A stretch of 64,000 nt of DNA from positions 3,168,001 to 3,232,000 of the forward strand of contig OZ251997.1 of assembly GCA_965247095.1 (NCBI GenBank). The letters run 5' to 3'. Source of the DNA: Candidatus Multivorans sp. (GTDB lineage Bacteria > Acidobacteriota > Thermoanaerobaculia > Multivoradales > Multivoraceae). Of the stretch, positions 1 through 64,000 are shown piece by piece. The position numbers and the translations under genes are program-made. The notes under the pieces are model-generated. The model was not told where the DNA came from and searched no databases. It saw nothing but the letters and a program-made list of their open reading frames with translations. Every line of letters begins with the position of its first letter. The stretch's first letter is position 1.

Positions 1-110
1 CCCCCGGTGCCCCGGATCAGCAGCAGCAGGTTGTAGACGACGAGGCCGACGACCAGGAGGTCGACCAGATCCCTCCAACCTAGAAGCCCGAGCGGCTGTG
101 CCAAGTCCAT
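1..110 (-). CDS. cdaA: Diadenylate cyclase CdaA/DacA, N-terminal part (runs off window)
   Basis: Manual translation MDLAQPLGLLGWRDLVDLLVVGLVVYNLLLLIRGTG matches the CdaA first TM helix pattern (D..V....Y.LL.LIRGT); lies downstream of ftsH as is common. Confidence 0.75.
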   Translation of the reverse strand, partial: MDLAQPLGLLGWRDLVDLLVVGLVVYNLLLLIRGTG

Positions 111-149
111 CGCGCTCCGATCACCGTGGACGGTCGCCGCTGCGAATCT

Positions 150-2147
<1,998 letters not shown>

Positions 2148-2299
2148 CTACTTCCAAACCTGCTCATTCACCTTCAGTCCTGCCTGTCGACGTTTCGGTC
2201 CTCGCTCATCCACGTTCGGTCGTCCTCATCGCGGAGTGACAACCACGCTCCGGCCGGCGAGATTCCTGTCCCGCAGGCAGCCGGACTGCAACAAGACTG

Positions 2300-3349
2300 T
2301 CACTCCGTCCCCGGTTCTTCAAGCAATTCAATTCTTTGATCCATAGCGAACGAAGGGCGCCGCAGCACTCTGAGCCGGTCGCGGCGCTGCTCCCAGCGCC
2401 AGCCGTCGCCGCAGTCGCAGCCGACGGACGCGCCGGTCTTGTGGCGCTGCCCGAGCTGCCGTTGCAACTCGCGCCGAGCCGCCCGCGTCGGCGGGTAGGG
2501 CGCACCGGCCAGGCGGTGAAGGCGGGCGAGCGCGGCCGGCCAGAGCGTCGGCGGCAGCCGGGTCAGGGCACAGGTGTCGATCTCGCAGCTCTGGCGGCCG
2601 GTCCGCGGTTCGAGAGCCTCGTCGAGCAACCGGCGAACGGTCGGCTCGGCGCCCTGGGCGGCCCGGGCCAGACGGCTCAGCCGGGCGGCGAGGTCCGGCG
2701 TCTCGGCCGCGAGAAGCGGCAGCAGGCGGCGGCGCACGAAGTTGCGGCGCGGTCCCGGGGCACGGTTCGTCGGGTCGTCGACCGGGCGCGTCCCCTGGTC
2801 GGTCACATAGCGGCGGAGAGGCCCGGGCTCGATGTCGAGCAAGGGCCGGAGCAACGGCAGGCCGAGGCGGTTCGATGCCGGGCGCATCGCGGCGAGACCG
2901 GCGGCGCCGCTACCGAAGAGAATGCGCAGCAGCACGGTCTCGGCCTGGTCCAGCCGGTGATGCGCGGTGACGATCGCCGCGGCGTCCAAGGACCGCGCCG
3001 CCGCGGTCAGGAGCCGGTAGCGCTCGGCGCGGGCCCACTCCTCGATGCTCCAGCCCGGCGGCATCTCTTCAGCGACCCTGAGTTCGAAGGCAACCCCGAG
3101 ATCATCGGCGATGCGTCGCGCCGCACGGGCGCGCCGGCCCGATCCCTCGTCGAGCCGGTGGTCGACGTGGACGGCGCTGGGCCTGAAGGCGAATCGGGAG
3201 GCGCAGGCGCGCAGGGCGATCAGCAGCGCGGACGAATCCGGTCCCCCGGAGAAGGCGACGACGAGCGCGGATCCGCGGATCGCACGGGTCAGTTCGGGAC
3301 GCCGCGCGAAGAACCGGGCGACTGCCCGCTCGATGGGGTGCGAGGGCAA
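2300..3349 (-). CDS. tilS: tRNA(Ile)-lysidine synthetase
   Basis: PP-loop AFSGGPDS, HVDH, AHHRLDQAET, LRPLL, DDPTN..RN motifs; upstream of ftsH; start placed at TTG 3349 because the longer ORF overlaps a tRNA. Confidence 0.93.
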   Translation of the reverse strand: MPSHPIERAVARFFARRPELTRAIRGSALVVAFSGGPDSSALLIALRACASRFAFRPSAVHVDHRLDEGSGRRARAARRIADDLGVAFELRVAEEMPPGWSIEEWARAERYRLLTAAARSLDAAAIVTAHHRLDQAETVLLRILFGSGAAGLAAMRPASNRLGLPLLRPLLDIEPGPLRRYVTDQGTRPVDDPTNRAPGPRRNFVRRRLLPLLAAETPDLAARLSRLARAAQGAEPTVRRLLDEALEPRTGRQSCEIDTCALTRLPPTLWPAALARLHRLAGAPYPPTRAARRELQRQLGQRHKTGASVGCDCGDGWRWEQRRDRLRVLRRPSFAMDQRIELLEEPGTE

Positions 3350-3353
3350 CGGA

Positions 3354-3430
3354 TGGTGGCGGTGGAGGGACTCGAACCCCCGACGCAGCGGATATGAGCC
3401 GCTTGCTCTAACCGGCTGAGCTACACCGCC
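3354..3430 (-). tRNA. tRNA with CAT anticodon, most likely elongator tRNA-Met
   Basis: GGCGGTGTAGCTCAGCCGGTTAGAGCAAGCGGCT-CAT-ATCCGCTGCGTCGGGGGTTCGAGTCCCTCCACCGCCACCA; cloverleaf, encoded CCA; GGCGG acceptor stem resembles elongator Met rather than Ile2 or fMet. Confidence 0.93.
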
Positions 3431-3508
3431 CAATCGACGCGGAACCCTACCGGAATCCATACCGGTCTCGGCATTGCGGCCCGTCCCCCGAACGCGAACG
3501 TTGGCCGC

Positions 3509-3880
3509 TCAGGGGGACCGTTTGCGCAGGGAGTTCTGGCAGCTTCGGAACTGGCCGAAGAAACTGCGCATCGACTCGGAGAGCGCCTCGTCGTTCAACC
3601 GGTAGATCACGTTCTGGCCGCGCCGCTGGTCGATCACCAGGTCGGCCTCCTTGAGCACTGAGAGGTGCCTGGAGATGGTCGGCTGGGAGAGTTCGAACTC
3701 GCCGACGATGTCACCGACGCAACGTTGCTCGTCTTCGAGCAGCCGCAGTATGTCCTGCCGCGTTGAGTCCGAGAGGGCCTTGAAGACCTTCGTCATTCTC
3801 CGGGAGCGACGGTGCCGGGGTTCGAGTCCGCTCAGCGAACCGCCGAGGCGTACGGATCGAGGTTCTGTGCTGTGTTCCAC
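3509..3880 (-). CDS. ArsR/SmtB family transcriptional regulator
   Basis: VFKALSDSTRQDILRLL...LSQPTISRHLSVLKEADLV...RRGQNVIYRLN; GTG start at 3880 has a GGAGG RBS (alternative ATG at 3796). Confidence 0.92.
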   Translation of the reverse strand: MEHSTEPRSVRLGGSLSGLEPRHRRSRRMTKVFKALSDSTRQDILRLLEDEQRCVGDIVGEFELSQPTISRHLSVLKEADLVIDQRRGQNVIYRLNDEALSESMRSFFGQFRSCQNSLRKRSP

Positions 3881-4060
3881 GGTCTCAGACCTCCAGTTAG
3901 TTCGGTCCTTGCCTGGCTCCGCCCTTTTTCCTGGCCCGGGGGCCCGGCAGACGGTGGGGCCACGGGGCCCAACGACCAAACGGCTAATGAACAGTTGCCC
4001 ATTATGACATAAGTTCCGCTCCACGTCTCGTGGAAAGAGGTCCGATGCGCCGCGAACACT

Positions 4061-4750
4061 TCAGGCCCTTGAGTTGAGCCTTCCCGGCACCTCCAGACCC
4101 CTGCTCCGCAGTTCCCGCCGCATGCGGCTGATCACCATCGCGACGGTAGCCGGCGCCAGCTCGACGGCGCTGGCGGCCTCGTGGGAACTCCAACCGTCCA
4201 CCACCATGCGCTCGGTGATCCAGGTGTCCCGGAGGCCTGTGGTGCGCTCACTCGCGACGCACCAGCATTCGCGCCGGAACCGGTACCGGAGTTCCTGGAC
4301 GTAGATGTCGTTGAACTGGCTTGTGGCCGCCCTCGGCAACTCCAACCGGTCGTTTTCGTCGGCCAGCCCTTCCCGGAGATCGATGTTCAGCTCGGCGGCG
4401 GGGTCGCGCTTGAGCGCCCGGCGGGCGCGTAGCCAGTCGACCAGAGCGCTGCGCGCGACGCTGCGCAGGTAGGACATGATCGTCGACTCCGTACGCCCCT
4501 TGCATCCGCGCAGCACCCGGCGGTTGTTCTGTAGCAGGCGGACGTAGGTCTCCTGGATGACTTCGTCCACGAGGTCGCGGGTCAAGCGCAGGCCGTAGCT
4601 TCGCCCCAACCCGACGAGCATGCAGCGCAGCGCCGGTTCGACTCGCTGGACCACGGGCGCCCAGTCGCCGTCGGGGGCGGCGCACCCGCGCCAGAGGATT
4701 GGAAATTCCTGCGACTCTTCGCACTCACGTTCATTGGTCTTTGGGTTCAT
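4061..4750 (-). CDS. ECF-type sigma-70 factor
   Basis: Region 2 pattern VDEVIQETYVRL...YLRSVARSALVDWLRAR; C-terminal region 4-like GWSSHEAASAVELAPATVAMVISRMRREL. Confidence 0.75.
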   Translation of the reverse strand: MNPKTNERECEESQEFPILWRGCAAPDGDWAPVVQRVEPALRCMLVGLGRSYGLRLTRDLVDEVIQETYVRLLQNNRRVLRGCKGRTESTIMSYLRSVARSALVDWLRARRALKRDPAAELNIDLREGLADENDRLELPRAATSQFNDIYVQELRYRFRRECWCVASERTTGLRDTWITERMVVDGWSSHEAASAVELAPATVAMVISRMRRELRSRGLEVPGRLNSRA

Positions 4751-5104
4751 CTTCCGCTCCAAGAAGGAGGAGCGGAGACACCCAAGGGGCAGTCCGGGGG
4801 AACCTGGGCGGTCCAGCCGGGACGGCCTTACCCACGAGTCGGCAAGGGCCGGCGAGCGTAGCACTCTCCGCGGCCTGATGGGAGACCTGGAGAGCCGGAA
4901 TTTGTTGCGCGCCGCTTCGCGGCCGTGGCCCAGACGCAGGCCAGAAGGCCCGCGCAACGGCCGGCGCAGGCAGGGATGCGCCTTCGGCGCCCTAGGAGTC
5001 GAGTCGCGGCGTCCGCGCCGCGCTGACGCACAGGAACATGGCTTGTTCCATGCAAGTACCCACAGCGGTATCGCTGCGCTGTCGCGCAGGGAACGACGCG
5101 GCGT

Positions 5105-5136
5105 CCGGATGCGGGCAGGATGCCCGCGTTCCCAGG
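5105..5136 (+). repeat. REP-like family A, short form (single hairpin)
   Basis: CCGGATGCGGGCAGGATGCCCGCGTTCCCAGG; reverse complement is identical to 32851-32882. Confidence 0.85.
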
Positions 5137-5204
5137 AGCTTGTTCCATGCAAGCGTGCGCCACAGAACATGGGGGGTATGCCGATCTCCGTGCCGCGCAC
5201 GCTG

Positions 5205-5360
5205 CTAGCGCATCTTCTCTTCGACGAACTCGACGTGTCGCCGGATCTTCGGGTCGTACTTCTTGAGCCTCAGCTTCTCACGGCTGAGCTTCTTGTTCTT
5301 CGTCGTCGTGTAGAAGTACCCGGTACCAGCGCTTGATACGAGCTTGATCTTTTCACTCAC
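5205..5360 (-). CDS. rpmG: 50S ribosomal protein L33 (no-Cys form)
   Basis: [24 protein letters not shown]...[23 protein letters not shown]. Confidence 0.97.
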
Positions 5361-5427
5361 GTGGTGGTCACCTCTGATGAAACCCGGTGGCGAAGGGGAA
5401 GGGCGAAGGGGATAGGGCGGAGCGGAA

Positions 5428-5504
5428 TGGCGGGGCCGACGGGACTCGAACCCGCGACCTCCGGCGTGACAGGCCGGCATTCTAACCAGCTGAACTACGA
5501 CCCC
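5428..5504 (-). tRNA. tRNA-Asp(GTC)
   Basis: GGGGTCGTAGTTCAGCTGGTTAGAATGCCGGCCT-GTC-ACGCCGGAGGTCGCGGGTTCGAGTCCCGTCGGCCCCGCCA. Confidence 0.97.
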
Positions 5505-5610
5505 GTTGGTGTCCGTTTCCTCTTTCTCGCTATCTGAGTCGTCCTTCCTGGCCGCCGCAGCGGCACTGACTTCGGCACTTCTCCTGTTGGCGCGTACTGC
5601 AGAACCTCCA

Positions 5611-5685
5611 TGGTGGGAGGTGAGGGATTCGAACCCGCGACCCCCTGCGTGTAAAGCAGGTGCTCTACCCCTGAGCTAACCTCCC
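5611..5685 (-). tRNA. tRNA-Val(TAC)
   Basis: GGGAGGTTAGCTCAGGGGTAGAGCACCTGCTT-TAC-ACGCAGGGGGTCGCGGGTTCGAATCCCTCACCTCCCACCA. Confidence 0.97.
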
Positions 5686-5831
5686 CGGCACCGACCCTCC
5701 GGCCGCCCGGCGGACATCGCAGGCCGCGCGATCTTAGGGCAGGCGCGGGACATCGTCAACGAAGAGCAAGGCCGCGTCACTCCGTGGCACAATCGCCCCG
5801 CCTAACCACCTTCTCACAGGAGTACCCGACC

Positions 5832-6431
5832 ATGCACGAAGTTCCGGATCTCGTATACCCGTTCGACGCGCTCGAGCCCCACATCGACGCGCGGACGATG
5901 GAGATACACCACGACAAGCACCACGCCGTCTACGTGGCGAACCTCAACGCGGCGCTGGACGGCCACCCGAATCTCGCCGCCATGAGCGTCGAGAACCTGC
6001 TCAGAAACATCGCCGACGTGCCCGACGCGATCCGCGGCGCGGTCCGCAACCACGGTGGCGGCCACGCCAACCACTCGCTCTTCTGGTCGGTCATGGGCCC
6101 GGGCGCCGGCGGTGCCCCCAGCGACGACCTGGCGACCGCGATCAACATCCGGTTCGGCAGCTTCGACCAGTTCCGGGAACGCTTCAAGGGCGTCGCGATG
6201 GGCCAGTTCGGCAGCGGCTGGGGTTGGCTCGTGACCAGCGACGACGGCCTCGCCGTGATCGCGCGCCCGAACCAGGATTCGCCGTTGATGGAGGGGTTGA
6301 CTCCCCTGCTCGGCGTCGACGTGTGGGAGCACGCCTACTACCTGAACTACCAGAACCGGCGGCCGGACTACCTGGACGCGTTCTGGAACGTCGTCGACTG
6401 GGATGCCGTGTCGGAGCGGTTCAGGGGATAG
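5832..6431 (+). CDS. sodA: Fe/Mn superoxide dismutase, Mn-type signature
   Basis: [23 protein letters not shown]. Confidence 0.95.
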
Positions 6432-6464
6432 GGCGTTACCAAGCCAGGCCGGATGCGGGCGAGG

Positions 6465-8180
6465 TTACTGAGCGACCAGGCCGGACGTGCGGCTCTGGCC
6501 CTGCCCGTCCAGGTCGCGGCGCTGCTCGAGGAGGTCTTCCGCTTCGTCGAGTAGTTCGATGGCGCGGGCGAGCTGGTTGTCCAGTTCCGTCCCGGCCTTG
6601 AATCCCTCGGTCAGGCCGAACCTGGTGTTGAAGATCTCGTAGCGGAGGCGGACCCGGGCGTAGCGCTCCACTTCCGGATCCTCCAGGGCCTCTTCGAGTT
6701 CCTCGGCTGTGGTGAGATCCTCTTCGACGACCCATTCCCAGAAGCGCTGGAGGTACTCGTCCGACACCTGCCAGTCGGTCGATTCGACATCTTCCGGGTT
6801 GCCCGCCTCGAACGGGAAACGGTGGAAGCCGCTCCGCGCCTGCAGGCGCCAGATGACGGCCGGCGGCTCGTCCTGCTCGACCACGTAGTCCGGGGTCACT
6901 CCGCCGCCGCCGAAGACCTCGCGGCCGAGGTCCGTGTAGAAGACGGGACGCTCCTCCCGCGAAGGAGGCTCCAGGTCGAGGAGCGGGATGCCGTCATCGT
7001 CGCCTAGGTGGCTCTTGATGAGTGCCTTGATCTGCTGGGCAGTGGCCATGTCTTCCGCCTCATCCTCCCCGTTGGCGCCGTTCGCGTCGTACTCGGTGAG
7101 GTAGTCCCAGTACGAGGAGTAGTCACGCTGGATCAACCTTCCGGCCGGCGTGTAGTACCGGGCCGTGGTCAGTGCGAGCCCGGCGCCGTAGGACAGCTCG
7201 TAGACGGTCTGCACGAGACCCTTGCCCCAGGTCGACGCGCCCACCACCAGACCGATGTCGTGATCCTGGATGGCGCCCGAGACGATCTCGGAGGCGGAAG
7301 CGGAGCCGCGGTCGACGAGCACCACGATCGGCAGGCCGAGCGGCTCGTGTCTGCCGGTGGAGGTGTACGTCTGATGGGAACTGTCGATGCGGCCGCGGGT
7401 CTCGACGATCGTGCTGCCGGGGGGCACGAACTGGTCGGAGACCTCGATCGCCTGATCGAGCAGACCGCCGCCGTTGTCCCGGAGGTCGAGAATCAACCGC
7501 TCCATGCCCTGCGCCCGGAGATCGGCCAGGGCGCGGGCGAGCTCGCCGCCGGTGGAGCGGGAGAAGTCGGTCACCCACACGAAGCCGACGCCCGGCTTCA
7601 CCATGTGAGCGTGACGCACGGTTTCCTGCGGAATCTCGGCGCGGGTCACCGTAACCACCAGAGGCTCGTCGAGACCGGGACGCAGCAGGGTGACGGTGAC
7701 GTCGGTTCCCTTCGGGCCCTTGAGATTCCGGATCGCCTCGTTCGGGCTCATCTCCTCCGTCGGCTCGCCATCGATCAGATGGATGATGTCGCCGGCGCGG
7801 ATGCCCTTCCTGTAGCCCGGCGTGCCTTCGATCGGCGAGATGACGGTCAGACGGCCGTTGCGCGTTCCGACGTAGATGCCCAGACCGTAGAACGAACTCT
7901 GCTGCCGTTCCCGCATCGAGTCGTAGGCCACCGGCGGCAGGAAGCTGGTGTGCGGATCGAGGCTGCGCAGCATGCCGCCGATCGAGGCGTAGATCAGGTC
8001 GCGGTAGGCGACATCGGGAACGGCGTAGTGCGCGTGCGCCGCCTCGACCAGGTCGGTGTACTCGCGAATGGGCGCGAACTCGCCGCTGGCCACAGCCAGG
8101 AGGTTGCCGCCGGCGACACCGCCGATGAGAACGGCCGCAACGAAGAGGACGAGTGCGAGGTTGCGCCAGGGTTTCTTCAC
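6465..8180 (-). CDS. S41 family carboxy-terminal processing protease
   Basis: Signal/anchor, LDPHT, PDZ (YGLGIYV), DLRDNGGGLL, SASASEI, WGKGLVQ, LTTARYYTP. Confidence 0.95.
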   Translation of the reverse strand: MKKPWRNLALVLFVAAVLIGGVAGGNLLAVASGEFAPIREYTDLVEAAHAHYAVPDVAYRDLIYASIGGMLRSLDPHTSFLPPVAYDSMRERQQSSFYGLGIYVGTRNGRLTVISPIEGTPGYRKGIRAGDIIHLIDGEPTEEMSPNEAIRNLKGPKGTDVTVTLLRPGLDEPLVVTVTRAEIPQETVRHAHMVKPGVGFVWVTDFSRSTGGELARALADLRAQGMERLILDLRDNGGGLLDQAIEVSDQFVPPGSTIVETRGRIDSSHQTYTSTGRHEPLGLPIVVLVDRGSASASEIVSGAIQDHDIGLVVGASTWGKGLVQTVYELSYGAGLALTTARYYTPAGRLIQRDYSSYWDYLTEYDANGANGEDEAEDMATAQQIKALIKSHLGDDDGIPLLDLEPPSREERPVFYTDLGREVFGGGGVTPDYVVEQDEPPAVIWRLQARSGFHRFPFEAGNPEDVESTDWQVSDEYLQRFWEWVVEEDLTTAEELEEALEDPEVERYARVRLRYEIFNTRFGLTEGFKAGTELDNQLARAIELLDEAEDLLEQRRDLDGQGQSRTSGLVAQ

Positions 8181-8304
8181 GAGTCTCCCGCGGTGAGCTG
8201 CGTCGGTCCGTCAGCCGCCCGGCAGGGCGAGCGGCGCGAATCAGGCATTGTACCAGCGAGCGAGCGCCGCACCGGCGCTTCCGGTTGGCGTATCATGCCG
8301 CCCC

Positions 8305-8628
8305 ATGTTCGGCCCGATTGGCATGCAGGAGATGCTCTTCATCATGGCGGCCGCTCTCCTCATCTTCGGCCCCAGGAAGCTGCCCGAGCTCGGCCGCACC
8401 CTCGGCCGGGGGATGGCCGAGTTTCGGCGCGCCACGAGCGACCTGAAACGCTCGATCGACGTCGAACTCGACGAGGAGAAGCAGCCCCCGCCGCCGCGCC
8501 GCATCGACAAGCCCTCCAAGACCACGAAACCCGCGGACGCGGACGACTCGAAGAAGGCGGCAGGCGCGGACGACTCGAAGAAGGCGGGCGAATCGGGCGC
8601 CCAGACGCCGAGTGACCCCGAAGTCTGA
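8305..8628 (+). CDS. Twin-arginine translocase TatA/TatB family subunit
   Basis: [39 protein letters not shown]; directly upstream of tatC; tail has a 27-nt tandem duplication (ADDSKKA twice). Confidence 0.93.
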
Positions 8629-9469
8629 CGAGCCCGATCCGGGCCAGCCGACCGAAGAGTCGGAACCGAAGCGGCTGCCCGCGACGCAGCCGTCCCGGAG
8701 GAAGTCCAAGGAGGACGAAGATCTTCCGCGGATGACGCTGCTCGAGCACCTCGACGAGCTGCGCCGCCGCATCCTGCGCACGCTCATCGTCGTGCTGGTG
8801 GCGTTCTTCGCCTGCTTCGCCTTCGCCGAGAACATCTACGAAGTGCTGGAACTGCCGATCAAGCCGCACGTCGAAAAGCTCTCGTTCCTCCGCATCACCG
8901 ATCCGTTCGTCGTCTACATCAAGGTCGCGTTGCTGGCCGCTGTGTTTCTCACTTCGCCCTACCTGGTGGCCCAGCTCTGGGGTTTCATCTCGCCGGGCCT
9001 CTACCGCCGCGAGAAGCGTTACGCGATCCCCTTCATCTTCTTCGGCTCGTTCTTCTTCCTGGGCGGCGGTCTGTTCGGGTACTTCATCGCCTTCCCCTTC
9101 GCGGTCGATTTCCTGATCAACCTCGGCGACAAGTTCGAGCCGGTGATCACGATCGACTTCTACCTCAACACGCTGATCAACATCCTGCTCGGCCTGGCGG
9201 TGATGTTCCAGCTCCCGATCGTCATCTTCATGCTGTCGCAACTCGGCGTGGTGACGCCGAAGTTCCTGATGCGGCACTTCCGCTGGGCGGTGCTCATCAT
9301 CGTCATCATCTCCGCAGCGATCACGCCGACGCCGGACGTGGTGAACATGACGATCGTGGCCGGCCCGACCCTGCTGCTCTACCTGCTCGGGGTCGGCGCC
9401 TCGGCTCTGGCGCAGAGCCGCCGCAAGCGAGTCCAAGAAGAGGCGGAAGATGAGTGGGCCGATAGCTAG
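8612..9469 (+). CDS. tatC: Twin-arginine translocase subunit TatC
   Basis: [39 protein letters not shown]. Confidence 0.97.
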
Positions 9470-11248
9470 TGTCCGCCAGAAAACCCCCGTTCCGCTGGGT
9501 TTCGAGCGTTTCGGATTGGTCCGGGAGGTTGTTTCTGGGCGGGAATAGTCGGCTGCGGGGCTTCTGAGGAGCGGCGCAGCGGCATCGGCGGGTCGGCAGC
9601 CGGGATTCGCGCCGGATTCGGAGGGTTGAGGCACGGCGGCGCCTCCCGTTTCGAGCGGGAAGGCGGCGCCGCGCGTTGTGCAAGCTGCCGTGGCGGTCAG
9701 GCGGCGCGTCGTCGTCGTTTGCGTTCGCGTGCTTGCAGCATTCGGCCGAGGCGGTGCAGGTTGGCCGCGAGCTCCGAGAGGGCGACAGTGCGCTCGAAGC
9801 CGTCGGCGCCGCAGCTTCGGACACGGTCGAGGCCGCGATGCTCCAGAGCGTTGATGGCCGACTCGACTGCCGGATGCGCACGCCGTGCGGCGGCGAAGGC
9901 TTCACCGTTCTCCCGCTCCCGATCGGCGCGAGACAGATACCCCTTCTTCGGCAGGACGTTGAGATCAAGAATCTGGTCAAGCCGGATGCGGTTCTCCGAA
10001 CTGTGGAAACCTCGGTCGAAGCTGCACGCCCGCAGGTCCGGGAACCGCTCCTGGGCCGCCCTCACCAGCGGCACTGCCGCATCGACGTCCTCGCCGTGCC
10101 ACAGCACCTCGTGGTGAAGGATGAACCGATACTGGTCCTCGATCAGCGCCACCGGGACTCCGAGCTCCACCGGCGTGCCCGCCTTGCCCTTCGAGACCCA
10201 TCGCGTGTGCGGCTCGAAGATCGAGAAGACCTTCTCCCGATGAGGAATCGTCTCGCCCAGAAGCAGCCGGCGCTCGACCTGCTCCATCTGACGCCGAGCA
10301 TGAGCGATGAAGCCCTCGATCGATTCGCAGGCGGCTTCGTTGCCTGCGTTCCGCAGCGCCTCGACAGTGCGCGTCGCCCGCGCCACCAGCTCGCCGCACT
10401 GCGCCAAGTACGCCTTCACACGGGCCGGAAACCGCTTCGCCCGGCGCGTCCCACGCACCTTGTGGAACAGCCTGCGCACCAACCTCGACTGATACCGCCA
10501 CTGACGCCAGCCGCCGATGCCGTGCCTCCCTGCCGACCGACCGGTCTCCCGCACAAGGCGCCGCATCGCATCCCACAGCAGATTCACGTCCGTCGGGTAA
10601 TGCACGTCCGTCTCGACCACGAACGAGTCACACCGCCCGCGCAACGGCTCGCCAGGCTTTTTTCGCGCGACCGCATGGCCGCTTTCCACCACCAATCTGC
10701 CCACCTCGGACAATAGCGCCGGCGTCAACAGACACACGTTGTCCACCACCGTCTGGTACTCGTAGTACGACTTGTCGCCGAACTCGGCGTGACCCAGGAA
10801 CGCCCGCACGGTCGCGTGCTGGTTGGCCAACTCCTGAAGCCGGTCGAAGTCGCAGCCCAGACCCTGCTTCAGCACCCCCAACACCAGAATCCGCCACAAC
10901 TCCATGCCCGGACGACCAACCTGCCGGTCCGTCCCCGGCAGCACATGCGCGTCCAGCAGCTTGAACAGACGAGCCCGCAACTCCTCGTTGCACCAGAGGT
11001 GCTGAAGACCCTTCAACACCGCCGGAATGTCGTCCCGAGACTTCGGGTCGATCCAGATCTCCCCGATCGGCGCCTGACCGACCTTGAACTGCCGACTTTG
11101 CACCTCCCTCATCGCCCCACCTCCCCGAAGATGACCCGAAACGGACCGATTTCGACGAAAAGGCTATCCGATGACGACTATCTTCCCCCTACAGAACCCT
11201 CGGAAAGACCTGTAAACTCAATGGCTTGCTGGGTTTTCTGGCGGACAC
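9469..11248 (-). mobile_element. Insertion sequence (ISNCY/IS5-like DDE), copy 1
   Basis: Terminal inverted repeats GTGTCCGCCAGAAAAC, flanked by TA on both sides; single transposase ORF. Confidence 0.92.
9697..11112 (-). CDS. DDE transposase (ISNCY/IS5-like)
   Basis: GRPGMELWRIL, DSFVVETDVHYPTD, KVFSIFEPHT..KGK, SFDRGF, VESAINALE. Confidence 0.93.
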   Translation of the reverse strand: MREVQSRQFKVGQAPIGEIWIDPKSRDDIPAVLKGLQHLWCNEELRARLFKLLDAHVLPGTDRQVGRPGMELWRILVLGVLKQGLGCDFDRLQELANQHATVRAFLGHAEFGDKSYYEYQTVVDNVCLLTPALLSEVGRLVVESGHAVARKKPGEPLRGRCDSFVVETDVHYPTDVNLLWDAMRRLVRETGRSAGRHGIGGWRQWRYQSRLVRRLFHKVRGTRRAKRFPARVKAYLAQCGELVARATRTVEALRNAGNEAACESIEGFIAHARRQMEQVERRLLLGETIPHREKVFSIFEPHTRWVSKGKAGTPVELGVPVALIEDQYRFILHHEVLWHGEDVDAAVPLVRAAQERFPDLRACSFDRGFHSSENRIRLDQILDLNVLPKKGYLSRADRERENGEAFAAARRAHPAVESAINALEHRGLDRVRSCGADGFERTVALSELAANLHRLGRMLQARERKRRRRAA

Positions 11249-11254
11249 TAGTTA

Positions 11255-13010
11255 GTGTCCGCCAGAAAACGCCGTCTTTCTCGGGTTCTGGGTCGTTTCA
11301 TTGGCGCATGATTGGCGGGGCCGGAGCCGCGCGGTGGCGAGCGAGGGCGGTTCTGGTGTTTACGAGGCGCAATCAGGGTTTGTCGGGCAGGGCGGCGCCT
11401 CCGGTGCTCGGCGCTGATTCGGTTTTCGGAAAGGCGTCGCCGTTAGGCGACGCGTCGTCGCCGCTGGCGTCTTCGTTCGAGCTGCTGCAGCAAGCGGCCG
11501 AGGCGATGCAGGTTGGCCGCGAGCACGGAGAGGGCGACGGTGCGCTCGAAGCCATCGGCGCCGCAGCTTCGGACACGGTCGAGGCCGCGATGCTCCAGAG
11601 CGTTGATGGCCGACTCGACTGCCGGATGCGCACGCCGTGCGGCGGCGAAGGCTTCACCGTTCTCCCGCTCCCGATCGGCGCGAGACAGATACCCCTTCTT
11701 CGGCAGGACGTTGAGATCAAGAATCTGGTCAAGCCGGATGCGGTTCTCCGAACTGTGGAAACCTCGGTCGAAGCTGCACGCCCGCAGGTCCGGGAACCGC
11801 TCCTGGGCCGCCCTCACCAGCGGCACTGCCGCATCGACGTCCTCGCCGTGCCACAGCACCTCGTGGTGAAGGATGAACCGATACTGGTCCTCGATCAGCG
11901 CCACCGGGACTCCGAGCTCCACCGGCGTGCCCGCCTTGCCCTTCGAGACCCATCGCGTGTGCGGCTCGAAGATCGAGAAGACCTTCTCCCGATGAGGAAT
12001 CGTCTCGCCCAGAAGCAGCCGGCGCTCGACCTGGTCGATCTGACGCCGAGCATGGCCGATGAAGCCCTCGATCGATTCACAGGCCGCTTCACACCCCGCA
12101 GCCCGCAGCGCCTCGACAGTGGTTGTCGCCCGCGCCACCAGCTCGCCGCAATGCGCCAAGTACGCCCTCACACGGGCCGGAAACCGCTTCGCCCGGCGCG
12201 TCCCACGTACCTTGCGGAACAGCCTGCGCACCAACCTCGACTGATGCCGCCACTGACGCCAGCCACCGATGCCGTGCCTCCCTGCCGACCGACCGGTCTC
12301 CCGCACAAGGCGCCGCATCGCATCCCACAGCAGATTCACGTCCGTCGGGTAATGCACGTCCGTCTCGACCACGAACGAGTCACACCGCCCGCGCAACGGC
12401 TCGCCAGGCTTTTTTCGCGCGACCGCATGGCCGCTTTCCACCACCAATCTGCCCACCTCGGACAATAGCGCCGGCGTCAACAGACACACGTTGTCCGCCA
12501 CCGTCTGGTACTCGTAGTAGCTCTTGTCGCCGAACTCACCGTGACCCAGGAACGCGCGCACGGTCGCGTGCTGGTTGGCCAACTCCTGAAGCCGGTCGAA
12601 GTCGCAGCCCAGACCCTGCTGCAGCACCCCCAACACCAGAATCCGCCACAACTCCATGCCTGGACGACCAACCTTCCGGTCGGTCCCCGGCAACACGTGC
12701 TCGTCCAGGAGATCGAACAGACGACCACGCAACTCCTCGTCGCACCAGAGGTGCTGAAGACCCTTCAACACCGCCGGGATGTCGTCCCGAGACTTTGGGT
12801 CGATCCAAATCTCCCCGATCGGCACTTGGCCGACCTTGAACTGCCGACTTTGCACCTCCCGCATCGCCCACCTCCCCGAAGATCACCCGAAACGGACCCA
12901 TAACTGGCCGACTTCGCCCAAAAGGCTATCCGATGACCACTATCTTCCCGCTACAGAATCCTCGCAAAGACCTGCAAACTCAATGGCTTGCTAGGTTTTC
13001 TGGCGGACAC
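11255..13010 (-). mobile_element. Insertion sequence (ISNCY/IS5-like DDE), copy 2
   Basis: Same 16-bp inverted repeats, TA flanks; begins 6 bp after copy 1. Confidence 0.92.
11443..12864 (-). CDS. DDE transposase, close paralogue of 9697-11112
   Basis: Same motifs; protein nearly identical to copy 1 with scattered substitutions. Confidence 0.93.
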   Translation of the reverse strand: MREVQSRQFKVGQVPIGEIWIDPKSRDDIPAVLKGLQHLWCDEELRGRLFDLLDEHVLPGTDRKVGRPGMELWRILVLGVLQQGLGCDFDRLQELANQHATVRAFLGHGEFGDKSYYEYQTVADNVCLLTPALLSEVGRLVVESGHAVARKKPGEPLRGRCDSFVVETDVHYPTDVNLLWDAMRRLVRETGRSAGRHGIGGWRQWRHQSRLVRRLFRKVRGTRRAKRFPARVRAYLAHCGELVARATTTVEALRAAGCEAACESIEGFIGHARRQIDQVERRLLLGETIPHREKVFSIFEPHTRWVSKGKAGTPVELGVPVALIEDQYRFILHHEVLWHGEDVDAAVPLVRAAQERFPDLRACSFDRGFHSSENRIRLDQILDLNVLPKKGYLSRADRERENGEAFAAARRAHPAVESAINALEHRGLDRVRSCGADGFERTVALSVLAANLHRLGRLLQQLERRRQRRRRVA

Positions 13011-13013
13011 TAG

Positions 13014-14816
13014 CTAGCTGCCGGGAGAGATCCAGATCGGCGACGACCAGGCGCGCTCCTGGATCGTCGCCGGCAGGGATACGCGCGGCGAAACTCCGGC
13101 TTTCACGGCATCCCACATCGACCAGCGGCACGTCGGGTTCTCCAGGACGCGAACGTAGTAGAACGCGAGATGCTCGGGGTCGAAGCCGGGATCGCTCCAG
13201 GTCGCTCCCAGCTCGACGTCGCCCACGTCCTGGCTGATGGCGCAGTTGGACAGGTCGACGGAGGCACCGTTGTCCGGACATCGGTGGGTCCCGGGATCCG
13301 GCTGCAGCCCATCGGAGCAGGCGACGTCGAAGATTTGCTCGTGCTGATCGCCGCCTTGGACCCAGCCCTTGACGATCTGGAGACGCTGGAGCGGGGCGCC
13401 GGACGGGTCGCGCAGCGCGCGGACCGCGAATGTAGGACTGCCGCCTCGATCGGCGTCGATCTCGCCTCCCATGGAGACGCCGCGCTCGTAGCCCACCGCC
13501 GCCATGTCGTCACGGCGGTGAAGGTCATCGGGCAGGCCGTAGCCGGCGAACATCTGCACCCGGATGCGAGTGCCCGAGGTGGCGAAGGTCTCCTTGCGAC
13601 GCAGAGCCTCGTAGAGGGCCTTCCGGGTGTTCTCCTCGGCCCAGACACCGGTGAGGCCCGAGTTGCTGTAGTAGCGGCGGAAGACCTCGCGATACGTCGG
13701 CACGCCATCGACGACGTCGGCCGGGACCGAGCCTCTGCTGACCGGGTCGAAGTCGTGCACGCCGACCTTGCCGGTGTGCTTCTCCTCGTCGAACTGAAAA
13801 CCCGAGTTGTGGGTGTCGCTGGCGCCGACGAACCCCAACCGATACGGGTTGAAGCCCTCTTGGCTCTGAAACGCGATGCCGTCCAGCAGCGCCTGGCGGA
13901 CGTAGCTGCCCCTGGGTCGGCTCTTGCCCCACTGGCCGACGCGAAAGGGGAAGATCTCGAAGTCGGCCCACTCGTCGTTGGGCGACAGAAAGGGATGGGT
14001 CTCGGAGGTGCCCTTGACTTGCGTAATCTCGACGAGCGGCTCGTTGCGCATCCGTTTCGTCGCGTAGTCGGCGTCGAGCGGGCCGCCGTCGAACGTCTCG
14101 GTCTGGAACATCCAGCCGTCCGAGCCGTTGGAGTTGTGCGGGATCGCCAGTGCCTCGATGCCCTGGTCACGCAGGCGATCCATCCAGCTCCAAAGGTCTT
14201 CGGGATTCACCGAATCGAGTCGGCTGAAAGGTTCCTGGGGCGCGACGCTGCCCCTGAAGATCACGTTCCGGTGCAGGTTGCCGCCGTCCCGCGCGGGGGT
14301 GTACTCGTAGCCGATGAAGGTCGTCAGGGTGCCCGGCCGGTAGTGGCGCTCCGCGGCGGCGACGATCTCCTGCCACGCCGTCCGGAACACTTCGGGATCT
14401 GCGTGCCGGGCAACGAACTCCGCGGCGCCCGGCAGGTAGCCTCCTCGCGCCTTGACCGTCGTCGCGTCGACGAAGCGCTTGACGTCGGGGTCGTCCGCGA
14501 GCGGGTGGCTGGGGTCGGCGAGGGCGCGCATGACCCCCAGGTACGCCGCGTGGTCCGTCACGGCGTAGAAGTCGAGGGCCCGGTCGAGCTGGATCTCGTG
14601 GCCCGAGGGATGCCTGATCGCCTCTCCAGCAGCGAAACGGTACGCGTCGCCGGGTGTCGTCCGCGTGGCGAACGAGAAGGCATCGAACGAGTAGGCGGTG
14701 TGCACGTGCAGGTCGCCGAAGAACGCCGAGCGCTCCTGCCCTCCGGCAGGTGAGAGCGGTGCCGCCGCCTGGAGAATCCCCAGGATCGCCGGGAGAAGGA
14801 GTCGAGAAGGTCGCAT
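13014..14816 (-). CDS. DUF3604 family secreted PHP-like protein
   Basis: Signal peptide, FFGDLHVHTAYSFDA, AVTDHA, NLHRNVIFR, IPHNSNGS, SDTHN, YYVRVLENPTCRWS, IQERAWSSPIW. Confidence 0.88.
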   Translation of the reverse strand: MRPSRLLLPAILGILQAAAPLSPAGGQERSAFFGDLHVHTAYSFDAFSFATRTTPGDAYRFAAGEAIRHPSGHEIQLDRALDFYAVTDHAAYLGVMRALADPSHPLADDPDVKRFVDATTVKARGGYLPGAAEFVARHADPEVFRTAWQEIVAAAERHYRPGTLTTFIGYEYTPARDGGNLHRNVIFRGSVAPQEPFSRLDSVNPEDLWSWMDRLRDQGIEALAIPHNSNGSDGWMFQTETFDGGPLDADYATKRMRNEPLVEITQVKGTSETHPFLSPNDEWADFEIFPFRVGQWGKSRPRGSYVRQALLDGIAFQSQEGFNPYRLGFVGASDTHNSGFQFDEEKHTGKVGVHDFDPVSRGSVPADVVDGVPTYREVFRRYYSNSGLTGVWAEENTRKALYEALRRKETFATSGTRIRVQMFAGYGLPDDLHRRDDMAAVGYERGVSMGGEIDADRGGSPTFAVRALRDPSGAPLQRLQIVKGWVQGGDQHEQIFDVACSDGLQPDPGTHRCPDNGASVDLSNCAISQDVGDVELGATWSDPGFDPEHLAFYYVRVLENPTCRWSMWDAVKAGVSPRVSLPATIQERAWSSPIWISPGS

Positions 14817-14839
14817 GGTGGGCTCCGATTCAGCCGGTT

Positions 14840-15175
14840 TCAACTGCGAACGCGTTTACCGGCAGGATCGTACATGGGTCGGATGGAGGTCTCGGTCAGG
14901 ACGCGGACGCCCGCGACCTCGATCTCGAAGCGGCTGGGCAGTTCGGGGAAGTCCGGCAACAGCGACATGCGGACGTAGCCGAGGCCGACGGCCGCTCCGA
15001 GGCTGTGGCCGTAGTTCCCGGAGGTGACGTAGCCCGCGATTTCGTCCCCCAGCCAGATCGGTTCGTGGTGGTAGATCAAGGGTTGCAGCATCCCCGAGCT
15101 CCCGGGTCCACATACCGGCGCAGATGACGACTACGCTCGCGCGGCGCGGCAATTCCCAGGCTTCTGAAGCAGCGA
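14840..15175 (-). pseudogene. Collapsed remnant of a GcvT/dimethylglycine dehydrogenase-like FAD oxidoreductase
   Basis: N-terminal ELPRRASVVVI joined to mid-protein CAGMWTRELG, then in another frame the C-terminal PLIYHHEPIW..GYVTSGNYGHSLGAAVGLGYV..FEIEVAG..PMYDPAGKRVRS. Confidence 0.8.
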
Positions 15176-15191
15176 TATGGCAAGCTAGCAA

Positions 15192-15908
15192 ATGATGTCG
15201 CCAACACCCCGGCCGGAACGGTCCACAGGCCGCTCGATGGATCGGCGCCGCTTCCTGGAGGGAGCGATGGTGGCGGCCGGCGCTTGCCTCGGAGTGGGCT
15301 CGGCGCAGGGGGCGAGCACCGCTGACATCGTGTCGCCCTCCGACTTCGCCCACCTGGCGGTGAGAGTCGGCGACCTGAACGAGGCTCTGACGTTCTACGA
15401 CACCCTCCTGCGTTGCCGTCCCAACCACGTCGCGCGCGCACCTGTGGAAGCCGGGAAACTGGCTCGGGGCGGCGCCTGGTGCTCCTACGACATCGAGCAT
15501 CATCGCGTCTCGATCTTCGGGCGAGGCGGTCAACCCGTGCCTGAAGCCGGCCTGCTCGGCTGGGATCGCTTCACCTTCAGCTACGACTCGCTCACCGAAC
15601 TCGGCGCCAACTACCACGCTCTGAAACTCGGGGGAATCGAACCACGCGCAGCCAGACGCTACGGCGACAGCGTTTCACTCCTCTATGCCGACCCCAGCGG
15701 CAATCGCATCGAGATGCTCCTCGACCGCTTCGATCGAATCGAAGATCTCGAGCCCTATCTGGGGGAGGCGGCAGGCTCGGAGAAATCCGCCGCCGGCGCC
15801 GCGTCCCGTCGAGGGCGTGCACTTCTAAGGAGCCTGCGCCCAAGCCCGCCTCGGACTCGAGTGCGGCATAATCGGCCCAAATCCAGAATGGGGAGGGGGA
15901 GCATATGA
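15192..15908 (+). CDS. VOC/glyoxalase family protein with Tat-like signal; C-terminus doubtful
   Basis: DRRRFLEG Tat motif, FAHLAVRVGDLNEALTFY, SYDIEHHRV, LLYADPSGNRIEM. Confidence 0.7.
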   Translation: MMSPTPRPERSTGRSMDRRRFLEGAMVAAGACLGVGSAQGASTADIVSPSDFAHLAVRVGDLNEALTFYDTLLRCRPNHVARAPVEAGKLARGGAWCSYDIEHHRVSIFGRGGQPVPEAGLLGWDRFTFSYDSLTELGANYHALKLGGIEPRAARRYGDSVSLLYADPSGNRIEMLLDRFDRIEDLEPYLGEAAGSEKSAAGAASRRGRALLRSLRPSPPRTRVRHNRPKSRMGRGSI

Positions 15909-16975
15909 AGGCCACACATCTCACGCTCGGTATTGCATTCACACTGCTGATTGGCGCTTGCACGGCCGCCCCGGAGGACGAGACTGAGCCGGCATCGGAC
16001 ACGGATGGGGCGGCATCCTCGCCGGAACCCGCTCGGAGCTACTCTCCCGAATCGCGCGATCTCTCCCAGGCGGACATCGAGCGCCTGATGGAGGAGCTCT
16101 CCAACTGGGGTCGCTGGGGCGACGACGACCAGTTGGGGGCGGCCAACCTCATCACCCGGGAGAAGCGCCTCGAGGCTCTGGCCCTGGCGACGGAGGGCAT
16201 CTCCGTCTCGCTCGCCCATCCTCTGATCACCGAGGAGGCCGTCGATGTGCCGCTGCCGTTCGAGCGCGCGATCTTGCGGCTTCCCGACCCCGACGAGGAG
16301 CCCGGGTTTCGCGGCGGTGTCAGCGATCGCTACGAGATCAGCTACCACGGCTACTCGCACAGCCACATCGACTCGCTGTGTCACATCCTCTACAAGGGGA
16401 AGATGTACAACGGCTTCTCGCAGGACACGGTCACCGAGGAAGGCTGCACGCGGTCTTCGATCGTCAACCTCCAGGGTGGCATCGTCACGAGGGGCATCGT
16501 GTTCGACATCCCGCGCCTGAAAGGCGTGCCCTATCTCGAGCCGGGCACGCCGATCTACACCGAGGACCTCGAGGCCTTCGAGGAGATGGCCGGGCTCCGC
16601 GTCCGTGCGGGCGACGCCATCTTCATACGCACCGGGCGCTGGGCGCGGCGCGCCGAGCTCGGACCTTGGGCGGTGTCGCAGAATGCGGCCGGCCTCCACG
16701 CCTCGACGATGCCCTGGGTTCGCTCCCGCGACATCTCGTTCATCGGCTCCGATGCGGCACTCGACGTCGTTCCATCGCAGGTGGAAGGCGTCGATCTTCC
16801 GGTTCACATCCTCACGATCGTCGCCATGGGCATCGACATCTTCGACAACCAGGACCTCGAGGCCGTCGCCGAGACGGCGGCCGAGCTGGGTCGCTGGGAG
16901 TTTCTGCTCGTGGCGGGGCCTCTGGCCGTCGAAACCGGAACCGGCTCGCCGATCAACGCACTGGCGATCTTCTGA
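15905..16975 (+). CDS. Cyclase family (kynurenine formamidase-like) lipoprotein
   Basis: LIGAC lipobox, SNWGRWGDDDQLGAAN, HGYSHSHIDSLCH, RTG, GTGSPINALAIF. Confidence 0.88.
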   Translation: MKATHLTLGIAFTLLIGACTAAPEDETEPASDTDGAASSPEPARSYSPESRDLSQADIERLMEELSNWGRWGDDDQLGAANLITREKRLEALALATEGISVSLAHPLITEEAVDVPLPFERAILRLPDPDEEPGFRGGVSDRYEISYHGYSHSHIDSLCHILYKGKMYNGFSQDTVTEEGCTRSSIVNLQGGIVTRGIVFDIPRLKGVPYLEPGTPIYTEDLEAFEEMAGLRVRAGDAIFIRTGRWARRAELGPWAVSQNAAGLHASTMPWVRSRDISFIGSDAALDVVPSQVEGVDLPVHILTIVAMGIDIFDNQDLEAVAETAAELGRWEFLLVAGPLAVETGTGSPINALAIF

Positions 16976-16995
16976 GGGCTGAGGGAGGAGAGACG

Positions 16996-18222
16996 ATGAT
17001 CGATTTCGAGATTCCAGAAGAGACCAAGGCGGTGCGCGCCAAAGTGCGTGCGTTCGTCCAGAACGAGTGCATCCCGGCCGAAGAGAGATGCACTCCGGAG
17101 AACTTCGACGAGGTGCTGGCTGAGCTCCGCACGAAGGCGAAGTCGCAGGGGCTGTGGTGCCCCTTCATCCCGGAGGAGCACGGCGGCATGGGTCTGAAGC
17201 CGCTGGCCAATGCGCTGGCCCAGATGGAGCTCGGCGAGAGCTTCCTCGGAGCGCTCTCTCTCAACACGCAGGGTCCCGACGATGCGACCATGCTGACGTT
17301 GCTCGAGAACGGTACCGAGGACCAGAAGGAGCGCTTCCTGAAGCCTCTGCTGGCGGGCGAGAAGCGCATCTGCTACTCGATGACCGAGAAAGCCGCCGGT
17401 GCGGACGCCACGGGCATGCAGACCTCGGCCGTTCTCGACGGTGACAACTACGTGCTCAACGGTGAGAAGTGGTTCAGCTCCTCCGCGAGCGTTGCCGACG
17501 TCGCCCTCGTCATGGCGAAGACCGATCCCGACGTCGCCCGCCACCGGCAGTTCTCGACCTTTCTCGTCGAGCTGCCGAACCCCGGCTACAAGATCATCCG
17601 CAACATCGAGACGATGCAGCCGCACACCGATCTCGGCCTGAAGCTCGGATCCTCGCACTCGGAGATCCACATCGAGAACCTCGTCGTCCCGAAGGACAAC
17701 CTCCTCGGTGGCCGCGGCCAGGGCTTCGCGATGGGCCAGCACCGCCTCGCCTACGGGCGGCTGCGTCACGGCATGCACAACGTGGCGAGGGCACAGCGTG
17801 CCCTCGATCTCGCCGTCGGGCACGCTGTGAAGCGGGTGACGTTCGGCAAGCGCCTCGCCGACCGCCAAGGGGTTCGCTGGATGCTCGCCGACTGCGCCGC
17901 CGAGCTCTACAAGGCTCGGCTCATGCTGCTCCACATCGCCTACAAAGCGGAGAAGGGCATGGACCTGCGCAACGAGAACGGCATCGCCAAGGTCTTCCTC
18001 GCCAATATGGTGCACCAGGTGGTCGACACCGCGATCCAGCTCCACGGCGCCCTGGGCTACAGCATGGACACGCCGCTGGCCGGCTGGTATCGCGGCATCC
18101 GCGCGCAGCGTCTGGTCGATGGGCCGGACGAGGTCCATCGCTGGCGCACCGGCAAGAACGTCGTGCAGGCGTTCGAGGCGCACGGTACGTGTGCTTCCGC
18201 CTGTGGCGGCGATCTCCTTTGA
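16996..18222 (+). CDS. Acyl-CoA dehydrogenase
   Basis: GGAGGAG RBS; YSMTE..AGADA, YVLNGEKWFSS, AIQLHGALG, RLVDGPDEVH. Confidence 0.93.
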   Translation: MIDFEIPEETKAVRAKVRAFVQNECIPAEERCTPENFDEVLAELRTKAKSQGLWCPFIPEEHGGMGLKPLANALAQMELGESFLGALSLNTQGPDDATMLTLLENGTEDQKERFLKPLLAGEKRICYSMTEKAAGADATGMQTSAVLDGDNYVLNGEKWFSSSASVADVALVMAKTDPDVARHRQFSTFLVELPNPGYKIIRNIETMQPHTDLGLKLGSSHSEIHIENLVVPKDNLLGGRGQGFAMGQHRLAYGRLRHGMHNVARAQRALDLAVGHAVKRVTFGKRLADRQGVRWMLADCAAELYKARLMLLHIAYKAEKGMDLRNENGIAKVFLANMVHQVVDTAIQLHGALGYSMDTPLAGWYRGIRAQRLVDGPDEVHRWRTGKNVVQAFEAHGTCASACGGDLL

Positions 18223-18409
18223 GTCATCGCGCGCTCTCCGGCGGCGGCCGCGGCTGCCGCGGCGCGGGCGTCCTCGCGGCGGAGCCCCGCCACCTGACGC
18301 CGGCCCCTTCGGCAAAGGCCACGCCGCCTACTGCTAAAGCTGCCAGAGCTATGCAGTAGCCCGCAAAGGTGGCCGCTCGGTGGTCAACGGGCGGCCGCGT
18401 GCAACCGAC

Positions 18410-18847
18410 TCAGGCTGCCTCGCTGACAGTAACGCTGAGTCGCTTGCCCAGGCGGCGCAGCGCCCGGTCGATGGTAGCCGCCTTAGTGGCGTGATCGGGG
18501 TTCAGCATGCGCCGAACTTCGCTTTCGGCGACATCGAGGTCGCGGGCAAACTGCCGCCGCGAGATTCCGGCGTGACGCCAAGCGTCGTACAAGGCCGCCT
18601 TCAGGGCGATCTGCACCGGCGGGACGACCATGAGCCGCTCCTCGCCGGTGGGCGAAGGTTCGGGCAGATCGCCGCCTTCGCGTATCGTGGTGGCGATCAA
18701 CTCCCGCAGCAGATCCCTGGCTTCGGCTAGCGCCTCCTCCCTCGTCGCGCCATCTGTGGCGCCCCAGCCGAAATCCGGAAACGCGACGACGTGGCGGCCG
18801 TCCTCGTCACGTTGGATGTCGGCGGGGTAGTTGTAACCGTCAGGCAT
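18410..18847 (-). CDS. hicB: HicB family antitoxin with C-terminal HTH (no adjacent hicA)
   Basis: YPADIQRDEDGRHVVAFPDF..ATDGATREEALAEARD..LPEPS; HTH with RRMLNPDHATK. Confidence 0.85.
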   Translation of the reverse strand: MPDGYNYPADIQRDEDGRHVVAFPDFGWGATDGATREEALAEARDLLRELIATTIREGGDLPEPSPTGEERLMVVPPVQIALKAALYDAWRHAGISRRQFARDLDVAESEVRRMLNPDHATKAATIDRALRRLGKRLSVTVSEAA

Positions 18848-18966
18848 CGGGTTCTCCTAGGCTAGACCGGCGCATTCGGGGTAGCCGCCCGCCCTGGACC
18901 GCTATCGGAGTAGGCGTGGGTATGCGAGTTCCCGCACAGGCTGCAGTGCTACGCTACAGCAGGACG

Positions 18967-19170
18967 ATGAAGCTGCAGGTCGTGATTCACGAGGCCGAAG
19001 AGGGCGGGTACTGGGCGGAAGTGCCGTCGATCCCGGGGTGCGCCACCCAGGGAGATTCCTTTGAGGAACTGCTGACCAACCTCTACGAAGCGGTCGAGGG
19101 CTGCCTCTCCGTGCAGATCGCCGAAGTCCCCGTCTCCGAGACGGACCGGGTCATCGAAATCGCTGTGTGA
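18967..19170 (+). CDS. hicB: Short HicB family antitoxin
   Basis: MKLQVVIHEAEEGGYWAEVPSIPGCATQGDSFEELLTNLYEAVEGCL. Confidence 0.9.
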   Translation: MKLQVVIHEAEEGGYWAEVPSIPGCATQGDSFEELLTNLYEAVEGCLSVQIAEVPVSETDRVIEIAV

Positions 19171-19370
19171 AGGCTCTCGCCGGCAAGCAGTTCTGCTCCC
19201 TGCTCCAATCGCGAGGATGGCAGTTGAAGCGGATCCGAGGCAGCCATCACATCTTCGTCAAGCCAGGCATCGCGGTTCGTATCTCAGTCCCAGTCCATCG
19301 GGGCACACTGAAGAGCGGCCTTCAACGGCACCTGATGAAGCTCGCCCAGATCAAGGGCTCGGAGTTGTAG
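19167..19370 (+). CDS. hicA: HicA family toxin
   Basis: LQSRGWQLKRIRGSHHIF..ISVPVH..LKSG; GTGA overlap with hicB. Confidence 0.9.
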   Translation: MKALAGKQFCSLLQSRGWQLKRIRGSHHIFVKPGIAVRISVPVHRGTLKSGLQRHLMKLAQIKGSEL

Positions 19371-19424
19371 GGCCCCGATCCAGCGCAACTGAGAGGCGTC
19401 GCCAGCGTCGTGGCCCGTCCCCCT

Positions 19425-19560
19425 TCAGCGGTTCGCCTCGACCACCTCGCCCGGCTTGAGGAAGCGATCCTCCGGTCCGCGAGTTGCGGCCGCTCCGGCT
19501 GCCGTGCCGCCTGAGGTGCCGTTGTTGATGACGTCGCCCGGGTAAAGGGGACGGCGAGTC
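19425..19560 (-). pseudogene. C-terminal fragment of a fumarylacetoacetate hydrolase family gene
   Basis: Manual translation LYPGDVINNGTSGG...RFLKPGEVVEA; no start or N-terminal part. Confidence 0.7.
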
Positions 19561-19611
19561 TGTGCGATGGAGCGACGAGTCTAGCTCCCCGCGCACACCG
19601 CAATTGGTCCG

Positions 19612-20439
19612 TCAGGTTCGGGGTGGTCGACCGGAGACCAGGATCGAGAACTGTCGATCCGGGTCTTGCTGGAGGACGGGTCGGTAGCCGCCGGCACTCT
19701 CGTCGGGCTCCATACGGCGGGCCCCGTCGGGGGCGAGCTGAACGATGTAGGCCTTACGGACCTCGGAGGTGAGATTCGGCCCGGTGGCATGCGGAGTGAG
19801 TGAGGAGAAGACTACGATGCTGCCTGCTTTTGCCGGTGCGGCGAGCCCTTCGGCATCTTTTTCTGCACAGCAGTAGCCGAGATCGGTGGTCCAGTGCTCG
19901 AGAGTGCCCTGGCGATGCAGTCCTGGAAGCACCTGGGGGCACCCGTTGCTGGGGCTGGCGTCGGTCAGTGCGATCCAGCAGGTGAGATAGCTCTGTGGTT
20001 CGAGGAACCCGTATCCGTTGTCCTGATGCCAGGGAAAGGGGGCCGGAACGCTCGGCTTCTTGTAGACCGCCTGGTCCCAGTAGAGCCGAACGTCGGGGCC
20101 CACCAGGTCCCATGCGAGATCGCGAAAGAGAGGCCCGGCACAGAAGTCGCGGAGAAAAGTCGAGCGCTGCACCAGGTGGACGGTGAAGGTGATCTCGTCG
20201 GCGCGAGCGATGAAGCGACGCCCCTGCGGCTGCTTGCGCAGCCACGCTTCGGCCTCGGCCTCCCAGGGGTCGATCTCGGCGATCAAGCGCTCGAGCGTGG
20301 AAGGCTCGATAGCGTTCTCGAGCACGAAGAAGCCTTGCTCGCTCCATTGGCGGGCCTGCGCGGAAGAGATGCGCCGGTAGGGGCCGCCTCTGGGCTCCCA
20401 GCGAAAGCCCTGGTTGAGCGGATGGAGCTTCGGCGTCAT
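19612..20439 (-). CDS. Phytanoyl-CoA dioxygenase (PhyH) family protein
   Basis: WDQAVYKKP..FPWHQDNGY..TCWIALTDA..NGC..HATGPN..RKAY; ATGA coupling to the upstream gene. Confidence 0.9.
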   Translation of the reverse strand: MTPKLHPLNQGFRWEPRGGPYRRISSAQARQWSEQGFFVLENAIEPSTLERLIAEIDPWEAEAEAWLRKQPQGRRFIARADEITFTVHLVQRSTFLRDFCAGPLFRDLAWDLVGPDVRLYWDQAVYKKPSVPAPFPWHQDNGYGFLEPQSYLTCWIALTDASPSNGCPQVLPGLHRQGTLEHWTTDLGYCCAEKDAEGLAAPAKAGSIVVFSSLTPHATGPNLTSEVRKAYIVQLAPDGARRMEPDESAGGYRPVLQQDPDRQFSILVSGRPPRT

Positions 20440-21464
20440 GCCTGATCGGCAACTGACTGGTCCGGCACGACCGCCACGATCAGGCCGCCGAAGGGTGTAC
20501 CGCGCTCGGACTCCCCTCCGAACGCCTCGAAGCTCTCCACTTCCAGGCTGCGGCCTTCGAAGAAGTCCAGCGCCTGCTGACGCGCGGGCGCGGCGGTCGA
20601 GATGCCGAAGTGCATGCTCTCGCCGTAGAACGACTTCAAGGCGTACTTCATGTAGTTCCCGATCACGGCGTAAGGCTTTCGGCCGAACACGAGTTCCCGG
20701 CTGAAGAAGTCGAAGGCGATGCGCGACCCGGGAGCGAGTCCGGCGACTTCGGCCAGCGTCTTGTCGACGGCCGCGTCGTCGAGGTACATCGTCACGCCTT
20801 CCCAGAGGATGAAGGTCGGCAAGTCCTGGTCGAACCCGTGTTCCGTCAGGGACTCCAGCCAGGACTGCTGGTTGAAGTCGGTCGGTGCAAGGGTGACGTG
20901 GCTGTACTCGACGCCGGCGGCTTTGAGGGCGCGCACCTTGGCCTCTTGCGTTGGCGGCTCGTCGACCTCGAAGATCTTCACGCCGCTGCCGCCCGGATCG
21001 GCGCCGTCCGGCAGCGGGCCGTACGCGCGCGTGTCCCAGCCGGCGCCGAGGACGACGAACTGGCGGATCGGGCTGTCCGCTCCAACCGCGGCAGCAATGG
21101 CGCTGTCGAAGAAGTGCGTGCGATGGCTGATGAAGGTCATCAACGTCGACGGCCGCGGGCCGGGATAGGCGAAGAACGAGCCCCGGAAACCGCTCCACCG
21201 CGCTGCTAAGGCCACGGTCTTCATCAGCAGCCGCATGACCAGGGGCGACAGCGCCGGCAGGTGCGGGGCGATGCGTTCAGCAACAGCGTCGCTCCGGTTC
21301 CCAATCATCTGAAGCACCAGACGGGCCATGTAGGGCTCGTACGCGGTGCCGGAGATGCCCCGCGGCATGTTCACGAAACGGACCTTGAAGGCAAAGGCCA
21401 GCGTTCCGATGAGCTGGAGGGGGGAGAAGAGGACCTCCAGCAGGGCGAAAACCAGAACTCTCAC
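20436..21464 (-). CDS. SAM-dependent methyltransferase (LCM/MTase type)
   Basis: RTHFFD, QFVVLGAGWDTRA, FEVD, WEGVTMYL. Confidence 0.9.
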   Translation of the reverse strand: MRVLVFALLEVLFSPLQLIGTLAFAFKVRFVNMPRGISGTAYEPYMARLVLQMIGNRSDAVAERIAPHLPALSPLVMRLLMKTVALAARWSGFRGSFFAYPGPRPSTLMTFISHRTHFFDSAIAAAVGADSPIRQFVVLGAGWDTRAYGPLPDGADPGGSGVKIFEVDEPPTQEAKVRALKAAGVEYSHVTLAPTDFNQQSWLESLTEHGFDQDLPTFILWEGVTMYLDDAAVDKTLAEVAGLAPGSRIAFDFFSRELVFGRKPYAVIGNYMKYALKSFYGESMHFGISTAAPARQQALDFFEGRSLEVESFEAFGGESERGTPFGGLIVAVVPDQSVADQA

Positions 21465-22489
21465 TGGTTGCTCTCCTCGGGCGACTTGAGGCTCTGGTCG
21501 TCGAGCCCGTCGATGAACTCGGTGATGACTTGCACGACCTCTTCCTGGTGCGACACCGGCATCATGTGATCCGCCCCGTCGATGAGATGCACCTGCGCGT
21601 TGGGCACACTATCCGCCAGGAATCGGGCGTGCTCGACCGGAACGGCCGCGTCCGCCGTGCCGTGGATCGCCAGGGTCGGAACCTGAATGTCGGCGAGGGG
21701 CAGGTCCAGGGCGTCGAACTGCTCCTCGTCGTTCGCCAGACCGTCGCCACGCAGCGATGGTGGCCAGAGCGACCACATCAGACCTTCGAACGCGGCGACC
21801 TTCTCTTCGTCCTCGAGCACGAGTCGCCGGTTCTCGGGATCCGGCACGAACATCTCCAGCAGACCCTCGGTACCGACGGCACGTCTGAGCAAGCTCAGGG
21901 ACAGCCACGCCGTGAAGTCGCCGCTGAGGAACGCTGGGGCCGGGATCTCCGGAAGGTCGCTGTTGCTCACCGCCTCCAGCGCGATGAGAGCCCGAGCCCG
22001 GTCCGGGTACGCCGCAGCGAAGGTCATCGACGAAGGCCCGCCGCCGGAGAGCCCCATGATGACGACCTCGTCGATCGACAGAGCATCGAGCAGCGCAACG
22101 TACGCGTCCGCCTGCTCGCGCGGAGTCCGGCCGGCGCTGATCGGCGTGCGGAGGTAGCCCGGACGGGACGGGGCAAGGACCTGGAAGCTGTCCAGTCCGA
22201 AGCGCTGGTCGTACCCGCCCGGCGTCCCGTGAACGAAGAGCACGACCTGGTCGCCGTCTCCCTCCAGGACGTACTCGATGGGACCGGCCCGGGTCTCGAT
22301 CACCTGGCTTCCTGATCGGAGCTCCTCCAGGCGGTCGCTGCGGAAGGAGTTGTAGGAGAACCCGGCGAGCGCGACGAGCGCGACGACCAGGGCCGAGCCG
22401 CCGAGCAGGAGTCCCTTAGCGATCCGCCACAGGTTGGAGCGTGGGCTTGCTCTGCCCGGCGAGCCTCCTGCTGTCTGGCCGATGGTCAT
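21461..22489 (-). CDS. Membrane-anchored alpha/beta hydrolase
   Basis: HGTPGG, GLSGGG nucleophile elbow, HGTAD, GADH. Confidence 0.9.
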   Translation of the reverse strand: MTIGQTAGGSPGRASPRSNLWRIAKGLLLGGSALVVALVALAGFSYNSFRSDRLEELRSGSQVIETRAGPIEYVLEGDGDQVVLFVHGTPGGYDQRFGLDSFQVLAPSRPGYLRTPISAGRTPREQADAYVALLDALSIDEVVIMGLSGGGPSSMTFAAAYPDRARALIALEAVSNSDLPEIPAPAFLSGDFTAWLSLSLLRRAVGTEGLLEMFVPDPENRRLVLEDEEKVAAFEGLMWSLWPPSLRGDGLANDEEQFDALDLPLADIQVPTLAIHGTADAAVPVEHARFLADSVPNAQVHLIDGADHMMPVSHQEEVVQVITEFIDGLDDQSLKSPEESNQ

Positions 22490-22579
22490 CGCCGCCGCCT
22501 CCCCCAGCCCTGGCCGCCAGGGCCCGATGTCGCCGGGAGCCTAGCCGGCAAACCAGAGAGCAAGCTCACTCGGCCCCGA

Positions 22580-22625
22580 TTGACAGCGTTGAGGGCAGTT
22601 CTTACGATTGCTGTCATTGACAGCA
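22580..22625 (+). promoter_or_regulatory. Sigma-70 promoter with palindromic operator of the FitA-like/VapC operon
   Basis: TTGACA(22580)-N17-TACGAT(22603), followed by perfect inverted repeat TGCTGTCA-T-TGACAGCA (22609-22625). Confidence 0.75.
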
Positions 22626-22660
22626 CCACCATGAAGGCTCGAAGAGAAGGAGTCGCCGTC

Positions 22661-22897
22661 ATGCCGCAACTGACCGTTCGCAACGTACCCGCGCAGGTGG
22701 TCGCCGCACTCAAGACCCAGGCAGCCGCGAGCGGCCGGTCTGCGGAGGCCGAACATAGGGACATTCTCCATCGCGCCCTCCTGGCTGACGGCAGCGACTT
22801 CGCCGCCCGCGCCGCAGCGATGCGACGACGCGTCCGCTCAACCGTCGACAGCACCGACACGATTCGGGAGGAACGCGACCGGGACAGCGGCCTGTGA
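22661..22897 (+). CDS. FitA-like ribbon-helix-helix antitoxin
   Basis: MPQLTVRNVPAQVVAALKTQAAASGRSAEAEHRDIL; AAGGAG RBS. Confidence 0.88.
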   Translation: MPQLTVRNVPAQVVAALKTQAAASGRSAEAEHRDILHRALLADGSDFAARAAAMRRRVRSTVDSTDTIREERDRDSGL

Positions 22898-23328
22898 AGG
22901 GCTGCGTCGTCGATGCCAGCGTCGCCGTGAAGTGGCTCGTGGACGAGAAGCACTCCAAAGAAGCATCGAGCCTGCTCGCCGCCGGCACGACGCTGCTGGC
23001 GCCGGAGCTGCTGTTCGCCGAAGCGACGAACGCCCCCTGGGCCATGTGCCGCCGCGGCGACATCGACCGCGACGCCTTGGCGGACGCCGTCGCTCTGTTG
23101 CGGAGAGCCCCTGTGGCGACGCCGGTGCCCATGCGCCAACTCGCTAGCGCTGCCGCGCGACTAAGCGTCGATCTGGACCACCCGACCTACGACTGCTTCT
23201 ACCTCGCCCTCGCGCTTCACGAACAGCATCCCGTCGTCACCGCGGACTCGCGCTTCCTCAAGAAGGTGCAGGATCATCCCTACCTGACCGACGCGATCCG
23301 GCACGTGGCGGAAGTCGGCCGGAGTTGA
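22894..23328 (+). CDS. vapC: PIN domain toxin (VapC family)
   Basis: VVDASVAVKWLVDE, E..N, YDCFYLALA, VTAD; GTGA overlap with the antitoxin. Confidence 0.9.
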   Translation: MKGCVVDASVAVKWLVDEKHSKEASSLLAAGTTLLAPELLFAEATNAPWAMCRRGDIDRDALADAVALLRRAPVATPVPMRQLASAAARLSVDLDHPTYDCFYLALALHEQHPVVTADSRFLKKVQDHPYLTDAIRHVAEVGRS

Positions 23329-23373
23329 CGCCGAAGACGCTTGAACGCCGCCGCAAAGCACGGCCCTAGAGGC

Positions 23374-23507
23374 TTGCGCGGCAGAACGATCCGACCTGGG
23401 AACCCGGGTGGCGCGATCCGCGCCACCCGCGAACCACTCCGTGCGCCCGTCATCGGGCGGACGGAGGGCACGCGGGCATCCCGCCCGCATCCGGCGCGAA
23501 GCGCCGG
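23374..23507 (-). repeat. REP-like family A, long form with flanking extensions (core 23395-23494)
   Basis: Reverse complement aligns with 28015-28148. Confidence 0.9.
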
Positions 23508-23635
23508 CCTCCGGTAGTTCTGCCGCGCCAGAGCACATACTTGTAGCGCACTCCGAGATAACTTGACTACTTCGGAGCACACTCCAAATCGGGCGAGCTT
23601 GACGGTGTCGATATCGAGGACCAGTCTGGAGCCTA

Positions 23636-24854
23636 GTGCCGTGTCACTCGTCCTAGGTCGCATGAATCGTAGTAGGTTCCTTGCCGTTCGACGACGGCAA
23701 GGAGTCTGGCATGAAGCGGTATGTGGTGGAGTTGGAGGAGCAGGAGCGCGAGGCGTTGGCGACGACTACGCGCAAGGGTTCGCATCGGTCGCAGAAGGTG
23801 ATCAACGCCTTGATTCTGCTCAACTGCGACGAGGGCGAGTTCAACGGGCGTCGGACGACCGGCGAGACGATCGCCGGGGTCTTGCGGATCAGTGCGCGCA
23901 AGGTGGATCGTGTGAAGAGGCGGTTTGTGGAGGACGGTCTGGAGGCGGCGCTCGGGAGTCGGCAGGGGCGTCGTCCCAAGTACCTGCGCAAGGCGGATGG
24001 CGAGTTCGAGGCGCGGCTGATCGCGCTCAGTTGCGGAGAGCCGCCCGAAGGGCATTCGCAGTGGTCTCTGCGTCTGTTGGCGGACCGTGCGGTGGAGCTC
24101 GGCTATATCGACAGCGTCTCGCACGAGACGGTGCGGCGGGTGCTAAAAAAAACGCTCTCAAACCGTGGCGCCGCGTCGGCTGGGTGATTCCGCCGCAATG
24201 CAACGCCGACTTCGCGGCGAACATGGAGCGGGTGCTCGACGTCTATCGGCGTCCGCACGACGCGAACTTCCCGGTGGTGTGCATGGACGAGACGCCGCGG
24301 CAGTTGATCGCCGAGACACGCGCGCCCATCCCGCCGGCCCCTGGACGGGAGGTCCGCGAAGACTACGAGTACCGACGCTGCGGCGCCTGCAACGTGTTCA
24401 TGGCGACCGAACCGCTGGCCGGGCGGCGTCTGACCAAGGTCACCGAGCGCAGGACCAAGACCGACTGGGCGCGTTTCCTGGAAGACATCGCCGGGCAGTA
24501 TCCCGACGCCACCCGAATCACGCTGGTGATGGACAACCTCAACACGCACCGCCCCGGCGCGCTCTACGAGACCTTCGACCCGGCCAGGGCCAAGGCGCTG
24601 TGGGACCGCTTCGAGTTCGTCTATACCCCCAAGCACGGCAGTTGGCTGAACGTCGCCGAGGTCGAACTCAGCGTGATGATCCGCCAGTGCCTCAACCGCC
24701 GCATCGACTCCATCGACACCCTACGCGCCGAAGTCGGCGCCTGGCAGGCCGCCAGAGACCGGATCCAAGCCAAGGTCAACTGGCACTTCACCACCGACGA
24801 CGCTCGCGTCAAACTCAAGCGCCTCTATCCGACTTTTGACGAGTGACACGGCAC
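23636..24854 (+). mobile_element. IS630 family insertion sequence
   Basis: Perfect 17-bp inverted repeats GTGCCGTGTCACTCGTC, TA duplication within CTAG, two overlapping ORFs with an A8 slippery run at 24145-24152. Confidence 0.95.
23711..24846 (+). CDS. IS630 transposase expressed via -1 frameshift (HTH ORF 23711-24187 plus DDE ORF to 24846)
   Basis: WSLRLLAD..VSHETVRRVLKK then KNALKPW..VVCMDE..MDNLNTH..YTPKHGSWLNVAEVE. Confidence 0.92.
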
Positions 24855-24878
24855 TAGTCTGTTTGAGAGGGCGAACCG

Positions 24879-25139
24879 ATGGACAACGTGTGGCAGGTGC
24901 AGGATGCGAAGGCGCGCTTCAGCGAGTTCCTGGAGACGAGCGTGGCCGAAGGACCGCAGATCGTCACGAAACGCGGCGTGCCGACCGCTGTCCTGGCGCC
25001 CATCGAACAGTGGCGCAGGCTGTCGAGCGCGTCGAAGCCCGACCTCAAGGAACTACTCCTGGCGCGCGAACCGAGGACCGAGGAACTGGCCCTGCCGCGT
25101 CGCCAGTTCCGCTATCGCGACGCGCCTCGATTCGAATAG
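24879..25139 (+). CDS. Phd/YefM family antitoxin
   Basis: WQVQDAKARFSEFLETSVAEGPQIVTKRGVPTAVL. Confidence 0.9.
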   Translation: MDNVWQVQDAKARFSEFLETSVAEGPQIVTKRGVPTAVLAPIEQWRRLSSASKPDLKELLLAREPRTEELALPRRQFRYRDAPRFE

Positions 25140-25142
25140 GGG

Positions 25143-25556
25143 ATGTACCTGCTCGACACGAACGTCGTCTCGGAGTTGCGACGCAGCCGGCCGCATCCTG
25201 CGGTTCTGGAGTGGATCCGGAACGTCCCGTCGGAACGACTCCATCTGTCTGCGGTGACCGTGGGTGAGGTTCAGGGGGGAATCGAGAAGACTCGGGCGCA
25301 CGACTCTGCGAAGGCCCGCATGCTGGAGGTGTGGCTCGATCAGGTCATGACGGCGTACCCGATCCTGGCTCTGGACGGCGTGATCTTCCGGGAGTTGGGA
25401 AGGCTGAAGCACCGTCAGTCGGTTGCCTTGTCCCAGGATGCGATGATCGCTGCTGTCGCGAGGATTCACGGTCTCACCGTCGTCACGCGCAACGCCCGCG
25501 ACTTCGAGCAGTTCGGCGTAGAGATACTCGATCCGTTCGCTACGCCGGCATCTTGA
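25143..25556 (+). CDS. vapC: PIN domain toxin (VapC family)
   Basis: YLLDTNVVSE, SAVTVGE, DAMIAAVA..VVTRNARDF. Confidence 0.92.
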   Translation: MYLLDTNVVSELRRSRPHPAVLEWIRNVPSERLHLSAVTVGEVQGGIEKTRAHDSAKARMLEVWLDQVMTAYPILALDGVIFRELGRLKHRQSVALSQDAMIAAVARIHGLTVVTRNARDFEQFGVEILDPFATPAS

Positions 25557-25596
25557 TCTTCGCCTGCACGAGCGGCGCGTGACGCCGGTGTTGTTG

Positions 25597-25680
25597 GCGA
25601 CGGTCAGTCCGTGTCCAGAAGGCGAGGTCCCGGAGGAACCCGGAAGAGAAGACGGCCTCCCGAGGCCGCACTTCCGTCAC
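25597..25680 (-). pseudogene. yoeB: Truncated Txe/YoeB family toxin (first ~28 codons)
   Basis: GTGA overlap with the yefM stop; MTEVRPREAVFSSGFLRDLAFWTRTDRR then similarity ends. Confidence 0.7.
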
Positions 25681-25961
25681 TCTTCCGTGAGCCCGAACCG
25701 CGCACGAAGCTCCTCGACCGTCATCACCACGCCCTTCCCGGCTCGGATCTCCTCATCGGCTTGCCGAATCCTCTCGGCGTTCTTCGGCGAGCGAAGGAGG
25801 TACTCCGTTTCCATCCAAGCGCTCAGCTCGCTCGCCGCGATGAGAGCGACGTCCTCCTTGCCACGCCGTCTTATGTACACCGGCTCCCGCGTGTCCGTCA
25901 CCTGATCCATCAGCGTGGCGAGGTTCTGGCGCGCGCCGGTGTAGGTGGTTTCTCTGATCAT
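25677..25961 (-). CDS. yefM: YefM/Phd family antitoxin
   Basis: TYTGARQNLATLMDQV..EPVYIRRRG..ETEYLLRSPKNAERI. Confidence 0.9.
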   Translation of the reverse strand: MIRETTYTGARQNLATLMDQVTDTREPVYIRRRGKEDVALIAASELSAWMETEYLLRSPKNAERIRQADEEIRAGKGVVMTVEELRARFGLTEE

Positions 25962-26160
25962 GTGGTTGCTCCGACCTTGCCCTCGGAACGCGCGAATCCT
26001 GCTCGTGTCCGGGCAGTGTTTCGGGGACGACCGCCGCGGATCTCGGCGAGACGTACATGGATTCTGTACCGCTACGGCCGCCCGCGCAAGCGGGCCGCAG
26101 CGCCTCACTGCGGGCAGCCGGCGGAGAAGCCGGCGCATCCAGTGGTTGCCGTCGGCGGCA

Positions 26161-27939
26161 CTACCCCTGCTGCTCGATCCACCAGTCGATGTGCTCTTCC
26201 AGCACCACCATCGGCATGGCGCCGCTACCGATCACGGCGGCGTGGAAGGCCTTGAGGTCGAACTGGTCGCCGAGCCCGTCTTCGGCCTTCTTGCGCAGGC
26301 GGAGGATCTCGAGGTTGCCGATGCGGTAGGCGAGCGCCTGGCCGTGGATGTCGGCTGAGTAGCGGAGGAGTTCGGTGGCAATCTCGACGTCGGAGTAGAC
26401 GACCCGCGCGCTCATGAACTCGCGGGCGCGCTCGAGGTCCCAGCCCAGGTGGTTCATGCCCGTGTCGATCACCAGCCGGCACGAAATGAACATCTCCATG
26501 ACCAGGCGCCCGTAGAGGTCGCACGGGTCCTTATACATGCCCATCTCCTTGCCCAGGTTGGCGGCGTACTCGGCCCAGCCTTCGGTGAAGGCGCCGTACC
26601 CGATCGTCTCGCGCCGGAACCGGGGCAGGTCCTCGCGCTCGTTCGCCAGCGCGAGCTGGAAGTGGTGTCCGGGGATCAGCTCGTGGTAGATCAGCCCCTG
26701 GGCCGAGAACAGGGACCGGTTCTCCAGGTCGGAGCCGTTGTAGCGGTACTCGCCGCGCGGGTTGGCCACGGTCGGGAGCTGGTAGACGCCGAAGGTCATC
26801 GTCGCTTCCGAGGTCTCGTCGAGCCGGCGGACGCCGTACGGCGCTTCCGGCAGAGCCTCGAAGTAGTCGGCGACGCGGGGCTCGATCTTCTCGATGTAGC
26901 CCATGTACCGCTCTTCGACCTCCTCGGCCGAGCTGGCGACGAAGCGCGGGTCGGCTCGCACCTGGTCGAGGAACTCCTTCATTGCGGTCTCCTCGGAGCT
27001 GGCCATAAAACCGATCTGCTCCCGTAGCGCCGCCATCTCTGTTTCGAGCCGCGCCACCTCTTCCAGGCCGATCTCGTGGATCTCCTCGGGCGAGAGGTCG
27101 GTCGTCGTGTGCATGCGAACGCGGTGGAGGTAGAGATCGCGTCCGCCGGGCACGCCTCCCAGTCCCACCTGCTCGGGCGCCGCCTCCAGGTAGTCGTCGC
27201 CGAGTTCGGCGATCAAGCGAGTGAATTCGCTGTCGATAGCCGTTTCGATCTTCTGCCGGACTTCGGCCAGGAAGCCCTCCGCCCCGTCGCCGACGCGGTC
27301 CGGGCCGGGCAGGAACAACTTTTCGAGACGACCGCGGTACCCCTCGAACATGCCGACGACGTTGGGGACCTGGGCCTTCGGTAGATAGATGCCGCGCTCC
27401 TTCTGCCCCTCAACCTTGTCGGCGAGCTGCCCGATGGTCTGCCCATACTCGCCGAGCAGGTGAAGGTAGTGAGCCCTCTCCTCGTCGGTTCCCAGTGGAG
27501 CGGCACCCAGCACCTGGTGGAGGATGTCCAGGACGAACCCCCCGGCGGCATAGGGCGTGATGTTGAAGTCCGCCCAGTAGTGCTCCGGCGCCTTGATCAG
27601 GAGGCCGAGATTCCAACGCAGCAGCTCCAGCGAGATCCAGTCCTCGTGGTCGATCGCCTGCTCGTCGATGTCCGCCAGCCGGTCGAGGAGGTTCTGCGCG
27701 AAGGCCGCGTTCGCCTCGGCCGCCTCCAGCGTCGAGTCCGGGAACTCCGTCACCGTCTCGCCGCGCCGGAATCTGATGTACGGGCTCTGGTCGGCGGCGA
27801 ACGCCGCGTACTCGTCGCCGACGGACGCGATGAGCGCCGATGAACCAGGGCCGGCGGCCTCCCCATCCGTGGTCCGCGCGCCGCAAGCCGGCAGCAGAAG
27901 GACGACGAGCAAGGCAGCGAAGATCGATATCCGTTTCAT
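26161..27939 (-). CDS. DUF885 family lipoprotein (putative metallopeptidase)
   Basis: LPAC lipobox, HEIGLEEV, YHELIPGHHFQ, AFTEGWAEYA, RLVIDTG, GQALAY. Confidence 0.9.
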   Translation of the reverse strand: MKRISIFAALLVVLLLPACGARTTDGEAAGPGSSALIASVGDEYAAFAADQSPYIRFRRGETVTEFPDSTLEAAEANAAFAQNLLDRLADIDEQAIDHEDWISLELLRWNLGLLIKAPEHYWADFNITPYAAGGFVLDILHQVLGAAPLGTDEERAHYLHLLGEYGQTIGQLADKVEGQKERGIYLPKAQVPNVVGMFEGYRGRLEKLFLPGPDRVGDGAEGFLAEVRQKIETAIDSEFTRLIAELGDDYLEAAPEQVGLGGVPGGRDLYLHRVRMHTTTDLSPEEIHEIGLEEVARLETEMAALREQIGFMASSEETAMKEFLDQVRADPRFVASSAEEVEERYMGYIEKIEPRVADYFEALPEAPYGVRRLDETSEATMTFGVYQLPTVANPRGEYRYNGSDLENRSLFSAQGLIYHELIPGHHFQLALANEREDLPRFRRETIGYGAFTEGWAEYAANLGKEMGMYKDPCDLYGRLVMEMFISCRLVIDTGMNHLGWDLERAREFMSARVVYSDVEIATELLRYSADIHGQALAYRIGNLEILRLRKKAEDGLGDQFDLKAFHAAVIGSGAMPMVVLEEHIDWWIEQQG

Positions 27940-28014
27940 GGCTTCGAGAACCTCCTCGTCGTCACACTGTCTCATGAACTCTGCTCGGTATGGCTAGCGC
28001 CGTCTATAACCAGA

Positions 28015-28148
28015 CCGGCGCTTCGCGCCGGATGCGGGCAGGATGCCCGCGTGCCATCCGTGCGCCCGATGACGGGCGCACGGAGTGGTTCGCGGGTGCC
28101 GCGGATCGCGCCACCCGGGTTCCCAGGTCAGATCGTTCTACCGGGCAA
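28015..28148 (+). repeat. REP-like family A, long form with flanking extensions (core 28028-28127)
   Basis: Three hairpins GCGGGCA-GGA-TGCCCGC, CCGTGCGCCCG-ATGA-CGGGCGCACGG, GGTGCCGCG-GAT-CGCGCCACC; ends TTCCCAGG. Confidence 0.9.
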
Positions 28149-31100
28149 TCTCCCGAGTGCGACGGCCACTGAGGTAGAGCACCGGCACGACCAGCAGGTT
28201 CAGGAACGTCGACGTCAACAAACCTCCGAGAATGACCTGCGCCATCGGACTCAGGATCTCGTTGCCCGGGGCGCCCGCAGCCAGCACCAGCGGCACCAGC
28301 GCGAGTCCCGCGGTCAGGGCGGTCATCAGGACGGGCGCCATCCGCTCCCCCGAGCCGCGCCGCACGGCTTCGTCCAGCGGTAGCCCCTCGCCGAGCAGCC
28401 GCCGGTAGTTGCTGACCAGCAGCACGCCGTTGCGCGTGGCGATGCCGAACAGCGTGACGAAGCCGATCACGGTGGCAAGCGACAGGACGCCGTCGCCCAG
28501 AGCCACCGCGACGACGCCCCCAACGAGAGCCAGCGGGACATTGACGAGCATGATCAGGGTCTCGCGGTGACTGCCGAACTCGATGTAGAGGAGCCCGTAC
28601 ATGGCGACCAGGATGAGCACGACCAGCAGGGCCACGGTGGAGATGCGGCGGCCGGCTTCCTCGAACTGCCCACCGAAGGTCACGAAGTAGCCGGACGGCA
28701 GGTCGACCCCGGCGTCGACGGCGGCCTGCGCCCGCTCCACGGCGCCCACCAGATCGGCGCCCGTCGCGTTGGCGGTGATCATCGCCACCCGCTGCGCGTT
28801 CTCCCGCCGGATGAGCGACGGTCCGAGAGCGTGCCGGACCTCCGCCACGGCGCCCAGCCGAACCAGGTCCCCGGCCGGCGTCGAGACCGGAAGGGCCGCG
28901 ATCTTCTCGGGCGAGGACCGGAGGCTCGGCAGCAGACGCACGGCGACATCGGACGCCAGACCCTCCTCCACGATCTCGCCAACCACCACACCCTGGAAGA
29001 GTGCTTCCACTCCCTCCCCGAGGTCCGCCAGGGCAAGCCCGTGCCGTGCCATGGCCGTGCGATCGAAGTCGATCACCAGTTGGGGAATCGCCGCCTGCTC
29101 CTGGTTCGACAGGTCGACGATGCCGGGCACCGTGCCCAGAACCTGCTCGACCCGGGAAGCGAGCGTCCGCAACACGGCCAGGTCGGGCCCGAAGACCTTG
29201 ACCGCGAGATTGGTCCGGGACCCCGACATCATGTGGTCGATCCGGTGGCTGATCGGCTGCCCGAAGGAGACGGTCGTCCCCGGGATCGTTGCCACGGCCC
29301 GGCGCATCTCGGCGACCAGTTCGTCCTTTGAGCGCCCGCCTTCGAGCGGGGCCAACACCACTTCAATCTCGGAGGCGTTGACCCCCTGCACGTGCTCGTC
29401 CTTCTCGGCGCGACCGGTCCGGCGGCTAGTCGAAACCACCTCGGGGAAGGCGAGGAGCGCCTCCTCGACCTGGCTCCCCAGCCGGTCGCTCTCGGCGAGT
29501 GGGATTCCCGGCGGGCTGACGACCGCAACAGTCAGCGATCCCTCGTTGAACGGGGGCAGGAAGCTGCGGCCCAGACCGGGTACGAGCGCGGCCACGGGCG
29601 CCACCGCCAGGACCACCAGCAACAAGACCGCCCGGCGATGCCCGAGGCACCAGTTGAGCGTCGGCGTGTACCCCGCTCGGAACGCGCGCAGGAGCCAGGG
29701 CTCCCGGGCACGCAGCGCCTTCGCCCGCCCCAGCAGCAGGAGCGCCAGCACCGGCGTGACGGTCAGCGCCACCACGAGCGAGGCCGAGAGCGCCGCGATG
29801 AAGGCGAGGCCGAGTGGGCGGAGCAGCCGGCCCTCCAACCCCGGCAGGAAGAAGATCGGCACGAAGACCAGGACGACGACCAGGGTGGCGATGAGGATCG
29901 GGCTCAGCACCTCCCTCGTCGCCGCGGCGACAACCTCGGCCGCCGGCCGGCGATCGCCCCTCGTCAGACGCCGCTCCTCCTTCAGCCGGCGGAAGATGTT
30001 CTCGATCGCGATGATCGCGTCGTCGACCAGGAGACCGACCGCGATCGAAAGGCCGCCGAGCGTCATCGTGTCGATCTGGAGGCCCAGGGCCGCGATCACC
30101 AGAATCCCTGTGACCAGGGACAGCGGAATGGCGAACGCCGAGATCAGCGTCGTCCGGACGCTGCCGAGGAACAACGCCAGGATCACGATGACCAGGATCG
30201 CGCCCCAGCGAAGCGCTTCGGAGACGTTTCCGATCGCCACCTCGATGAAGTCGGCCTGACGGAAGTTCTCGCTCTCGAGAACCACCCCCGAAGGCAAAGT
30301 CTGCTGCAGCCGGGCGAGCGCCGCGTCGATCGCCCGGGTCAGTTCGAGCGTGTTGGCCTCCGGCTGTTTCTGAACCGACAGGATGACCGCCGGGCGGTTG
30401 CGGTACGACGCCGTGCCGCGAGCCGGCTCGGCGCCCCATTCGACGGTCGCGATGTCGCCGACCCGTAGAGGGACGCCGCCCGTGACCCGAACCACAGCGG
30501 CGGCCACGTCCTCGGGGCTGCGCGCCCGGGTGAGCCCGCGGACGATGTGCTCCTGCCCGCCCTCCACGTGAAAGCCCGCCGCCAGACTGCGGCTCGCGGC
30601 GGCCACCGCCTCGATGACGTCGGTGAGGGGCAAGCCATTCTGGGCGAGAGCAGCCGGCCGGACCGTGACCTGGAGCTGACGCCGTTCGCCGCCGATGGGG
30701 ACCACCTGGGAGACGCCGGGGATCGAGAGGAGCGTGCGCCGGACCACCGTCTCGGCCACACGGCGCAGTTCCATGGCACTGACGCCGCCGTCCGCGGCCG
30801 GCGCCGCGGTCATTGCGATGAACGTGATCTCACCCATGATCGACGAGATCGGCCCGAGCTCCGGCTGCTCGGCCTGGGCCGGGAGGTCGACCCGCTGCAG
30901 GCGCTCGTTGACGACTTGGCGGGCACGGTAGATGTCGGTTCCCCAGTCGAACTCGACCCACGCCACCGAGAGCCCGTCGGCGGAGACCGAGCGCAGCCGG
31001 CGCACTCCCGGTGATCCGTTGACCGCCGACTCGACCGGGAAGGTCACCAGGAGTTCGACCTCTTCGGCCGCCATGCCGGGAGCTTCGGTGATCACGGTCA

Positions 31101-31245
31101 CCGTCGGCGCGGAGAGGTCCGGGAAGATGTCCACCGGCAGGGTCGCGATAAAGAAAGCTCCGGCCAGGGTGAGAAGCGCGGCCCCGGTGACCACCAGCCA
31201 CCGGTAGCGGAGGGAGAACCGAAGCAGTCTTTCGAGGGGTCCCAT
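28138..31245 (-). CDS. CusA/CzcA family RND heavy-metal efflux permease
   Basis: LPVDIFPDL, LVTFPVE, GLLVDDAIIAIENI, GFVTLFGIATRNG, PVLMTA. Confidence 0.95.
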   Translation of the reverse strand: MGPLERLLRFSLRYRWLVVTGAALLTLAGAFFIATLPVDIFPDLSAPTVTVITEAPGMAAEEVELLVTFPVESAVNGSPGVRRLRSVSADGLSVAWVEFDWGTDIYRARQVVNERLQRVDLPAQAEQPELGPISSIMGEITFIAMTAAPAADGGVSAMELRRVAETVVRRTLLSIPGVSQVVPIGGERRQLQVTVRPAALAQNGLPLTDVIEAVAAASRSLAAGFHVEGGQEHIVRGLTRARSPEDVAAAVVRVTGGVPLRVGDIATVEWGAEPARGTASYRNRPAVILSVQKQPEANTLELTRAIDAALARLQQTLPSGVVLESENFRQADFIEVAIGNVSEALRWGAILVIVILALFLGSVRTTLISAFAIPLSLVTGILVIAALGLQIDTMTLGGLSIAVGLLVDDAIIAIENIFRRLKEERRLTRGDRRPAAEVVAAATREVLSPILIATLVVVLVFVPIFFLPGLEGRLLRPLGLAFIAALSASLVVALTVTPVLALLLLGRAKALRAREPWLLRAFRAGYTPTLNWCLGHRRAVLLLVVLAVAPVAALVPGLGRSFLPPFNEGSLTVAVVSPPGIPLAESDRLGSQVEEALLAFPEVVSTSRRTGRAEKDEHVQGVNASEIEVVLAPLEGGRSKDELVAEMRRAVATIPGTTVSFGQPISHRIDHMMSGSRTNLAVKVFGPDLAVLRTLASRVEQVLGTVPGIVDLSNQEQAAIPQLVIDFDRTAMARHGLALADLGEGVEALFQGVVVGEIVEEGLASDVAVRLLPSLRSSPEKIAALPVSTPAGDLVRLGAVAEVRHALGPSLIRRENAQRVAMITANATGADLVGAVERAQAAVDAGVDLPSGYFVTFGGQFEEAGRRISTVALLVVLILVAMYGLLYIEFGSHRETLIMLVNVPLALVGGVVAVALGDGVLSLATVIGFVTLFGIATRNGVLLVSNYRRLLGEGLPLDEAVRRGSGERMAPVLMTALTAGLALVPLVLAAGAPGNEILSPMAQVILGGLLTSTFLNLLVVPVLYLSGRRTREIAR

Positions 31246-31256
31246 TCGCTAAGCCC

Positions 31257-32942
31257 TTAGTGGACGTGACCCTCGGCCTCGCCGCTCGCCATCAGGGACG
31301 AGCGGCGAATGGCGTCGCCGCCGCGGGTCACCAGGCGCTGGCCCGGCGCCAGGCGCTCGACGCGCGCCCGGTCTCCCTGCCGCTCGAGCACGGTCACCCT
31401 CTGGCGCCCGAAGCTCTCCCCGGAGAGCTGCAGGAACACGACCGGCACGCCGCCGTCGTCGACCAGGGCCGACTCCGGAACGACGATGCCGGTCTCCTCG
31501 TCGGCGAGGAGGATCTGCGCCGCGACAGTCGATCCCAGTGCGAAGCCGGCGCCGCCAGGGCCAGGGACCTGCAGCAAGACGGTGACGGTACCTGTCCGCG
31601 GCGAGACTTCCGGCGCGACCGAGACGAGGGAGAGCCCCTCCTCGACTCTCACCGGCTCGCTCTCCGGATCCTCGAGCACAAGGCCCCGCACACCCGAGGC
31701 CGCGAGCCGCCGCGCTCCCTGCGGCGGCAACGCGACCTCGATCCACACCACGTCGGTTCGGACCAGGCGGGCAAGGGAGTCGCCGGCGGCCACCGTCGCG
31801 CCGGGTGTCGTGTTGACCGCGGCTATCCGGCCGGAAAACGGAGCCCTCAGGGAGATGCCGGCGCCGTCCGCTCCACCCTCGCGCGAGGAACGGGCCGACT
31901 CGAGGTCTCGCTCTGCCGCCCGGTGTCGGGCCTCAAGGGTCAGGACCCGAACCCGAGCCTCCTCCAGCTCGCGCCCACTCGTCGCTTCGAGAGCCAGGAG
32001 TTCCTCCAGGCGCGACCGTCGTGCCAGGGCACTCTCCAGCTCCGTCGCCAGTGTCTCGAGTTCCGCTTCGAGGGTCGCCAGGCTCCTCTCGGGCGCGACC
32101 AGGGGAACCACCCGGAAGAGGGGAGAGTCCCGCGCCACGCGGCGGCCGACGAACGGCCAGGAGGGAGATCCCTCTGGTGGCTGCACGACGCCGTCAACCT
32201 GTGCGGTCACCGTGCTCTCGCCACCCGCCGGTGGACGGAAGGTCGCCAGACCGGCCACGCTCTCGGCCAACCGACCTTCCTCGACCCAGGCGGTCGCGAA
32301 GGAACTCTGCCACTGCTGCTCCTTGAGGAAGGAGATGGGCTCGCCCCCGTCGGACCCGGCCGGGGGCGAGGATGCGTCCAGGAGCCCGCCCGGCTCTTCA
32401 GCCGGTCCGATGTGGACCCGGCCACCGCGGATCTCCTCCGTGCCTTCCGCATCGTGGATGCGGAAGAGAAGATCGGCCTCGCCGGCCTGCCGCGGCGTCA
32501 CCTCGATGTCGAAGATCCCGGGCCGGAGCACCTGGTCCGCGCCGAAGACCTGCTCGCCGGAAGCGTCCACGAGCACGATCTCCACCCGGCCGTCCACCAC
32601 CGGCGTGAAGTCGGCCAGACGGGTGACATGGGTGTGGGCCTCGGCTGTCTGGCCCGCCACCAGAGCGTCGACCTCGGGGAAGACCTCGAAGCGTTCGCCC
32701 CAGGCCGTGACGGCCCAGGTTTCGTGCGAGTGGTCCGGCGGCTCGGCGGGCGGAGCGGCACCGCAGGCGAGCAGGACGAGCGCGGGGAGCGCGCCGACCC
32801 AACTCCGCCGCGAGCGGGCGCAGCACGGGTCAGGCACACGGCGCTCCGATCCTGGGAACGCGGGCATCCTGCCCGCATCCGGAGCAGTTCGGCTCCGGGC
32901 CTGCTCGCACATCTTCGTCATCGGCGTTCCACTCCACGTCAT
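31257..32942 (-). CDS. RND efflux periplasmic adaptor (membrane fusion protein), lipoprotein
   Basis: LLAC lipobox, ISFLKEQQW, LRAPFSGRI, VPESALVD, C-terminal GHVH; ATGA coupling to tolC-like gene. Confidence 0.9.
   Translation of the reverse strand: MTWSGTPMTKMCEQARSRTAPDAGRMPAFPGSERRVPDPCCARSRRSWVGALPALVLLACGAAPPAEPPDHSHETWAVTAWGERFEVFPEVDALVAGQTAEAHTHVTRLADFTPVVDGRVEIVLVDASGEQVFGADQVLRPGIFDIEVTPRQAGEADLLFRIHDAEGTEEIRGGRVHIGPAEEPGGLLDASSPPAGSDGGEPISFLKEQQWQSSFATAWVEEGRLAESVAGLATFRPPAGGESTVTAQVDGVVQPPEGSPSWPFVGRRVARDSPLFRVVPLVAPERSLATLEAELETLATELESALARRSRLEELLALEATSGRELEEARVRVLTLEARHRAAERDLESARSSREGGADGAGISLRAPFSGRIAAVNTTPGATVAAGDSLARLVRTDVVWIEVALPPQGARRLAASGVRGLVLEDPESEPVRVEEGLSLVSVAPEVSPRTGTVTVLLQVPGPGGAGFALGSTVAAQILLADEETGIVVPESALVDDGGVPVVFLQLSGESFGRQRVTVLERQGDRARVERLAPGQRLVTRGGDAIRRSSLMASGEAEGHVH
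32851..32882 (-). repeat. REP-like family A, short form, inside the adaptor reading frame
   Basis: CCTGGGAACGCGGGCATCCTGCCCGCATCCGG, translated as PDAGRMPAFPG. Confidence 0.85.
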
Positions 32943-34174
32943 GGCCGCGGCCCTCCTCCCGTCAGAGCAGCCGTGAGCAGCGCGGCCCCATCTCCGCCAG
33001 TCCCCGAGAGTCGTTCGAGTTCGCGGTGAACGGCGAGCGCCGCCTCGTGCAGATCGAGCATCGCCAGTTCCGCTTCGGTCACGGAACGGTGGATTTCGAG
33101 CAGATCGGTCAGGCTGGTCTCGCCTTGGCGAAAGGCCGCCTCGGCGCCGTCCAGCATCCGCTCGGTGGCGCCCAACTCCTGCCGGGCTTCCGCGAGAGCC
33201 GCGGAAAGGCGAGCGAAGTTGTTGCTCGCGGCGCCGCGGGCGACGGTCACCTCCCGCTCGATGAGTTCGAGCCGCGCCCGCGCGGCCTCCAGGCCGGCAC
33301 TCGCGGTCGTGCGGGACGCCTGCCGGCGATCGAAGAACGGCAGGGACCAGGCGAATCCGAAGATGGGCCCGTCGACGGCGCCCGGCGTGAGATCCTGCCG
33401 CCGCCAGCCGAACGTGACCTCGGGAGAGGCGATGGTACGGCGCGTCGCTTCCCGAGCGAGTTCCGCGGCGGCAAGGTCCGCTTCGGCGGCGCGCACCCCG
33501 GTGCCCACCCCATCGAGCGACGGGGCGTCAGGCGGGTCCGGCAGAACCGGGTACGCGTCCACTGGCAGATCGGGGCGCCAAGCGGCTGCCTCGGCTCGCG
33601 CCCCTTCGCTCGCCACTTCCGCCAGAACAACGCGGGACCTGAGCGTGGCCGCAGCCAGCCGGAGGCGATTCGCTTCCAGTCCCGAAGCTTCTCCCCGTTC
33701 GGCACGCGCGGCCTCTCGCCGCGCCAGCGACTCGACCCGCTCCGCCCGAGCCGCCAGTCGCTCGCGGCGGGCGTTGGCCACCGCCCAGCCGGCGTACGCC
33801 TCTCTCATCGCCAGCCGGTAGGTCCGGAACTCGTGCGCCAAACGCGTCCGAACGGCCTGCGCCTCCGATTCGCGAGCCTCGATCTCCGGCCCCCGCTCAG
33901 CCCCCGGGATCTGCCAGGAAACCAGGATGTCGGTCTGCCCGATCGGCCCCGCCGGGTCCTCCCGCACGCCTTCCAGGACAGGGTTCTCGAACGTCCTGGC
34001 CGCGGTCACACGGGCCTCCGCGCGCGCCAGGGCCTGGGCGCTTTCGCGCACGGCCGGGTGCTTCTCGTCGAGTGCCGAGAGGTACTGGGCCTCGGTGAGA
34101 ATCCGCGGCTCCTGGGCCCCGCCGGCAGCGGCGATGAGCCACGCCAAGAGACTGATCAGACGGAAACGATGCAT
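32939..34174 (-). CDS. TolC/CzcC family outer membrane efflux protein
   Basis: Signal peptide, helical repeats, WSLPFFDRRQ, AFRQGETSLTDLL; first structural gene of the operon, AAGGAG RBS. Confidence 0.85.
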   Translation of the reverse strand: MHRFRLISLLAWLIAAAGGAQEPRILTEAQYLSALDEKHPAVRESAQALARAEARVTAARTFENPVLEGVREDPAGPIGQTDILVSWQIPGAERGPEIEARESEAQAVRTRLAHEFRTYRLAMREAYAGWAVANARRERLAARAERVESLARREAARAERGEASGLEANRLRLAAATLRSRVVLAEVASEGARAEAAAWRPDLPVDAYPVLPDPPDAPSLDGVGTGVRAAEADLAAAELAREATRRTIASPEVTFGWRRQDLTPGAVDGPIFGFAWSLPFFDRRQASRTTASAGLEAARARLELIEREVTVARGAASNNFARLSAALAEARQELGATERMLDGAEAAFRQGETSLTDLLEIHRSVTEAELAMLDLHEAALAVHRELERLSGTGGDGAALLTAALTGGGPRP

Positions 34175-34234
34175 GCTGACTCCTTTCCACGTCGAGGTTT
34201 CGGGCTCGAGATGAGCCCGGCCACGAGCCGTAGA

Positions 34235-34621
34235 TCAGAGCAGCAGGGAGCAGTGGCTCACGAAGAGCGGGGCCGGCGGTCCGCGTCGGGACGAGCCGTC
34301 GAAGCGAGATCCTTCGGCGAGGGTCACGGACTGAGAAGGCGATGTCGGAAGCACCGCGAGCGCCCACAGGCCGGGCCGGCGTAGGCTGGCCTGGGCAGCG
34401 AGCGTGGCGTCGTGGCCATGGTCAGGCACGGCCTCGTGCTCGTGGTGATGCCCGTGCGTTGCCGACCCCGCCAGATCCGCAAGGTCGTGCTCGTGCCCGG
34501 CGCCGTGGGAACCGTGATGCTCGACCGCCAGGTGCAATCCCACGCCCAGTGCAAAGGCGCCCGGCGCCAGCCATCCCAACAGCATGGCAACGGTAACCAG
34601 GCGCTTCAACCGGGCACTCAC
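34235..34621 (-). CDS. His-rich exported small protein with C-terminal RGPP motif (CzcI/DUF2946-like)
   Basis: Hydrophobic N-terminus, 14 His residues, ends RRGPPAPLFVSHCSLLL; 60 nt upstream of the tolC-like gene; start uncertain (GTG 34621 or 34648). Confidence 0.7.
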   Translation of the reverse strand: MSARLKRLVTVAMLLGWLAPGAFALGVGLHLAVEHHGSHGAGHEHDLADLAGSATHGHHHEHEAVPDHGHDATLAAQASLRRPGLWALAVLPTSPSQSVTLAEGSRFDGSSRRGPPAPLFVSHCSLLL

Positions 34622-34724
34622 AACGAGGCACTGTGACAGAAGCGCCACGTACGGTCAACGAAACCGGCGGTCGAAACGGCGATACGCTTTGCACCTTGCA
34701 CGTACTGAAACCGCTGCCTCCGAA

Positions 34725-34825
34725 CCTGGGAACCCGTGTGGCGCGACCTCGCGCCGCACGCAAACCACTCCGTGCGCCCGTCATCGGGCGCACGGATGGC
34801 ACGCGGGCATCCTGCCCGCATCCGG
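34725..34825 (-). repeat. REP-like family A, long form (101 nt)
   Basis: Same three-hairpin layout; 4-nt loop in the GGCGCG hairpin. Confidence 0.88.
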
Positions 34826-34839
34826 CCCGACGGGCCGGG

Positions 34840-37074
34840 TTGGTTAGCGCTGGCCCATCACACGCGCTGACGCCGCTGCTTCCGTTCTGCGCCGCTCTGG
34901 CCTTCTCGACCCTCGCGGCCTGCGGCGGCGAGTACCCGCCGCCGCCGGAGACGGCGCAGGTTCCCTTCGCTGAAACGATCCACGGCGTCGAGTTCGAGGA
35001 TCCATACCGCTGGCTCGACGAGCAGGACAGCCCGGCGACGCGCACCTTCATCGACCGGCAGAACGAGTACGCGGAGCAGATCCTGGGCGAGCCGGCGGAG
35101 CGCGACTGGGCGCGGCGACGGCTACGGGAGCTGATGGACATGCCGGCCATCGGCTCGCCGAACAAGGCCGGCGACTTCGAGGTCTTCACCCTCCGCCGGC
35201 CCGGCGAGGAGCTGGCCTCCATCGTGCGCCGCGAAGCCCCGGGTGATGCGGCCGACGGCGGGCCCACGAGAATCGACCCGGCGGGCGAGTACGAGGTGCT
35301 GGTCGACCCGGCCGACCTGAGCGCCGACTACACGGACATCCTCGACATCGTGTCGGTTTCGCCGGACGGGCGGCTCATGCTCTACAACGTCCGCATCGGC
35401 GGCGAGGACGAGACCACGGTCCGCCTGCGCGACCTGGAGCAGAACGTCGACCTCGACTTCGAGCTGCCGCGGGCGCTCAACGACCAGGCGTTCTTCGCCA
35501 AGGACGGCAGCGGCATCTACTACACGATCCGCGACCGCTACGAGGGATCGCGCGTGCGTTTCCACACGTTCGGCACCGACCGGGCGGACGATGCTCTCGT
35601 GTTCGGCGAGGGGATCGGGCCGCGGAGCTTCGTCCGCGCCGAGCAGCTCGACGACGCGTTGCTGCTGGTCGGGGTTCAACACGGATGGACCCGGAGCGAG
35701 CTCCATCTCGTGACGGTCGGCACCTGGGAGACGACGCCGCTCGTCACCGACCTGGATGCCCGCTTCAACACCCACAGGGCCGACGGCAGACTGTTCGTGC
35801 GCACCAACCTGGATGCGCCGCTCAACCGACTGATGGAGGTCGACCTGGAGCGGCCCGAGATCGCCAACCCGGGTGGCGCGTTGTCGCGCCACACGCGAAC
35901 CAGTCCGAGCGCCCGTCATCGGGCGCTCGGATGGCATTGGCGCGAGGTCGTGCCCGAAGCTGATGACGTGCTGCAGGGCGTCGCGGTCATCGACGACAAG
36001 CTCTACCTGACCTACCTGCACGACGTGGCGAGCCGCATCCGGGTCTTCGAGTTCGACGGCACGCCGGCCGGCGAGGTCGAGGTGCCCGAGCACCACAACG
36101 CCAGCATTCGGGCCGCTGGGAAGGGCAAGGCTCTCCTGTCCCTGGTCTCCTACCTGCAGCCGTCCGTGACCTGGCTGCTCGACCTCGAAACGGGCACGCG
36201 TGAGGTCTTCCGCGAGCCCCAGGCCCCGTTCACCGCCGACGGCTATGTGCTGAAGCAGGTGCGCTACACCTCGAAGGACGGCGCCTCCGCGCCGATGTAC
36301 CTGGTCCATCGGGAGGACTTCGAACCCGATGGAAGCACTCCCGCCCTGCTCAACGGCTACGGCGGCTTCAACGTCTCCCTGACGCCACGCTTCAATCCGC
36401 TGGCGGCTCTCTGGATCGAGGCGGGCGGCGTCTACGCGGTCGCCACGCTCCGCGGCGGAAGCGAGTACGGCGAGGAGTGGCACCAGGGCGGGATGCTCCA
36501 CAACAAGCAGAACGTCTTCGACGACTTCATCTCCGCGGCCGAATGGCTGGTCGAGTCGGGCTACACCGATCCGCAGCGCCTGGCGATCCACGGCGCCAGC
36601 AACGGCGGACTGCTCGTGGGCGCCTCCCTGACCCAGCGCCCCGACCTCTACCGCGCGGTGCTCTGCGGCTTCCCCGAACTCGACCTGATCCGCTTCTACA
36701 CCTACACCGAGGCGAACAACATGCCCGCCCTGCTCGAGTACGGCGACGGGGAGATCCCCGACCAGTTCGAGTCTCTACGCGGCTTCTCGCCCTACCAGGC
36801 GGTCAGGGACGGCGTCGCCTACCCGGCCGTCATGCTGACCCAGGGCGACCGGGACACGCGTGTGCCGCCGCTTCAGGCGCGCAAGATGGCGGCTCGCCTG
36901 CAGGCGTCGACCTCGTCGGGGCTGCCGGTGATCCTGCGCTACCACCCGTACGCCGGCCACGCGGCGAGTCGTGGATTGCCGCTGTCGCAGAGGATCGAGG
37001 CCGTCGCGGCGGAGGCGACGTTCCTGATGAGCCAGACGGGGCTCGGGGCGCCGGGCACGGGGTCAGCAGGATGA
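34840..37074 (+). CDS. Prolyl oligopeptidase (S9A) lipoprotein
   Basis: LAAC lipobox, DPYRWLD, YGGFN, RGGSEYG, GASNGG, DRDTRV, GH; start uncertain (frame open from 34633). Confidence 0.93.
35869..35937 (-). repeat. Family A 69-nt internal module inserted in frame in the prolyl oligopeptidase gene
   Basis: CCGGGTGGCGCG-TTGT-CGCGCCACACGCGAACCAGTCCGAGCGCCCG-TCAT-CGGGCGCTCGGATGGCAT matches the middle of the long repeats. Confidence 0.9.
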
Positions 37075-37195
37075 GGCTAAAGAAGTGAGGACCCCGAGGC
37101 GAGACGTCCAAGGTGGTGTAGGGTGCTTGCCATCAGGAACAACCTCTCCAGCTCCCAGGTTGTAGCGGGTAGACGACGACAGAGGAGGACTCGCC

Positions 37196-37390
37196 ATGGC
37201 ACTGTGGAAGAAGAAGACCCCGCCGGTCACTGTTATCGGAGACGGCACGCGGCGAGTCGACTTGGAACAGTTGATGGCCGATGAGAAGGTCCAGAAGACT
37301 CTGGAGGATCTTGCCGTCCGGTTCAAGGACATTCCCGGTCCACCACCGCCCGACCCACCATCGTCCTCGGGTGCAAAGAGCCTGAAGTAG
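37196..37390 (+). CDS. Small hypothetical protein
   Basis: GAGGAGG RBS, 64 aa, ends 3 nt before the next ORF. Confidence 0.6.
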   Translation: MALWKKKTPPVTVIGDGTRRVDLEQLMADEKVQKTLEDLAVRFKDIPGPPPPDPPSSSGAKSLK

Positions 37391-37393
37391 CAC

Positions 37394-38071
37394 TTGGCCT
37401 CACTCAATCTGCTCGTGCCTGCACTCGCGGGCTACCTGCTCCTGCGTGGAAGCAACTTCAGCAGGTTCGGACTGCTTCGGGAGTCCGGCTATCACGTCGT
37501 CTTCCGTGCCGCTCTATGGGGCATTCTCCTCTACGTTGGGGGCTGGTTCATTTCGTCTTGGACGTCCCTGCTCGACTACTCCACAACCCAGGATCTGGGC
37601 ATCAACGAGGCCAGTCTGTGGAGTTTGGCTCTCGGCGGCTTCTTGGGTTGGGCGCCGAACATCTTCTACAACGCTCTCCGAGGAGCACGTCGTGCCGCCG
37701 AACGCAAGGGGGACGTGATCGACGTGCTCGTAGACGAGGCATGCAAGGCCCGCAAGATCGTAGAGGTGTCGCTCCAGGGCGGCAAGACCTACATCGGCTA
37801 CTTCTATGAGAGCACCATCAGGAAGTACGGGGCAACTACAGGCGAACTGGTCCTCATCCCGCTGTTCAGCGGTTACAGGAACCCCGACGATCAGACTCTT
37901 CACCTGACCACCAACTACGTTGGATTCCTCCTCGGCAGCGCCTCCTACGGCCCATGGGACGACGACTTCAAGGTCGTGGTGCCCAGATCGACCGTGCGTT
38001 GGGTGCGCCCGTTCCACATGAACCTGTTTCCGCGTTCGACGGGGGAAGACCTCGACCTGCAAGGTTCGTGA
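37394..38071 (+). CDS. Hypothetical membrane protein (about 3 TM helices plus beta-rich C-terminal domain)
   Basis: Hydrophobic N-half; C-half VEVSLQGGKTYIG..LIPLFSGYR..FKVVVP; lower GC than the flanks. Confidence 0.7.
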   Translation: MASLNLLVPALAGYLLLRGSNFSRFGLLRESGYHVVFRAALWGILLYVGGWFISSWTSLLDYSTTQDLGINEASLWSLALGGFLGWAPNIFYNALRGARRAAERKGDVIDVLVDEACKARKIVEVSLQGGKTYIGYFYESTIRKYGATTGELVLIPLFSGYRNPDDQTLHLTTNYVGFLLGSASYGPWDDDFKVVVPRSTVRWVRPFHMNLFPRSTGEDLDLQGS

Positions 38072-38180
38072 TCAGTAGAGGCTCCACCAGAGAACCTACC
38101 GCCAAGCAAGCGACCGCCGACCAGAAACGAATCGGCGCCGAGCCGTTGCCGGATGAACCGCGGCCCGTATCCTACGCCGC

Positions 38181-41093
38181 ATGGATGAACGCCTCACGGA
38201 TCTCCCGACCCAGTCCACCCTCGACCTGAACCTCCCGCTCGCCGCCGGCGAGTGGCTGCGCCGCATCCGCGAGACCAGCCGCACCGAGGTCGAGAAGGGC
38301 CAGGTGGTTCGAGAACCTGTTCGCACGTCTCGCCCGGAACGAGCCCGAGTTCGAGCTCGAGGGCATCTGGCGGTGGGCGAATTGGCCGGAGCGCGACCGC
38401 CTGACCGGCCTGAGCGGCCAGGACATCGGCGTCGACCTGGTGGCGAAGCACCGGGACGGAACCTGGATCGCCATCCAATGCAAGTGCTACGCGCCGAGCC
38501 ACCGCGTCACCAAGGCCGACTGTCCGGCACACGAAGGTCGTCTTCTGCACCTACCAGTCGCTCATGCGGGTCTCGGAAGCCCAGGGGGATCACGGCGCCG
38601 CGCCCTTCGCCCTGACCATCGCCGACGAAGCGCACCGAACCACCGGCGTGCTGAAGGAAGACGCGAAAAAGGTCGACTTCCAACTCGTCCACGACGATGA
38701 ACGCCTGCACACGCGCAAGCGGCTCTACATGACGGCGACGCCGCGCATCTACACCGAGAAGTCGAAGAGCAGGTTGGCGAAAAGAGAGGTCGAGGTCGTC
38801 GACATGAGCGACGAGGCGGTGTACGGGCCGCAGTTCCATCGCCTTCGGTTCAAGACGGCCGTGGATGACGGCAAGCTCTCGGACTACCGGGTCATCGTGC
38901 TCGGCGTGGACCAGTCCCGGGTCACGCCGGGGCTACGCACCCGCCTGGAAGGCCTCGCCGAAGGAGACCGCGACAAACCGCCCACGCTGAACGACATCAA
39001 CCGCGTGCTCGGCGTGTCTCTGGCGATCAACGGGTTGAGCGAAGGCAAGGGAATCGAACGGCCGGGCCGGCTTGCGCGCACGATGGCCTACGCGAACAGC
39101 ATCAAGCGCTCCAAGTGGTTCACCGAAGCGCTGATGGACTCCCAGGTGAAGCGGGCTACGACGAGGCGGCTTCGCGGCGAGGAGCGAGCCTGGTCCGTGG
39201 AGGCGCAGCATCTCGACGCCTCGGCCAGCGCCTTGCGGCGCAATCAGGCGCTGCGGGAACTCAGCGACGCAGGCGGTGACGGGACACTGCGCATTGTCTG
39301 AAACGTGAAGCTGTTCACCGAGGGCGTGGACGTTCCCAGTCTCAACGCAGTGGCCTTCCTCGACCCCCGGGACAGCCAAGTGGATGTCGTGCAGGCCGTC
39401 GGCCGCGTAATGCGGAGGTCCGAAGACAAGAGGTTCGGCTACATCGTCGTGCCCGTGGTCGTCCGGCCCGGCATGGACGTCGCCGACGCCTTGCAGAACA
39501 GCCCCGAGGGCTACCACACCCTGGGCAAGGTGCTGCGGGCTCTGCAGGCGCACGACGAACGGCTGCACGAGGACATCGCGCGCTTCGTACAGGTGCATGA
39601 ACCAAAGCCGCGGGATCCGAACGCTCCAGGCGAACCCGCGGAGGATCCGCACGGGCTGTTCGACGGTGTGGATCTCAAACCGGCCGACGAGGGAATCTTC
39701 GCGCACGTCGCCGCCGCGTCGGGCCTGGACCAGCCCGGCAAGCTGGTGGCCGACGAGATCGCCTGGGCGGTGCAGAGAGCGGCGGAGATCTTCCAGCGCG
39801 AGGAAGTGGAAGAACCCCTCGCCGCCGCGCTGGACCTGCCCTCGGACAGCGAACAAGACAAGAAGGCCGTCCGCACGGTGGCCGCTCTGCTCTTGTGCAA
39901 CGGCTGCCTGATGCACCGCCGACTGCGCGATCTCCCAGAGATGAAGATGCTGCCAGGCCTCGGCCGGGTCGGCGCCACGGACGATCCGTCGAGCGTGCTC
40001 GGGGCGTCCTGGAGCACGATTCTCGATCTCGACTATGCGCCCGTGTTCGAGCCCGCGCTTGCGGCACTCCAGGCCCTTCCCAACACCAAGGGCGTCCAAG
40101 CTGCCCTTCGCGGCCTGTCGGAATGCGCGGACAACCTCGCGGACAGCCTGAACGATCGGCTACGACCACGCAGGGCCGCTCTACCACCGGATCCTGGGTT
40201 CGGCGAAGACCGACGGCGCCTTCTACACGAACAACATCTCGGCGCTCATGCTCGCGCGCCTTGCACTCGACGAGGCCTTTGTCGACTGGTCCGATCCGCG
40301 GGCCGTGGAACGGCTGCGCATCATCGATCCGGCCTGCGGTACCGGCACGCTCCTCATGGCGGCGTTGCGCACGATCAAGGCGAGGATGCGCGAGAACGAC
40401 GCCTTGGGCGAAGGGAACGACGAGCGGCTCCACCGGACCCTGGTGGAGGATGTGCTGTGCGGACTCGACATCAACCGCCATGGCGTCCAGCTCGCCGCCT
40501 GCAACCTCACTCTGGGCGCGCCGTCGGTGGACTACCGGCGGATGAACCTGCACACGATGCGGCACGGGCCCCAGGACGACGGGACGGTGCGGGCCGGATC
40601 GCTGGAGATCCTGCGGCAGCGCGAGGACGGCCCGCAGCCCACGCTCTTCTCGATGGCGTCGAAGCTCCAGGGAACGGACACCCTCGGCGGCGAGTGGGAA
40701 GGGCAGAGCCACGGCAGGGATTTTCCGCTCAAGGACGTCGACCTCGTGATCATGAATCCGCCGTCCACCGCGAACGACAAGCGCGGGCGGAAGTTCGCGG
40801 GCGAGGTGAAGAAGCTGATGCAGGAGCGCGAACTGGACATTCGCAACGGGCTCCTCCGCCGAGACGGGGAAGCAGGCGCCGTCCTGAACACGAACAGCAT
40901 CAGGACCTTTTTTACCCCGTTGGTAGACCAGATTCTCAAGCAGGAAGACGCAGCACTGGCGGAGGTCCTTCCCGCAGCGGCTTGCGTCGGCGCCTCCGGG
41001 GACAAGGAGCGGAGGCTCCTGGCAGAGCGCTTCCACATCGAACGCGTCGTCACTTCACACGATCCGAAGCGATCGAACTTCTCCGAGAACACG
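38181..41093 (+). pseudogene. Disrupted type ISP-like restriction-modification enzyme (Mrr nuclease, SF2 helicase, N6-adenine methyltransferase)
   Basis: DIGVDLVA..AIQCKCY; TYQS, DEAHRT, MTATP, FTEGVDVPSL, QAVGRVMR; GAFYT, DPACGTG, MNPPS; frameshifts at ~38300 and ~40157, deletion at ~38520, TGA at 39299, 3' truncation. Confidence 0.9.
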
Positions 41094-41307
41094 ACCGCCC
41101 CGCCGCCGGCCTCCGCCATCGTCGGGATCAGTCTTCGTCCCGATCGACGACCACGACCTTGGCTCCGCCCCGAGCAAGGAGGATCGCGGCGGCACGACCG
41201 TTCCCGATGCCGTCTCCTCGCGCTCCCGCGCCGGTCACTACGGCTGTCCGACCGCTGAAGTCGAAGCGATCCGCCGCTGACGGGGAGCCCTCTCCGCTAG
41301 CGCTCAT
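41085..41307 (-). pseudogene. Remnant of a short-chain dehydrogenase/reductase
   Basis: FSGRTAVVTGAGARGDGIGNGRAAAILLARGGAKVVVVD, then out-of-frame mid-protein piece IPTMAEAGGGAVV. Confidence 0.78.
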
Positions 41308-42866
41308 CGGTCCAGAACCTGTTCCCGGCACTCAAAGCTCGCCGCATCCTCGGCGCTTCCGCTACCCGAGTAGACCGCGACGAGCGGATAGCGGCAGATG
41401 GGCCTCGACCTGACGATCGCGCCCCCGCCATTCCGGCGCACGCCGTACAGCGTCTCGGGCGCGATGCCTTCCTCGACCCAGCGGACGACGGCCGCGAACG
41501 GGTTGTCGGGCGACAGGCCCGGAACGTGTCGGCAGTGCTCGACGCCGGAAGGCAGGAACAGGCGCAGGAAGTCGCCGGTCTCGCCCATGCGGTTCTCGAC
41601 GCCTTCGAACCAGTCGATCGTGCCCTGGGCGTAGATCAGCGGATCGTTCCAGCCGTGCCAGACGATCGCCTTGCCGCCGCGGTCTCGGAAGCCGGAGAGG
41701 TCGGTGCGGTCGGTGCCGAACACGCGCCCGAACTCCTCGACGGACTGATCCCAGTAGTGCTCGTAGGAGGCGTGGGTCATCCCGGTCCAGTCGAACTCGG
41801 GGTCGCGGGCGAGGAAGTAGCGAAACCAGTCGAGCGTGATGCGCAGCGGTCGGCCCATGGGGGGATCGCCGGCGGTGCCGCTGAGCGGAAGGAAGTTGGC
41901 GCCGCGCGTCAGGCCGTACCAGAGGAAGGAGCCGTCCCGCCTGCGGGGGCCTTCCAGGATCTTGCGAATGACGGCGACATCGGCCTCTGTGATCCTGCCG
42001 CAGCCTTCGGCTTCGGCGCCCAGCAGTTCCGCGGGATCGAACGGGCACTGCCGCGGCTCGGGGATCACGCCGTCGGCGACGCCGTCCTGGAGGTCGCAGG
42101 CTTCGACGGCCTTCTCCTGGGCGAGCCGGAACCGGCACGGCTGCACGAAGTGGCCACTCTCAAGCATGACGAGTTGGCCCCACATCTGCGCGAGGTGCAG
42201 CCGGTCCCAGTTGATCGCCGGTGCGCCGGAGAGCACGCCGTCGTAGTCGTCGGGGTAGCGCTGGATCTCCATCAGCCCCTGGCGGCCGCCGGTCGAGCAG
42301 CCCCGGAAGTAGGAGTACCGGGGCGCCCGGTCGTAGAAGGCCGCGGTCAGCTCCTTGCCCACCCGGGTCATCGCGTGGATGCCGAGGTAGGCGTTGTCCC
42401 GGATCAGCATCCACTCCAGGCTGCCGTCGGCGCCGAGTGCGAAGCTGCCGCTCCCGCCAGCGTGACCGGTGTCGGTGGCGGCTGCGGCGAAGCCCTCCCG
42501 GACGGCGCCCGGCAAGGGGCCCGGGCTGCCACCGGAAAAGCCACCGCCGCCGGTACCGAGGAAGCGGCCGTTCCAGCCTTCGAGGGGAAGGGCGACCCAG
42601 ATCGTTATGCGGTCGCCGGCCGGCGGGTGCCCGGCGACAACCGTTACCCGGCAGTAGGAAGGTCCGGCGTCACCTGCGGCATCCACGGTCGCGGACTCGA
42701 CGGTGGCGTCGGCGTCGGCGGTGGCGTCGGCGAGCTCCATGCCGGCCAAGCTCTCGCAGGTGCGTGCCGGTTCGACGGGGCCGTAGAGGGGCGGCGGAGC
42801 CCACTGCGCCGCCGCGGGGACGGCGAGGGCCAGGACGAGGATGGCGGTGATCAGGGAGTGCTTCAG
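41304..42866 (-). CDS. Tannase/feruloyl esterase family hydrolase
   Basis: WNGRF, TDTGH, GCSTGGRQG, YPDDYDG, WHGWND, GVEHC, RPICRYP; frame extends upstream to a signal peptide starting at CTG 42866. Confidence 0.92.
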   Translation of the reverse strand: MKHSLITAILVLALAVPAAAQWAPPPLYGPVEPARTCESLAGMELADATADADATVESATVDAAGDAGPSYCRVTVVAGHPPAGDRITIWVALPLEGWNGRFLGTGGGGFSGGSPGPLPGAVREGFAAAATDTGHAGGSGSFALGADGSLEWMLIRDNAYLGIHAMTRVGKELTAAFYDRAPRYSYFRGCSTGGRQGLMEIQRYPDDYDGVLSGAPAINWDRLHLAQMWGQLVMLESGHFVQPCRFRLAQEKAVEACDLQDGVADGVIPEPRQCPFDPAELLGAEAEGCGRITEADVAVIRKILEGPRRRDGSFLWYGLTRGANFLPLSGTAGDPPMGRPLRITLDWFRYFLARDPEFDWTGMTHASYEHYWDQSVEEFGRVFGTDRTDLSGFRDRGGKAIVWHGWNDPLIYAQGTIDWFEGVENRMGETGDFLRLFLPSGVEHCRHVPGLSPDNPFAAVVRWVEEGIAPETLYGVRRNGGGAIVRSRPICRYPLVAVYSGSGSAEDAASFECREQVLDR

Positions 42867-42896
42867 GAGTGGGTCTCCGGGGCAGCCACACGGAAG

Positions 42897-43038
42897 CCGG
42901 CGCTACGCGCCGGATGCGGGCAGGATGCCCGCGTGCCATCCGTGCGCCCCAGGACGGGCGCACGGACTGGGTCGCGAGTGGCGCGGATCGCGCCACTCGG
43001 GTTCCCAGGAGATGCGGATCGCGCCACCCGGTTGCCAG
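42897..43038 (+). repeat. REP-like family A, long form (core 42910-43009) plus partial duplicate of the last hairpin (43014-43038)
   Basis: Aligns with 28015-28127. Confidence 0.88.
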
Positions 43039-43095
43039 AAGCAGAGGGTATCGTCCGCGGCACACCGCATCTGAGTCGCCACCAGGAGACTGAAC

Positions 43096-44187
43096 ATGAA
43101 GAGATTGAACTCCCGAACCCTCCCGGCCGTTCCGCTGGTGCTTGCACTGGCCCTGGCCGCGGCATCCACGCTCGCCGGCCCGCCGCAGGCGGCGGCCCAG
43201 GAGCCGGGCTCGGCTGGCGCCTGGACCATCGGCGAGCACGTCGTGCCTGCGCCCGCGGGCGCCAGCGACGAGCTCCAGGCAGCCCTCGCCGCCATACCCG
43301 CCCCCAACGTGGCGGCGTCGCGACAGCAAGTCCCACAGAACGAGGAACAGTGGCTGGCGATGCAGGCGGTGTCCGCCAACGCCGATCTCGAGCAGATGGC
43401 CGGCGGCTTCGGGCTGTCGATCGAGAAGGACGAGATCGAGGGCGTGCCGGTCTACCGGGTGACGCCGAACAAGGTCGATCCGCGACACACGGATCACCTC
43501 TTCCTGCACGTCCACGGCGGCGCCTACGTCCTCGGCGGCGGTGATGCGGCGGCCTCCGAGGCCGCCTTGGTGGCGGCTCGAGCCGGCATCCCGGCCGTCT
43601 CCGTCGACTACCGCATGCCGCCGAAGCACCCGTTCCCCGCCGCTGTCGACGATGTCGTCAAGGTCTACCGGCATCTCCTGGAGAGCCGATCGGCGAAGTC
43701 GATTGCCATCGGCGGCACCTCAACGGGCGGGGGTTTGTCGCTGGCGTCCGTTCATCGCTTCCGGGCACTGGGCCTCGAGACACCCGGCGCCATCTACGCG
43801 GGAACACCGTGGGCAGACCTGACCAAGACGGGGGACACCCTGTTCACCAACGAAGGGCTGGATCGCGTTCTCGTGACCTACGACGGGCTCCTGGGGGCGG
43901 CCGCGCGGCTGTACGCCGGCGACCACGACCTCAAGGACCCGCTCATCTCCCCTGTGTACGGTGATTTCGCGGGATTTCCGCCGACGTTTCTCATCACCGG
44001 CACACGCGACCTGTTCCTGAGCGACACGGCGCGCACCCACCGCAAGCTGCGCGCGGCGGGAGTGGACGCCGACCTTCACGTCTACGAAGGCGTCGCGCAC
44101 GCGGACTATCTGATCCTCACCGAATCGCCGGAGTCGAAGGACGTGTTCAGGGAGGTCGGCGCGTTCTTCAAGAAGCACCTGGAGTGA
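43096..44187 (+). CDS. Secreted alpha/beta hydrolase (HSL family esterase)
   Basis: Signal peptide, HGGAY, VDYR, GTSTGG, GTRD, EGVAH. Confidence 0.92.
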   Translation: MKRLNSRTLPAVPLVLALALAAASTLAGPPQAAAQEPGSAGAWTIGEHVVPAPAGASDELQAALAAIPAPNVAASRQQVPQNEEQWLAMQAVSANADLEQMAGGFGLSIEKDEIEGVPVYRVTPNKVDPRHTDHLFLHVHGGAYVLGGGDAAASEAALVAARAGIPAVSVDYRMPPKHPFPAAVDDVVKVYRHLLESRSAKSIAIGGTSTGGGLSLASVHRFRALGLETPGAIYAGTPWADLTKTGDTLFTNEGLDRVLVTYDGLLGAAARLYAGDHDLKDPLISPVYGDFAGFPPTFLITGTRDLFLSDTARTHRKLRAAGVDADLHVYEGVAHADYLILTESPESKDVFREVGAFFKKHLE

Positions 44188-44205
44188 TCGGGCTGGCGCT
44201 GCGCG

Positions 44206-44305
44206 CCCGATGCGGGCGAGACGCCCGGGTTCCATCCGTGCGCCCGGTGACGGGCGCGCGGAGTGGTTCGCGGGTGGCGCGGAGCGCGCCACCCGGGTTC
44301 CCAGG
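44206..44305 (+). repeat. REP-like family A, long form
   Basis: Aligns with the other copies; lies between convergent genes. Confidence 0.88.
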
Positions 44306-44316
44306 TGTTCCGGGTG

Positions 44317-44688
44317 CTAGCTGCTGCGGTTGGCCGTGAACTCGCGCTCGCGCCGGGGGGTGACCATCTTGCCGGTCATCGTGTCGCCGTCGACGGACGC
44401 CTCGTAGTTGAGGTTGAAGGTCTGACCACCCCTGCCCACCTCGCGTCCGAACTTCAGCATCTCGCCGTCCCAGGACACGTCCTTCAGGTCGCCCGAGTTG
44501 CGCGGGTTGCTCCAGGCGCCCTTGAGTTCTCCCTCGACCTCCGTGAACTCGTACACGACCTCGAAGGTGCCTTGGGGCGTTTCGGCCATCGACGTCCACT
44601 TGCCGAGGACGGGGGCGTTGTCGGCTGCCAGCGCGGCCGGGGCCAGCGCCAGGACGACGGCAGCGGCGATCAGTACGGTCTGTCTCAT
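44317..44688 (-). CDS. Secreted hypothetical beta-rich protein
   Basis: GAGGAG RBS, signal peptide ending ALA, GKW...MTGKM..EFTANR. Confidence 0.75.
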   Translation of the reverse strand: MRQTVLIAAAVVLALAPAALAADNAPVLGKWTSMAETPQGTFEVVYEFTEVEGELKGAWSNPRNSGDLKDVSWDGEMLKFGREVGRGGQTFNLNYEASVDGDTMTGKMVTPRREREFTANRSS

Positions 44689-44733
44689 GGCAGGCTCCTC
44701 GACTGTTGTTCGGATGCGGGTATCTTAGCCGTG

Positions 44734-45483
44734 ATGAAGATCGATCACTTCATGTACGCGGTCGCCTCGCTCGACGAAGGCATGGCGTGGGCCGAGGACG
44801 CGTTCGGCGTGGCGCCCGTCTTCGGCGGCTCCCATGTCGGCCTCGGAACCCGGAACGCCCTGCTTGCCTTGCGAGCTAGCGCCGCAGAACGCAGCGAAGC
44901 GAGTTCGGGGCGCAAGCTCGCAGGCGAGGACGGGATGGGCCGAAACACCGAGCCTGCGAGGCGTTTCGGGGCGCTGGGCGACACCTACCTTGAGATCATC
45001 GCGCCGGACCCCGCGCAGTCGGTCGAGAACCAGATGGTGGAGCGCATGTTGAAGCTCAGCGCGGGCGGACTGGTGACCTGGGCGGCGGAAGGCGATCTCA
45101 CGGTCACGAAGGGCCTGCTCGAAGAAGCCGGGATCTCGTCCGTTGGCCCCGCCGAGACAAGGCGGCGTACGGCCGAAGGGGGATTGCTGATCTGGGATCT
45201 GCTCTTTCCGCAGGACGGCGGCTACGGGATGCCCTTCTTCATCGACTGGCGGGATTGCCCCCACCCGGCGGCGACGACGCCGGTGGGCGGGACGCTGCTG
45301 TCGCTCGGGATCTCGACGCCGGATGCGGAGGCGCTCGGAGCGGTGCTCGCGACGATCGGGCTCAACGTCGAGGTCTCGGAGGGAGAGGCGAGGTTGGAGG
45401 TAGCGATCGAAGGCACGAAGGGGCCCGTCGTCCTGGCTTCCACCGACGAGACCCGCCGGCTGCAGCCGTCCTCGCGGCGTTGA
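44734..45483 (+). CDS. VOC family (glyoxalase-like) protein carrying a 35-aa insertion
   Basis: IDHFMYAVASLDEG..GGSHVGLGTRNALL [insert] ALGDTYLEIIAPDP..PFFIDW..HPA. Confidence 0.85.
   Translation: MKIDHFMYAVASLDEGMAWAEDAFGVAPVFGGSHVGLGTRNALLALRASAAERSEASSGRKLAGEDGMGRNTEPARRFGALGDTYLEIIAPDPAQSVENQMVERMLKLSAGGLVTWAAEGDLTVTKGLLEEAGISSVGPAETRRRTAEGGLLIWDLLFPQDGGYGMPFFIDWRDCPHPAATTPVGGTLLSLGISTPDAEALGAVLATIGLNVEVSEGEARLEVAIEGTKGPVVLASTDETRRLQPSSRR
44866..44970. repeat. 105-nt double-hairpin element (family B) in frame inside the VOC gene
   Basis: Arms TGCGAGCT/AGCTCGCA, GCGCC/GGCGC, GAAC/GTTC; second hairpin CCGAAAC..GCCT-GCG-AGGC-GTTTCGG; single copy in this window. Confidence 0.7.
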
Positions 45484-45515
45484 CACCGTGCCTGCCTGAG
45501 CGGAAGCCGCCTACG

Positions 45516-45716
45516 GCGGATGCGGGCAAGATGCCCGCGTGCCATCCGTGCGCCCGATGACGGGCGCGCGGAGTGGTTCACGGATGGCGCGGAACGCGCC
45601 ACCCGGGTTCCCAGGTCCAGATGCGGGCGGGACGCCCGCGTTCCATCCGCGCGCCCGATGACGGGCGCACGGACTGGTTCACGGATGGCGCGGAACGCGC
45701 CACCCGGGTTCCCAGG
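45516..45716 (+). repeat. Two tandem long-form family A repeats (45516-45615, 45617-45716)
   Basis: Two adjacent 100-nt copies. Confidence 0.9.
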
Positions 45717-45808
45717 GGCCGGAGAGTCACACCTCCAGGATCCTGTAGTTTGTCGGCCGCACGCAAGCACACAAGGTCCGACCGCGCGAAACGACAAGGA
45801 GAAGCACG

Positions 45809-46492
45809 ATGACCCCGAACAACCAGGATAGGCCCATTCGTCGAGTTGGGCGTCTAGTCGCGATCGCGGCCATCGGCCTCGCGGCCGCCATCCCGGCTGC
45901 CGCTCAGCTCAACATCGACGATTGGGCCGAACAGGCGGGGCGCGACATCGTGTGGAAGCAGACCCAGTTGAGCGACACCGTCTACCTGCTCCTGCCCGAG
46001 CCGGGGCTGGCGGGCAACCTCGCGGTCTCAGCGGGCGAGGACGGCATCCTGATCGTCGACGATGCGATGATCCCGGTGGCGCCGAAGATCAAGGCGGCGG
46101 TCGAGAAGATCCAGAAGGGCAGGATCGACTTCGTGGTCAACAGCCACGGCGACCAGTTCCCGAACCTCGGCGGCTACCCGTACATCGATCGGGACGTTGG
46201 CGGCAGTGCCCTCGGCCTGCGCGACAACATGGCCCAACTGCTCGAGATCGTGGACGACGAGACGAAGATCATTCCCGGCCACGGGCCGCTGGCGACGAAG
46301 GCCGATCTGCAGAAGTACCATGACTACGTCGCGGAGACGATCGACTACATCGAGGGCCAGAAGAGCGCCGGCAAGTCGCTCGAAGAGGTCCAGGAGGCCG
46401 GTCTGCCGGAGAAGTACGCGCCGTACGGCAACGGCCCGCTGTCGCCGGCACCGGTCTGGATCGGGTACGTCTGGGCGAGCCTCGACGACTGA
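45809..46492 (+). pseudogene. MBL-fold metallo-hydrolase (cyclase-like) with an in-frame internal deletion
   Basis: GNLAVSAGEDGILIVD and IIPGHG present, but VVNSH runs straight into GDQF..YPYID; the HxHxDH motif and central region are missing. Confidence 0.72.
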
Positions 46493-46502
46493 GAAGGCAC
46501 CC

Positions 46503-47312
46503 GTGCTAGTCCCCACTCCTCCGTCGGGCGCGGCGATATCCAACGACGTCGTGATCGACGTCCGGGAACTCCGAAAGAGCTACAAGGATCTTGTGGCTGT
46601 GGAGGGGATCTCGTTCGAGGTCTATCGCGGCGAGATCTTCGGCATGCTGGGGCCCAACGGCGCCGGCAAGACGACCACGGTTGAGATTCTGGAGGGACTG
46701 CGCGACCTGGACGGCGGCGAAGCGTTCATCAATGGCATCGACGTCACGAAGAACCGGCGACGCGTCAAGGGCATGATCGGCGTGCAGCTCCAACAGAACG
46801 CGTTCTTCGACAATCTGACGCTCAGAGAGACGGTCCAACTCTTCGCGACACTCTACGGCTCGAGCGCGTCGCCGGACGAGATGTTGGCCAAGGTCGATCT
46901 GGCGGACCGGGCCAGGTCACAGTACAAACACCTGTCCGGAGGCCAGAGGCAGCGCTTCTCGATCGCAGTCGCCATGGTCAACCAGCCGGTGGCGATGTTC
47001 CTCGACGAACCGACGACGGGGCTCGATCCTCAGGCCCGCCGCAACATGTGGAAACTGATCGACGGCCTGCGCTCCGACGGCATGGCGATCATGTTGACGA
47101 CCCACTACATGGAGGAAGCGGAAGTCCTTTGCGACCGCGTAGCGGTGATCGATCACGGTGCGATCGTCGCCATCGACAAGCCGCAGGTGCTGATCGAGCA
47201 GTTGGCGGGCCGCGGCGGAGAATCAGTCCGCAGGGACGGGGCGTTGACGCTGGAAGATGTCTTCATCGATCTGACCGGACACGGTCTCGCCGAAGAGGGG
47301 TTGTCAGATTGA
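46503..47312 (+). CDS. ABC transporter ATP-binding protein
   Basis: GPNGAGKT, LSGGQRQR, FLDEPTTGLD, TTHYMEEA; start uncertain (GTG 46503 or 46551). Confidence 0.95.
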   Translation: MLVPTPPSGAAISNDVVIDVRELRKSYKDLVAVEGISFEVYRGEIFGMLGPNGAGKTTTVEILEGLRDLDGGEAFINGIDVTKNRRRVKGMIGVQLQQNAFFDNLTLRETVQLFATLYGSSASPDEMLAKVDLADRARSQYKHLSGGQRQRFSIAVAMVNQPVAMFLDEPTTGLDPQARRNMWKLIDGLRSDGMAIMLTTHYMEEAEVLCDRVAVIDHGAIVAIDKPQVLIEQLAGRGGESVRRDGALTLEDVFIDLTGHGLAEEGLSD

Positions 47313-48427
47313 AGATCTACAGCGCGTTCGTGGTCGCGGAGTTGAAGATGTTCTTCCGCGACCGCGCGGCGCTCTTCTGGTCGCTGGCGTTTCCGACCGT
47401 GATGATGGTCGTCTTCGGCCTGTTCGACTTCGGCAGCTTCGCCCCGCCGGCGGTCGGCATCGTGGACAACGCCAGGAACGAGGCGTCGGCCGTTCTGGTG
47501 TCCGTGTTGAAGGGCGAGTTCGACGGTGAACCGCTCTTCAACGTGCCGGACTCCGACGATGCGGAGTACCTGCGGGCCGAAGTCCTGGCCGGCGACGTCA
47601 CCGCGCTGATGGTGATACCGGAAGACTTCGGCGAACTCGGTTCCACTTCAGTTCTCGACCTCACCTTCGACGGCAGGAAAGCCCAGGAGGCGGAAGCGGC
47701 CCGCGCCATCCTGGGACAGGTGCTCGAAGGCGTGTTCAAGACGGTCGCCGACGTTCCGGCCGAGTACCGGGTCGAGAACTGGGCAACGATTTCGGCCAAC
47801 GAAGTCGCCGGGCGCGGCCAGGGCTTCAAGGGGTTCATCGTGCCCGGCATCGTCTCGCTGTCCATCATGCAGAGCGCGCTTTTCGGCGTGGTGTTCACGC
47901 TCGTCCGGTTGCGAAACCAGGGCGTGCTCAAGCGCCTGTTTGCCACGCCCATCAGCCCGAAGCACTTCCTGGTGGGCTCGCTCACAACAAGGCTCCTGTT
48001 GCTGGTGATGCAGACTTACGTGCTGCTGTGCGTCGGCATCCTCGTGGCCGGCGTCGAGGTGTCTCCGGGCTACGCGCTGTTCTGGCTGGAGGTGATCCCC
48101 TTGATCTTCCTCGGCGGGATCGTGTTCGCCTCCCTGGGCCTGGCGATCTCGGGCATCGCGAAGACGGAGAACACGGCGGCGCCGCTCGCGAACATCGTGT
48201 CGCTGCCGATGATGTTCCTGTCGGGCGTGTTCATCCCCCAGGGTGCGATGCCGGACTGGCTCGTCGCCTTCGCGAAGTGGCTGCCGCTGACCTTCCTGGC
48301 CGACGCGATGCGAGCGATGGTCAACAGCGGTGAAACGCTATTCGTGCAGACCGGCCCGCTCCTGGGGCTGGCAGTGTGGGCAGCCCTCTGCTTCGCACTC
48401 GCCGTGCGGGCGTTCCGGTGGGAGTGA
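47309..48427 (+). CDS. ABC-2 type transporter permease
   Basis: FFRDRAALFW, FIVPG, PMMFLSGVF, LPLT, FRWE; TTGA overlap with the ATPase. Confidence 0.92.
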   Translation: MKIYSAFVVAELKMFFRDRAALFWSLAFPTVMMVVFGLFDFGSFAPPAVGIVDNARNEASAVLVSVLKGEFDGEPLFNVPDSDDAEYLRAEVLAGDVTALMVIPEDFGELGSTSVLDLTFDGRKAQEAEAARAILGQVLEGVFKTVADVPAEYRVENWATISANEVAGRGQGFKGFIVPGIVSLSIMQSALFGVVFTLVRLRNQGVLKRLFATPISPKHFLVGSLTTRLLLLVMQTYVLLCVGILVAGVEVSPGYALFWLEVIPLIFLGGIVFASLGLAISGIAKTENTAAPLANIVSLPMMFLSGVFIPQGAMPDWLVAFAKWLPLTFLADAMRAMVNSGETLFVQTGPLLGLAVWAALCFALAVRAFRWE

Positions 48428-48453
48428 TCGCCGCGCGACGTTGAGGGGCGCCG

Positions 48454-49527
48454 CTAGTTGCCGCCCGAACTCTGCGGCTGGTCGTACTCGGACTCGAGCA
48501 GGCGAGCGCCGCGCAGAACGTTGCCCATCGCATAGTTGCCTTCGTGACAGGCGTACTCGTAGACGCGACTGTCCTTGGCCTTCCAGGTGTACTCACCAGC
48601 CCAGGGCCCCGTCCACGCGTTCGGATCTTCGACCCGGAAGTGGTAGAGCAGATCGCCCTCTTCGGTCCTGGTGAAGCGCTCCTCCACGTGCATGCTCTCG
48701 CTGCCTCCGGGGAGGCCGGTTTCGTTGCGGAAGTTGCGGGTGTCCACAACCAGGGTGTCGCCCTCCCAGTGGCCGATGCCGTCGCCGAGCCACCAGTTGA
48801 CGCCCTCGGGGCTGTGCTCGGAGTCGATGCGCACGATCCGCGCGTCGTGCACCATCTCCGCCAGGATGACGACGTGGTTCTCGGTCTGGACGATCCGGAG
48901 ATAGTTGTTGTACAGGCTGGGCAGCAACGGAGGTCCGCCAACGAAGCCGAGCAGGCAACGCTCGGCCAGGGCCAGGGTCTCGGGGCCGTCGAACGGCCCG
49001 GGTCCGTCATGGTCGAGCCAGGACGCGGTGCCGTCGTTGTTGTGGATAAACGAGGCGAAGTTCCTCGCGATCCGGCGCATTCCCGCCGGCGTCATCATCG
49101 GCCGCCGACCGCTCGGCGGATCGTAGATGATCGAAGTACGGAACTTGCCGTCCACCACGACGGCCTCGGAGCCGGGGTCGATCCAGAACGCGTTGTAGCC
49201 GCCGACACCGCCGCCGCCGAAGCGGTTGTCGCCATCGCCGCCCTTCTTGGGCGCTCCGCGCTCCGCGCCGCCACCTTTGTCTTCTTCGATGGACCGCCAG
49301 AACTCTTCCCTCTGCTCTTCGAGCGCTTTCGCTTCCTCGGCGGTCAGGTACAGGTTGTCGCCGTACTGCGCCGGACGATCGACCGGAGTGACCGTTCCGG
49401 CGTCATACACCCCCGACAGATCGGGTTTGCCGTCAGACAGGCGCTTGATGCCGTCGCCCGTCTCGGCCATGGCCGGCAGAGCGATCAGGAGGAACGAGGC
49501 GACCGAGGCGATGATGAGCTTGCGCAT
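48454..49527 (-). CDS. Secreted hypothetical protein
   Basis: Signal peptide; GKPDLSG, LAERC, WLGDGIGHWEGDTLVVDT, YEYACHEGNY, a conserved uncharacterised family pattern. Confidence 0.8.
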   Translation of the reverse strand: MRKLIIASVASFLLIALPAMAETGDGIKRLSDGKPDLSGVYDAGTVTPVDRPAQYGDNLYLTAEEAKALEEQREEFWRSIEEDKGGGAERGAPKKGGDGDNRFGGGGVGGYNAFWIDPGSEAVVVDGKFRTSIIYDPPSGRRPMMTPAGMRRIARNFASFIHNNDGTASWLDHDGPGPFDGPETLALAERCLLGFVGGPPLLPSLYNNYLRIVQTENHVVILAEMVHDARIVRIDSEHSPEGVNWWLGDGIGHWEGDTLVVDTRNFRNETGLPGGSESMHVEERFTRTEEGDLLYHFRVEDPNAWTGPWAGEYTWKAKDSRVYEYACHEGNYAMGNVLRGARLLESEYDQPQSSGGN

Positions 49528-49645
49528 GGCTTGAGTCCTTCCTTGGCAGCCTGGATCGGTCCGTGCGACCGGGCAAGCATGCTAGCACTCGCGGGCACCG
49601 GCTTTGGCAGCGCTACAGTGGTTTCAGAGAGGAACGACCAGCGAG

Positions 49646-50293
49646 ATGAGGACGAGGCAGAAAGGCGTTCCGGCACATCGCTCGAAGGGTCCCGAGCGCC
49701 CCCTGCTCGCGGCTGTAGGCCTCTGCGCTCTGCTCCAGGCGCTCCCCGCGGCAGTTCAGCCGCAGGGTCCTCCGGAGGAGCCGGCGGTCGAGCAGGTCGA
49801 GCTGAACGGGGTCCTCCACGAGGTGCCGCCGCCCTGGCGCGGCCATCGGATCGGGGAGGCCGCCGACCCGGCCGAACTGGTCCGAGTGCCGCCCGACCTG
49901 AGCGGAAGCCTCGGCATCTACATCACGCCGGAGACCCTGGACGCGCTGGTGGCAATGGCTGCCGACGCGGGGGAGGACGGGATCGAGTTGGAAGTGGACT
50001 CGGGCTTCCGTAGCTTCAGCTTCCAGAAGCGGATCCTGGAAGGCCTGCTAGCGGAGGGCAGACCGTTTCTGAATGCCGTGCGCTGGACCGCCCCGCCGGG
50101 CTACTCGGAGCACATGACGGGCCGCGTCGTCGATTTCGTTCCCAGCGACGCGACCTTCAAGGACATGCCGGCGTACCAGTGGCTGCGGCAACACGCGGCC
50201 GACTTCTGCTTCACGGAGAGCTACCCGCTCGGCAACGCCGGCGGCTTTGATTGGGAACCGTGGCACTGGCGCTACGACGACTGCGACGAGTAG
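49646..50293 (+). CDS. M15B (VanY-like) D-Ala-D-Ala carboxypeptidase
   Basis: SGFRS, APPGYSEH..G..D, EPWHWRY. Confidence 0.9.
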   Translation: MRTRQKGVPAHRSKGPERPLLAAVGLCALLQALPAAVQPQGPPEEPAVEQVELNGVLHEVPPPWRGHRIGEAADPAELVRVPPDLSGSLGIYITPETLDALVAMAADAGEDGIELEVDSGFRSFSFQKRILEGLLAEGRPFLNAVRWTAPPGYSEHMTGRVVDFVPSDATFKDMPAYQWLRQHAADFCFTESYPLGNAGGFDWEPWHWRYDDCDE

Positions 50294-50349
50294 CGTCGCC
50301 TGCCGGGCGAGTGACGCCCCAACTTCCCGCCACACCCAGGAGCACATCC

Positions 50350-50781
50350 ATGCCGAGTTTCGAGAACCACGTCTACCCGCGGGACCCGGAGCAGATCGCC
50401 GCCATGCAGGAGCCCGGTCCACACGGCCCGATCTACATGGTCAATCTGCTGAAGTTCAAGGCGAAGGCCGAGTACACCGATGGCCGCGAGACGGATCTCA
50501 CCGGGCGCGAGGCCTACCAGATCTACGGCCGGGCAGTCAGCGAGATCATCCAGGACTTCGGCGGGCACGTCGTCTTTGCCGCAGACGTGACGAACCTCTC
50601 GCTCGGGCGGGTCGAGGACCTCTGGGACGAGGTCGCAATCGCCTGCTACCCGAAGCGCGCCGCCCTGGTCGCGATGTCGACGTCGGAACCCTGGCGCAAA
50701 GCCGCCGTCCACCGCGAAGCGGGCCTGGCCGGTCAGCTCAACATCGAGACGGTTTCTGCTGCCGGATTTGGCGGAGATTGA
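50350..50781 (+). CDS. DUF1330 family protein
   Basis: GPIYMVNLLKF..GREAY..WDEVAIACYP..HREAGL; AGGAG RBS. Confidence 0.85.
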   Translation: MPSFENHVYPRDPEQIAAMQEPGPHGPIYMVNLLKFKAKAEYTDGRETDLTGREAYQIYGRAVSEIIQDFGGHVVFAADVTNLSLGRVEDLWDEVAIACYPKRAALVAMSTSEPWRKAAVHREAGLAGQLNIETVSAAGFGGD

Positions 50782-50817
50782 GCCGGCGGGGTAGTGCCGG
50801 CTGGTGCCTTGAAACGC

Positions 50818-51405
50818 CTAGTCTTCGCCACCGTCCAGGATCTCGGCGAGCTTCTCCTCGCTCAGGCCACGCTCCGCAGCCTGCCTGCCAACGCGCCGGC
50901 AGTGCTCGTCGAGCTCGGCCAAGGGCGGCTCGGTCACTTCCAGAACGGCACGGACGATGTCCGGCGCGATCCGAAAGTCGGAGCGAAGGAGCTGCTCGAA
51001 GACGTCGCGAGCGGACTCGATGATCCCCCGCCGGCGGGCCAGCCCGACGATGGCGGCAGTGCCCGCGACCTCCAGTCCTGCGGCCCGCGCTTCCCTTCGA
51101 CCGAGCCGGTCGTCCAGGAGCACCAAAACCGAACCGCGATGCTCGCGCGCGGCGACGATCGTTGACCACTCGCCCTCGCCCAGATGGGGCGGACAGTCCG
51201 GGAGCGGCCGCGCGGCTGCTCTGGACCGAAGCCAACCCTGATCGAAGGCCGCCGCGATCTGGGCTTCCAATCCTCCCCGCTCAAGCTCGTCCCGTACCGC
51301 AGCGGTCATCTCGACCGTCCCGAACAGCTCCCTCAGCCAAACGACTCCGCCGACCCGCGACAGTCCGACCAGGGGGCTCGCGTCGGTCAGGACGAGGCGA
51401 GCCAT
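50818..51405 (-). CDS. DUF3368 family PIN-like protein (putative toxin)
   Basis: LTDASPLVGL, LGEGE, LLDDRLGRREA, GTAAIV. Confidence 0.82.
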   Translation of the reverse strand: MARLVLTDASPLVGLSRVGGVVWLRELFGTVEMTAAVRDELERGGLEAQIAAAFDQGWLRSRAAARPLPDCPPHLGEGEWSTIVAAREHRGSVLVLLDDRLGRREARAAGLEVAGTAAIVGLARRRGIIESARDVFEQLLRSDFRIAPDIVRAVLEVTEPPLAELDEHCRRVGRQAAERGLSEEKLAEILDGGED

Positions 51406-51731
51406 GCCTCGAGCGTCTCGAGGTCCGCCTTGGCGTCGGCCCCGTCTCTCTGGACCACGGCGGCCCCCAGACGCGACAGATGGCTGATCATCTCCACCAC
51501 AGACACTCTGGCCAAACGGGCCGCCCGGCCAAGCGAGATGGACCCGCCCTGAAACAGAGCCGCCGCGAGGGCCAGCAGAACGTCAGGTTTGTCGGGAAGC
51601 TGCTCGAGGTCGAGGTGAAGAAGCAGCGCCTCCGGGTGATCGCCTTTGAGCACGAGGACGGGAGCCTCTGCCGCACTGCGAAGAGCTTCAGAGGGGTTGT
51701 TCTTGAGCTGCCTGACGTTGACGGATCGCAT
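51387..51731 (-). CDS. Phd-like plus UPF0175 putative antitoxin
   Basis: VNVRQLKNNPSEALR..PVLVLKGDHP followed by LFQGGSISLGRAARLA. Confidence 0.8.
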   Translation of the reverse strand: MRSVNVRQLKNNPSEALRSAAEAPVLVLKGDHPEALLLHLDLEQLPDKPDVLLALAAALFQGGSISLGRAARLARVSVVEMISHLSRLGAAVVQRDGADAKADLETLEAWLASS

Positions 51732-51854
51732 GGGAACGGTGCGCAGGAACGTAACGCAGGAACCGCGATCGGTCAAGTCCTGCGCAACCGGGCACACGCC
51801 CAACTGCTCCCGCGGGGGCCGATCCGTGTAGGCTGGACTGCGGGAGACTTCAAC

Positions 51855-53342
51855 ATGCAGACGATCGAACACCACGTCAACGGAACCACCCACCCGGCCC
51901 GGTCCGGCAGGACACACAGCGTCTTCAACCCCGCCACGGGCGAGCAGACCGCGGCGGTCGGCCTGGCCAGCACGGACGAGGTCGATGCCGCTGTCGCCGC
52001 CGCGGCGGACGCGTTCAGCGGCTGGCGGCGCACGTCGCTGGCGGCGCGCACGAAGCTGATGTACGCCTTCCGGAACCTCGTCGAGGCCCACACGGACGAG
52101 ATCGCCCGGCTGCTGACGAGCCAGCACGGCAAGGTGCTCTCGGACGCGGCGGGCGAAGTGGCCCGCGGGATCGAGAACATCGAGTACGCCTGCGGCCTGG
52201 CCGACCTGCTCAAGGGGAGCTACAACTCCCACGCCTCGACCGGCGTCGACGTCTACTCGGTGCGCCAGCCTCTGGGCGTCGTGGCGGGCATCACACCGTT
52301 CAACTTCCCGGCCATGGTGCCGCTGTGGATGTTCCCGAACGCCGTGGCCTGCGGGAACACCTTCGTGCTGAAGCCCTCGGAGCGGGACCCGTCGGCGCCC
52401 CTCTTCCTGGCGGAACTCTTCGACCGGGCCGGCTTCCCTCCCGGCGTACTCAACGTGGTCAACGGCGACAAGGTGGCGGTCGACCGTCTCCTGACCCACC
52501 CGGATATCGCGGCAGTCAGCTTCGTCGGATCGACGCCGATCGCGCGCTATGTGTACGAGACGGGCACCGGGGCGGGTAAACGGGTCCAGGCGCTCGGCGG
52601 CGCCAAGAACCACATGGTGGTACTGCCCGACGCCGACATCAATCTGGCCGCCGACGCGGCCGTGTCTGCCGCCTACGGCTCAGCCGGCGAGCGCTGCATG
52701 GCGATCTCCGTCGTCGTCGCCGTCGGCGGAGTGGCGGATCCCCTGGTCGAGGCGATCCGGGAGCGGATGGACAAGCTCTCAATCGGCCCCGGCACCGACC
52801 CGAAGTCGGAGATGGGCCCGCTGATCACCCGCGAACACCGCGATCGGGTGGCGGGCTACATCGGGGCCGGCGCCGAGGAGGGCGCCACCGTCGTGGTCGA
52901 CGGCCGGGAGACGGTCTTCGACGGCGACGGCTTCTTCCTGGGGGTGTCCCTGCTCGACCACGTGACCCCGGACATGACCGTCTACCGCGACGAGATCTTC
53001 GGGCCGGTGCTGAGCGTGGTCCGCGCGGACACCTACCGCGAGGCGGTGGACCTCGTCGAGCAGAACCCGTGGGGCAACGGGACCGCGATCTTCACCCGCG
53101 ACGGCGGCGCCGCCCGCCAGTTCCAGGAGGATGCGGACGCCGGCATGGTCGGGGTCAACGTGCCGATCCCGGTGCCGGTCGGCTACCACTCCTTCGGCGG
53201 CTGGAAGCAGTCGCTGTTCGGCGACACCCACATGTACGGGCCCGAGGGCGTCCACTTCTACACGAAGGCGAAGGTCGTCACCTCCCGCTGGCCGGACCCG
53301 GCCGACAGCCAGGTGGACCTGGGGTTCCCGCGGAATCGGTAG
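51855..53342 (+). CDS. mmsA: CoA-acylating methylmalonate-semialdehyde dehydrogenase
   Basis: ITPFNFPAMVP, LKPSE, FVGST, GAKNH, AGERCMA, EIFGP, GVNVPIPVP. Confidence 0.95.
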   Translation: MQTIEHHVNGTTHPARSGRTHSVFNPATGEQTAAVGLASTDEVDAAVAAAADAFSGWRRTSLAARTKLMYAFRNLVEAHTDEIARLLTSQHGKVLSDAAGEVARGIENIEYACGLADLLKGSYNSHASTGVDVYSVRQPLGVVAGITPFNFPAMVPLWMFPNAVACGNTFVLKPSERDPSAPLFLAELFDRAGFPPGVLNVVNGDKVAVDRLLTHPDIAAVSFVGSTPIARYVYETGTGAGKRVQALGGAKNHMVVLPDADINLAADAAVSAAYGSAGERCMAISVVVAVGGVADPLVEAIRERMDKLSIGPGTDPKSEMGPLITREHRDRVAGYIGAGAEEGATVVVDGRETVFDGDGFFLGVSLLDHVTPDMTVYRDEIFGPVLSVVRADTYREAVDLVEQNPWGNGTAIFTRDGGAARQFQEDADAGMVGVNVPIPVPVGYHSFGGWKQSLFGDTHMYGPEGVHFYTKAKVVTSRWPDPADSQVDLGFPRNR

Positions 53343-53723
53343 CTACTCGAAGGTCCACTCCTGGGGTTCGGCGCCGTCTTCCGGCCGCGCCTCACGCACC
53401 ACAACAGGTGGCGTCTCTCCCTGCTGGTAGGTGAACACGTACTTCAGGGCTTTCCGGTTCTCTTCGGGGACCGGGTCCACGTGCGTGGCGAGTTCCGGGC
53501 CGTCAAAGACGTTGATCTTGCAGAACTCCTCCCCCCGACACAGGAACTTCCCCATCTGCACCCAGTCCTCCATCTTCGTGTCGGGCTGAATCCAGACGCC
53601 CCAGGCGAGGCCCGTCAGGCCGACCGGATTGAGGGGCGGCGGGGAATCGCCCTGCTGCTGTCCGGTGGCCGCAACGGAGAGGAAGAAGATGGTGCTGATC
53701 GTGACGAGTGCGCGTCGGTTCAT
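53343..53723 (-). CDS. Secreted hypothetical protein
   Basis: MNRRALVTISTIFFLSVAATG signal-like N-terminus; ATGA coupling to the upstream remnant. Confidence 0.65.
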   Translation of the reverse strand: MNRRALVTISTIFFLSVAATGQQQGDSPPPLNPVGLTGLAWGVWIQPDTKMEDWVQMGKFLCRGEEFCKINVFDGPELATHVDPVPEENRKALKYVFTYQQGETPPVVVREARPEDGAEPQEWTFE

Positions 53724-54115
53724 GGCAGGGTCACCTCGAAGAATCGGTCCCATAATGCCATGCGGGCTTCGTGGAGCTTGCTCCCGGCCTCGATCGTCGA
53801 TCCGAACTCGAGGTGCCGTGCCGTGTCCTGCTTGAACTCCGGCCACGCCGGCAGATCCGAGCTGCCCAGCGGGTTCGGGTCCCCGGTCGCGGCGAAGGCG
53901 ACCCAGTAGTCCGACATCGCCCGGGCGAGCTGGTGGTCGGCTTCGGCGTACTCGTAGTCCAGCTTGTCCAGGTTGGCGAAGGCCTCGCCGGCGCTCTCGG
54001 CCGAGCCGTCCTCGGACGAGCGGAGTTCAGGCAGACCGTCGAAGAAGCCGCCGCTCTGGCCGATCACGCGGTGGAGGAGGCCCCGCTGGGGCGGCCGGAA
54101 ACGAAGCTCGCCCAT
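53720..54115 (-). pseudogene. Collapsed remnant of a type B carboxylesterase
   Basis: GELRFRPPQ (N-terminal motif) joined to RGLLHRVIGQSG (middle) and MSDYWVAFAATGDPN..LPAWP (C-terminal); catalytic GESAG missing. Confidence 0.8.
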
Positions 54116-54279
54116 CCGTTCTGCACGTAGAGCGAGTCGCCGTGGATCGTCGGCGCCGAGCGCGGGCCGTCGCCCTTGTCCGGGTGAACGTAGAGGGGGC
54201 CGAGCTCCCGCACCCAGACCTCGCCGCCATCGCCGGCCCGCAGACGAAAGACCGCGCTCGTTCTGAACATCGGTCGCAT
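54116..54279 (-). pseudogene. Fragment of a PQQ-like beta-propeller protein gene
   Basis: FRLRAGDGGEVWVRELG..GDGPRSAPTIHGDSLYV. Confidence 0.6.
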
Positions 54280-54412
54280 GATCGCCCCTTCATTCACTGG
54301 CTGACGAGCCAGCATTATGCCGGCCGGCCGCGCAGGTGCCGGATCGTACTGTTTCCTCGCCGACCGTTACAGTGCGGCGCACCAACAGGACTGAGCACGG
54401 AGGAGCACAGCC

Positions 54413-55480
54413 ATGGAATTCTGGACCAAGACCGTCGCCGCACCGACCCGCAGTGCCGAGTTCGCCCTCGAGGCCGAGGACCGGGGCTGGGACGGCATAG
54501 ACGTCGTCGACTCGCAGAACCTCTCCGGCGACCCGTACGTTTTTCTCGCCCTGGCAGCGACGACGACCAAGAAGCTGGGGGTCGCGACTTCGGTGACGAA
54601 CCCGGTCACGCGGCACCCGGCGGCTACGGCATCCTCGGCCCTCTCCGTGCAACTGGTGTCACGGGGCCGGATGGTGCTGGGCATCGGCCGCGGCGACAGC
54701 GCGCTGGCGCACCTCGGCCGGGCGCCCGCCCGCCTGGGATGGTTCGAGAACCACCTCGTCAACCTGCAGGCGTACCTGCGCGGCGAGGAAGTGGCGTTCG
54801 AGGACACGAGCATTGCGGACGAAGCCGCGCCGCTTGCCGAGAAGCTCGGATTGGCGCACGGTCCGTCGGCCAGCGCGATCCGCTGGATCGGCGACGGGCC
54901 TAAGGTGCCGGTCGAGGTCGCGGCCACCGGCCCGAAGGTGATCGGGATCGCCGCCCGGCAGGCCGACCGGGTCATGCTCGCCGTCGGCGCCGACCCGAAA
55001 CGCGTCGCCTGGGGCATCGAGACGGCGCGCCAAGCCGCCGCGGCCGCCGGCCGCGACCCGGACTCGCTCCAGTTCGGCGCCTACGTGAACGTCGTCTGCT
55101 GTGACGACCCGGCAATCGGCCGCGAGCTCGGACGTGCATCCACCGGCCTGTTCGCCCGCTTCTCGGTCATGTACGGGGAGATCGCCGGCCCCGCCGACGA
55201 TCGCCAGGCCGAGGTGTTCCACAAGCTCCACGACAGCTACGACATGAACGCCCACGGCCGGGAGGGCGGTCAGCAGACGACCGCGCTGACCGACGAGTTC
55301 ATCGACGGCTATGCGATCGTCGGCGGGCCTGAGCACTGCGTGGCCCGGATCGAGGCGTTGCTCGAGCTGGGCATCGAGAAGTTCGCCGTCACCGGACCCA
55401 ACTTCGCGGCGCCGAGCCCGCCGGCCCGGGAAGCCGCGGAGCGGTTCACGGACGACGTCCTGCCACTGCTGCGGGGGTAG
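54413..55480 (+). CDS. LLM class flavin-dependent oxidoreductase
   Basis: VVDSQ..DPYV, VTNPVTRHP, GRMVLGIGRGD, AATGPK, AD. Confidence 0.92.
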   Translation: MEFWTKTVAAPTRSAEFALEAEDRGWDGIDVVDSQNLSGDPYVFLALAATTTKKLGVATSVTNPVTRHPAATASSALSVQLVSRGRMVLGIGRGDSALAHLGRAPARLGWFENHLVNLQAYLRGEEVAFEDTSIADEAAPLAEKLGLAHGPSASAIRWIGDGPKVPVEVAATGPKVIGIAARQADRVMLAVGADPKRVAWGIETARQAAAAAGRDPDSLQFGAYVNVVCCDDPAIGRELGRASTGLFARFSVMYGEIAGPADDRQAEVFHKLHDSYDMNAHGREGGQQTTALTDEFIDGYAIVGGPEHCVARIEALLELGIEKFAVTGPNFAAPSPPAREAAERFTDDVLPLLRG

Positions 55481-55500
55481 GAGAACGGCCAGCTAGCTGC

Positions 55501-56745
55501 TCACGCGTTCCGTTTGATGTCCCGGAACGGACCCTGGTCGGCGCGGAATCCCTTCGGCATCCCGAGCACGCGCTCGGAGATGATGTTGCGCTGGATCTCG
55601 TCCGTGCCACCGGCGATCGAGATCGCGGGCACGGAGACCAGGACTTCGGCGACGATGCCGTCCGCGGCCGATTCGGGGCCGCTCAGCATCGCGTCCGCGC
55701 CCGAGATCATCGTGTGGACCAGGGACGCCTGCCGCGCGATGACGCTCGCCGCCAACTTGCCGATCGACCCGGCCGGGATGATCTCGGTCGTGCCCGCCTT
55801 TTGCTGCGCCTCCGCGCTGTCGGACGCGAGCGAGGCCCCCCGGGAGAGACAGATCAACTTCGCGATCTCCTGCCGCACGGCCGGATCCGCGATCGCGCCT
55901 GTCGCGCGCGCGCGCGGCAGCACGAGGTCCACCCGGCCCTCACGTTGGGGATACCAGGTGTAGGGCTCGGTCGCGATCCGGAGCTCCTCTTCGTACTCCT
56001 CGTAGATGGGCCCCTGCTTCGGCCCCTGGAGCGAGGAACCCCTGACCCGGCGGCTGAAACCGCGCCGTTCGAACGACAGCGTGGTCGCGGCGACATGCCA
56101 GCCGTTGCCTTCGCCGCCGATCAGGTCCTCGGCCGGCACGGCGGCGTTCGACATGAACACCTCGTTGAACGACTGATGCCCGTTCATCTGCTTGAGCGGC
56201 CGCACCTCGACTCCGGGCTGCCGCATGTCGAGAAGGAAGTAGCTGATCCCCTGGTGCTTCGGCACGTCCCAGTCGCTGCGCGCGACCAGGAGCCCGAAGT
56301 CCGCGTGGTGGGCGCTCGTGTTCCAGACCTTCTGGCCGTTGACGATCCACTTGCCGTCTTTGAACTCGGCACGGGTGCTCAGGCCGGCCAGATCGGAGCC
56401 GCTGCCGGGCTCACTGAAGAGCTGGCACCAGGTGTGTTCGCCGGTCAGGATGGGCCGGAGGAACCGCCGCTTCTGGTCGTCCGACCCGCAGGCGAGGATC
56501 GTCTCCGATGCGAGACCGCGCGGACCCACCTGGGCCGCCGGCACCACGTCCTTCTCCCTGAAGACCTCGGCGACCACCGCGGCCTGGTCGAGCGTGAAGC
56601 CGCGCCCGAACCACTCCTCGGGCCAGTGCGGCGCCGCCCAGCCACCCTCGAGCAGGATGTTCCGCCACTCGATCAGGGGACGATCGGTACGCCAGTTCGC
56701 ATCGAGCCAGGCCGAGACTTCGCGCCGGATCTGTTCCGGGGTCAT
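55501..56745 (-). CDS. Acyl-CoA dehydrogenase
   Basis: WCQLFSEPGSGSDLA, NGQKVW, FNEVF, SIAGGTDEIQRNII. Confidence 0.93.
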   Translation of the reverse strand: MTPEQIRREVSAWLDANWRTDRPLIEWRNILLEGGWAAPHWPEEWFGRGFTLDQAAVVAEVFREKDVVPAAQVGPRGLASETILACGSDDQKRRFLRPILTGEHTWCQLFSEPGSGSDLAGLSTRAEFKDGKWIVNGQKVWNTSAHHADFGLLVARSDWDVPKHQGISYFLLDMRQPGVEVRPLKQMNGHQSFNEVFMSNAAVPAEDLIGGEGNGWHVAATTLSFERRGFSRRVRGSSLQGPKQGPIYEEYEEELRIATEPYTWYPQREGRVDLVLPRARATGAIADPAVRQEIAKLICLSRGASLASDSAEAQQKAGTTEIIPAGSIGKLAASVIARQASLVHTMISGADAMLSGPESAADGIVAEVLVSVPAISIAGGTDEIQRNIISERVLGMPKGFRADQGPFRDIKRNA

Positions 56746-57842
56746 GCCGCGCCCTGGAGCATCGTCATCATCCGTTCGCGGTGAATCGCCGGCGTCCCGA
56801 GCAGCACCTCGGAACTCTTCGCGCGTTTGAACCAGAGATGGGTGTCGTTCTCCCAGGTGAAGCCGATCCCTCCCCGCAACTGGATGCCGGCTCTCGCGGC
56901 GCTCATGTAGGCGTCGCCGGCCGCGGCCTTGGCCATGCTCGCGGCGTACGGCTCGCCTTCGCCCGCGTCCAGGCAGCGGGCGGAGTGGTAGGTGAGAGAA
57001 CGCGCCAGCTCGATCTCGAGGAGCAGGTCGGCGCAACGGTGCTTGAGCGCCTGGAAGGAGCCGATCGGCCGGCCGAATTGGAACCGCTCCTTCGTGTACG
57101 CCACGGTGGACTCGAAGAGTTGCTGCGCGCCGCCGATCATCTCGTGAGCCAGAGCGGAGCAGATGAGGTCCCAGATCCGGTTCAGGGAGTCCCCGCTCAC
57201 CCGGCCGATCTCCCGGCCAGGAACGTCGACGAATACGACCCGAGACAGCTTGCGCGTCGGGTCGACGACCTGGAGCGGCTCGATCTCGAGACCCGGCGCG
57301 CCGGACTCGACCGCGTAGAGCCCGAGCCCCGAACTCGTCCCGGCTATCACCAGGAGCAGGTCGGCGACGTGGGCGTCGACCACGATCGGCGCCGTCCCCG
57401 AAAGGTGGCCGCCGTCTGTGGCCCGGATCGAACCGCCGACGCCGGCCGGGCTATTCAGATCGTCGATGACCAGCGTCGCGATCACAGGGCCCGCGGCGAT
57501 ACCCGGGAGCAGCTCCGCCCGGGCGGACTCGTCCGCCGCCTCCAGCAGCGCGTTGCCGGCCATCACGACGGACGCGAAGAACGGCCCGCAGAACAGCGTG
57601 CGGCCCATCTCCTCGGCGACGATTCCGAGTTCGACCGGACCGCCGCCGGCGCCTTCGTACATCTCCGGAACGTGGACGCCTGTGAGGCCCGCGTCGCCGC
57701 AGAGTTCCTGCCACACCGCCAGGTCGTAGCCCCGGTCCGAGGCCATCAACTCGCGGACGGCGGTCGTCGGCGACCTGTCCCGCAATGCCCGTGACACGAC
57801 GTCGCGGAGAAGCTGCTGCTCCCTCGAAAACTCCGTCTGCAC
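56742..57842 (-). CDS. Acyl-CoA dehydrogenase, short partner subunit of a likely heteromeric pair
   Basis: DPTR, RFQFGRPIGSFQALKH, GGIGFTWE; ATGA coupling to the next ACAD. Confidence 0.9.
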   Translation of the reverse strand: MQTEFSREQQLLRDVVSRALRDRSPTTAVRELMASDRGYDLAVWQELCGDAGLTGVHVPEMYEGAGGGPVELGIVAEEMGRTLFCGPFFASVVMAGNALLEAADESARAELLPGIAAGPVIATLVIDDLNSPAGVGGSIRATDGGHLSGTAPIVVDAHVADLLLVIAGTSSGLGLYAVESGAPGLEIEPLQVVDPTRKLSRVVFVDVPGREIGRVSGDSLNRIWDLICSALAHEMIGGAQQLFESTVAYTKERFQFGRPIGSFQALKHRCADLLLEIELARSLTYHSARCLDAGEGEPYAASMAKAAAGDAYMSAARAGIQLRGGIGFTWENDTHLWFKRAKSSEVLLGTPAIHRERMMTMLQGAA

Positions 57843-58060
57843 GCTCAGGATCCCGGTCAGGGACCGGCGCTTGCCGCTCGGGTCGTAAGAGCAGCGAAAC
57901 GGCGGATCATGGTCGTCTCCTCTTCGGATAGCTCCATACCGGGCAGAGTAGCCGAAGCGTCATCGGCGCCGGAAGCTGTCGGGGATAGAGTCGGCGTCGG
58001 CTCAAGAGCCAACATCTTACTGAGTGATCAGCCACCATCTTGCTCGATCCAAGTCAGGCA

Positions 58061-58738
58061 ATGCCAGAGTCCAGCCGTTCGAATTCGGAAGCCCTGGGGC
58101 GCGACGCCCGGCGGCCCCGCCGCACCCAGGCTGAACGTCGGGCCGAATCCGAACGCGAGATCCTGCGAGCCGCCGCGGTTCTCTTCGGCCGCCAGGGTTA
58201 CACGGCGACCACACTGGAGCAGATCGGCAGGAAGGCGGGCTACTCGAGCGCCCTCGTGTCGCTGCGCTTCGGCTCCAAGGAGGGAATTGCCGAAGCGATC
58301 GTCACCCGCCTCCAGACCCACGCAGGCAGCGAGGCCTTCGAGCCGGAGGAGGGTGTAGCCGGTATCGCCAGCCTGAACCGTCTGTTCACCGACTACTCCG
58401 AACTGCTCCGCAATGCCGAGCAGTGGATGCGCGCCCTGTTCATGCTGATGACCGACTCCCTCGGGCCCCTGAACGGGAAGATCGACCTCTTTCGCGCCGG
58501 CAACGAGCGCTTCGCCGCCGCGATCGAACAGGCCGTCCGGGAAGGGCAGGAGGCCAGCGAGATCCGGGCCGACCTCGACCCTGCCGGGATCGCATTCGAG
58601 ATTCTCGCCTCGGTGAGGGGAACGACTCTCCTCTGGTTGCTCGAACCGAAGAAGGTCGACGTGGTGGAGTCGATAGAGAACCTCCGCGCCGGTGTCGAGG
58701 ATCGACTCTCGATCCAGGAGCGGCGGCCCCGGGTGTAG
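58061..58738 (+). CDS. TetR/AcrR family transcriptional regulator
   Basis: ILRAAAVLFGRQGYTATTLEQIGRKAGYS..FGSKE; divergent from the ACAD pair. Confidence 0.9.
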   Translation: MPESSRSNSEALGRDARRPRRTQAERRAESEREILRAAAVLFGRQGYTATTLEQIGRKAGYSSALVSLRFGSKEGIAEAIVTRLQTHAGSEAFEPEEGVAGIASLNRLFTDYSELLRNAEQWMRALFMLMTDSLGPLNGKIDLFRAGNERFAAAIEQAVREGQEASEIRADLDPAGIAFEILASVRGTTLLWLLEPKKVDVVESIENLRAGVEDRLSIQERRPRV

Positions 58739-58817
58739 CGTCGCCAGACTCCAACGGAAAGAACTGCTCCCCAAGCCGGTTGCTACGAACGGCGAAACGC
58801 CGCGAAAGGAACACGGT

Positions 58818-60455
58818 ATGCCCCCGAAACCCGAACACACGCAGGCTGTCCAGGTCGCCACCTGGAGCGAACTCGAGGACCGGCAACCCGCCTATGCCCT
58901 GGTGGCGAACGTGGACCTGGTGGTGATCCGGTACGGCGATCAGGTGTCCGTGCTCTACGGCCGGTGCCTTCACCGGGGAGCGTTGCTCTCGGACGGCCAC
59001 ATCCGCGGCGACGACCTGGTCTGCGGCGTCCACAACTGGGACTACCGCTACGACACCGGGGTCAGCTCCTACAACCCGGAGGAGGTCCTGCAGAAGTTCT
59101 CGGCATGCGTCAACACCCACGCCGACGCGGTCTTCGTCGACGAGGCCGAGGTGGCGGCGTGGCACGCCAAATTCCCCCAGCCTTACCAGCGCGACGAGTA
59201 CCTCGGTCTCTACGCCGACGTCCACGGCACGCCTGAGGAGCCGCACAACCGCTACATCCAGGAGTTGGCCAGAAACGGGCTGAAGAACGTCGGCCACCAC
59301 GGGCAGGTCTCGGCCATGGGCGTGCCGCTGACGGAGCTTCCCCGCTGGAACGACATCCAGCTACTGACCGCTCAACTGGCCCGCCGGCCGCTGGCCGACG
59401 ACGATCCGGTGGACACCGAACTGGTCATCGGCCCCCGGGCCCAGAAGCCCTTGCGCCTCCGCATCCCCCTCTTCGTCAGCGACATGAGCTTCGGAGCGCT
59501 GAGCGAGGAGGCCAAGATCGCTCTGGCAAAGGGCGCCGAGATGGCGGGCACCGGCATCTGCTCGGGCGAAGGCGGCATGCTGCCGGAAGAGCAGGAGAGC
59601 AACACCCGCTACTTCTATGAACTCGCCTCCGGCCGGTTCGGTTGGTCGATCGACAAGGTGGCCCGAGTGCAGGCCTTTCACTTCAAGGGCGGACAGGGCG
59701 CCAAGACGGGCACCGGCGGCCACCTCCCTGGCGCCAAGGTAACCGGCAGGATCGCCGAGGTGCGCGGCCTCGAGCCGGGAACCGCGGCGATCAGTCCATC
59801 GCGGTTCCCCGACCTGGTCTCGCCGGAGGACTTCCGCGAGGTGGCCGCCCAGGTCCGTGAGCGAACCGGCGGCATCCCGATCGGTTTCAAGATGTCGGCC
59901 CAGCACATCGAGGACGACATCGACTTCGCTCTGGAGGTCGGGGTCGACTACATCATCCTGGACGGGCGCGGCGGCGCCACAGGAGCGGCGCCGAACATCT
60001 TCAAGGACAACATCTCGGTGCCGACCATCCCGGCCCTGGCCCGCGCACGCCGTCATCTCGACGCGCGTTGCAAGAGCGGCGACGTGACCCTGATCGTCAC
60101 CGGGGGGCTCCGTACGGAGGCCGACTTCGTCAAGGCCCTGGCGCTCGGCGCCGACGGCGTCGCCGTCGCCAACTCGGCCATTCAGGCGATCGGCTGTCTG
60201 GGCATGCGCGCCTGCCACACGAACAACTGCCCCGTCGGCATCGCGACGCAAAGGCCGAACCTGCGCGCCCGGCTGCGAATCGGCTCGTCAGCCCGTCAAC
60301 TGGCCAACTACCTCGAAGCCACGGTCGACCTGATGAAGGTCCTGGCACGAGCCTGCGGCCACGACGATCTTCGCCGGTTCGGCACAGGCGACCTCGTCAC
60401 CTGGAAGCGCGACATGGCGGACCTGGCAGGTGTCCCCTACGCCGGCGTCGGGTGA
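58818..60455 (+). CDS. FMN-binding glutamate synthase family protein with N-terminal Rieske [2Fe-2S] domain
   Basis: CLH..CGVH Rieske ligands; MSFGALS, SGEGG, GQGAKTGTGG, DGRGG, CLGMRACHTNNCPVGIATQ. Confidence 0.9.
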   Translation: MPPKPEHTQAVQVATWSELEDRQPAYALVANVDLVVIRYGDQVSVLYGRCLHRGALLSDGHIRGDDLVCGVHNWDYRYDTGVSSYNPEEVLQKFSACVNTHADAVFVDEAEVAAWHAKFPQPYQRDEYLGLYADVHGTPEEPHNRYIQELARNGLKNVGHHGQVSAMGVPLTELPRWNDIQLLTAQLARRPLADDDPVDTELVIGPRAQKPLRLRIPLFVSDMSFGALSEEAKIALAKGAEMAGTGICSGEGGMLPEEQESNTRYFYELASGRFGWSIDKVARVQAFHFKGGQGAKTGTGGHLPGAKVTGRIAEVRGLEPGTAAISPSRFPDLVSPEDFREVAAQVRERTGGIPIGFKMSAQHIEDDIDFALEVGVDYIILDGRGGATGAAPNIFKDNISVPTIPALARARRHLDARCKSGDVTLIVTGGLRTEADFVKALALGADGVAVANSAIQAIGCLGMRACHTNNCPVGIATQRPNLRARLRIGSSARQLANYLEATVDLMKVLARACGHDDLRRFGTGDLVTWKRDMADLAGVPYAGVG

Positions 60456-60460
60456 GGGGA

Positions 60461-60537
60461 TGGCGCACCCTGGAGGATTCGAACCCCCAACCTTCGGATC
60501 CGTAGTCCGACGCTCTATCCAGTTGAGCTAAGGGTGC
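60461..60537 (-). tRNA. tRNA-Arg(ACG)
   Basis: GCACCCTTAGCTCAACTGGATAGAGCGTCGGACT-ACG-GATCCGAAGGTTGGGGGTTCGAATCCTCCAGGGTGCGCCA. Confidence 0.97.
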
Positions 60538-60656
60538 ACTGATCCGCGGCTCCGCGGGAAGTGCGGAACCCTAACAGCTTGTGCTGGGGAAGGGGACCCC
60601 TCGCGGCTCGAAGCCAGCTACAGCCGACCCCCTCGGCAACGCCGTCCAGCCCAGTC

Positions 60657-60818
60657 GGGGTTAGGAGGGGTGAGCTCCCAGGTGCCTCTGAACGAGCGAC
60701 GCCCGGCGACCTCCCAGAAACCGACGCCCAACCGGAGCGAGTGAAGCGGAGTGAGCGCAACCCCCTCCCATCTCCTCTCAAGCGCTCACGTCACCTGGGA
60801 GCTGACCCCTCCTGCCCC
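60657..60818. repeat. Long inverted repeat (~27-bp arms) with an internal hairpin
   Basis: GGGGTTAGGAGGGGTGAGCTCCCAGGTG (60657-60684) versus CACCTGGGAGCTGACCCCTCCTGCCCC (60792-60818). Confidence 0.7.
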
Positions 60819-60837
60819 AAGACGGGCGGGTGCGGCG

Positions 60838-61797
60838 CTAGCCGCCCAGATCGATGAAGCGGTCGCACTGGCCGCGCACCTGCGCATTGGCGTCCGCTCC
60901 GCCGAGGCCGATTACCGTCACGCCGTTCTGCTGCAGCTTGGCCACCAGGGGCAGCATCTGCACCGATGACGCCACCAGCACCATCGTGTTGACACCGGGC
61001 TTCGTGTAGCAGAGCTCGAGAGCATCCACCACGATCCGCACTGCGGCGGAACAACCGCGCTCCTCCATGTTCGACGGCACGTCGACGACTTCGACGCTTC
61101 CGCGGTGAAGCGCGGCGCGATCCAGGTCGTCGTCCCGGGCGTCCGCGTAGACACGGCGCAGGACGAGCTTCCCGAGCTCCCCATCGAGGCGCGCAAACAG
61201 CCCCTCCGGATCAAGCCCGGAGGTTGCTTCCAGGCCGCGTTTCAGAGCGCCCAGATCGAGCAGCACGGCTGCCCGTCCAGCCGCCGACGGCGACGCCGAG
61301 GGCGGCCCGGCAGGCGCGGCTCGAGTTTCCTTCGCCGCGCTCGACTCGCCGTCACTCTGCGCCGCCCGACCGCGACCGCCACGCCGACCGCCACGCCGAC
61401 GGCGGCGGCGTCTGGCCGGCGCCGGCTCGTCCTTGGGAGTTGGGCTGGCCGGCTGCGCCGGTTCCGTCGCCGCCTCGAGGGCCGGCGAAACACTCGCTTC
61501 ACCAGCGTCTTCGCCGTCAGCCACATCCGTCACCGGCGCCACGTCCTCTTCAGCGGCCGCATTGGGGCCGGCTTCCGGCGCGTCAACGCCTGCTTCCGCA
61601 TCCCCGGCCGGCCGCTCGGCATCGACCAGCAGAGACGATGAATCGGCGGCCGGTGCGGTCTCCTCCGCGGTGGGTGCTTCAACCTCTTCGACAGCCGCCT
61701 GAGCCTCCGGCTCGCCCGCGTCCGCGGCAGCGGCACTCTCCGACGCCGCCCGGGCAGGGCCATCTTCCGCTACCTGTCTCCGCCACCATGGATTCAC
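60838..61797 (-). CDS. NYN (LabA/DUF88)-like domain protein with long disordered N-terminus
   Basis: AVLLD, RRVYAD, IVVDALELCYTK, PLVAKLQQNGVTVIGLG, CDRFID; GTG start after a GGAG RBS. Confidence 0.72.
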   Translation of the reverse strand: MNPWWRRQVAEDGPARAASESAAAADAGEPEAQAAVEEVEAPTAEETAPAADSSSLLVDAERPAGDAEAGVDAPEAGPNAAAEEDVAPVTDVADGEDAGEASVSPALEAATEPAQPASPTPKDEPAPARRRRRRRGGRRGGRGRAAQSDGESSAAKETRAAPAGPPSASPSAAGRAAVLLDLGALKRGLEATSGLDPEGLFARLDGELGKLVLRRVYADARDDDLDRAALHRGSVEVVDVPSNMEERGCSAAVRIVVDALELCYTKPGVNTMVLVASSVQMLPLVAKLQQNGVTVIGLGGADANAQVRGQCDRFIDLGG

Positions 61798-61900
61798 TTC
61801 GCTCTCCCCCTCTTGAAAATCCTCTTGCTGTCGCTTCGGGCCCGACGAACCCGCCGCCCCGACGGTCCCCCGCGCCGACGGGGATTGTATAGTCCGCGCA

Positions 61901-62551
61901 GTGCCCGTTGACGCGCTTCCGTACCGGTACCTGGCCGTCGACGGACCAATCGGCGTAGGCAAAACGACTCTCGTCGAGATGCTCGCGCAGCACTTCGAGG
62001 GCGTGAAGGTCCTCGAGGACGTGGACAACCCCTTTCTCGAGGCCTTCTACCATGACCGGCCAGGGACCGCGTTCCAGACCGAGCTCTACTTCCTGCTGAC
62101 CCGCTACAAGCAGCAACTGGCGCTGGCCCAGGGCGATCTCTTCGATCCCATCCGACTCGCCGACTACACTTTCGCCAAGAGCAGGCTGTTCGCCTATCTC
62201 AACCTGGTCGACGACGAGTTGATGCTGTTCGAGAAGCTCTACGACCTGCTAGAGCCACAGCTACGCGGACCGGACCTGCAGATCTTTCTGACCGCCGACG
62301 TGGAGACCTGCATGGCGCGCATTCACAAGCGCTCGCGCGACATCGAGCAGAACATCTCCGCCGACTACCTGGCGCAGTTGATCGAGGCCTACAACCACTA
62401 CTACTACCACTACGATCAGTCGCCGCTTCTGGTGGTGGACAGCCGCAACCTCGACTTCGAACACAGGCCCGCGGACTTCGAGGAACTGCTACACCACATC
62501 ACCCGACCGATCCGGGGCACCCAGTACGTGGTCCCCGCGCAGAGCACCTGA
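61901..62551 (+). CDS. Deoxynucleoside kinase
   Basis: [36 protein letters not shown]. Confidence 0.92.
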
Positions 62552-62565
62552 GAGGCTACGCCGCC

Positions 62566-63345
62566 ATGACGAAACCGGAGCCTCTTGTTGTCGCTGGCCA
62601 CGAGTTCAGCTCGCGACTCATCCTTGGAACGGGCAAGTACCGCGACGAGCAGTTGATGGTCGACGCGTTCGCCGCCTCGGGCACCGAAATGGTCACCGTG
62701 GCGCTGCGCCGGGTGAACCTCGACGACCTGGGAAAGGGCTCCCTGATCGACCACATCGACCAGGAGCGCTACCTGCTGCTGCCCAACACGGCCGCCTGCT
62801 ACACCGCGGACGACGCGATCCGCACCGCCCGTCTGGCGCGCGAGCTGGGCGGCTGGAACTGGGTCAAGCTGGAGGTCATCGGTGACGAGAAGACCCTCTT
62901 CCCGGACAACGAAGAGCTGCTCGTGGCGACCCGGGAACTCGTTGGCGATGGCTTCATCGTCCTCCCCTACACGACCGACGATCCGATCACCTGCCGCAAG
63001 CTCGAGGATCTCGGCGCCGCGGCCGTCATGCCGCTCGCCGCGCCGATCGGCTCCGGCATGGGCATCCGCAATCCCGCCAATCTCCGGATCATCGTCGAGC
63101 AGGCCAACGTGCCGGTGATCGTGGACGCCGGCGTCGGCACCGCCAGCGACGCCGCTCTGGCCATGGAACTCGGCGCGGACGGCGTGCTGATGAACACCGG
63201 CATCGCCGGCGCCGAGGATCCCGTGCGGATGGCGCGGGCGATGAAACTGGCGGTCGAAGCCGGCTGGCTCGCCGCCAACGCGGGTCGGATCCCCAGGAAG
63301 CTGTATGCGACTGCGTCGTCGCCGCTTGATCAGTTGATCGACTAA
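62566..63345 (+). CDS. thiG: Thiazole synthase
   Basis: [36 protein letters not shown]. Confidence 0.98.
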
Positions 63346-63357
63346 CGCCGCTCGGCG

Positions 63358-64000
63358 CTACGCGGCGCTCGGCGCAAACGGGATCCGGCTTTCGGCATCG
63401 GCAGAGCGTGGATCGTCGGCGTCGCCCCTGCGAAGGCGCAGCAGGCCGGCGTGCGCGATCATCGCCGCGTTGTCGCCGCTGAAGCGGAGCGGCACGAGCA
63501 GCACCTCGACGCCGCGGCGTTCACCCCAGGCCGTCACCTCCCGCCGCAGCAGACGGTTCGCCGCCACGCCGCCCGATACCGAGAGGCGCGCCACGGGTCG
63601 CTCGGCACAGAGGCGATCCAGACGGTTGATGAGCTGGCTCACCGCGGCGCGCCGGAAGCCCGCCAGCAGGTCGAGTACATCCTGGGGCCAGGCCGTGTCG
63701 TCACCTCCGAGCGCCGCCGGCGGTATCTCGGCCCGGGTCTCGATCTCCGCCAGCGCCCGCAGAGCCTGACTCTTCAGGCCCGAGTACGAGAAGGCCAGCT
63801 CGTTCGAGCTGATCCTGGCAGTGCCGAACCGCCGCGCGGACGGATCGCCCAGCTCGGCCAGCCGGTCGACTTCGGCGCCGCCGGGAAAGGGCAGCCCGAG
63901 CCGGCGGCCGACCTTGTCGAACGCTTCCCCGACCGCGTCGTCGCGGGTCTCGGCAAGGCTCGTCACGGCGCCCGTCCGGCCGTCGACCTCGAGCAGGCTG
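63358..64000 (-). CDS. tsaD: tRNA N6-adenosine threonylcarbamoyltransferase, C-terminal part (start outside window)
   Basis: ETRDDAVGEAFDKV, FSYSGLKS, GGVAAN, DNAAMIA. Confidence 0.95.
   Translation of the reverse strand, partial: SLLEVDGRTGAVTSLAETRDDAVGEAFDKVGRRLGLPFPGGAEVDRLAELGDPSARRFGTARISSNELAFSYSGLKSQALRALAEIETRAEIPPAALGGDDTAWPQDVLDLLAGFRRAAVSQLINRLDRLCAERPVARLSVSGGVAANRLLRREVTAWGERRGVEVLLVPLRFSGDNAAMIAHAGLLRLRRGDADDPRSADAESRIPFAPSAA

What the first reader, a model, noticed from the sequence alone, without database searches (positions are those of the whole stretch)
35866..35940. 69-nt palindromic module inserted in frame in the prolyl oligopeptidase beta-propeller
Seen: ..DLERPEIAN-[[23 protein letters not shown]]-WREVVPE..; the bracketed 69 nt is exactly the segment that distinguishes long from short family A repeats, starts after AAC as in the repeats, and keeps both hairpins, one with a compensatory base-pair change. 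Removing it gives ..PEIANWREVVPE, the usual S9A pattern. The catalytic Ser, Asp and His motifs are intact. Known: in-frame palindromic insertions in proteins are described for Rickettsia RPEs and a few other taxa. Inference: an RPE-like mobile module adding new peptide loops to proteins in this lineage, apparently derived from a REP system.
Basis: partly seen in the sequence, partly recalled or inferred. Interest (0 to 1): 0.85.

Follow-up and report, generated by a model that had tools for sequence, protein, structure and literature searches.

The report
Repeat hairpin module inside peptidase gene
A 69-base, two-hairpin piece of a genome-wide repeat sits in frame inside a prolyl oligopeptidase gene of an acidobacterium, where it adds a floppy 23-residue loop; this kind of event is already known from Rickettsia and other bacteria.

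Summary
Window 35869-35937 is a 69-nt insertion in an S9A prolyl oligopeptidase gene (34840-37074, +). Of 58 database homologues, 48 lack it (46 with a clean 23-column gap). So do 9 of 10 related genome loci, which read GCC AAC TGG or a close variant.

The insert is the two-hairpin module of an interspersed repeat: 13 copies in the window, L001 and L002, none in 77 other loci. That module is also what separates the long repeats from the short ones.

The gene stays open with its Ser/Asp/His residues, and evolves under purifying selection (dN/dS 0.25). AlphaFold models the insert as the only internal low-confidence segment of an otherwise confident fold.

- Carriers do not form one group on the protein tree (at least 4 gains or losses; AU p 4e-10).
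- The insert is more conserved than the rest of the gene (0 of 66 nt differ from L001, against 8.7% elsewhere).

The wider claim, that the module decorates many proteins as RPEs do, is not supported. Only 1 of 11 independent loci is coding, and three peptide searches found no second internal insertion. No transposase was linked to the repeat.

Verdict: a new member of a known kind (intragenic REP/RPE-type insertion), in Acidobacteriota.

The parts
34840..37074 (+). S9A prolyl oligopeptidase gene, probably a lipoprotein (LAAC lipobox). The ORF is open from 34633. The start at TTG 34840 is the one used for the database protein P0002 (744 aa).
   Evidence: Pfam PF02897 E 6e-58 and PF00326 E 1e-48. 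PDB 2bkl E 7e-113. AlphaFold mean pLDDT 91.1; Foldseek to 2bkl_B with TM 0.84/0.92. dN/dS 0.25 against L001.
35869..35937 (+). The 69-nt insertion, equal to 23 codons ([23 protein letters not shown]). Because AAC is repeated at both ends in relatives, the boundaries could equally be drawn as 35866-35934.
35866..35868 (+). AAC codon at the left junction. It is the only codon at this position in 7 of the 9 empty sites.
35870..35895 (+). Hairpin H1 (arms 35870-35880 and 35885-35895, loop TTGT). It has one G.A mismatch in this copy.
35900..35934 (+). Hairpin H2 (arms 35900-35915 and 35920-35934, loop TCAT). It has an A-U pair where the family mostly has U-A.
35935..35937 (+). CAT (His). All 8 other insert-bearing relatives have Asn here, and L001 has AAC, so there the insert is flanked by AAC on both sides.
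36598..36600 (+). Catalytic Ser codon (GASNGG).
   Evidence: The catalytic role is inferred from alignment to solved POPs.
36853..36855 (+). Catalytic Asp codon (GDRDTRV).
36958..36960 (+). Catalytic His codon (AGHAA).
34731..34802 (+). Module copy (69 nt plus AAC) inside a long four-hairpin repeat (34722-34840) that abuts the start of the peptidase gene.
23401..23471 (+). Module copy in a long repeat. It is intergenic, between a PIN toxin gene and an IS630-like transposase gene.
28051..28121 (-). Module copy in a long repeat. It is intergenic, between the DUF885 and AcrB-type genes.
42933..43003 (-). Module copy in a long repeat. It is intergenic, between the tannase and Abhydrolase_3 genes, and is orthologous and identical to L001 16598-16668.
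44229..44299 (-). Module copy in a long repeat, intergenic, with AAC at both ends.
45539..45710 (-). Two tandem long repeats, each holding a module copy (45539-45609 and 45640-45710). They are intergenic.
32840..32890 (+). Short repeat without the module (CCTGGGAAC|GCGGGCATCC...).
5104..5132 (-). Short repeat without the module.

Best explanation
A two-hairpin module of a REP-like, GC-rich interspersed repeat became inserted at an AAC codon of an S9A prolyl oligopeptidase gene. The repeat belongs to this Thermoanaerobaculia lineage, whose nearest named relatives are Candidatus Multivorans (Acidobacteriota).

The site lies in the stretch that links two beta-strands of the propeller. This copy happens to be 69 nt long and open in the gene's frame, so it does not break the gene. 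It is most likely translated into a 23-residue, basic, disordered surface loop that the enzyme tolerates.

The module is a unit that moves or recombines on its own. It sits after an AAC, and is followed by AAC or CAC, in three different contexts: the short repeat, a different small hairpin in L002, and the peptidase gene.

Among close relatives the insert has been lost or gained several times. Its nucleotide sequence is kept unusually constant, which points to constraint on the hairpins (DNA or RNA) rather than on the peptide.

Shown: the insertion, its family membership, the hairpins with covariation, the junctions, the intact and selected gene, the low-confidence loop, the patchy distribution, and the conservation.

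Inferred: that it is translated, that it is roughly neutral for the enzyme, and how it is moved and removed. My best guess for removal is hairpin-stimulated slippage between the flanking AAC repeats. The alternative is a single-strand (HUH/Y1-type) transposase acting on the hairpins, which would also account for insertion.
For: Insertion and target site:
- 48 of 58 homologues lack the segment, 46 of them with a clean 23-column gap.
- 9 of 10 related loci have the empty site; 7 of those 9 read AAC there.
- Solved POPs lack 18-20 residues at this point.

Family and distribution:
- nhmmer E 4.3e-17.
- The covariance model finds 13 full copies in the window (8), L001 (3) and L002 (2), and 0 in 77 other loci.
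- All other window copies lie between Pfam-supported genes or at the 5' ends of ORFs.

Hairpins:
- z -5.45 as RNA and -7.64 as DNA.
- 96.5% of 312 cells are paired, and 3 pairs change on both sides. 0 of 500 shuffles reach the observed pairing or covariation score. Slid controls pair in 26-51% of cells.

Junctions:
- The module follows AAC in 12 of 12 aligned copies.
- It is followed by AAC in 4, CAC in 7 and CAT in 1.
- Short repeats equal long repeats minus the module.

Gene integrity:
- dN/dS is 0.25 over 695 codons against L001.
- Mean pLDDT is 91.1, and residues 343-362 of P0002 (the insert spans 344-366) are the only internal segment below 50.
- TM to 2bkl_B is 0.84/0.92.

Patchy distribution (32 rows, insert columns dropped):
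- The tree needs 7 changes, and at least 4 are forced by starred branches.
- 0% of 200 bootstrap trees need only one change.
- AU p is 4.1e-10 for the 8 near-identical carriers.
- The three partitions also reject one clade, with p 0.001-0.014.

Conservation:
- 2 of 22 insert columns vary among 9 carriers, against 236 of 666 elsewhere (Fisher p 0.011).
- 0 of 66 nt differ from L001, against 8.7% elsewhere.
- 0 synonymous differences are seen where about 3.5 are expected (p 0.02).

Single origin for the window and L001 copies:
- They share the 69-nt length, the TTGT loop, the G.A mismatch and the A-U pair.
- None of the other 10 aligned copies combines these features.
Against: - No transcript or protein data exist, so translation of the insert is inferred.
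- The conservation statistics are modest. 135 of 2090 66-nt windows of the gene (6.5%) also show no difference from L001, and 2.7% of 22-column protein windows are as conserved.
- Only one DNA pair with the insert could be compared.
- The tree is built from proteins of metagenome assemblies, which may be strain mosaics. Short-tract recombination could mimic gains and losses.
- On that tree the insert label is no more clustered than shuffled labels (97-115 of 500 shuffles need as few changes). This fits high turnover but also fits a noisy tree.
- No transposase is tied to the repeat. There is no Y1 family hit among the 222 ORFs of the window.
- I could not obtain coordinates of the model, so I cannot say which face of the propeller the loop is on, or how far it lies from the active site.
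Confidence: 0.8

Rival explanations
1. Active, site-specific single-strand element. The module is a non-autonomous element moved by an HUH/Y1 (IS200/IS605- or RAYT-like) transposase encoded elsewhere in the genome. It would insert 3' of AAC and excise precisely, so that it toggles in and out of this codon without harming the gene. This overlaps with the best explanation and concerns only the mechanism of movement.
For: - There are subterminal hairpins at both ends.
- Insertion follows the same trinucleotide in three contexts, and the 3' end is AAC or CAC.
- At least 4 gains or losses occurred at exactly the same position.
- P0012 carries a much-diverged 23-aa version at the same site, inside the otherwise insert-free clade.
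- Precise excision and target-specific insertion are the stated hallmarks of IS200/IS605 'peel and paste' transposition (abstract of PMC5027513, seen in the listing).
Against: - No Y1 transposase family hit among the 222 ORFs of 100 aa or more in the window. The rest of the genome could not be searched.
- There is no GTAG or CGTC tag at a stem foot.
- The window and L001 inserts share private features, so at least those two are one event by descent.
- Slippage between 3-nt repeats brought together by hairpins would give the same precise losses without any enzyme.
Confidence: 0.2
2. Exaptation. The 23-residue basic loop has acquired a function in the enzyme, such as substrate gating, partner binding or membrane contact, and is kept by selection on the peptide.
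For: - The peptide is nearly invariant in 9 carriers: 2 of 22 columns vary, against 35% elsewhere.
- The loop holds 4 Arg and 3 His.
Against: - Synonymous sites are equally frozen (0 differences against about 3.5 expected). This points to DNA or RNA constraint rather than peptide constraint.
- Close relatives lack the loop, including P0011, the sister of the carrier P0003 at 100/98 support. The loop is therefore dispensable.
- The loop is modelled with pLDDT below 50.
- P0012's version differs at 13 of 23 residues.
Confidence: 0.12
3. The insert is not part of the protein. Ribosomes would bypass it from AAC to AAC, as in T4 gene 60 or the yeast mitochondrial 'byp' inserts (recalled from memory, not looked up), or it would be removed from the mRNA.
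For: - Matching AAC codons flank the insert in L001, and Asn flanks it in 7 of 9 carriers.
- A strong hairpin begins at the take-off side.
Against: - The insert is a multiple of three and open in frame.
- No stop codon follows the first AAC.
- In the window the second codon is CAT, and in P0005 the first residue is Ser, so the codons do not match there.
- 5 of the 6 frames of the module are open anyway, so the open frame is weak evidence either way.
Confidence: 0.03
4. Artefact or reverse direction. Either the insert is an assembly error, or it is an old native loop of the enzyme from which the genomic repeats arose.
For: None found.
Against: - The insert is present in 9 protein clusters from separate contigs, and in two chromosomes of 4.6 and 5.06 Mb.
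- 48 of 58 homologues and all the solved POPs shown as alignments lack it.
- The same module sits in 10 other independent, non-coding places.
Confidence: 0.01

Closest known systems
Intragenic REP elements (GTAG- and CGTC-tagged palindromic repeats inside ORFs; Di Nocera et al. 2013, PMC3733652; passages read)
   Same: - Short GC-rich hairpin repeats that are mostly extragenic.
- A minority lie wholly inside genes for known proteins.
- That paper states that dimers or grouped repeats encode 20 to 30 amino acids; here two hairpins give 23.
- The authors also describe REPs nested inside small palindromic targets. That resembles the L002 copies (inside a GCCGGCG-GGAA-CGCCGGC hairpin) and the GCCA-AC-TGGC site in the peptidase gene.
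   Different: - There is no GTAG or CGTC tag at a stem foot.
- The phylum differs: this is a Thermoanaerobaculia lineage.
- No associated tyrosine transposase was seen.
- The two hairpins here are different sequences in a fixed order, not an inverted pair of one REP.
Rickettsia palindromic elements (RPEs; Ogata et al. 2002 and Claverie and Ogata 2003, cited in PMC3733652 and in the MITE review PMC10969869; passages read, original papers not read)
   Same: A palindromic repeat is inserted in frame in a housekeeping-type enzyme gene. The gene remains intact and the added peptide is predicted to be compatible with the fold.
   Different: - RPEs are about 150 bp and form families that each encode a conserved peptide. 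In R. conorii nearly half of them lie inside ORFs (PMC10969869).
- Here 1 of 11 independent loci is coding.
- Most copies here are 68 nt, which would shift the frame.
- No second decorated protein was found.
REPINs/RAYTs and IS200/IS605-derived mini-elements (PMC3116915 and PMC5027513; titles and abstracts only)
   Same: Hairpin-based, non-autonomous repeats. Movement is proposed to go through single-stranded DNA, with precise excision and insertion next to a short specific sequence.
   Different: - No transposase was identified here.
- No inverted doublet architecture is present.
- The link is by analogy only.
S9A prolyl oligopeptidases with solved structures (for example 2bkl, 3iuj, 7vgb, 1qfm)
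   Same: The same two-domain fold (TM 0.82-0.84 normalised to the query) and conserved Ser/Asp/His motifs.
   Different: None of the three shown as alignments has residues matching the insert.

Membership tests
S9A prolyl oligopeptidase | N-terminal beta-propeller domain plus C-terminal alpha/beta-hydrolase peptidase domain | tested here: met
   PF02897 at 196.9 bits (cut-off 24) and PF00326 at 166.1 bits (cut-off 22.6). Foldseek to 2bkl_B gives E 6.5e-66 and TM 0.84/0.92.
S9A prolyl oligopeptidase | Catalytic Ser (GxSxGG), Asp and His | tested here: met
   GASNGG, GDRDTRV and AGHAA align with the motifs of 2bkl and 3iuj. D672 and H707 are invariant, and S587 at least 90% conserved, in 84 sequences. 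Activity was not assayed.
REP / REPIN (RAYT-associated) | Short GC-rich imperfect palindromes, many copies, mainly extragenic | tested here: met
   8 module copies in 64 kb, 7 of them outside genes. The hairpins are supported by covariation.
REP / REPIN (RAYT-associated) | GTAG or CGTC tetranucleotide tag at one end of the stem-loop | tested here: not met
   The aligned copies have no GTAG. The only CGTC lies at the top of H2 and in its loop, not at a stem foot (read).
REP / REPIN (RAYT-associated) | A RAYT (Y1 transposase) gene flanked by the repeats | tested here: inconclusive
   0 of 222 ORFs of 100 aa or more in the window match a Y1 transposase family. The window is 64 kb of a contig of about 4.6 Mb, and the rest could not be searched.
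RPE (Rickettsia palindromic elements) | Recurrent in-frame insertion in many unrelated genes, each family encoding a conserved peptide | tested here: not met
   1 of 11 independent loci is coding. There were 0 hits in 1.84 billion representatives. Only the peptidase family appeared among proteins of 447-1423 aa. The second frame gave three peptidases and one amidase N-terminus. All three searches have limited power: the queries are short, each covers one frame, and two had length limits.
RPE (Rickettsia palindromic elements) | Sequence similarity to the described RPE families | not tested
Rfam gave no match to the repeat at gathering thresholds.
MITE | Terminal inverted repeats matching those of a parent IS | tested here: not met
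   The two ends of the module (CCGGGTGG... and ...CGGATGG) are not inverted copies of each other. The ends of the neighbouring IS630-like gene show no relation to the repeat.
MITE | Target-site duplication | tested here: inconclusive
   AAC lies on both sides in 4 of 12 aligned copies, including the peptidase copy of L001. The 3' side is CAC in 7 and CAT in 1. This could be a 3-bp duplication, or an element end that resembles its target.

The most novel reading that the evidence does not exclude
The module is a live, site-specific hairpin element that inserts 3' of AAC and excises without a scar. A coding sequence can therefore carry it as a reversible 23-residue cassette. Its hairpins would be kept by selection even inside the gene, either because the mobilising enzyme needs them or because they act on the mRNA.

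Three observations would be the footprints of that turnover:
- the repeated presence and absence among near relatives;
- the frozen synonymous sites;
- the diverged copy at the same codon in P0012. There the residue changes Arg to Gly and Arg to Pro fall on the two partners of one H2 base pair and would turn C-G into G-C. This is my inference, without DNA.
Probability: 0.15. Interest if true: 0.7.

Novelty: new member of a known kind. Interest (0 to 1): 0.4.

Why it matters
This is a very clean natural example of a repeat-derived peptide insertion. The filled and empty sites are known to the base, and the source family and the junction rule (after AAC) are known too. The host enzyme is a well-studied fold that could be assayed with and without the loop.

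It extends intragenic REP/RPE-type insertions to Acidobacteriota (class Thermoanaerobaculia). My searches found no paper on this genus and none describing such repeats in the phylum. One search found only a mention of acidobacterial tyrosine transposases in PMC3733652.

The patchy distribution and the nucleotide-level conservation offer a way to ask whether such hairpin modules remain mobile, or remain functional as nucleic acid, once they lie inside a gene. It does not by itself open a new category.

Tried and rejected
- Other decorated proteins. A phmmer search with the 31-aa peptide (window 35857-35949) against 1.84 billion representatives gave 0 hits at E up to 0.001. Power is low: the query is short and clusters at 50% identity may be represented by insert-free members.
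- Word-indexed search with residues 405-444 of P0001. It returned 9 proteins, all of this peptidase family, among 17 candidates of 447-1423 aa.
- The same kind of search with the long repeat read in another frame (P0007 residues 46-85). It returned 4 proteins among 8 candidates: three peptidases and the amidase P0122. In all four the match lies in the N-terminal extension.
- A transposase for the repeat. Pfam scans of the 222 ORFs of 100 aa or more found only an IS630-like DDE_3 gene (23563-24846). An extended motif shared by two repeat copies (GGYAGAACGATCYGACC, 2 matches) is not found at the other end of that gene.
- Known RNA families. Rfam at gathering thresholds found only the 4 tRNAs.
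- Recombination as the cause of the patchy distribution. Trees from the local 150 residues on each side, from the N-terminal part and from the C-terminal part each still reject one clade of carriers. Only very short tracts would fit.
- A control for the insert's conservation. The orthologous intergenic copy (window 42933-43003 against L001 16598-16668) is also identical. Its upstream flank is itself well conserved, however, so the control is weak.
- Placing the loop on the propeller. The structure tool returns no coordinates and none are in /data, so the face and the distance to the active site remain undetermined.
- DNA for the other carriers (P0004-P0010, P0012).
Full report
**What is at the site**

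The window holds an ORF that is open from 34633 to 37074 on the plus strand. It matches the two Pfam domains of S9A prolyl oligopeptidases, PF02897 (E 6e-58) and PF00326 (E 1e-48). It also matches solved prolyl endopeptidases, for example 2bkl at E 7e-113.

The database version of the protein (P0002, 744 aa) starts at TTG 34840 and has a lipobox, LAAC.

At 35866-35868 there is an AAC codon. It is followed by 69 nt (35869-35937) that read in frame as [23 protein letters not shown], and then by TGG CGC GAG. The Ser, Asp and His motifs downstream are intact.

**It is an insertion**

I aligned the 58 database homologues P0002-P0059.
- 9 carry the segment almost unchanged (P0002-P0010, 84-100% identical over the query region).
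- 1 (P0012) has a diverged segment of the same length, with 10 of 23 residues identical.
- 48 lack it. Of these, 46 show a clean 23-column gap and 2 (P0056, P0057) lack it but read differently downstream.

The three solved structures shown as alignments lack 18-20 residues at this point.

At the DNA level, ten close loci were fetched. They are titled Candidatus Multivorans, Thermoanaerobaculia, Holophagales, Vicinamibacteraceae or Acidobacteria MAGs (taxonomy of the genus).
- Only L001 (OZ242222.1, the source of P0003) has the insert.
- L002-L010 go straight from the preceding codon to TGG.
- The single codon at the site is AAC in 7 of those 9.

In L001 the filled site reads GCC AAC | 66 nt | AAC TGG, so the insert is flanked by AAC on both sides. 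In the window the second AAC has become CAT.

**It belongs to a repeat family**

The window holds long repeats of about 113-116 nt with four hairpins in a fixed order, and short repeats that lack the first two hairpins.
- Short copies read CCTGGGAAC|GCGGGCATCC.
- Long copies read CCTGGGAAC|68-69 nt|GCGGGCATCC.

The piece that makes the difference is the same two-hairpin module that sits in the peptidase gene.

A profile of the long repeat hits the gene copy at E 4.3e-17. A covariance model of the module finds 13 full-length copies (78-97 bits): 8 in the window, 3 in L001 and 2 in L002. It finds none in the other 77 loci, in about 1.4 Mb searched in all. The 16 weaker matches are opposite-strand or partial shadows of the same copies.

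In L002 the module sits in a third context, inside a small hairpin GCCGGCG-GGAA-CGCCGGC, again just after AAC.

Across 12 aligned copies the module follows AAC in all 12. It ends in AAC in 4, CAC in 7 and CAT in 1.

Counting L001 16598, which was not aligned because it is identical to the window copy at 42933-43003, 9 of the 11 non-peptidase copies are 68 nt and 2 are 69 nt. The peptidase copy is 69 nt. Five of the six reading frames of the module are open, so an open frame is unremarkable. A length divisible by three is the lucky part.

**The hairpins are real**

The region folds far better than shuffles:
- as RNA, -54.8 kcal/mol with z -5.45;
- as DNA, -39.2 kcal/mol with z -7.64;
- 0 of 200 shuffles fold as well in either case.

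On the 12-copy alignment:
- 96.5% of 312 cells form standard pairs;
- 3 of 26 pairs change on both sides;
- 0 of 500 shuffles reach the observed pairing or covariation score;
- sliding the partners drops pairing to 26-51%.

The gene copy has the A-U pair in H2 where 6 of 12 copies have U-A. It also has one G.A mismatch in H1.

The repeat matches no Rfam family.

**Where the other copies lie**

Pfam scans of the ORFs around each copy place all seven other window module copies, and both short copies, between recognisable genes or in the first 35 codons of over-long ORFs.

Two pairs of module copies are orthologous between the window and L001: the peptidase pair, and 42933-43003 with L001 16598-16668. 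The 13 copies therefore make 11 independent loci, of which one is coding.

**State of the gene and the protein**

Against L001, the gene outside the insert has dS 0.217 and dN 0.053, giving dN/dS 0.25 over 695 codons. It has therefore remained under purifying selection in lineages that carry the insert.

AlphaFold2 with 84 aligned sequences gives mean pLDDT 91.1 and pTM 0.90. The only internal stretch below pLDDT 50 is residues 343-362 of P0002; the insert spans 344-366. It lies between strands 330-334 and 368-371.

The model superposes on bacterial and mammalian POPs with TM 0.82-0.84 normalised to the query.

I could not get coordinates. Which face of the propeller carries the loop is therefore unknown.

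**Patchy distribution**

I built a careful maximum-likelihood tree of 32 homologues: P0002-P0030 without the partial P0006 and P0023, plus P0040, P0052, P0053, P0055 and P0058. The insert columns were removed.
- The tree needs 7 changes of the insert state, and starred branches alone force at least 4.
- 0% of 200 bootstrap trees need only one change.
- The carrier P0003 and the non-carrier P0011 are sisters at 100/98 support.
- The AU test rejects a single clade of the 8 near-identical carriers (p 4.1e-10), and of all 9 with P0012 (p 6e-85).

Quick trees from three partitions also reject a single clade.

| Partition | Changes needed | AU p |
|---|---|---|
| 150 residues on each side of the site | 6 | 0.0012 |
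| N-terminal part | 7 | 0.014 |
| C-terminal part | 7 | 0.004 |

On the full tree the label is no more clustered than shuffled labels (97-115 of 500 shuffles need as few changes).

The window and L001 inserts share the 69-nt length, the TTGT loop, the mismatch and the A-U pair. No other aligned copy combines these. All 8 near-identical carriers share the peptide that those features encode. I therefore read most of the changes as precise losses of one old insertion. Repeated insertion at a hot spot, or very short recombination tracts, are not excluded.

Two caveats apply. The proteins come from metagenome assemblies, and the root (a single long outgroup) is unsure.

**Unexpected conservation**

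Among the 9 carriers, 2 of 22 insert columns vary, against 236 of 666 elsewhere (Fisher p 0.011). Only 2.7% of 22-column windows are as conserved.

Between the window and L001:
- 0 of the 66 module bases differ, against 8.7% in the rest of the gene;
- 135 of 2090 66-nt windows (6.5%) are also free of differences;
- no synonymous difference occurs where about 3.5 are expected (p 0.02).

Differences occur 9 nt upstream of the module and immediately downstream of it. A recombination tract would therefore have to match the insert almost exactly.

This pattern fits constraint on the nucleic acid (the hairpins) better than constraint on the peptide. It rests on one DNA pair and on modest statistics.

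In P0012, two of the residue changes (Arg to Gly and Arg to Pro) fall on the two partners of one H2 base pair and would convert C-G to G-C. This is my inference and needs the DNA.

**Is it a general peptide-adding module?**

I found no evidence for that.
- The 31-aa peptide found nothing in 1.84 billion representative proteins.
- Residues 405-444 of P0001 found only 9 proteins, all this peptidase, among 17 candidates of 447-1423 aa.
- The long repeat read in another frame (from P0007) found three peptidases and one amidase, P0122. In each, the match is an N-terminal extension that is probably a gene-calling artefact.

These searches have limited power: the queries are short, each covers one frame, and two had length limits. 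A whole-genome census could not be run.

**Mechanism**

The following are shown:
- the element is modular;
- it lands after AAC;
- it keeps its hairpins;
- it can be absent without a scar.

How it moves is inferred. Two routes fit.

1. Host processes. Hairpin extrusion brings the flanking AAC repeats together, and replication slippage deletes the module exactly. This is established knowledge about palindrome-stimulated deletion, recalled and not looked up.
2. A single-strand HUH/Y1 transposase. Such enzymes recognise subterminal hairpins, insert next to a short specific sequence and excise precisely (abstract of PMC5027513; REPIN concept in the abstract of PMC3116915; both seen only in the listing).

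No such enzyme is encoded in the window. 0 of 222 ORFs of 100 aa or more match a Y1 family, and the only transposase is an IS630-like DDE_3 gene at 23563-24846.

**Comparison with what is known**

REPs lying wholly inside genes for known proteins, often as dimers encoding 20-30 residues, have been catalogued in several phyla. The same paper describes REPs nested in small palindromes (PMC3733652, passages read).

Rickettsia RPEs are the classic in-frame case. There, nearly half the elements sit inside ORFs (PMC10969869, passages read).

The present case works like these, but it is not a member of either family:
- there is no GTAG or CGTC tag;
- no RAYT was seen;
- no recurrent coding insertion was found;
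- the usual copy length is not a multiple of three.

Full-text searches found no paper naming Candidatus Multivorans. They also found none describing such repeats in Acidobacteria; one search gave only a mention of acidobacterial tyrosine transposases in PMC3733652. Supplementary file 3 of that paper, which lists intragenic REPs, is an old .xls file and I did not open it.

**Verdict**

The narrow interpretation, a repeat module inserted in frame and tolerated as a loop, is well supported. The broad interpretation, an RPE-like system that decorates proteins in this lineage, is not. The turnover and the frozen sequence of the insert are the parts worth following up.

Noticed in passing
window 34722-34840, with L001 9640-10080: A full long repeat ends 1 nt before the TTG start of the peptidase gene. 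Compared with L001, whose gene begins with a canonical MTKSLPLIG... lipoprotein signal, the window's upstream region and the first 15 or so codons are not homologous. Predicted proteins of several relatives run through a repeat copy at this 5' end. P0004, P0005 and P0008 do so in one frame, and P0007, P0013 and P0016 in another. The 5' end of this gene is therefore a second hot spot for the repeat, and the true start codon in the window is uncertain.
   Followed up: partly
L002 6846-6917 (-) and 19299-19370 (+): In this more distant genome the module is not inside the short repeat. It sits in the loop of another small hairpin (GCCGGCG GGAA CGCCGGC), again right after AAC.
   Followed up: partly
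window 42860-43090 with L001 16440-16730: This orthologous intergenic repeat cluster is identical over the module. It differs by an indel of about 75 nt that consists of one extra short-repeat unit in L001, flanked by the same GCGGGCATCCTGCCCGCATC sequence. A lone H1-like unit lies next to it at window 43000-43036.
   Followed up: partly
window 23380-23396 (+) and 28126-28142 (-): Two long repeats share a further 17-nt upstream extension, GGYAGAACGATCYGACC (2 matches; 0.03 expected by chance). At the first copy an inverted GTTCTGCC follows the repeat.
   Followed up: partly
window 22580-26140: A mobile-looking island. It holds a FitA-like antitoxin with a PIN toxin (22580-23328), an IS630-like transposase apparently split over two frames (HTH at 23681-24187; DDE_3 in 23563-24846), a second PIN gene (25143-25556) and a Phd/YefM antitoxin (25677-26138, minus strand).
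   Followed up: no
window 9697-13028: A tandem duplication of about 1.75 kb: 9707-10006 against 11459-11758 at 94% identity, and 11124-11266 against 12886-13028 at 85%. It holds two paralogous ORFs of 471 and 473 aa on the minus strand with no Pfam match at E 1e-6.
   Followed up: no
P0012 (homologue, no DNA available): This protein carries a 23-residue segment at the same codon that differs from the window's insert at 13 of 23 positions, although it sits in the otherwise insert-free clade. The changes Arg to Gly and Arg to Pro map to the two partners of one H2 base pair.
   Followed up: partly
P0122 (amidase, 526 aa): Its predicted N-terminus (about residues 8-50) is the translated long repeat. 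This is probably a gene call that starts too early, in an upstream repeat.
   Followed up: partly
window 53720-54115 (-): A short ORF matches only the last 67 positions of the carboxylesterase family profile (PF00135 positions 449-515 of 515). It may be a gene remnant.
   Followed up: no
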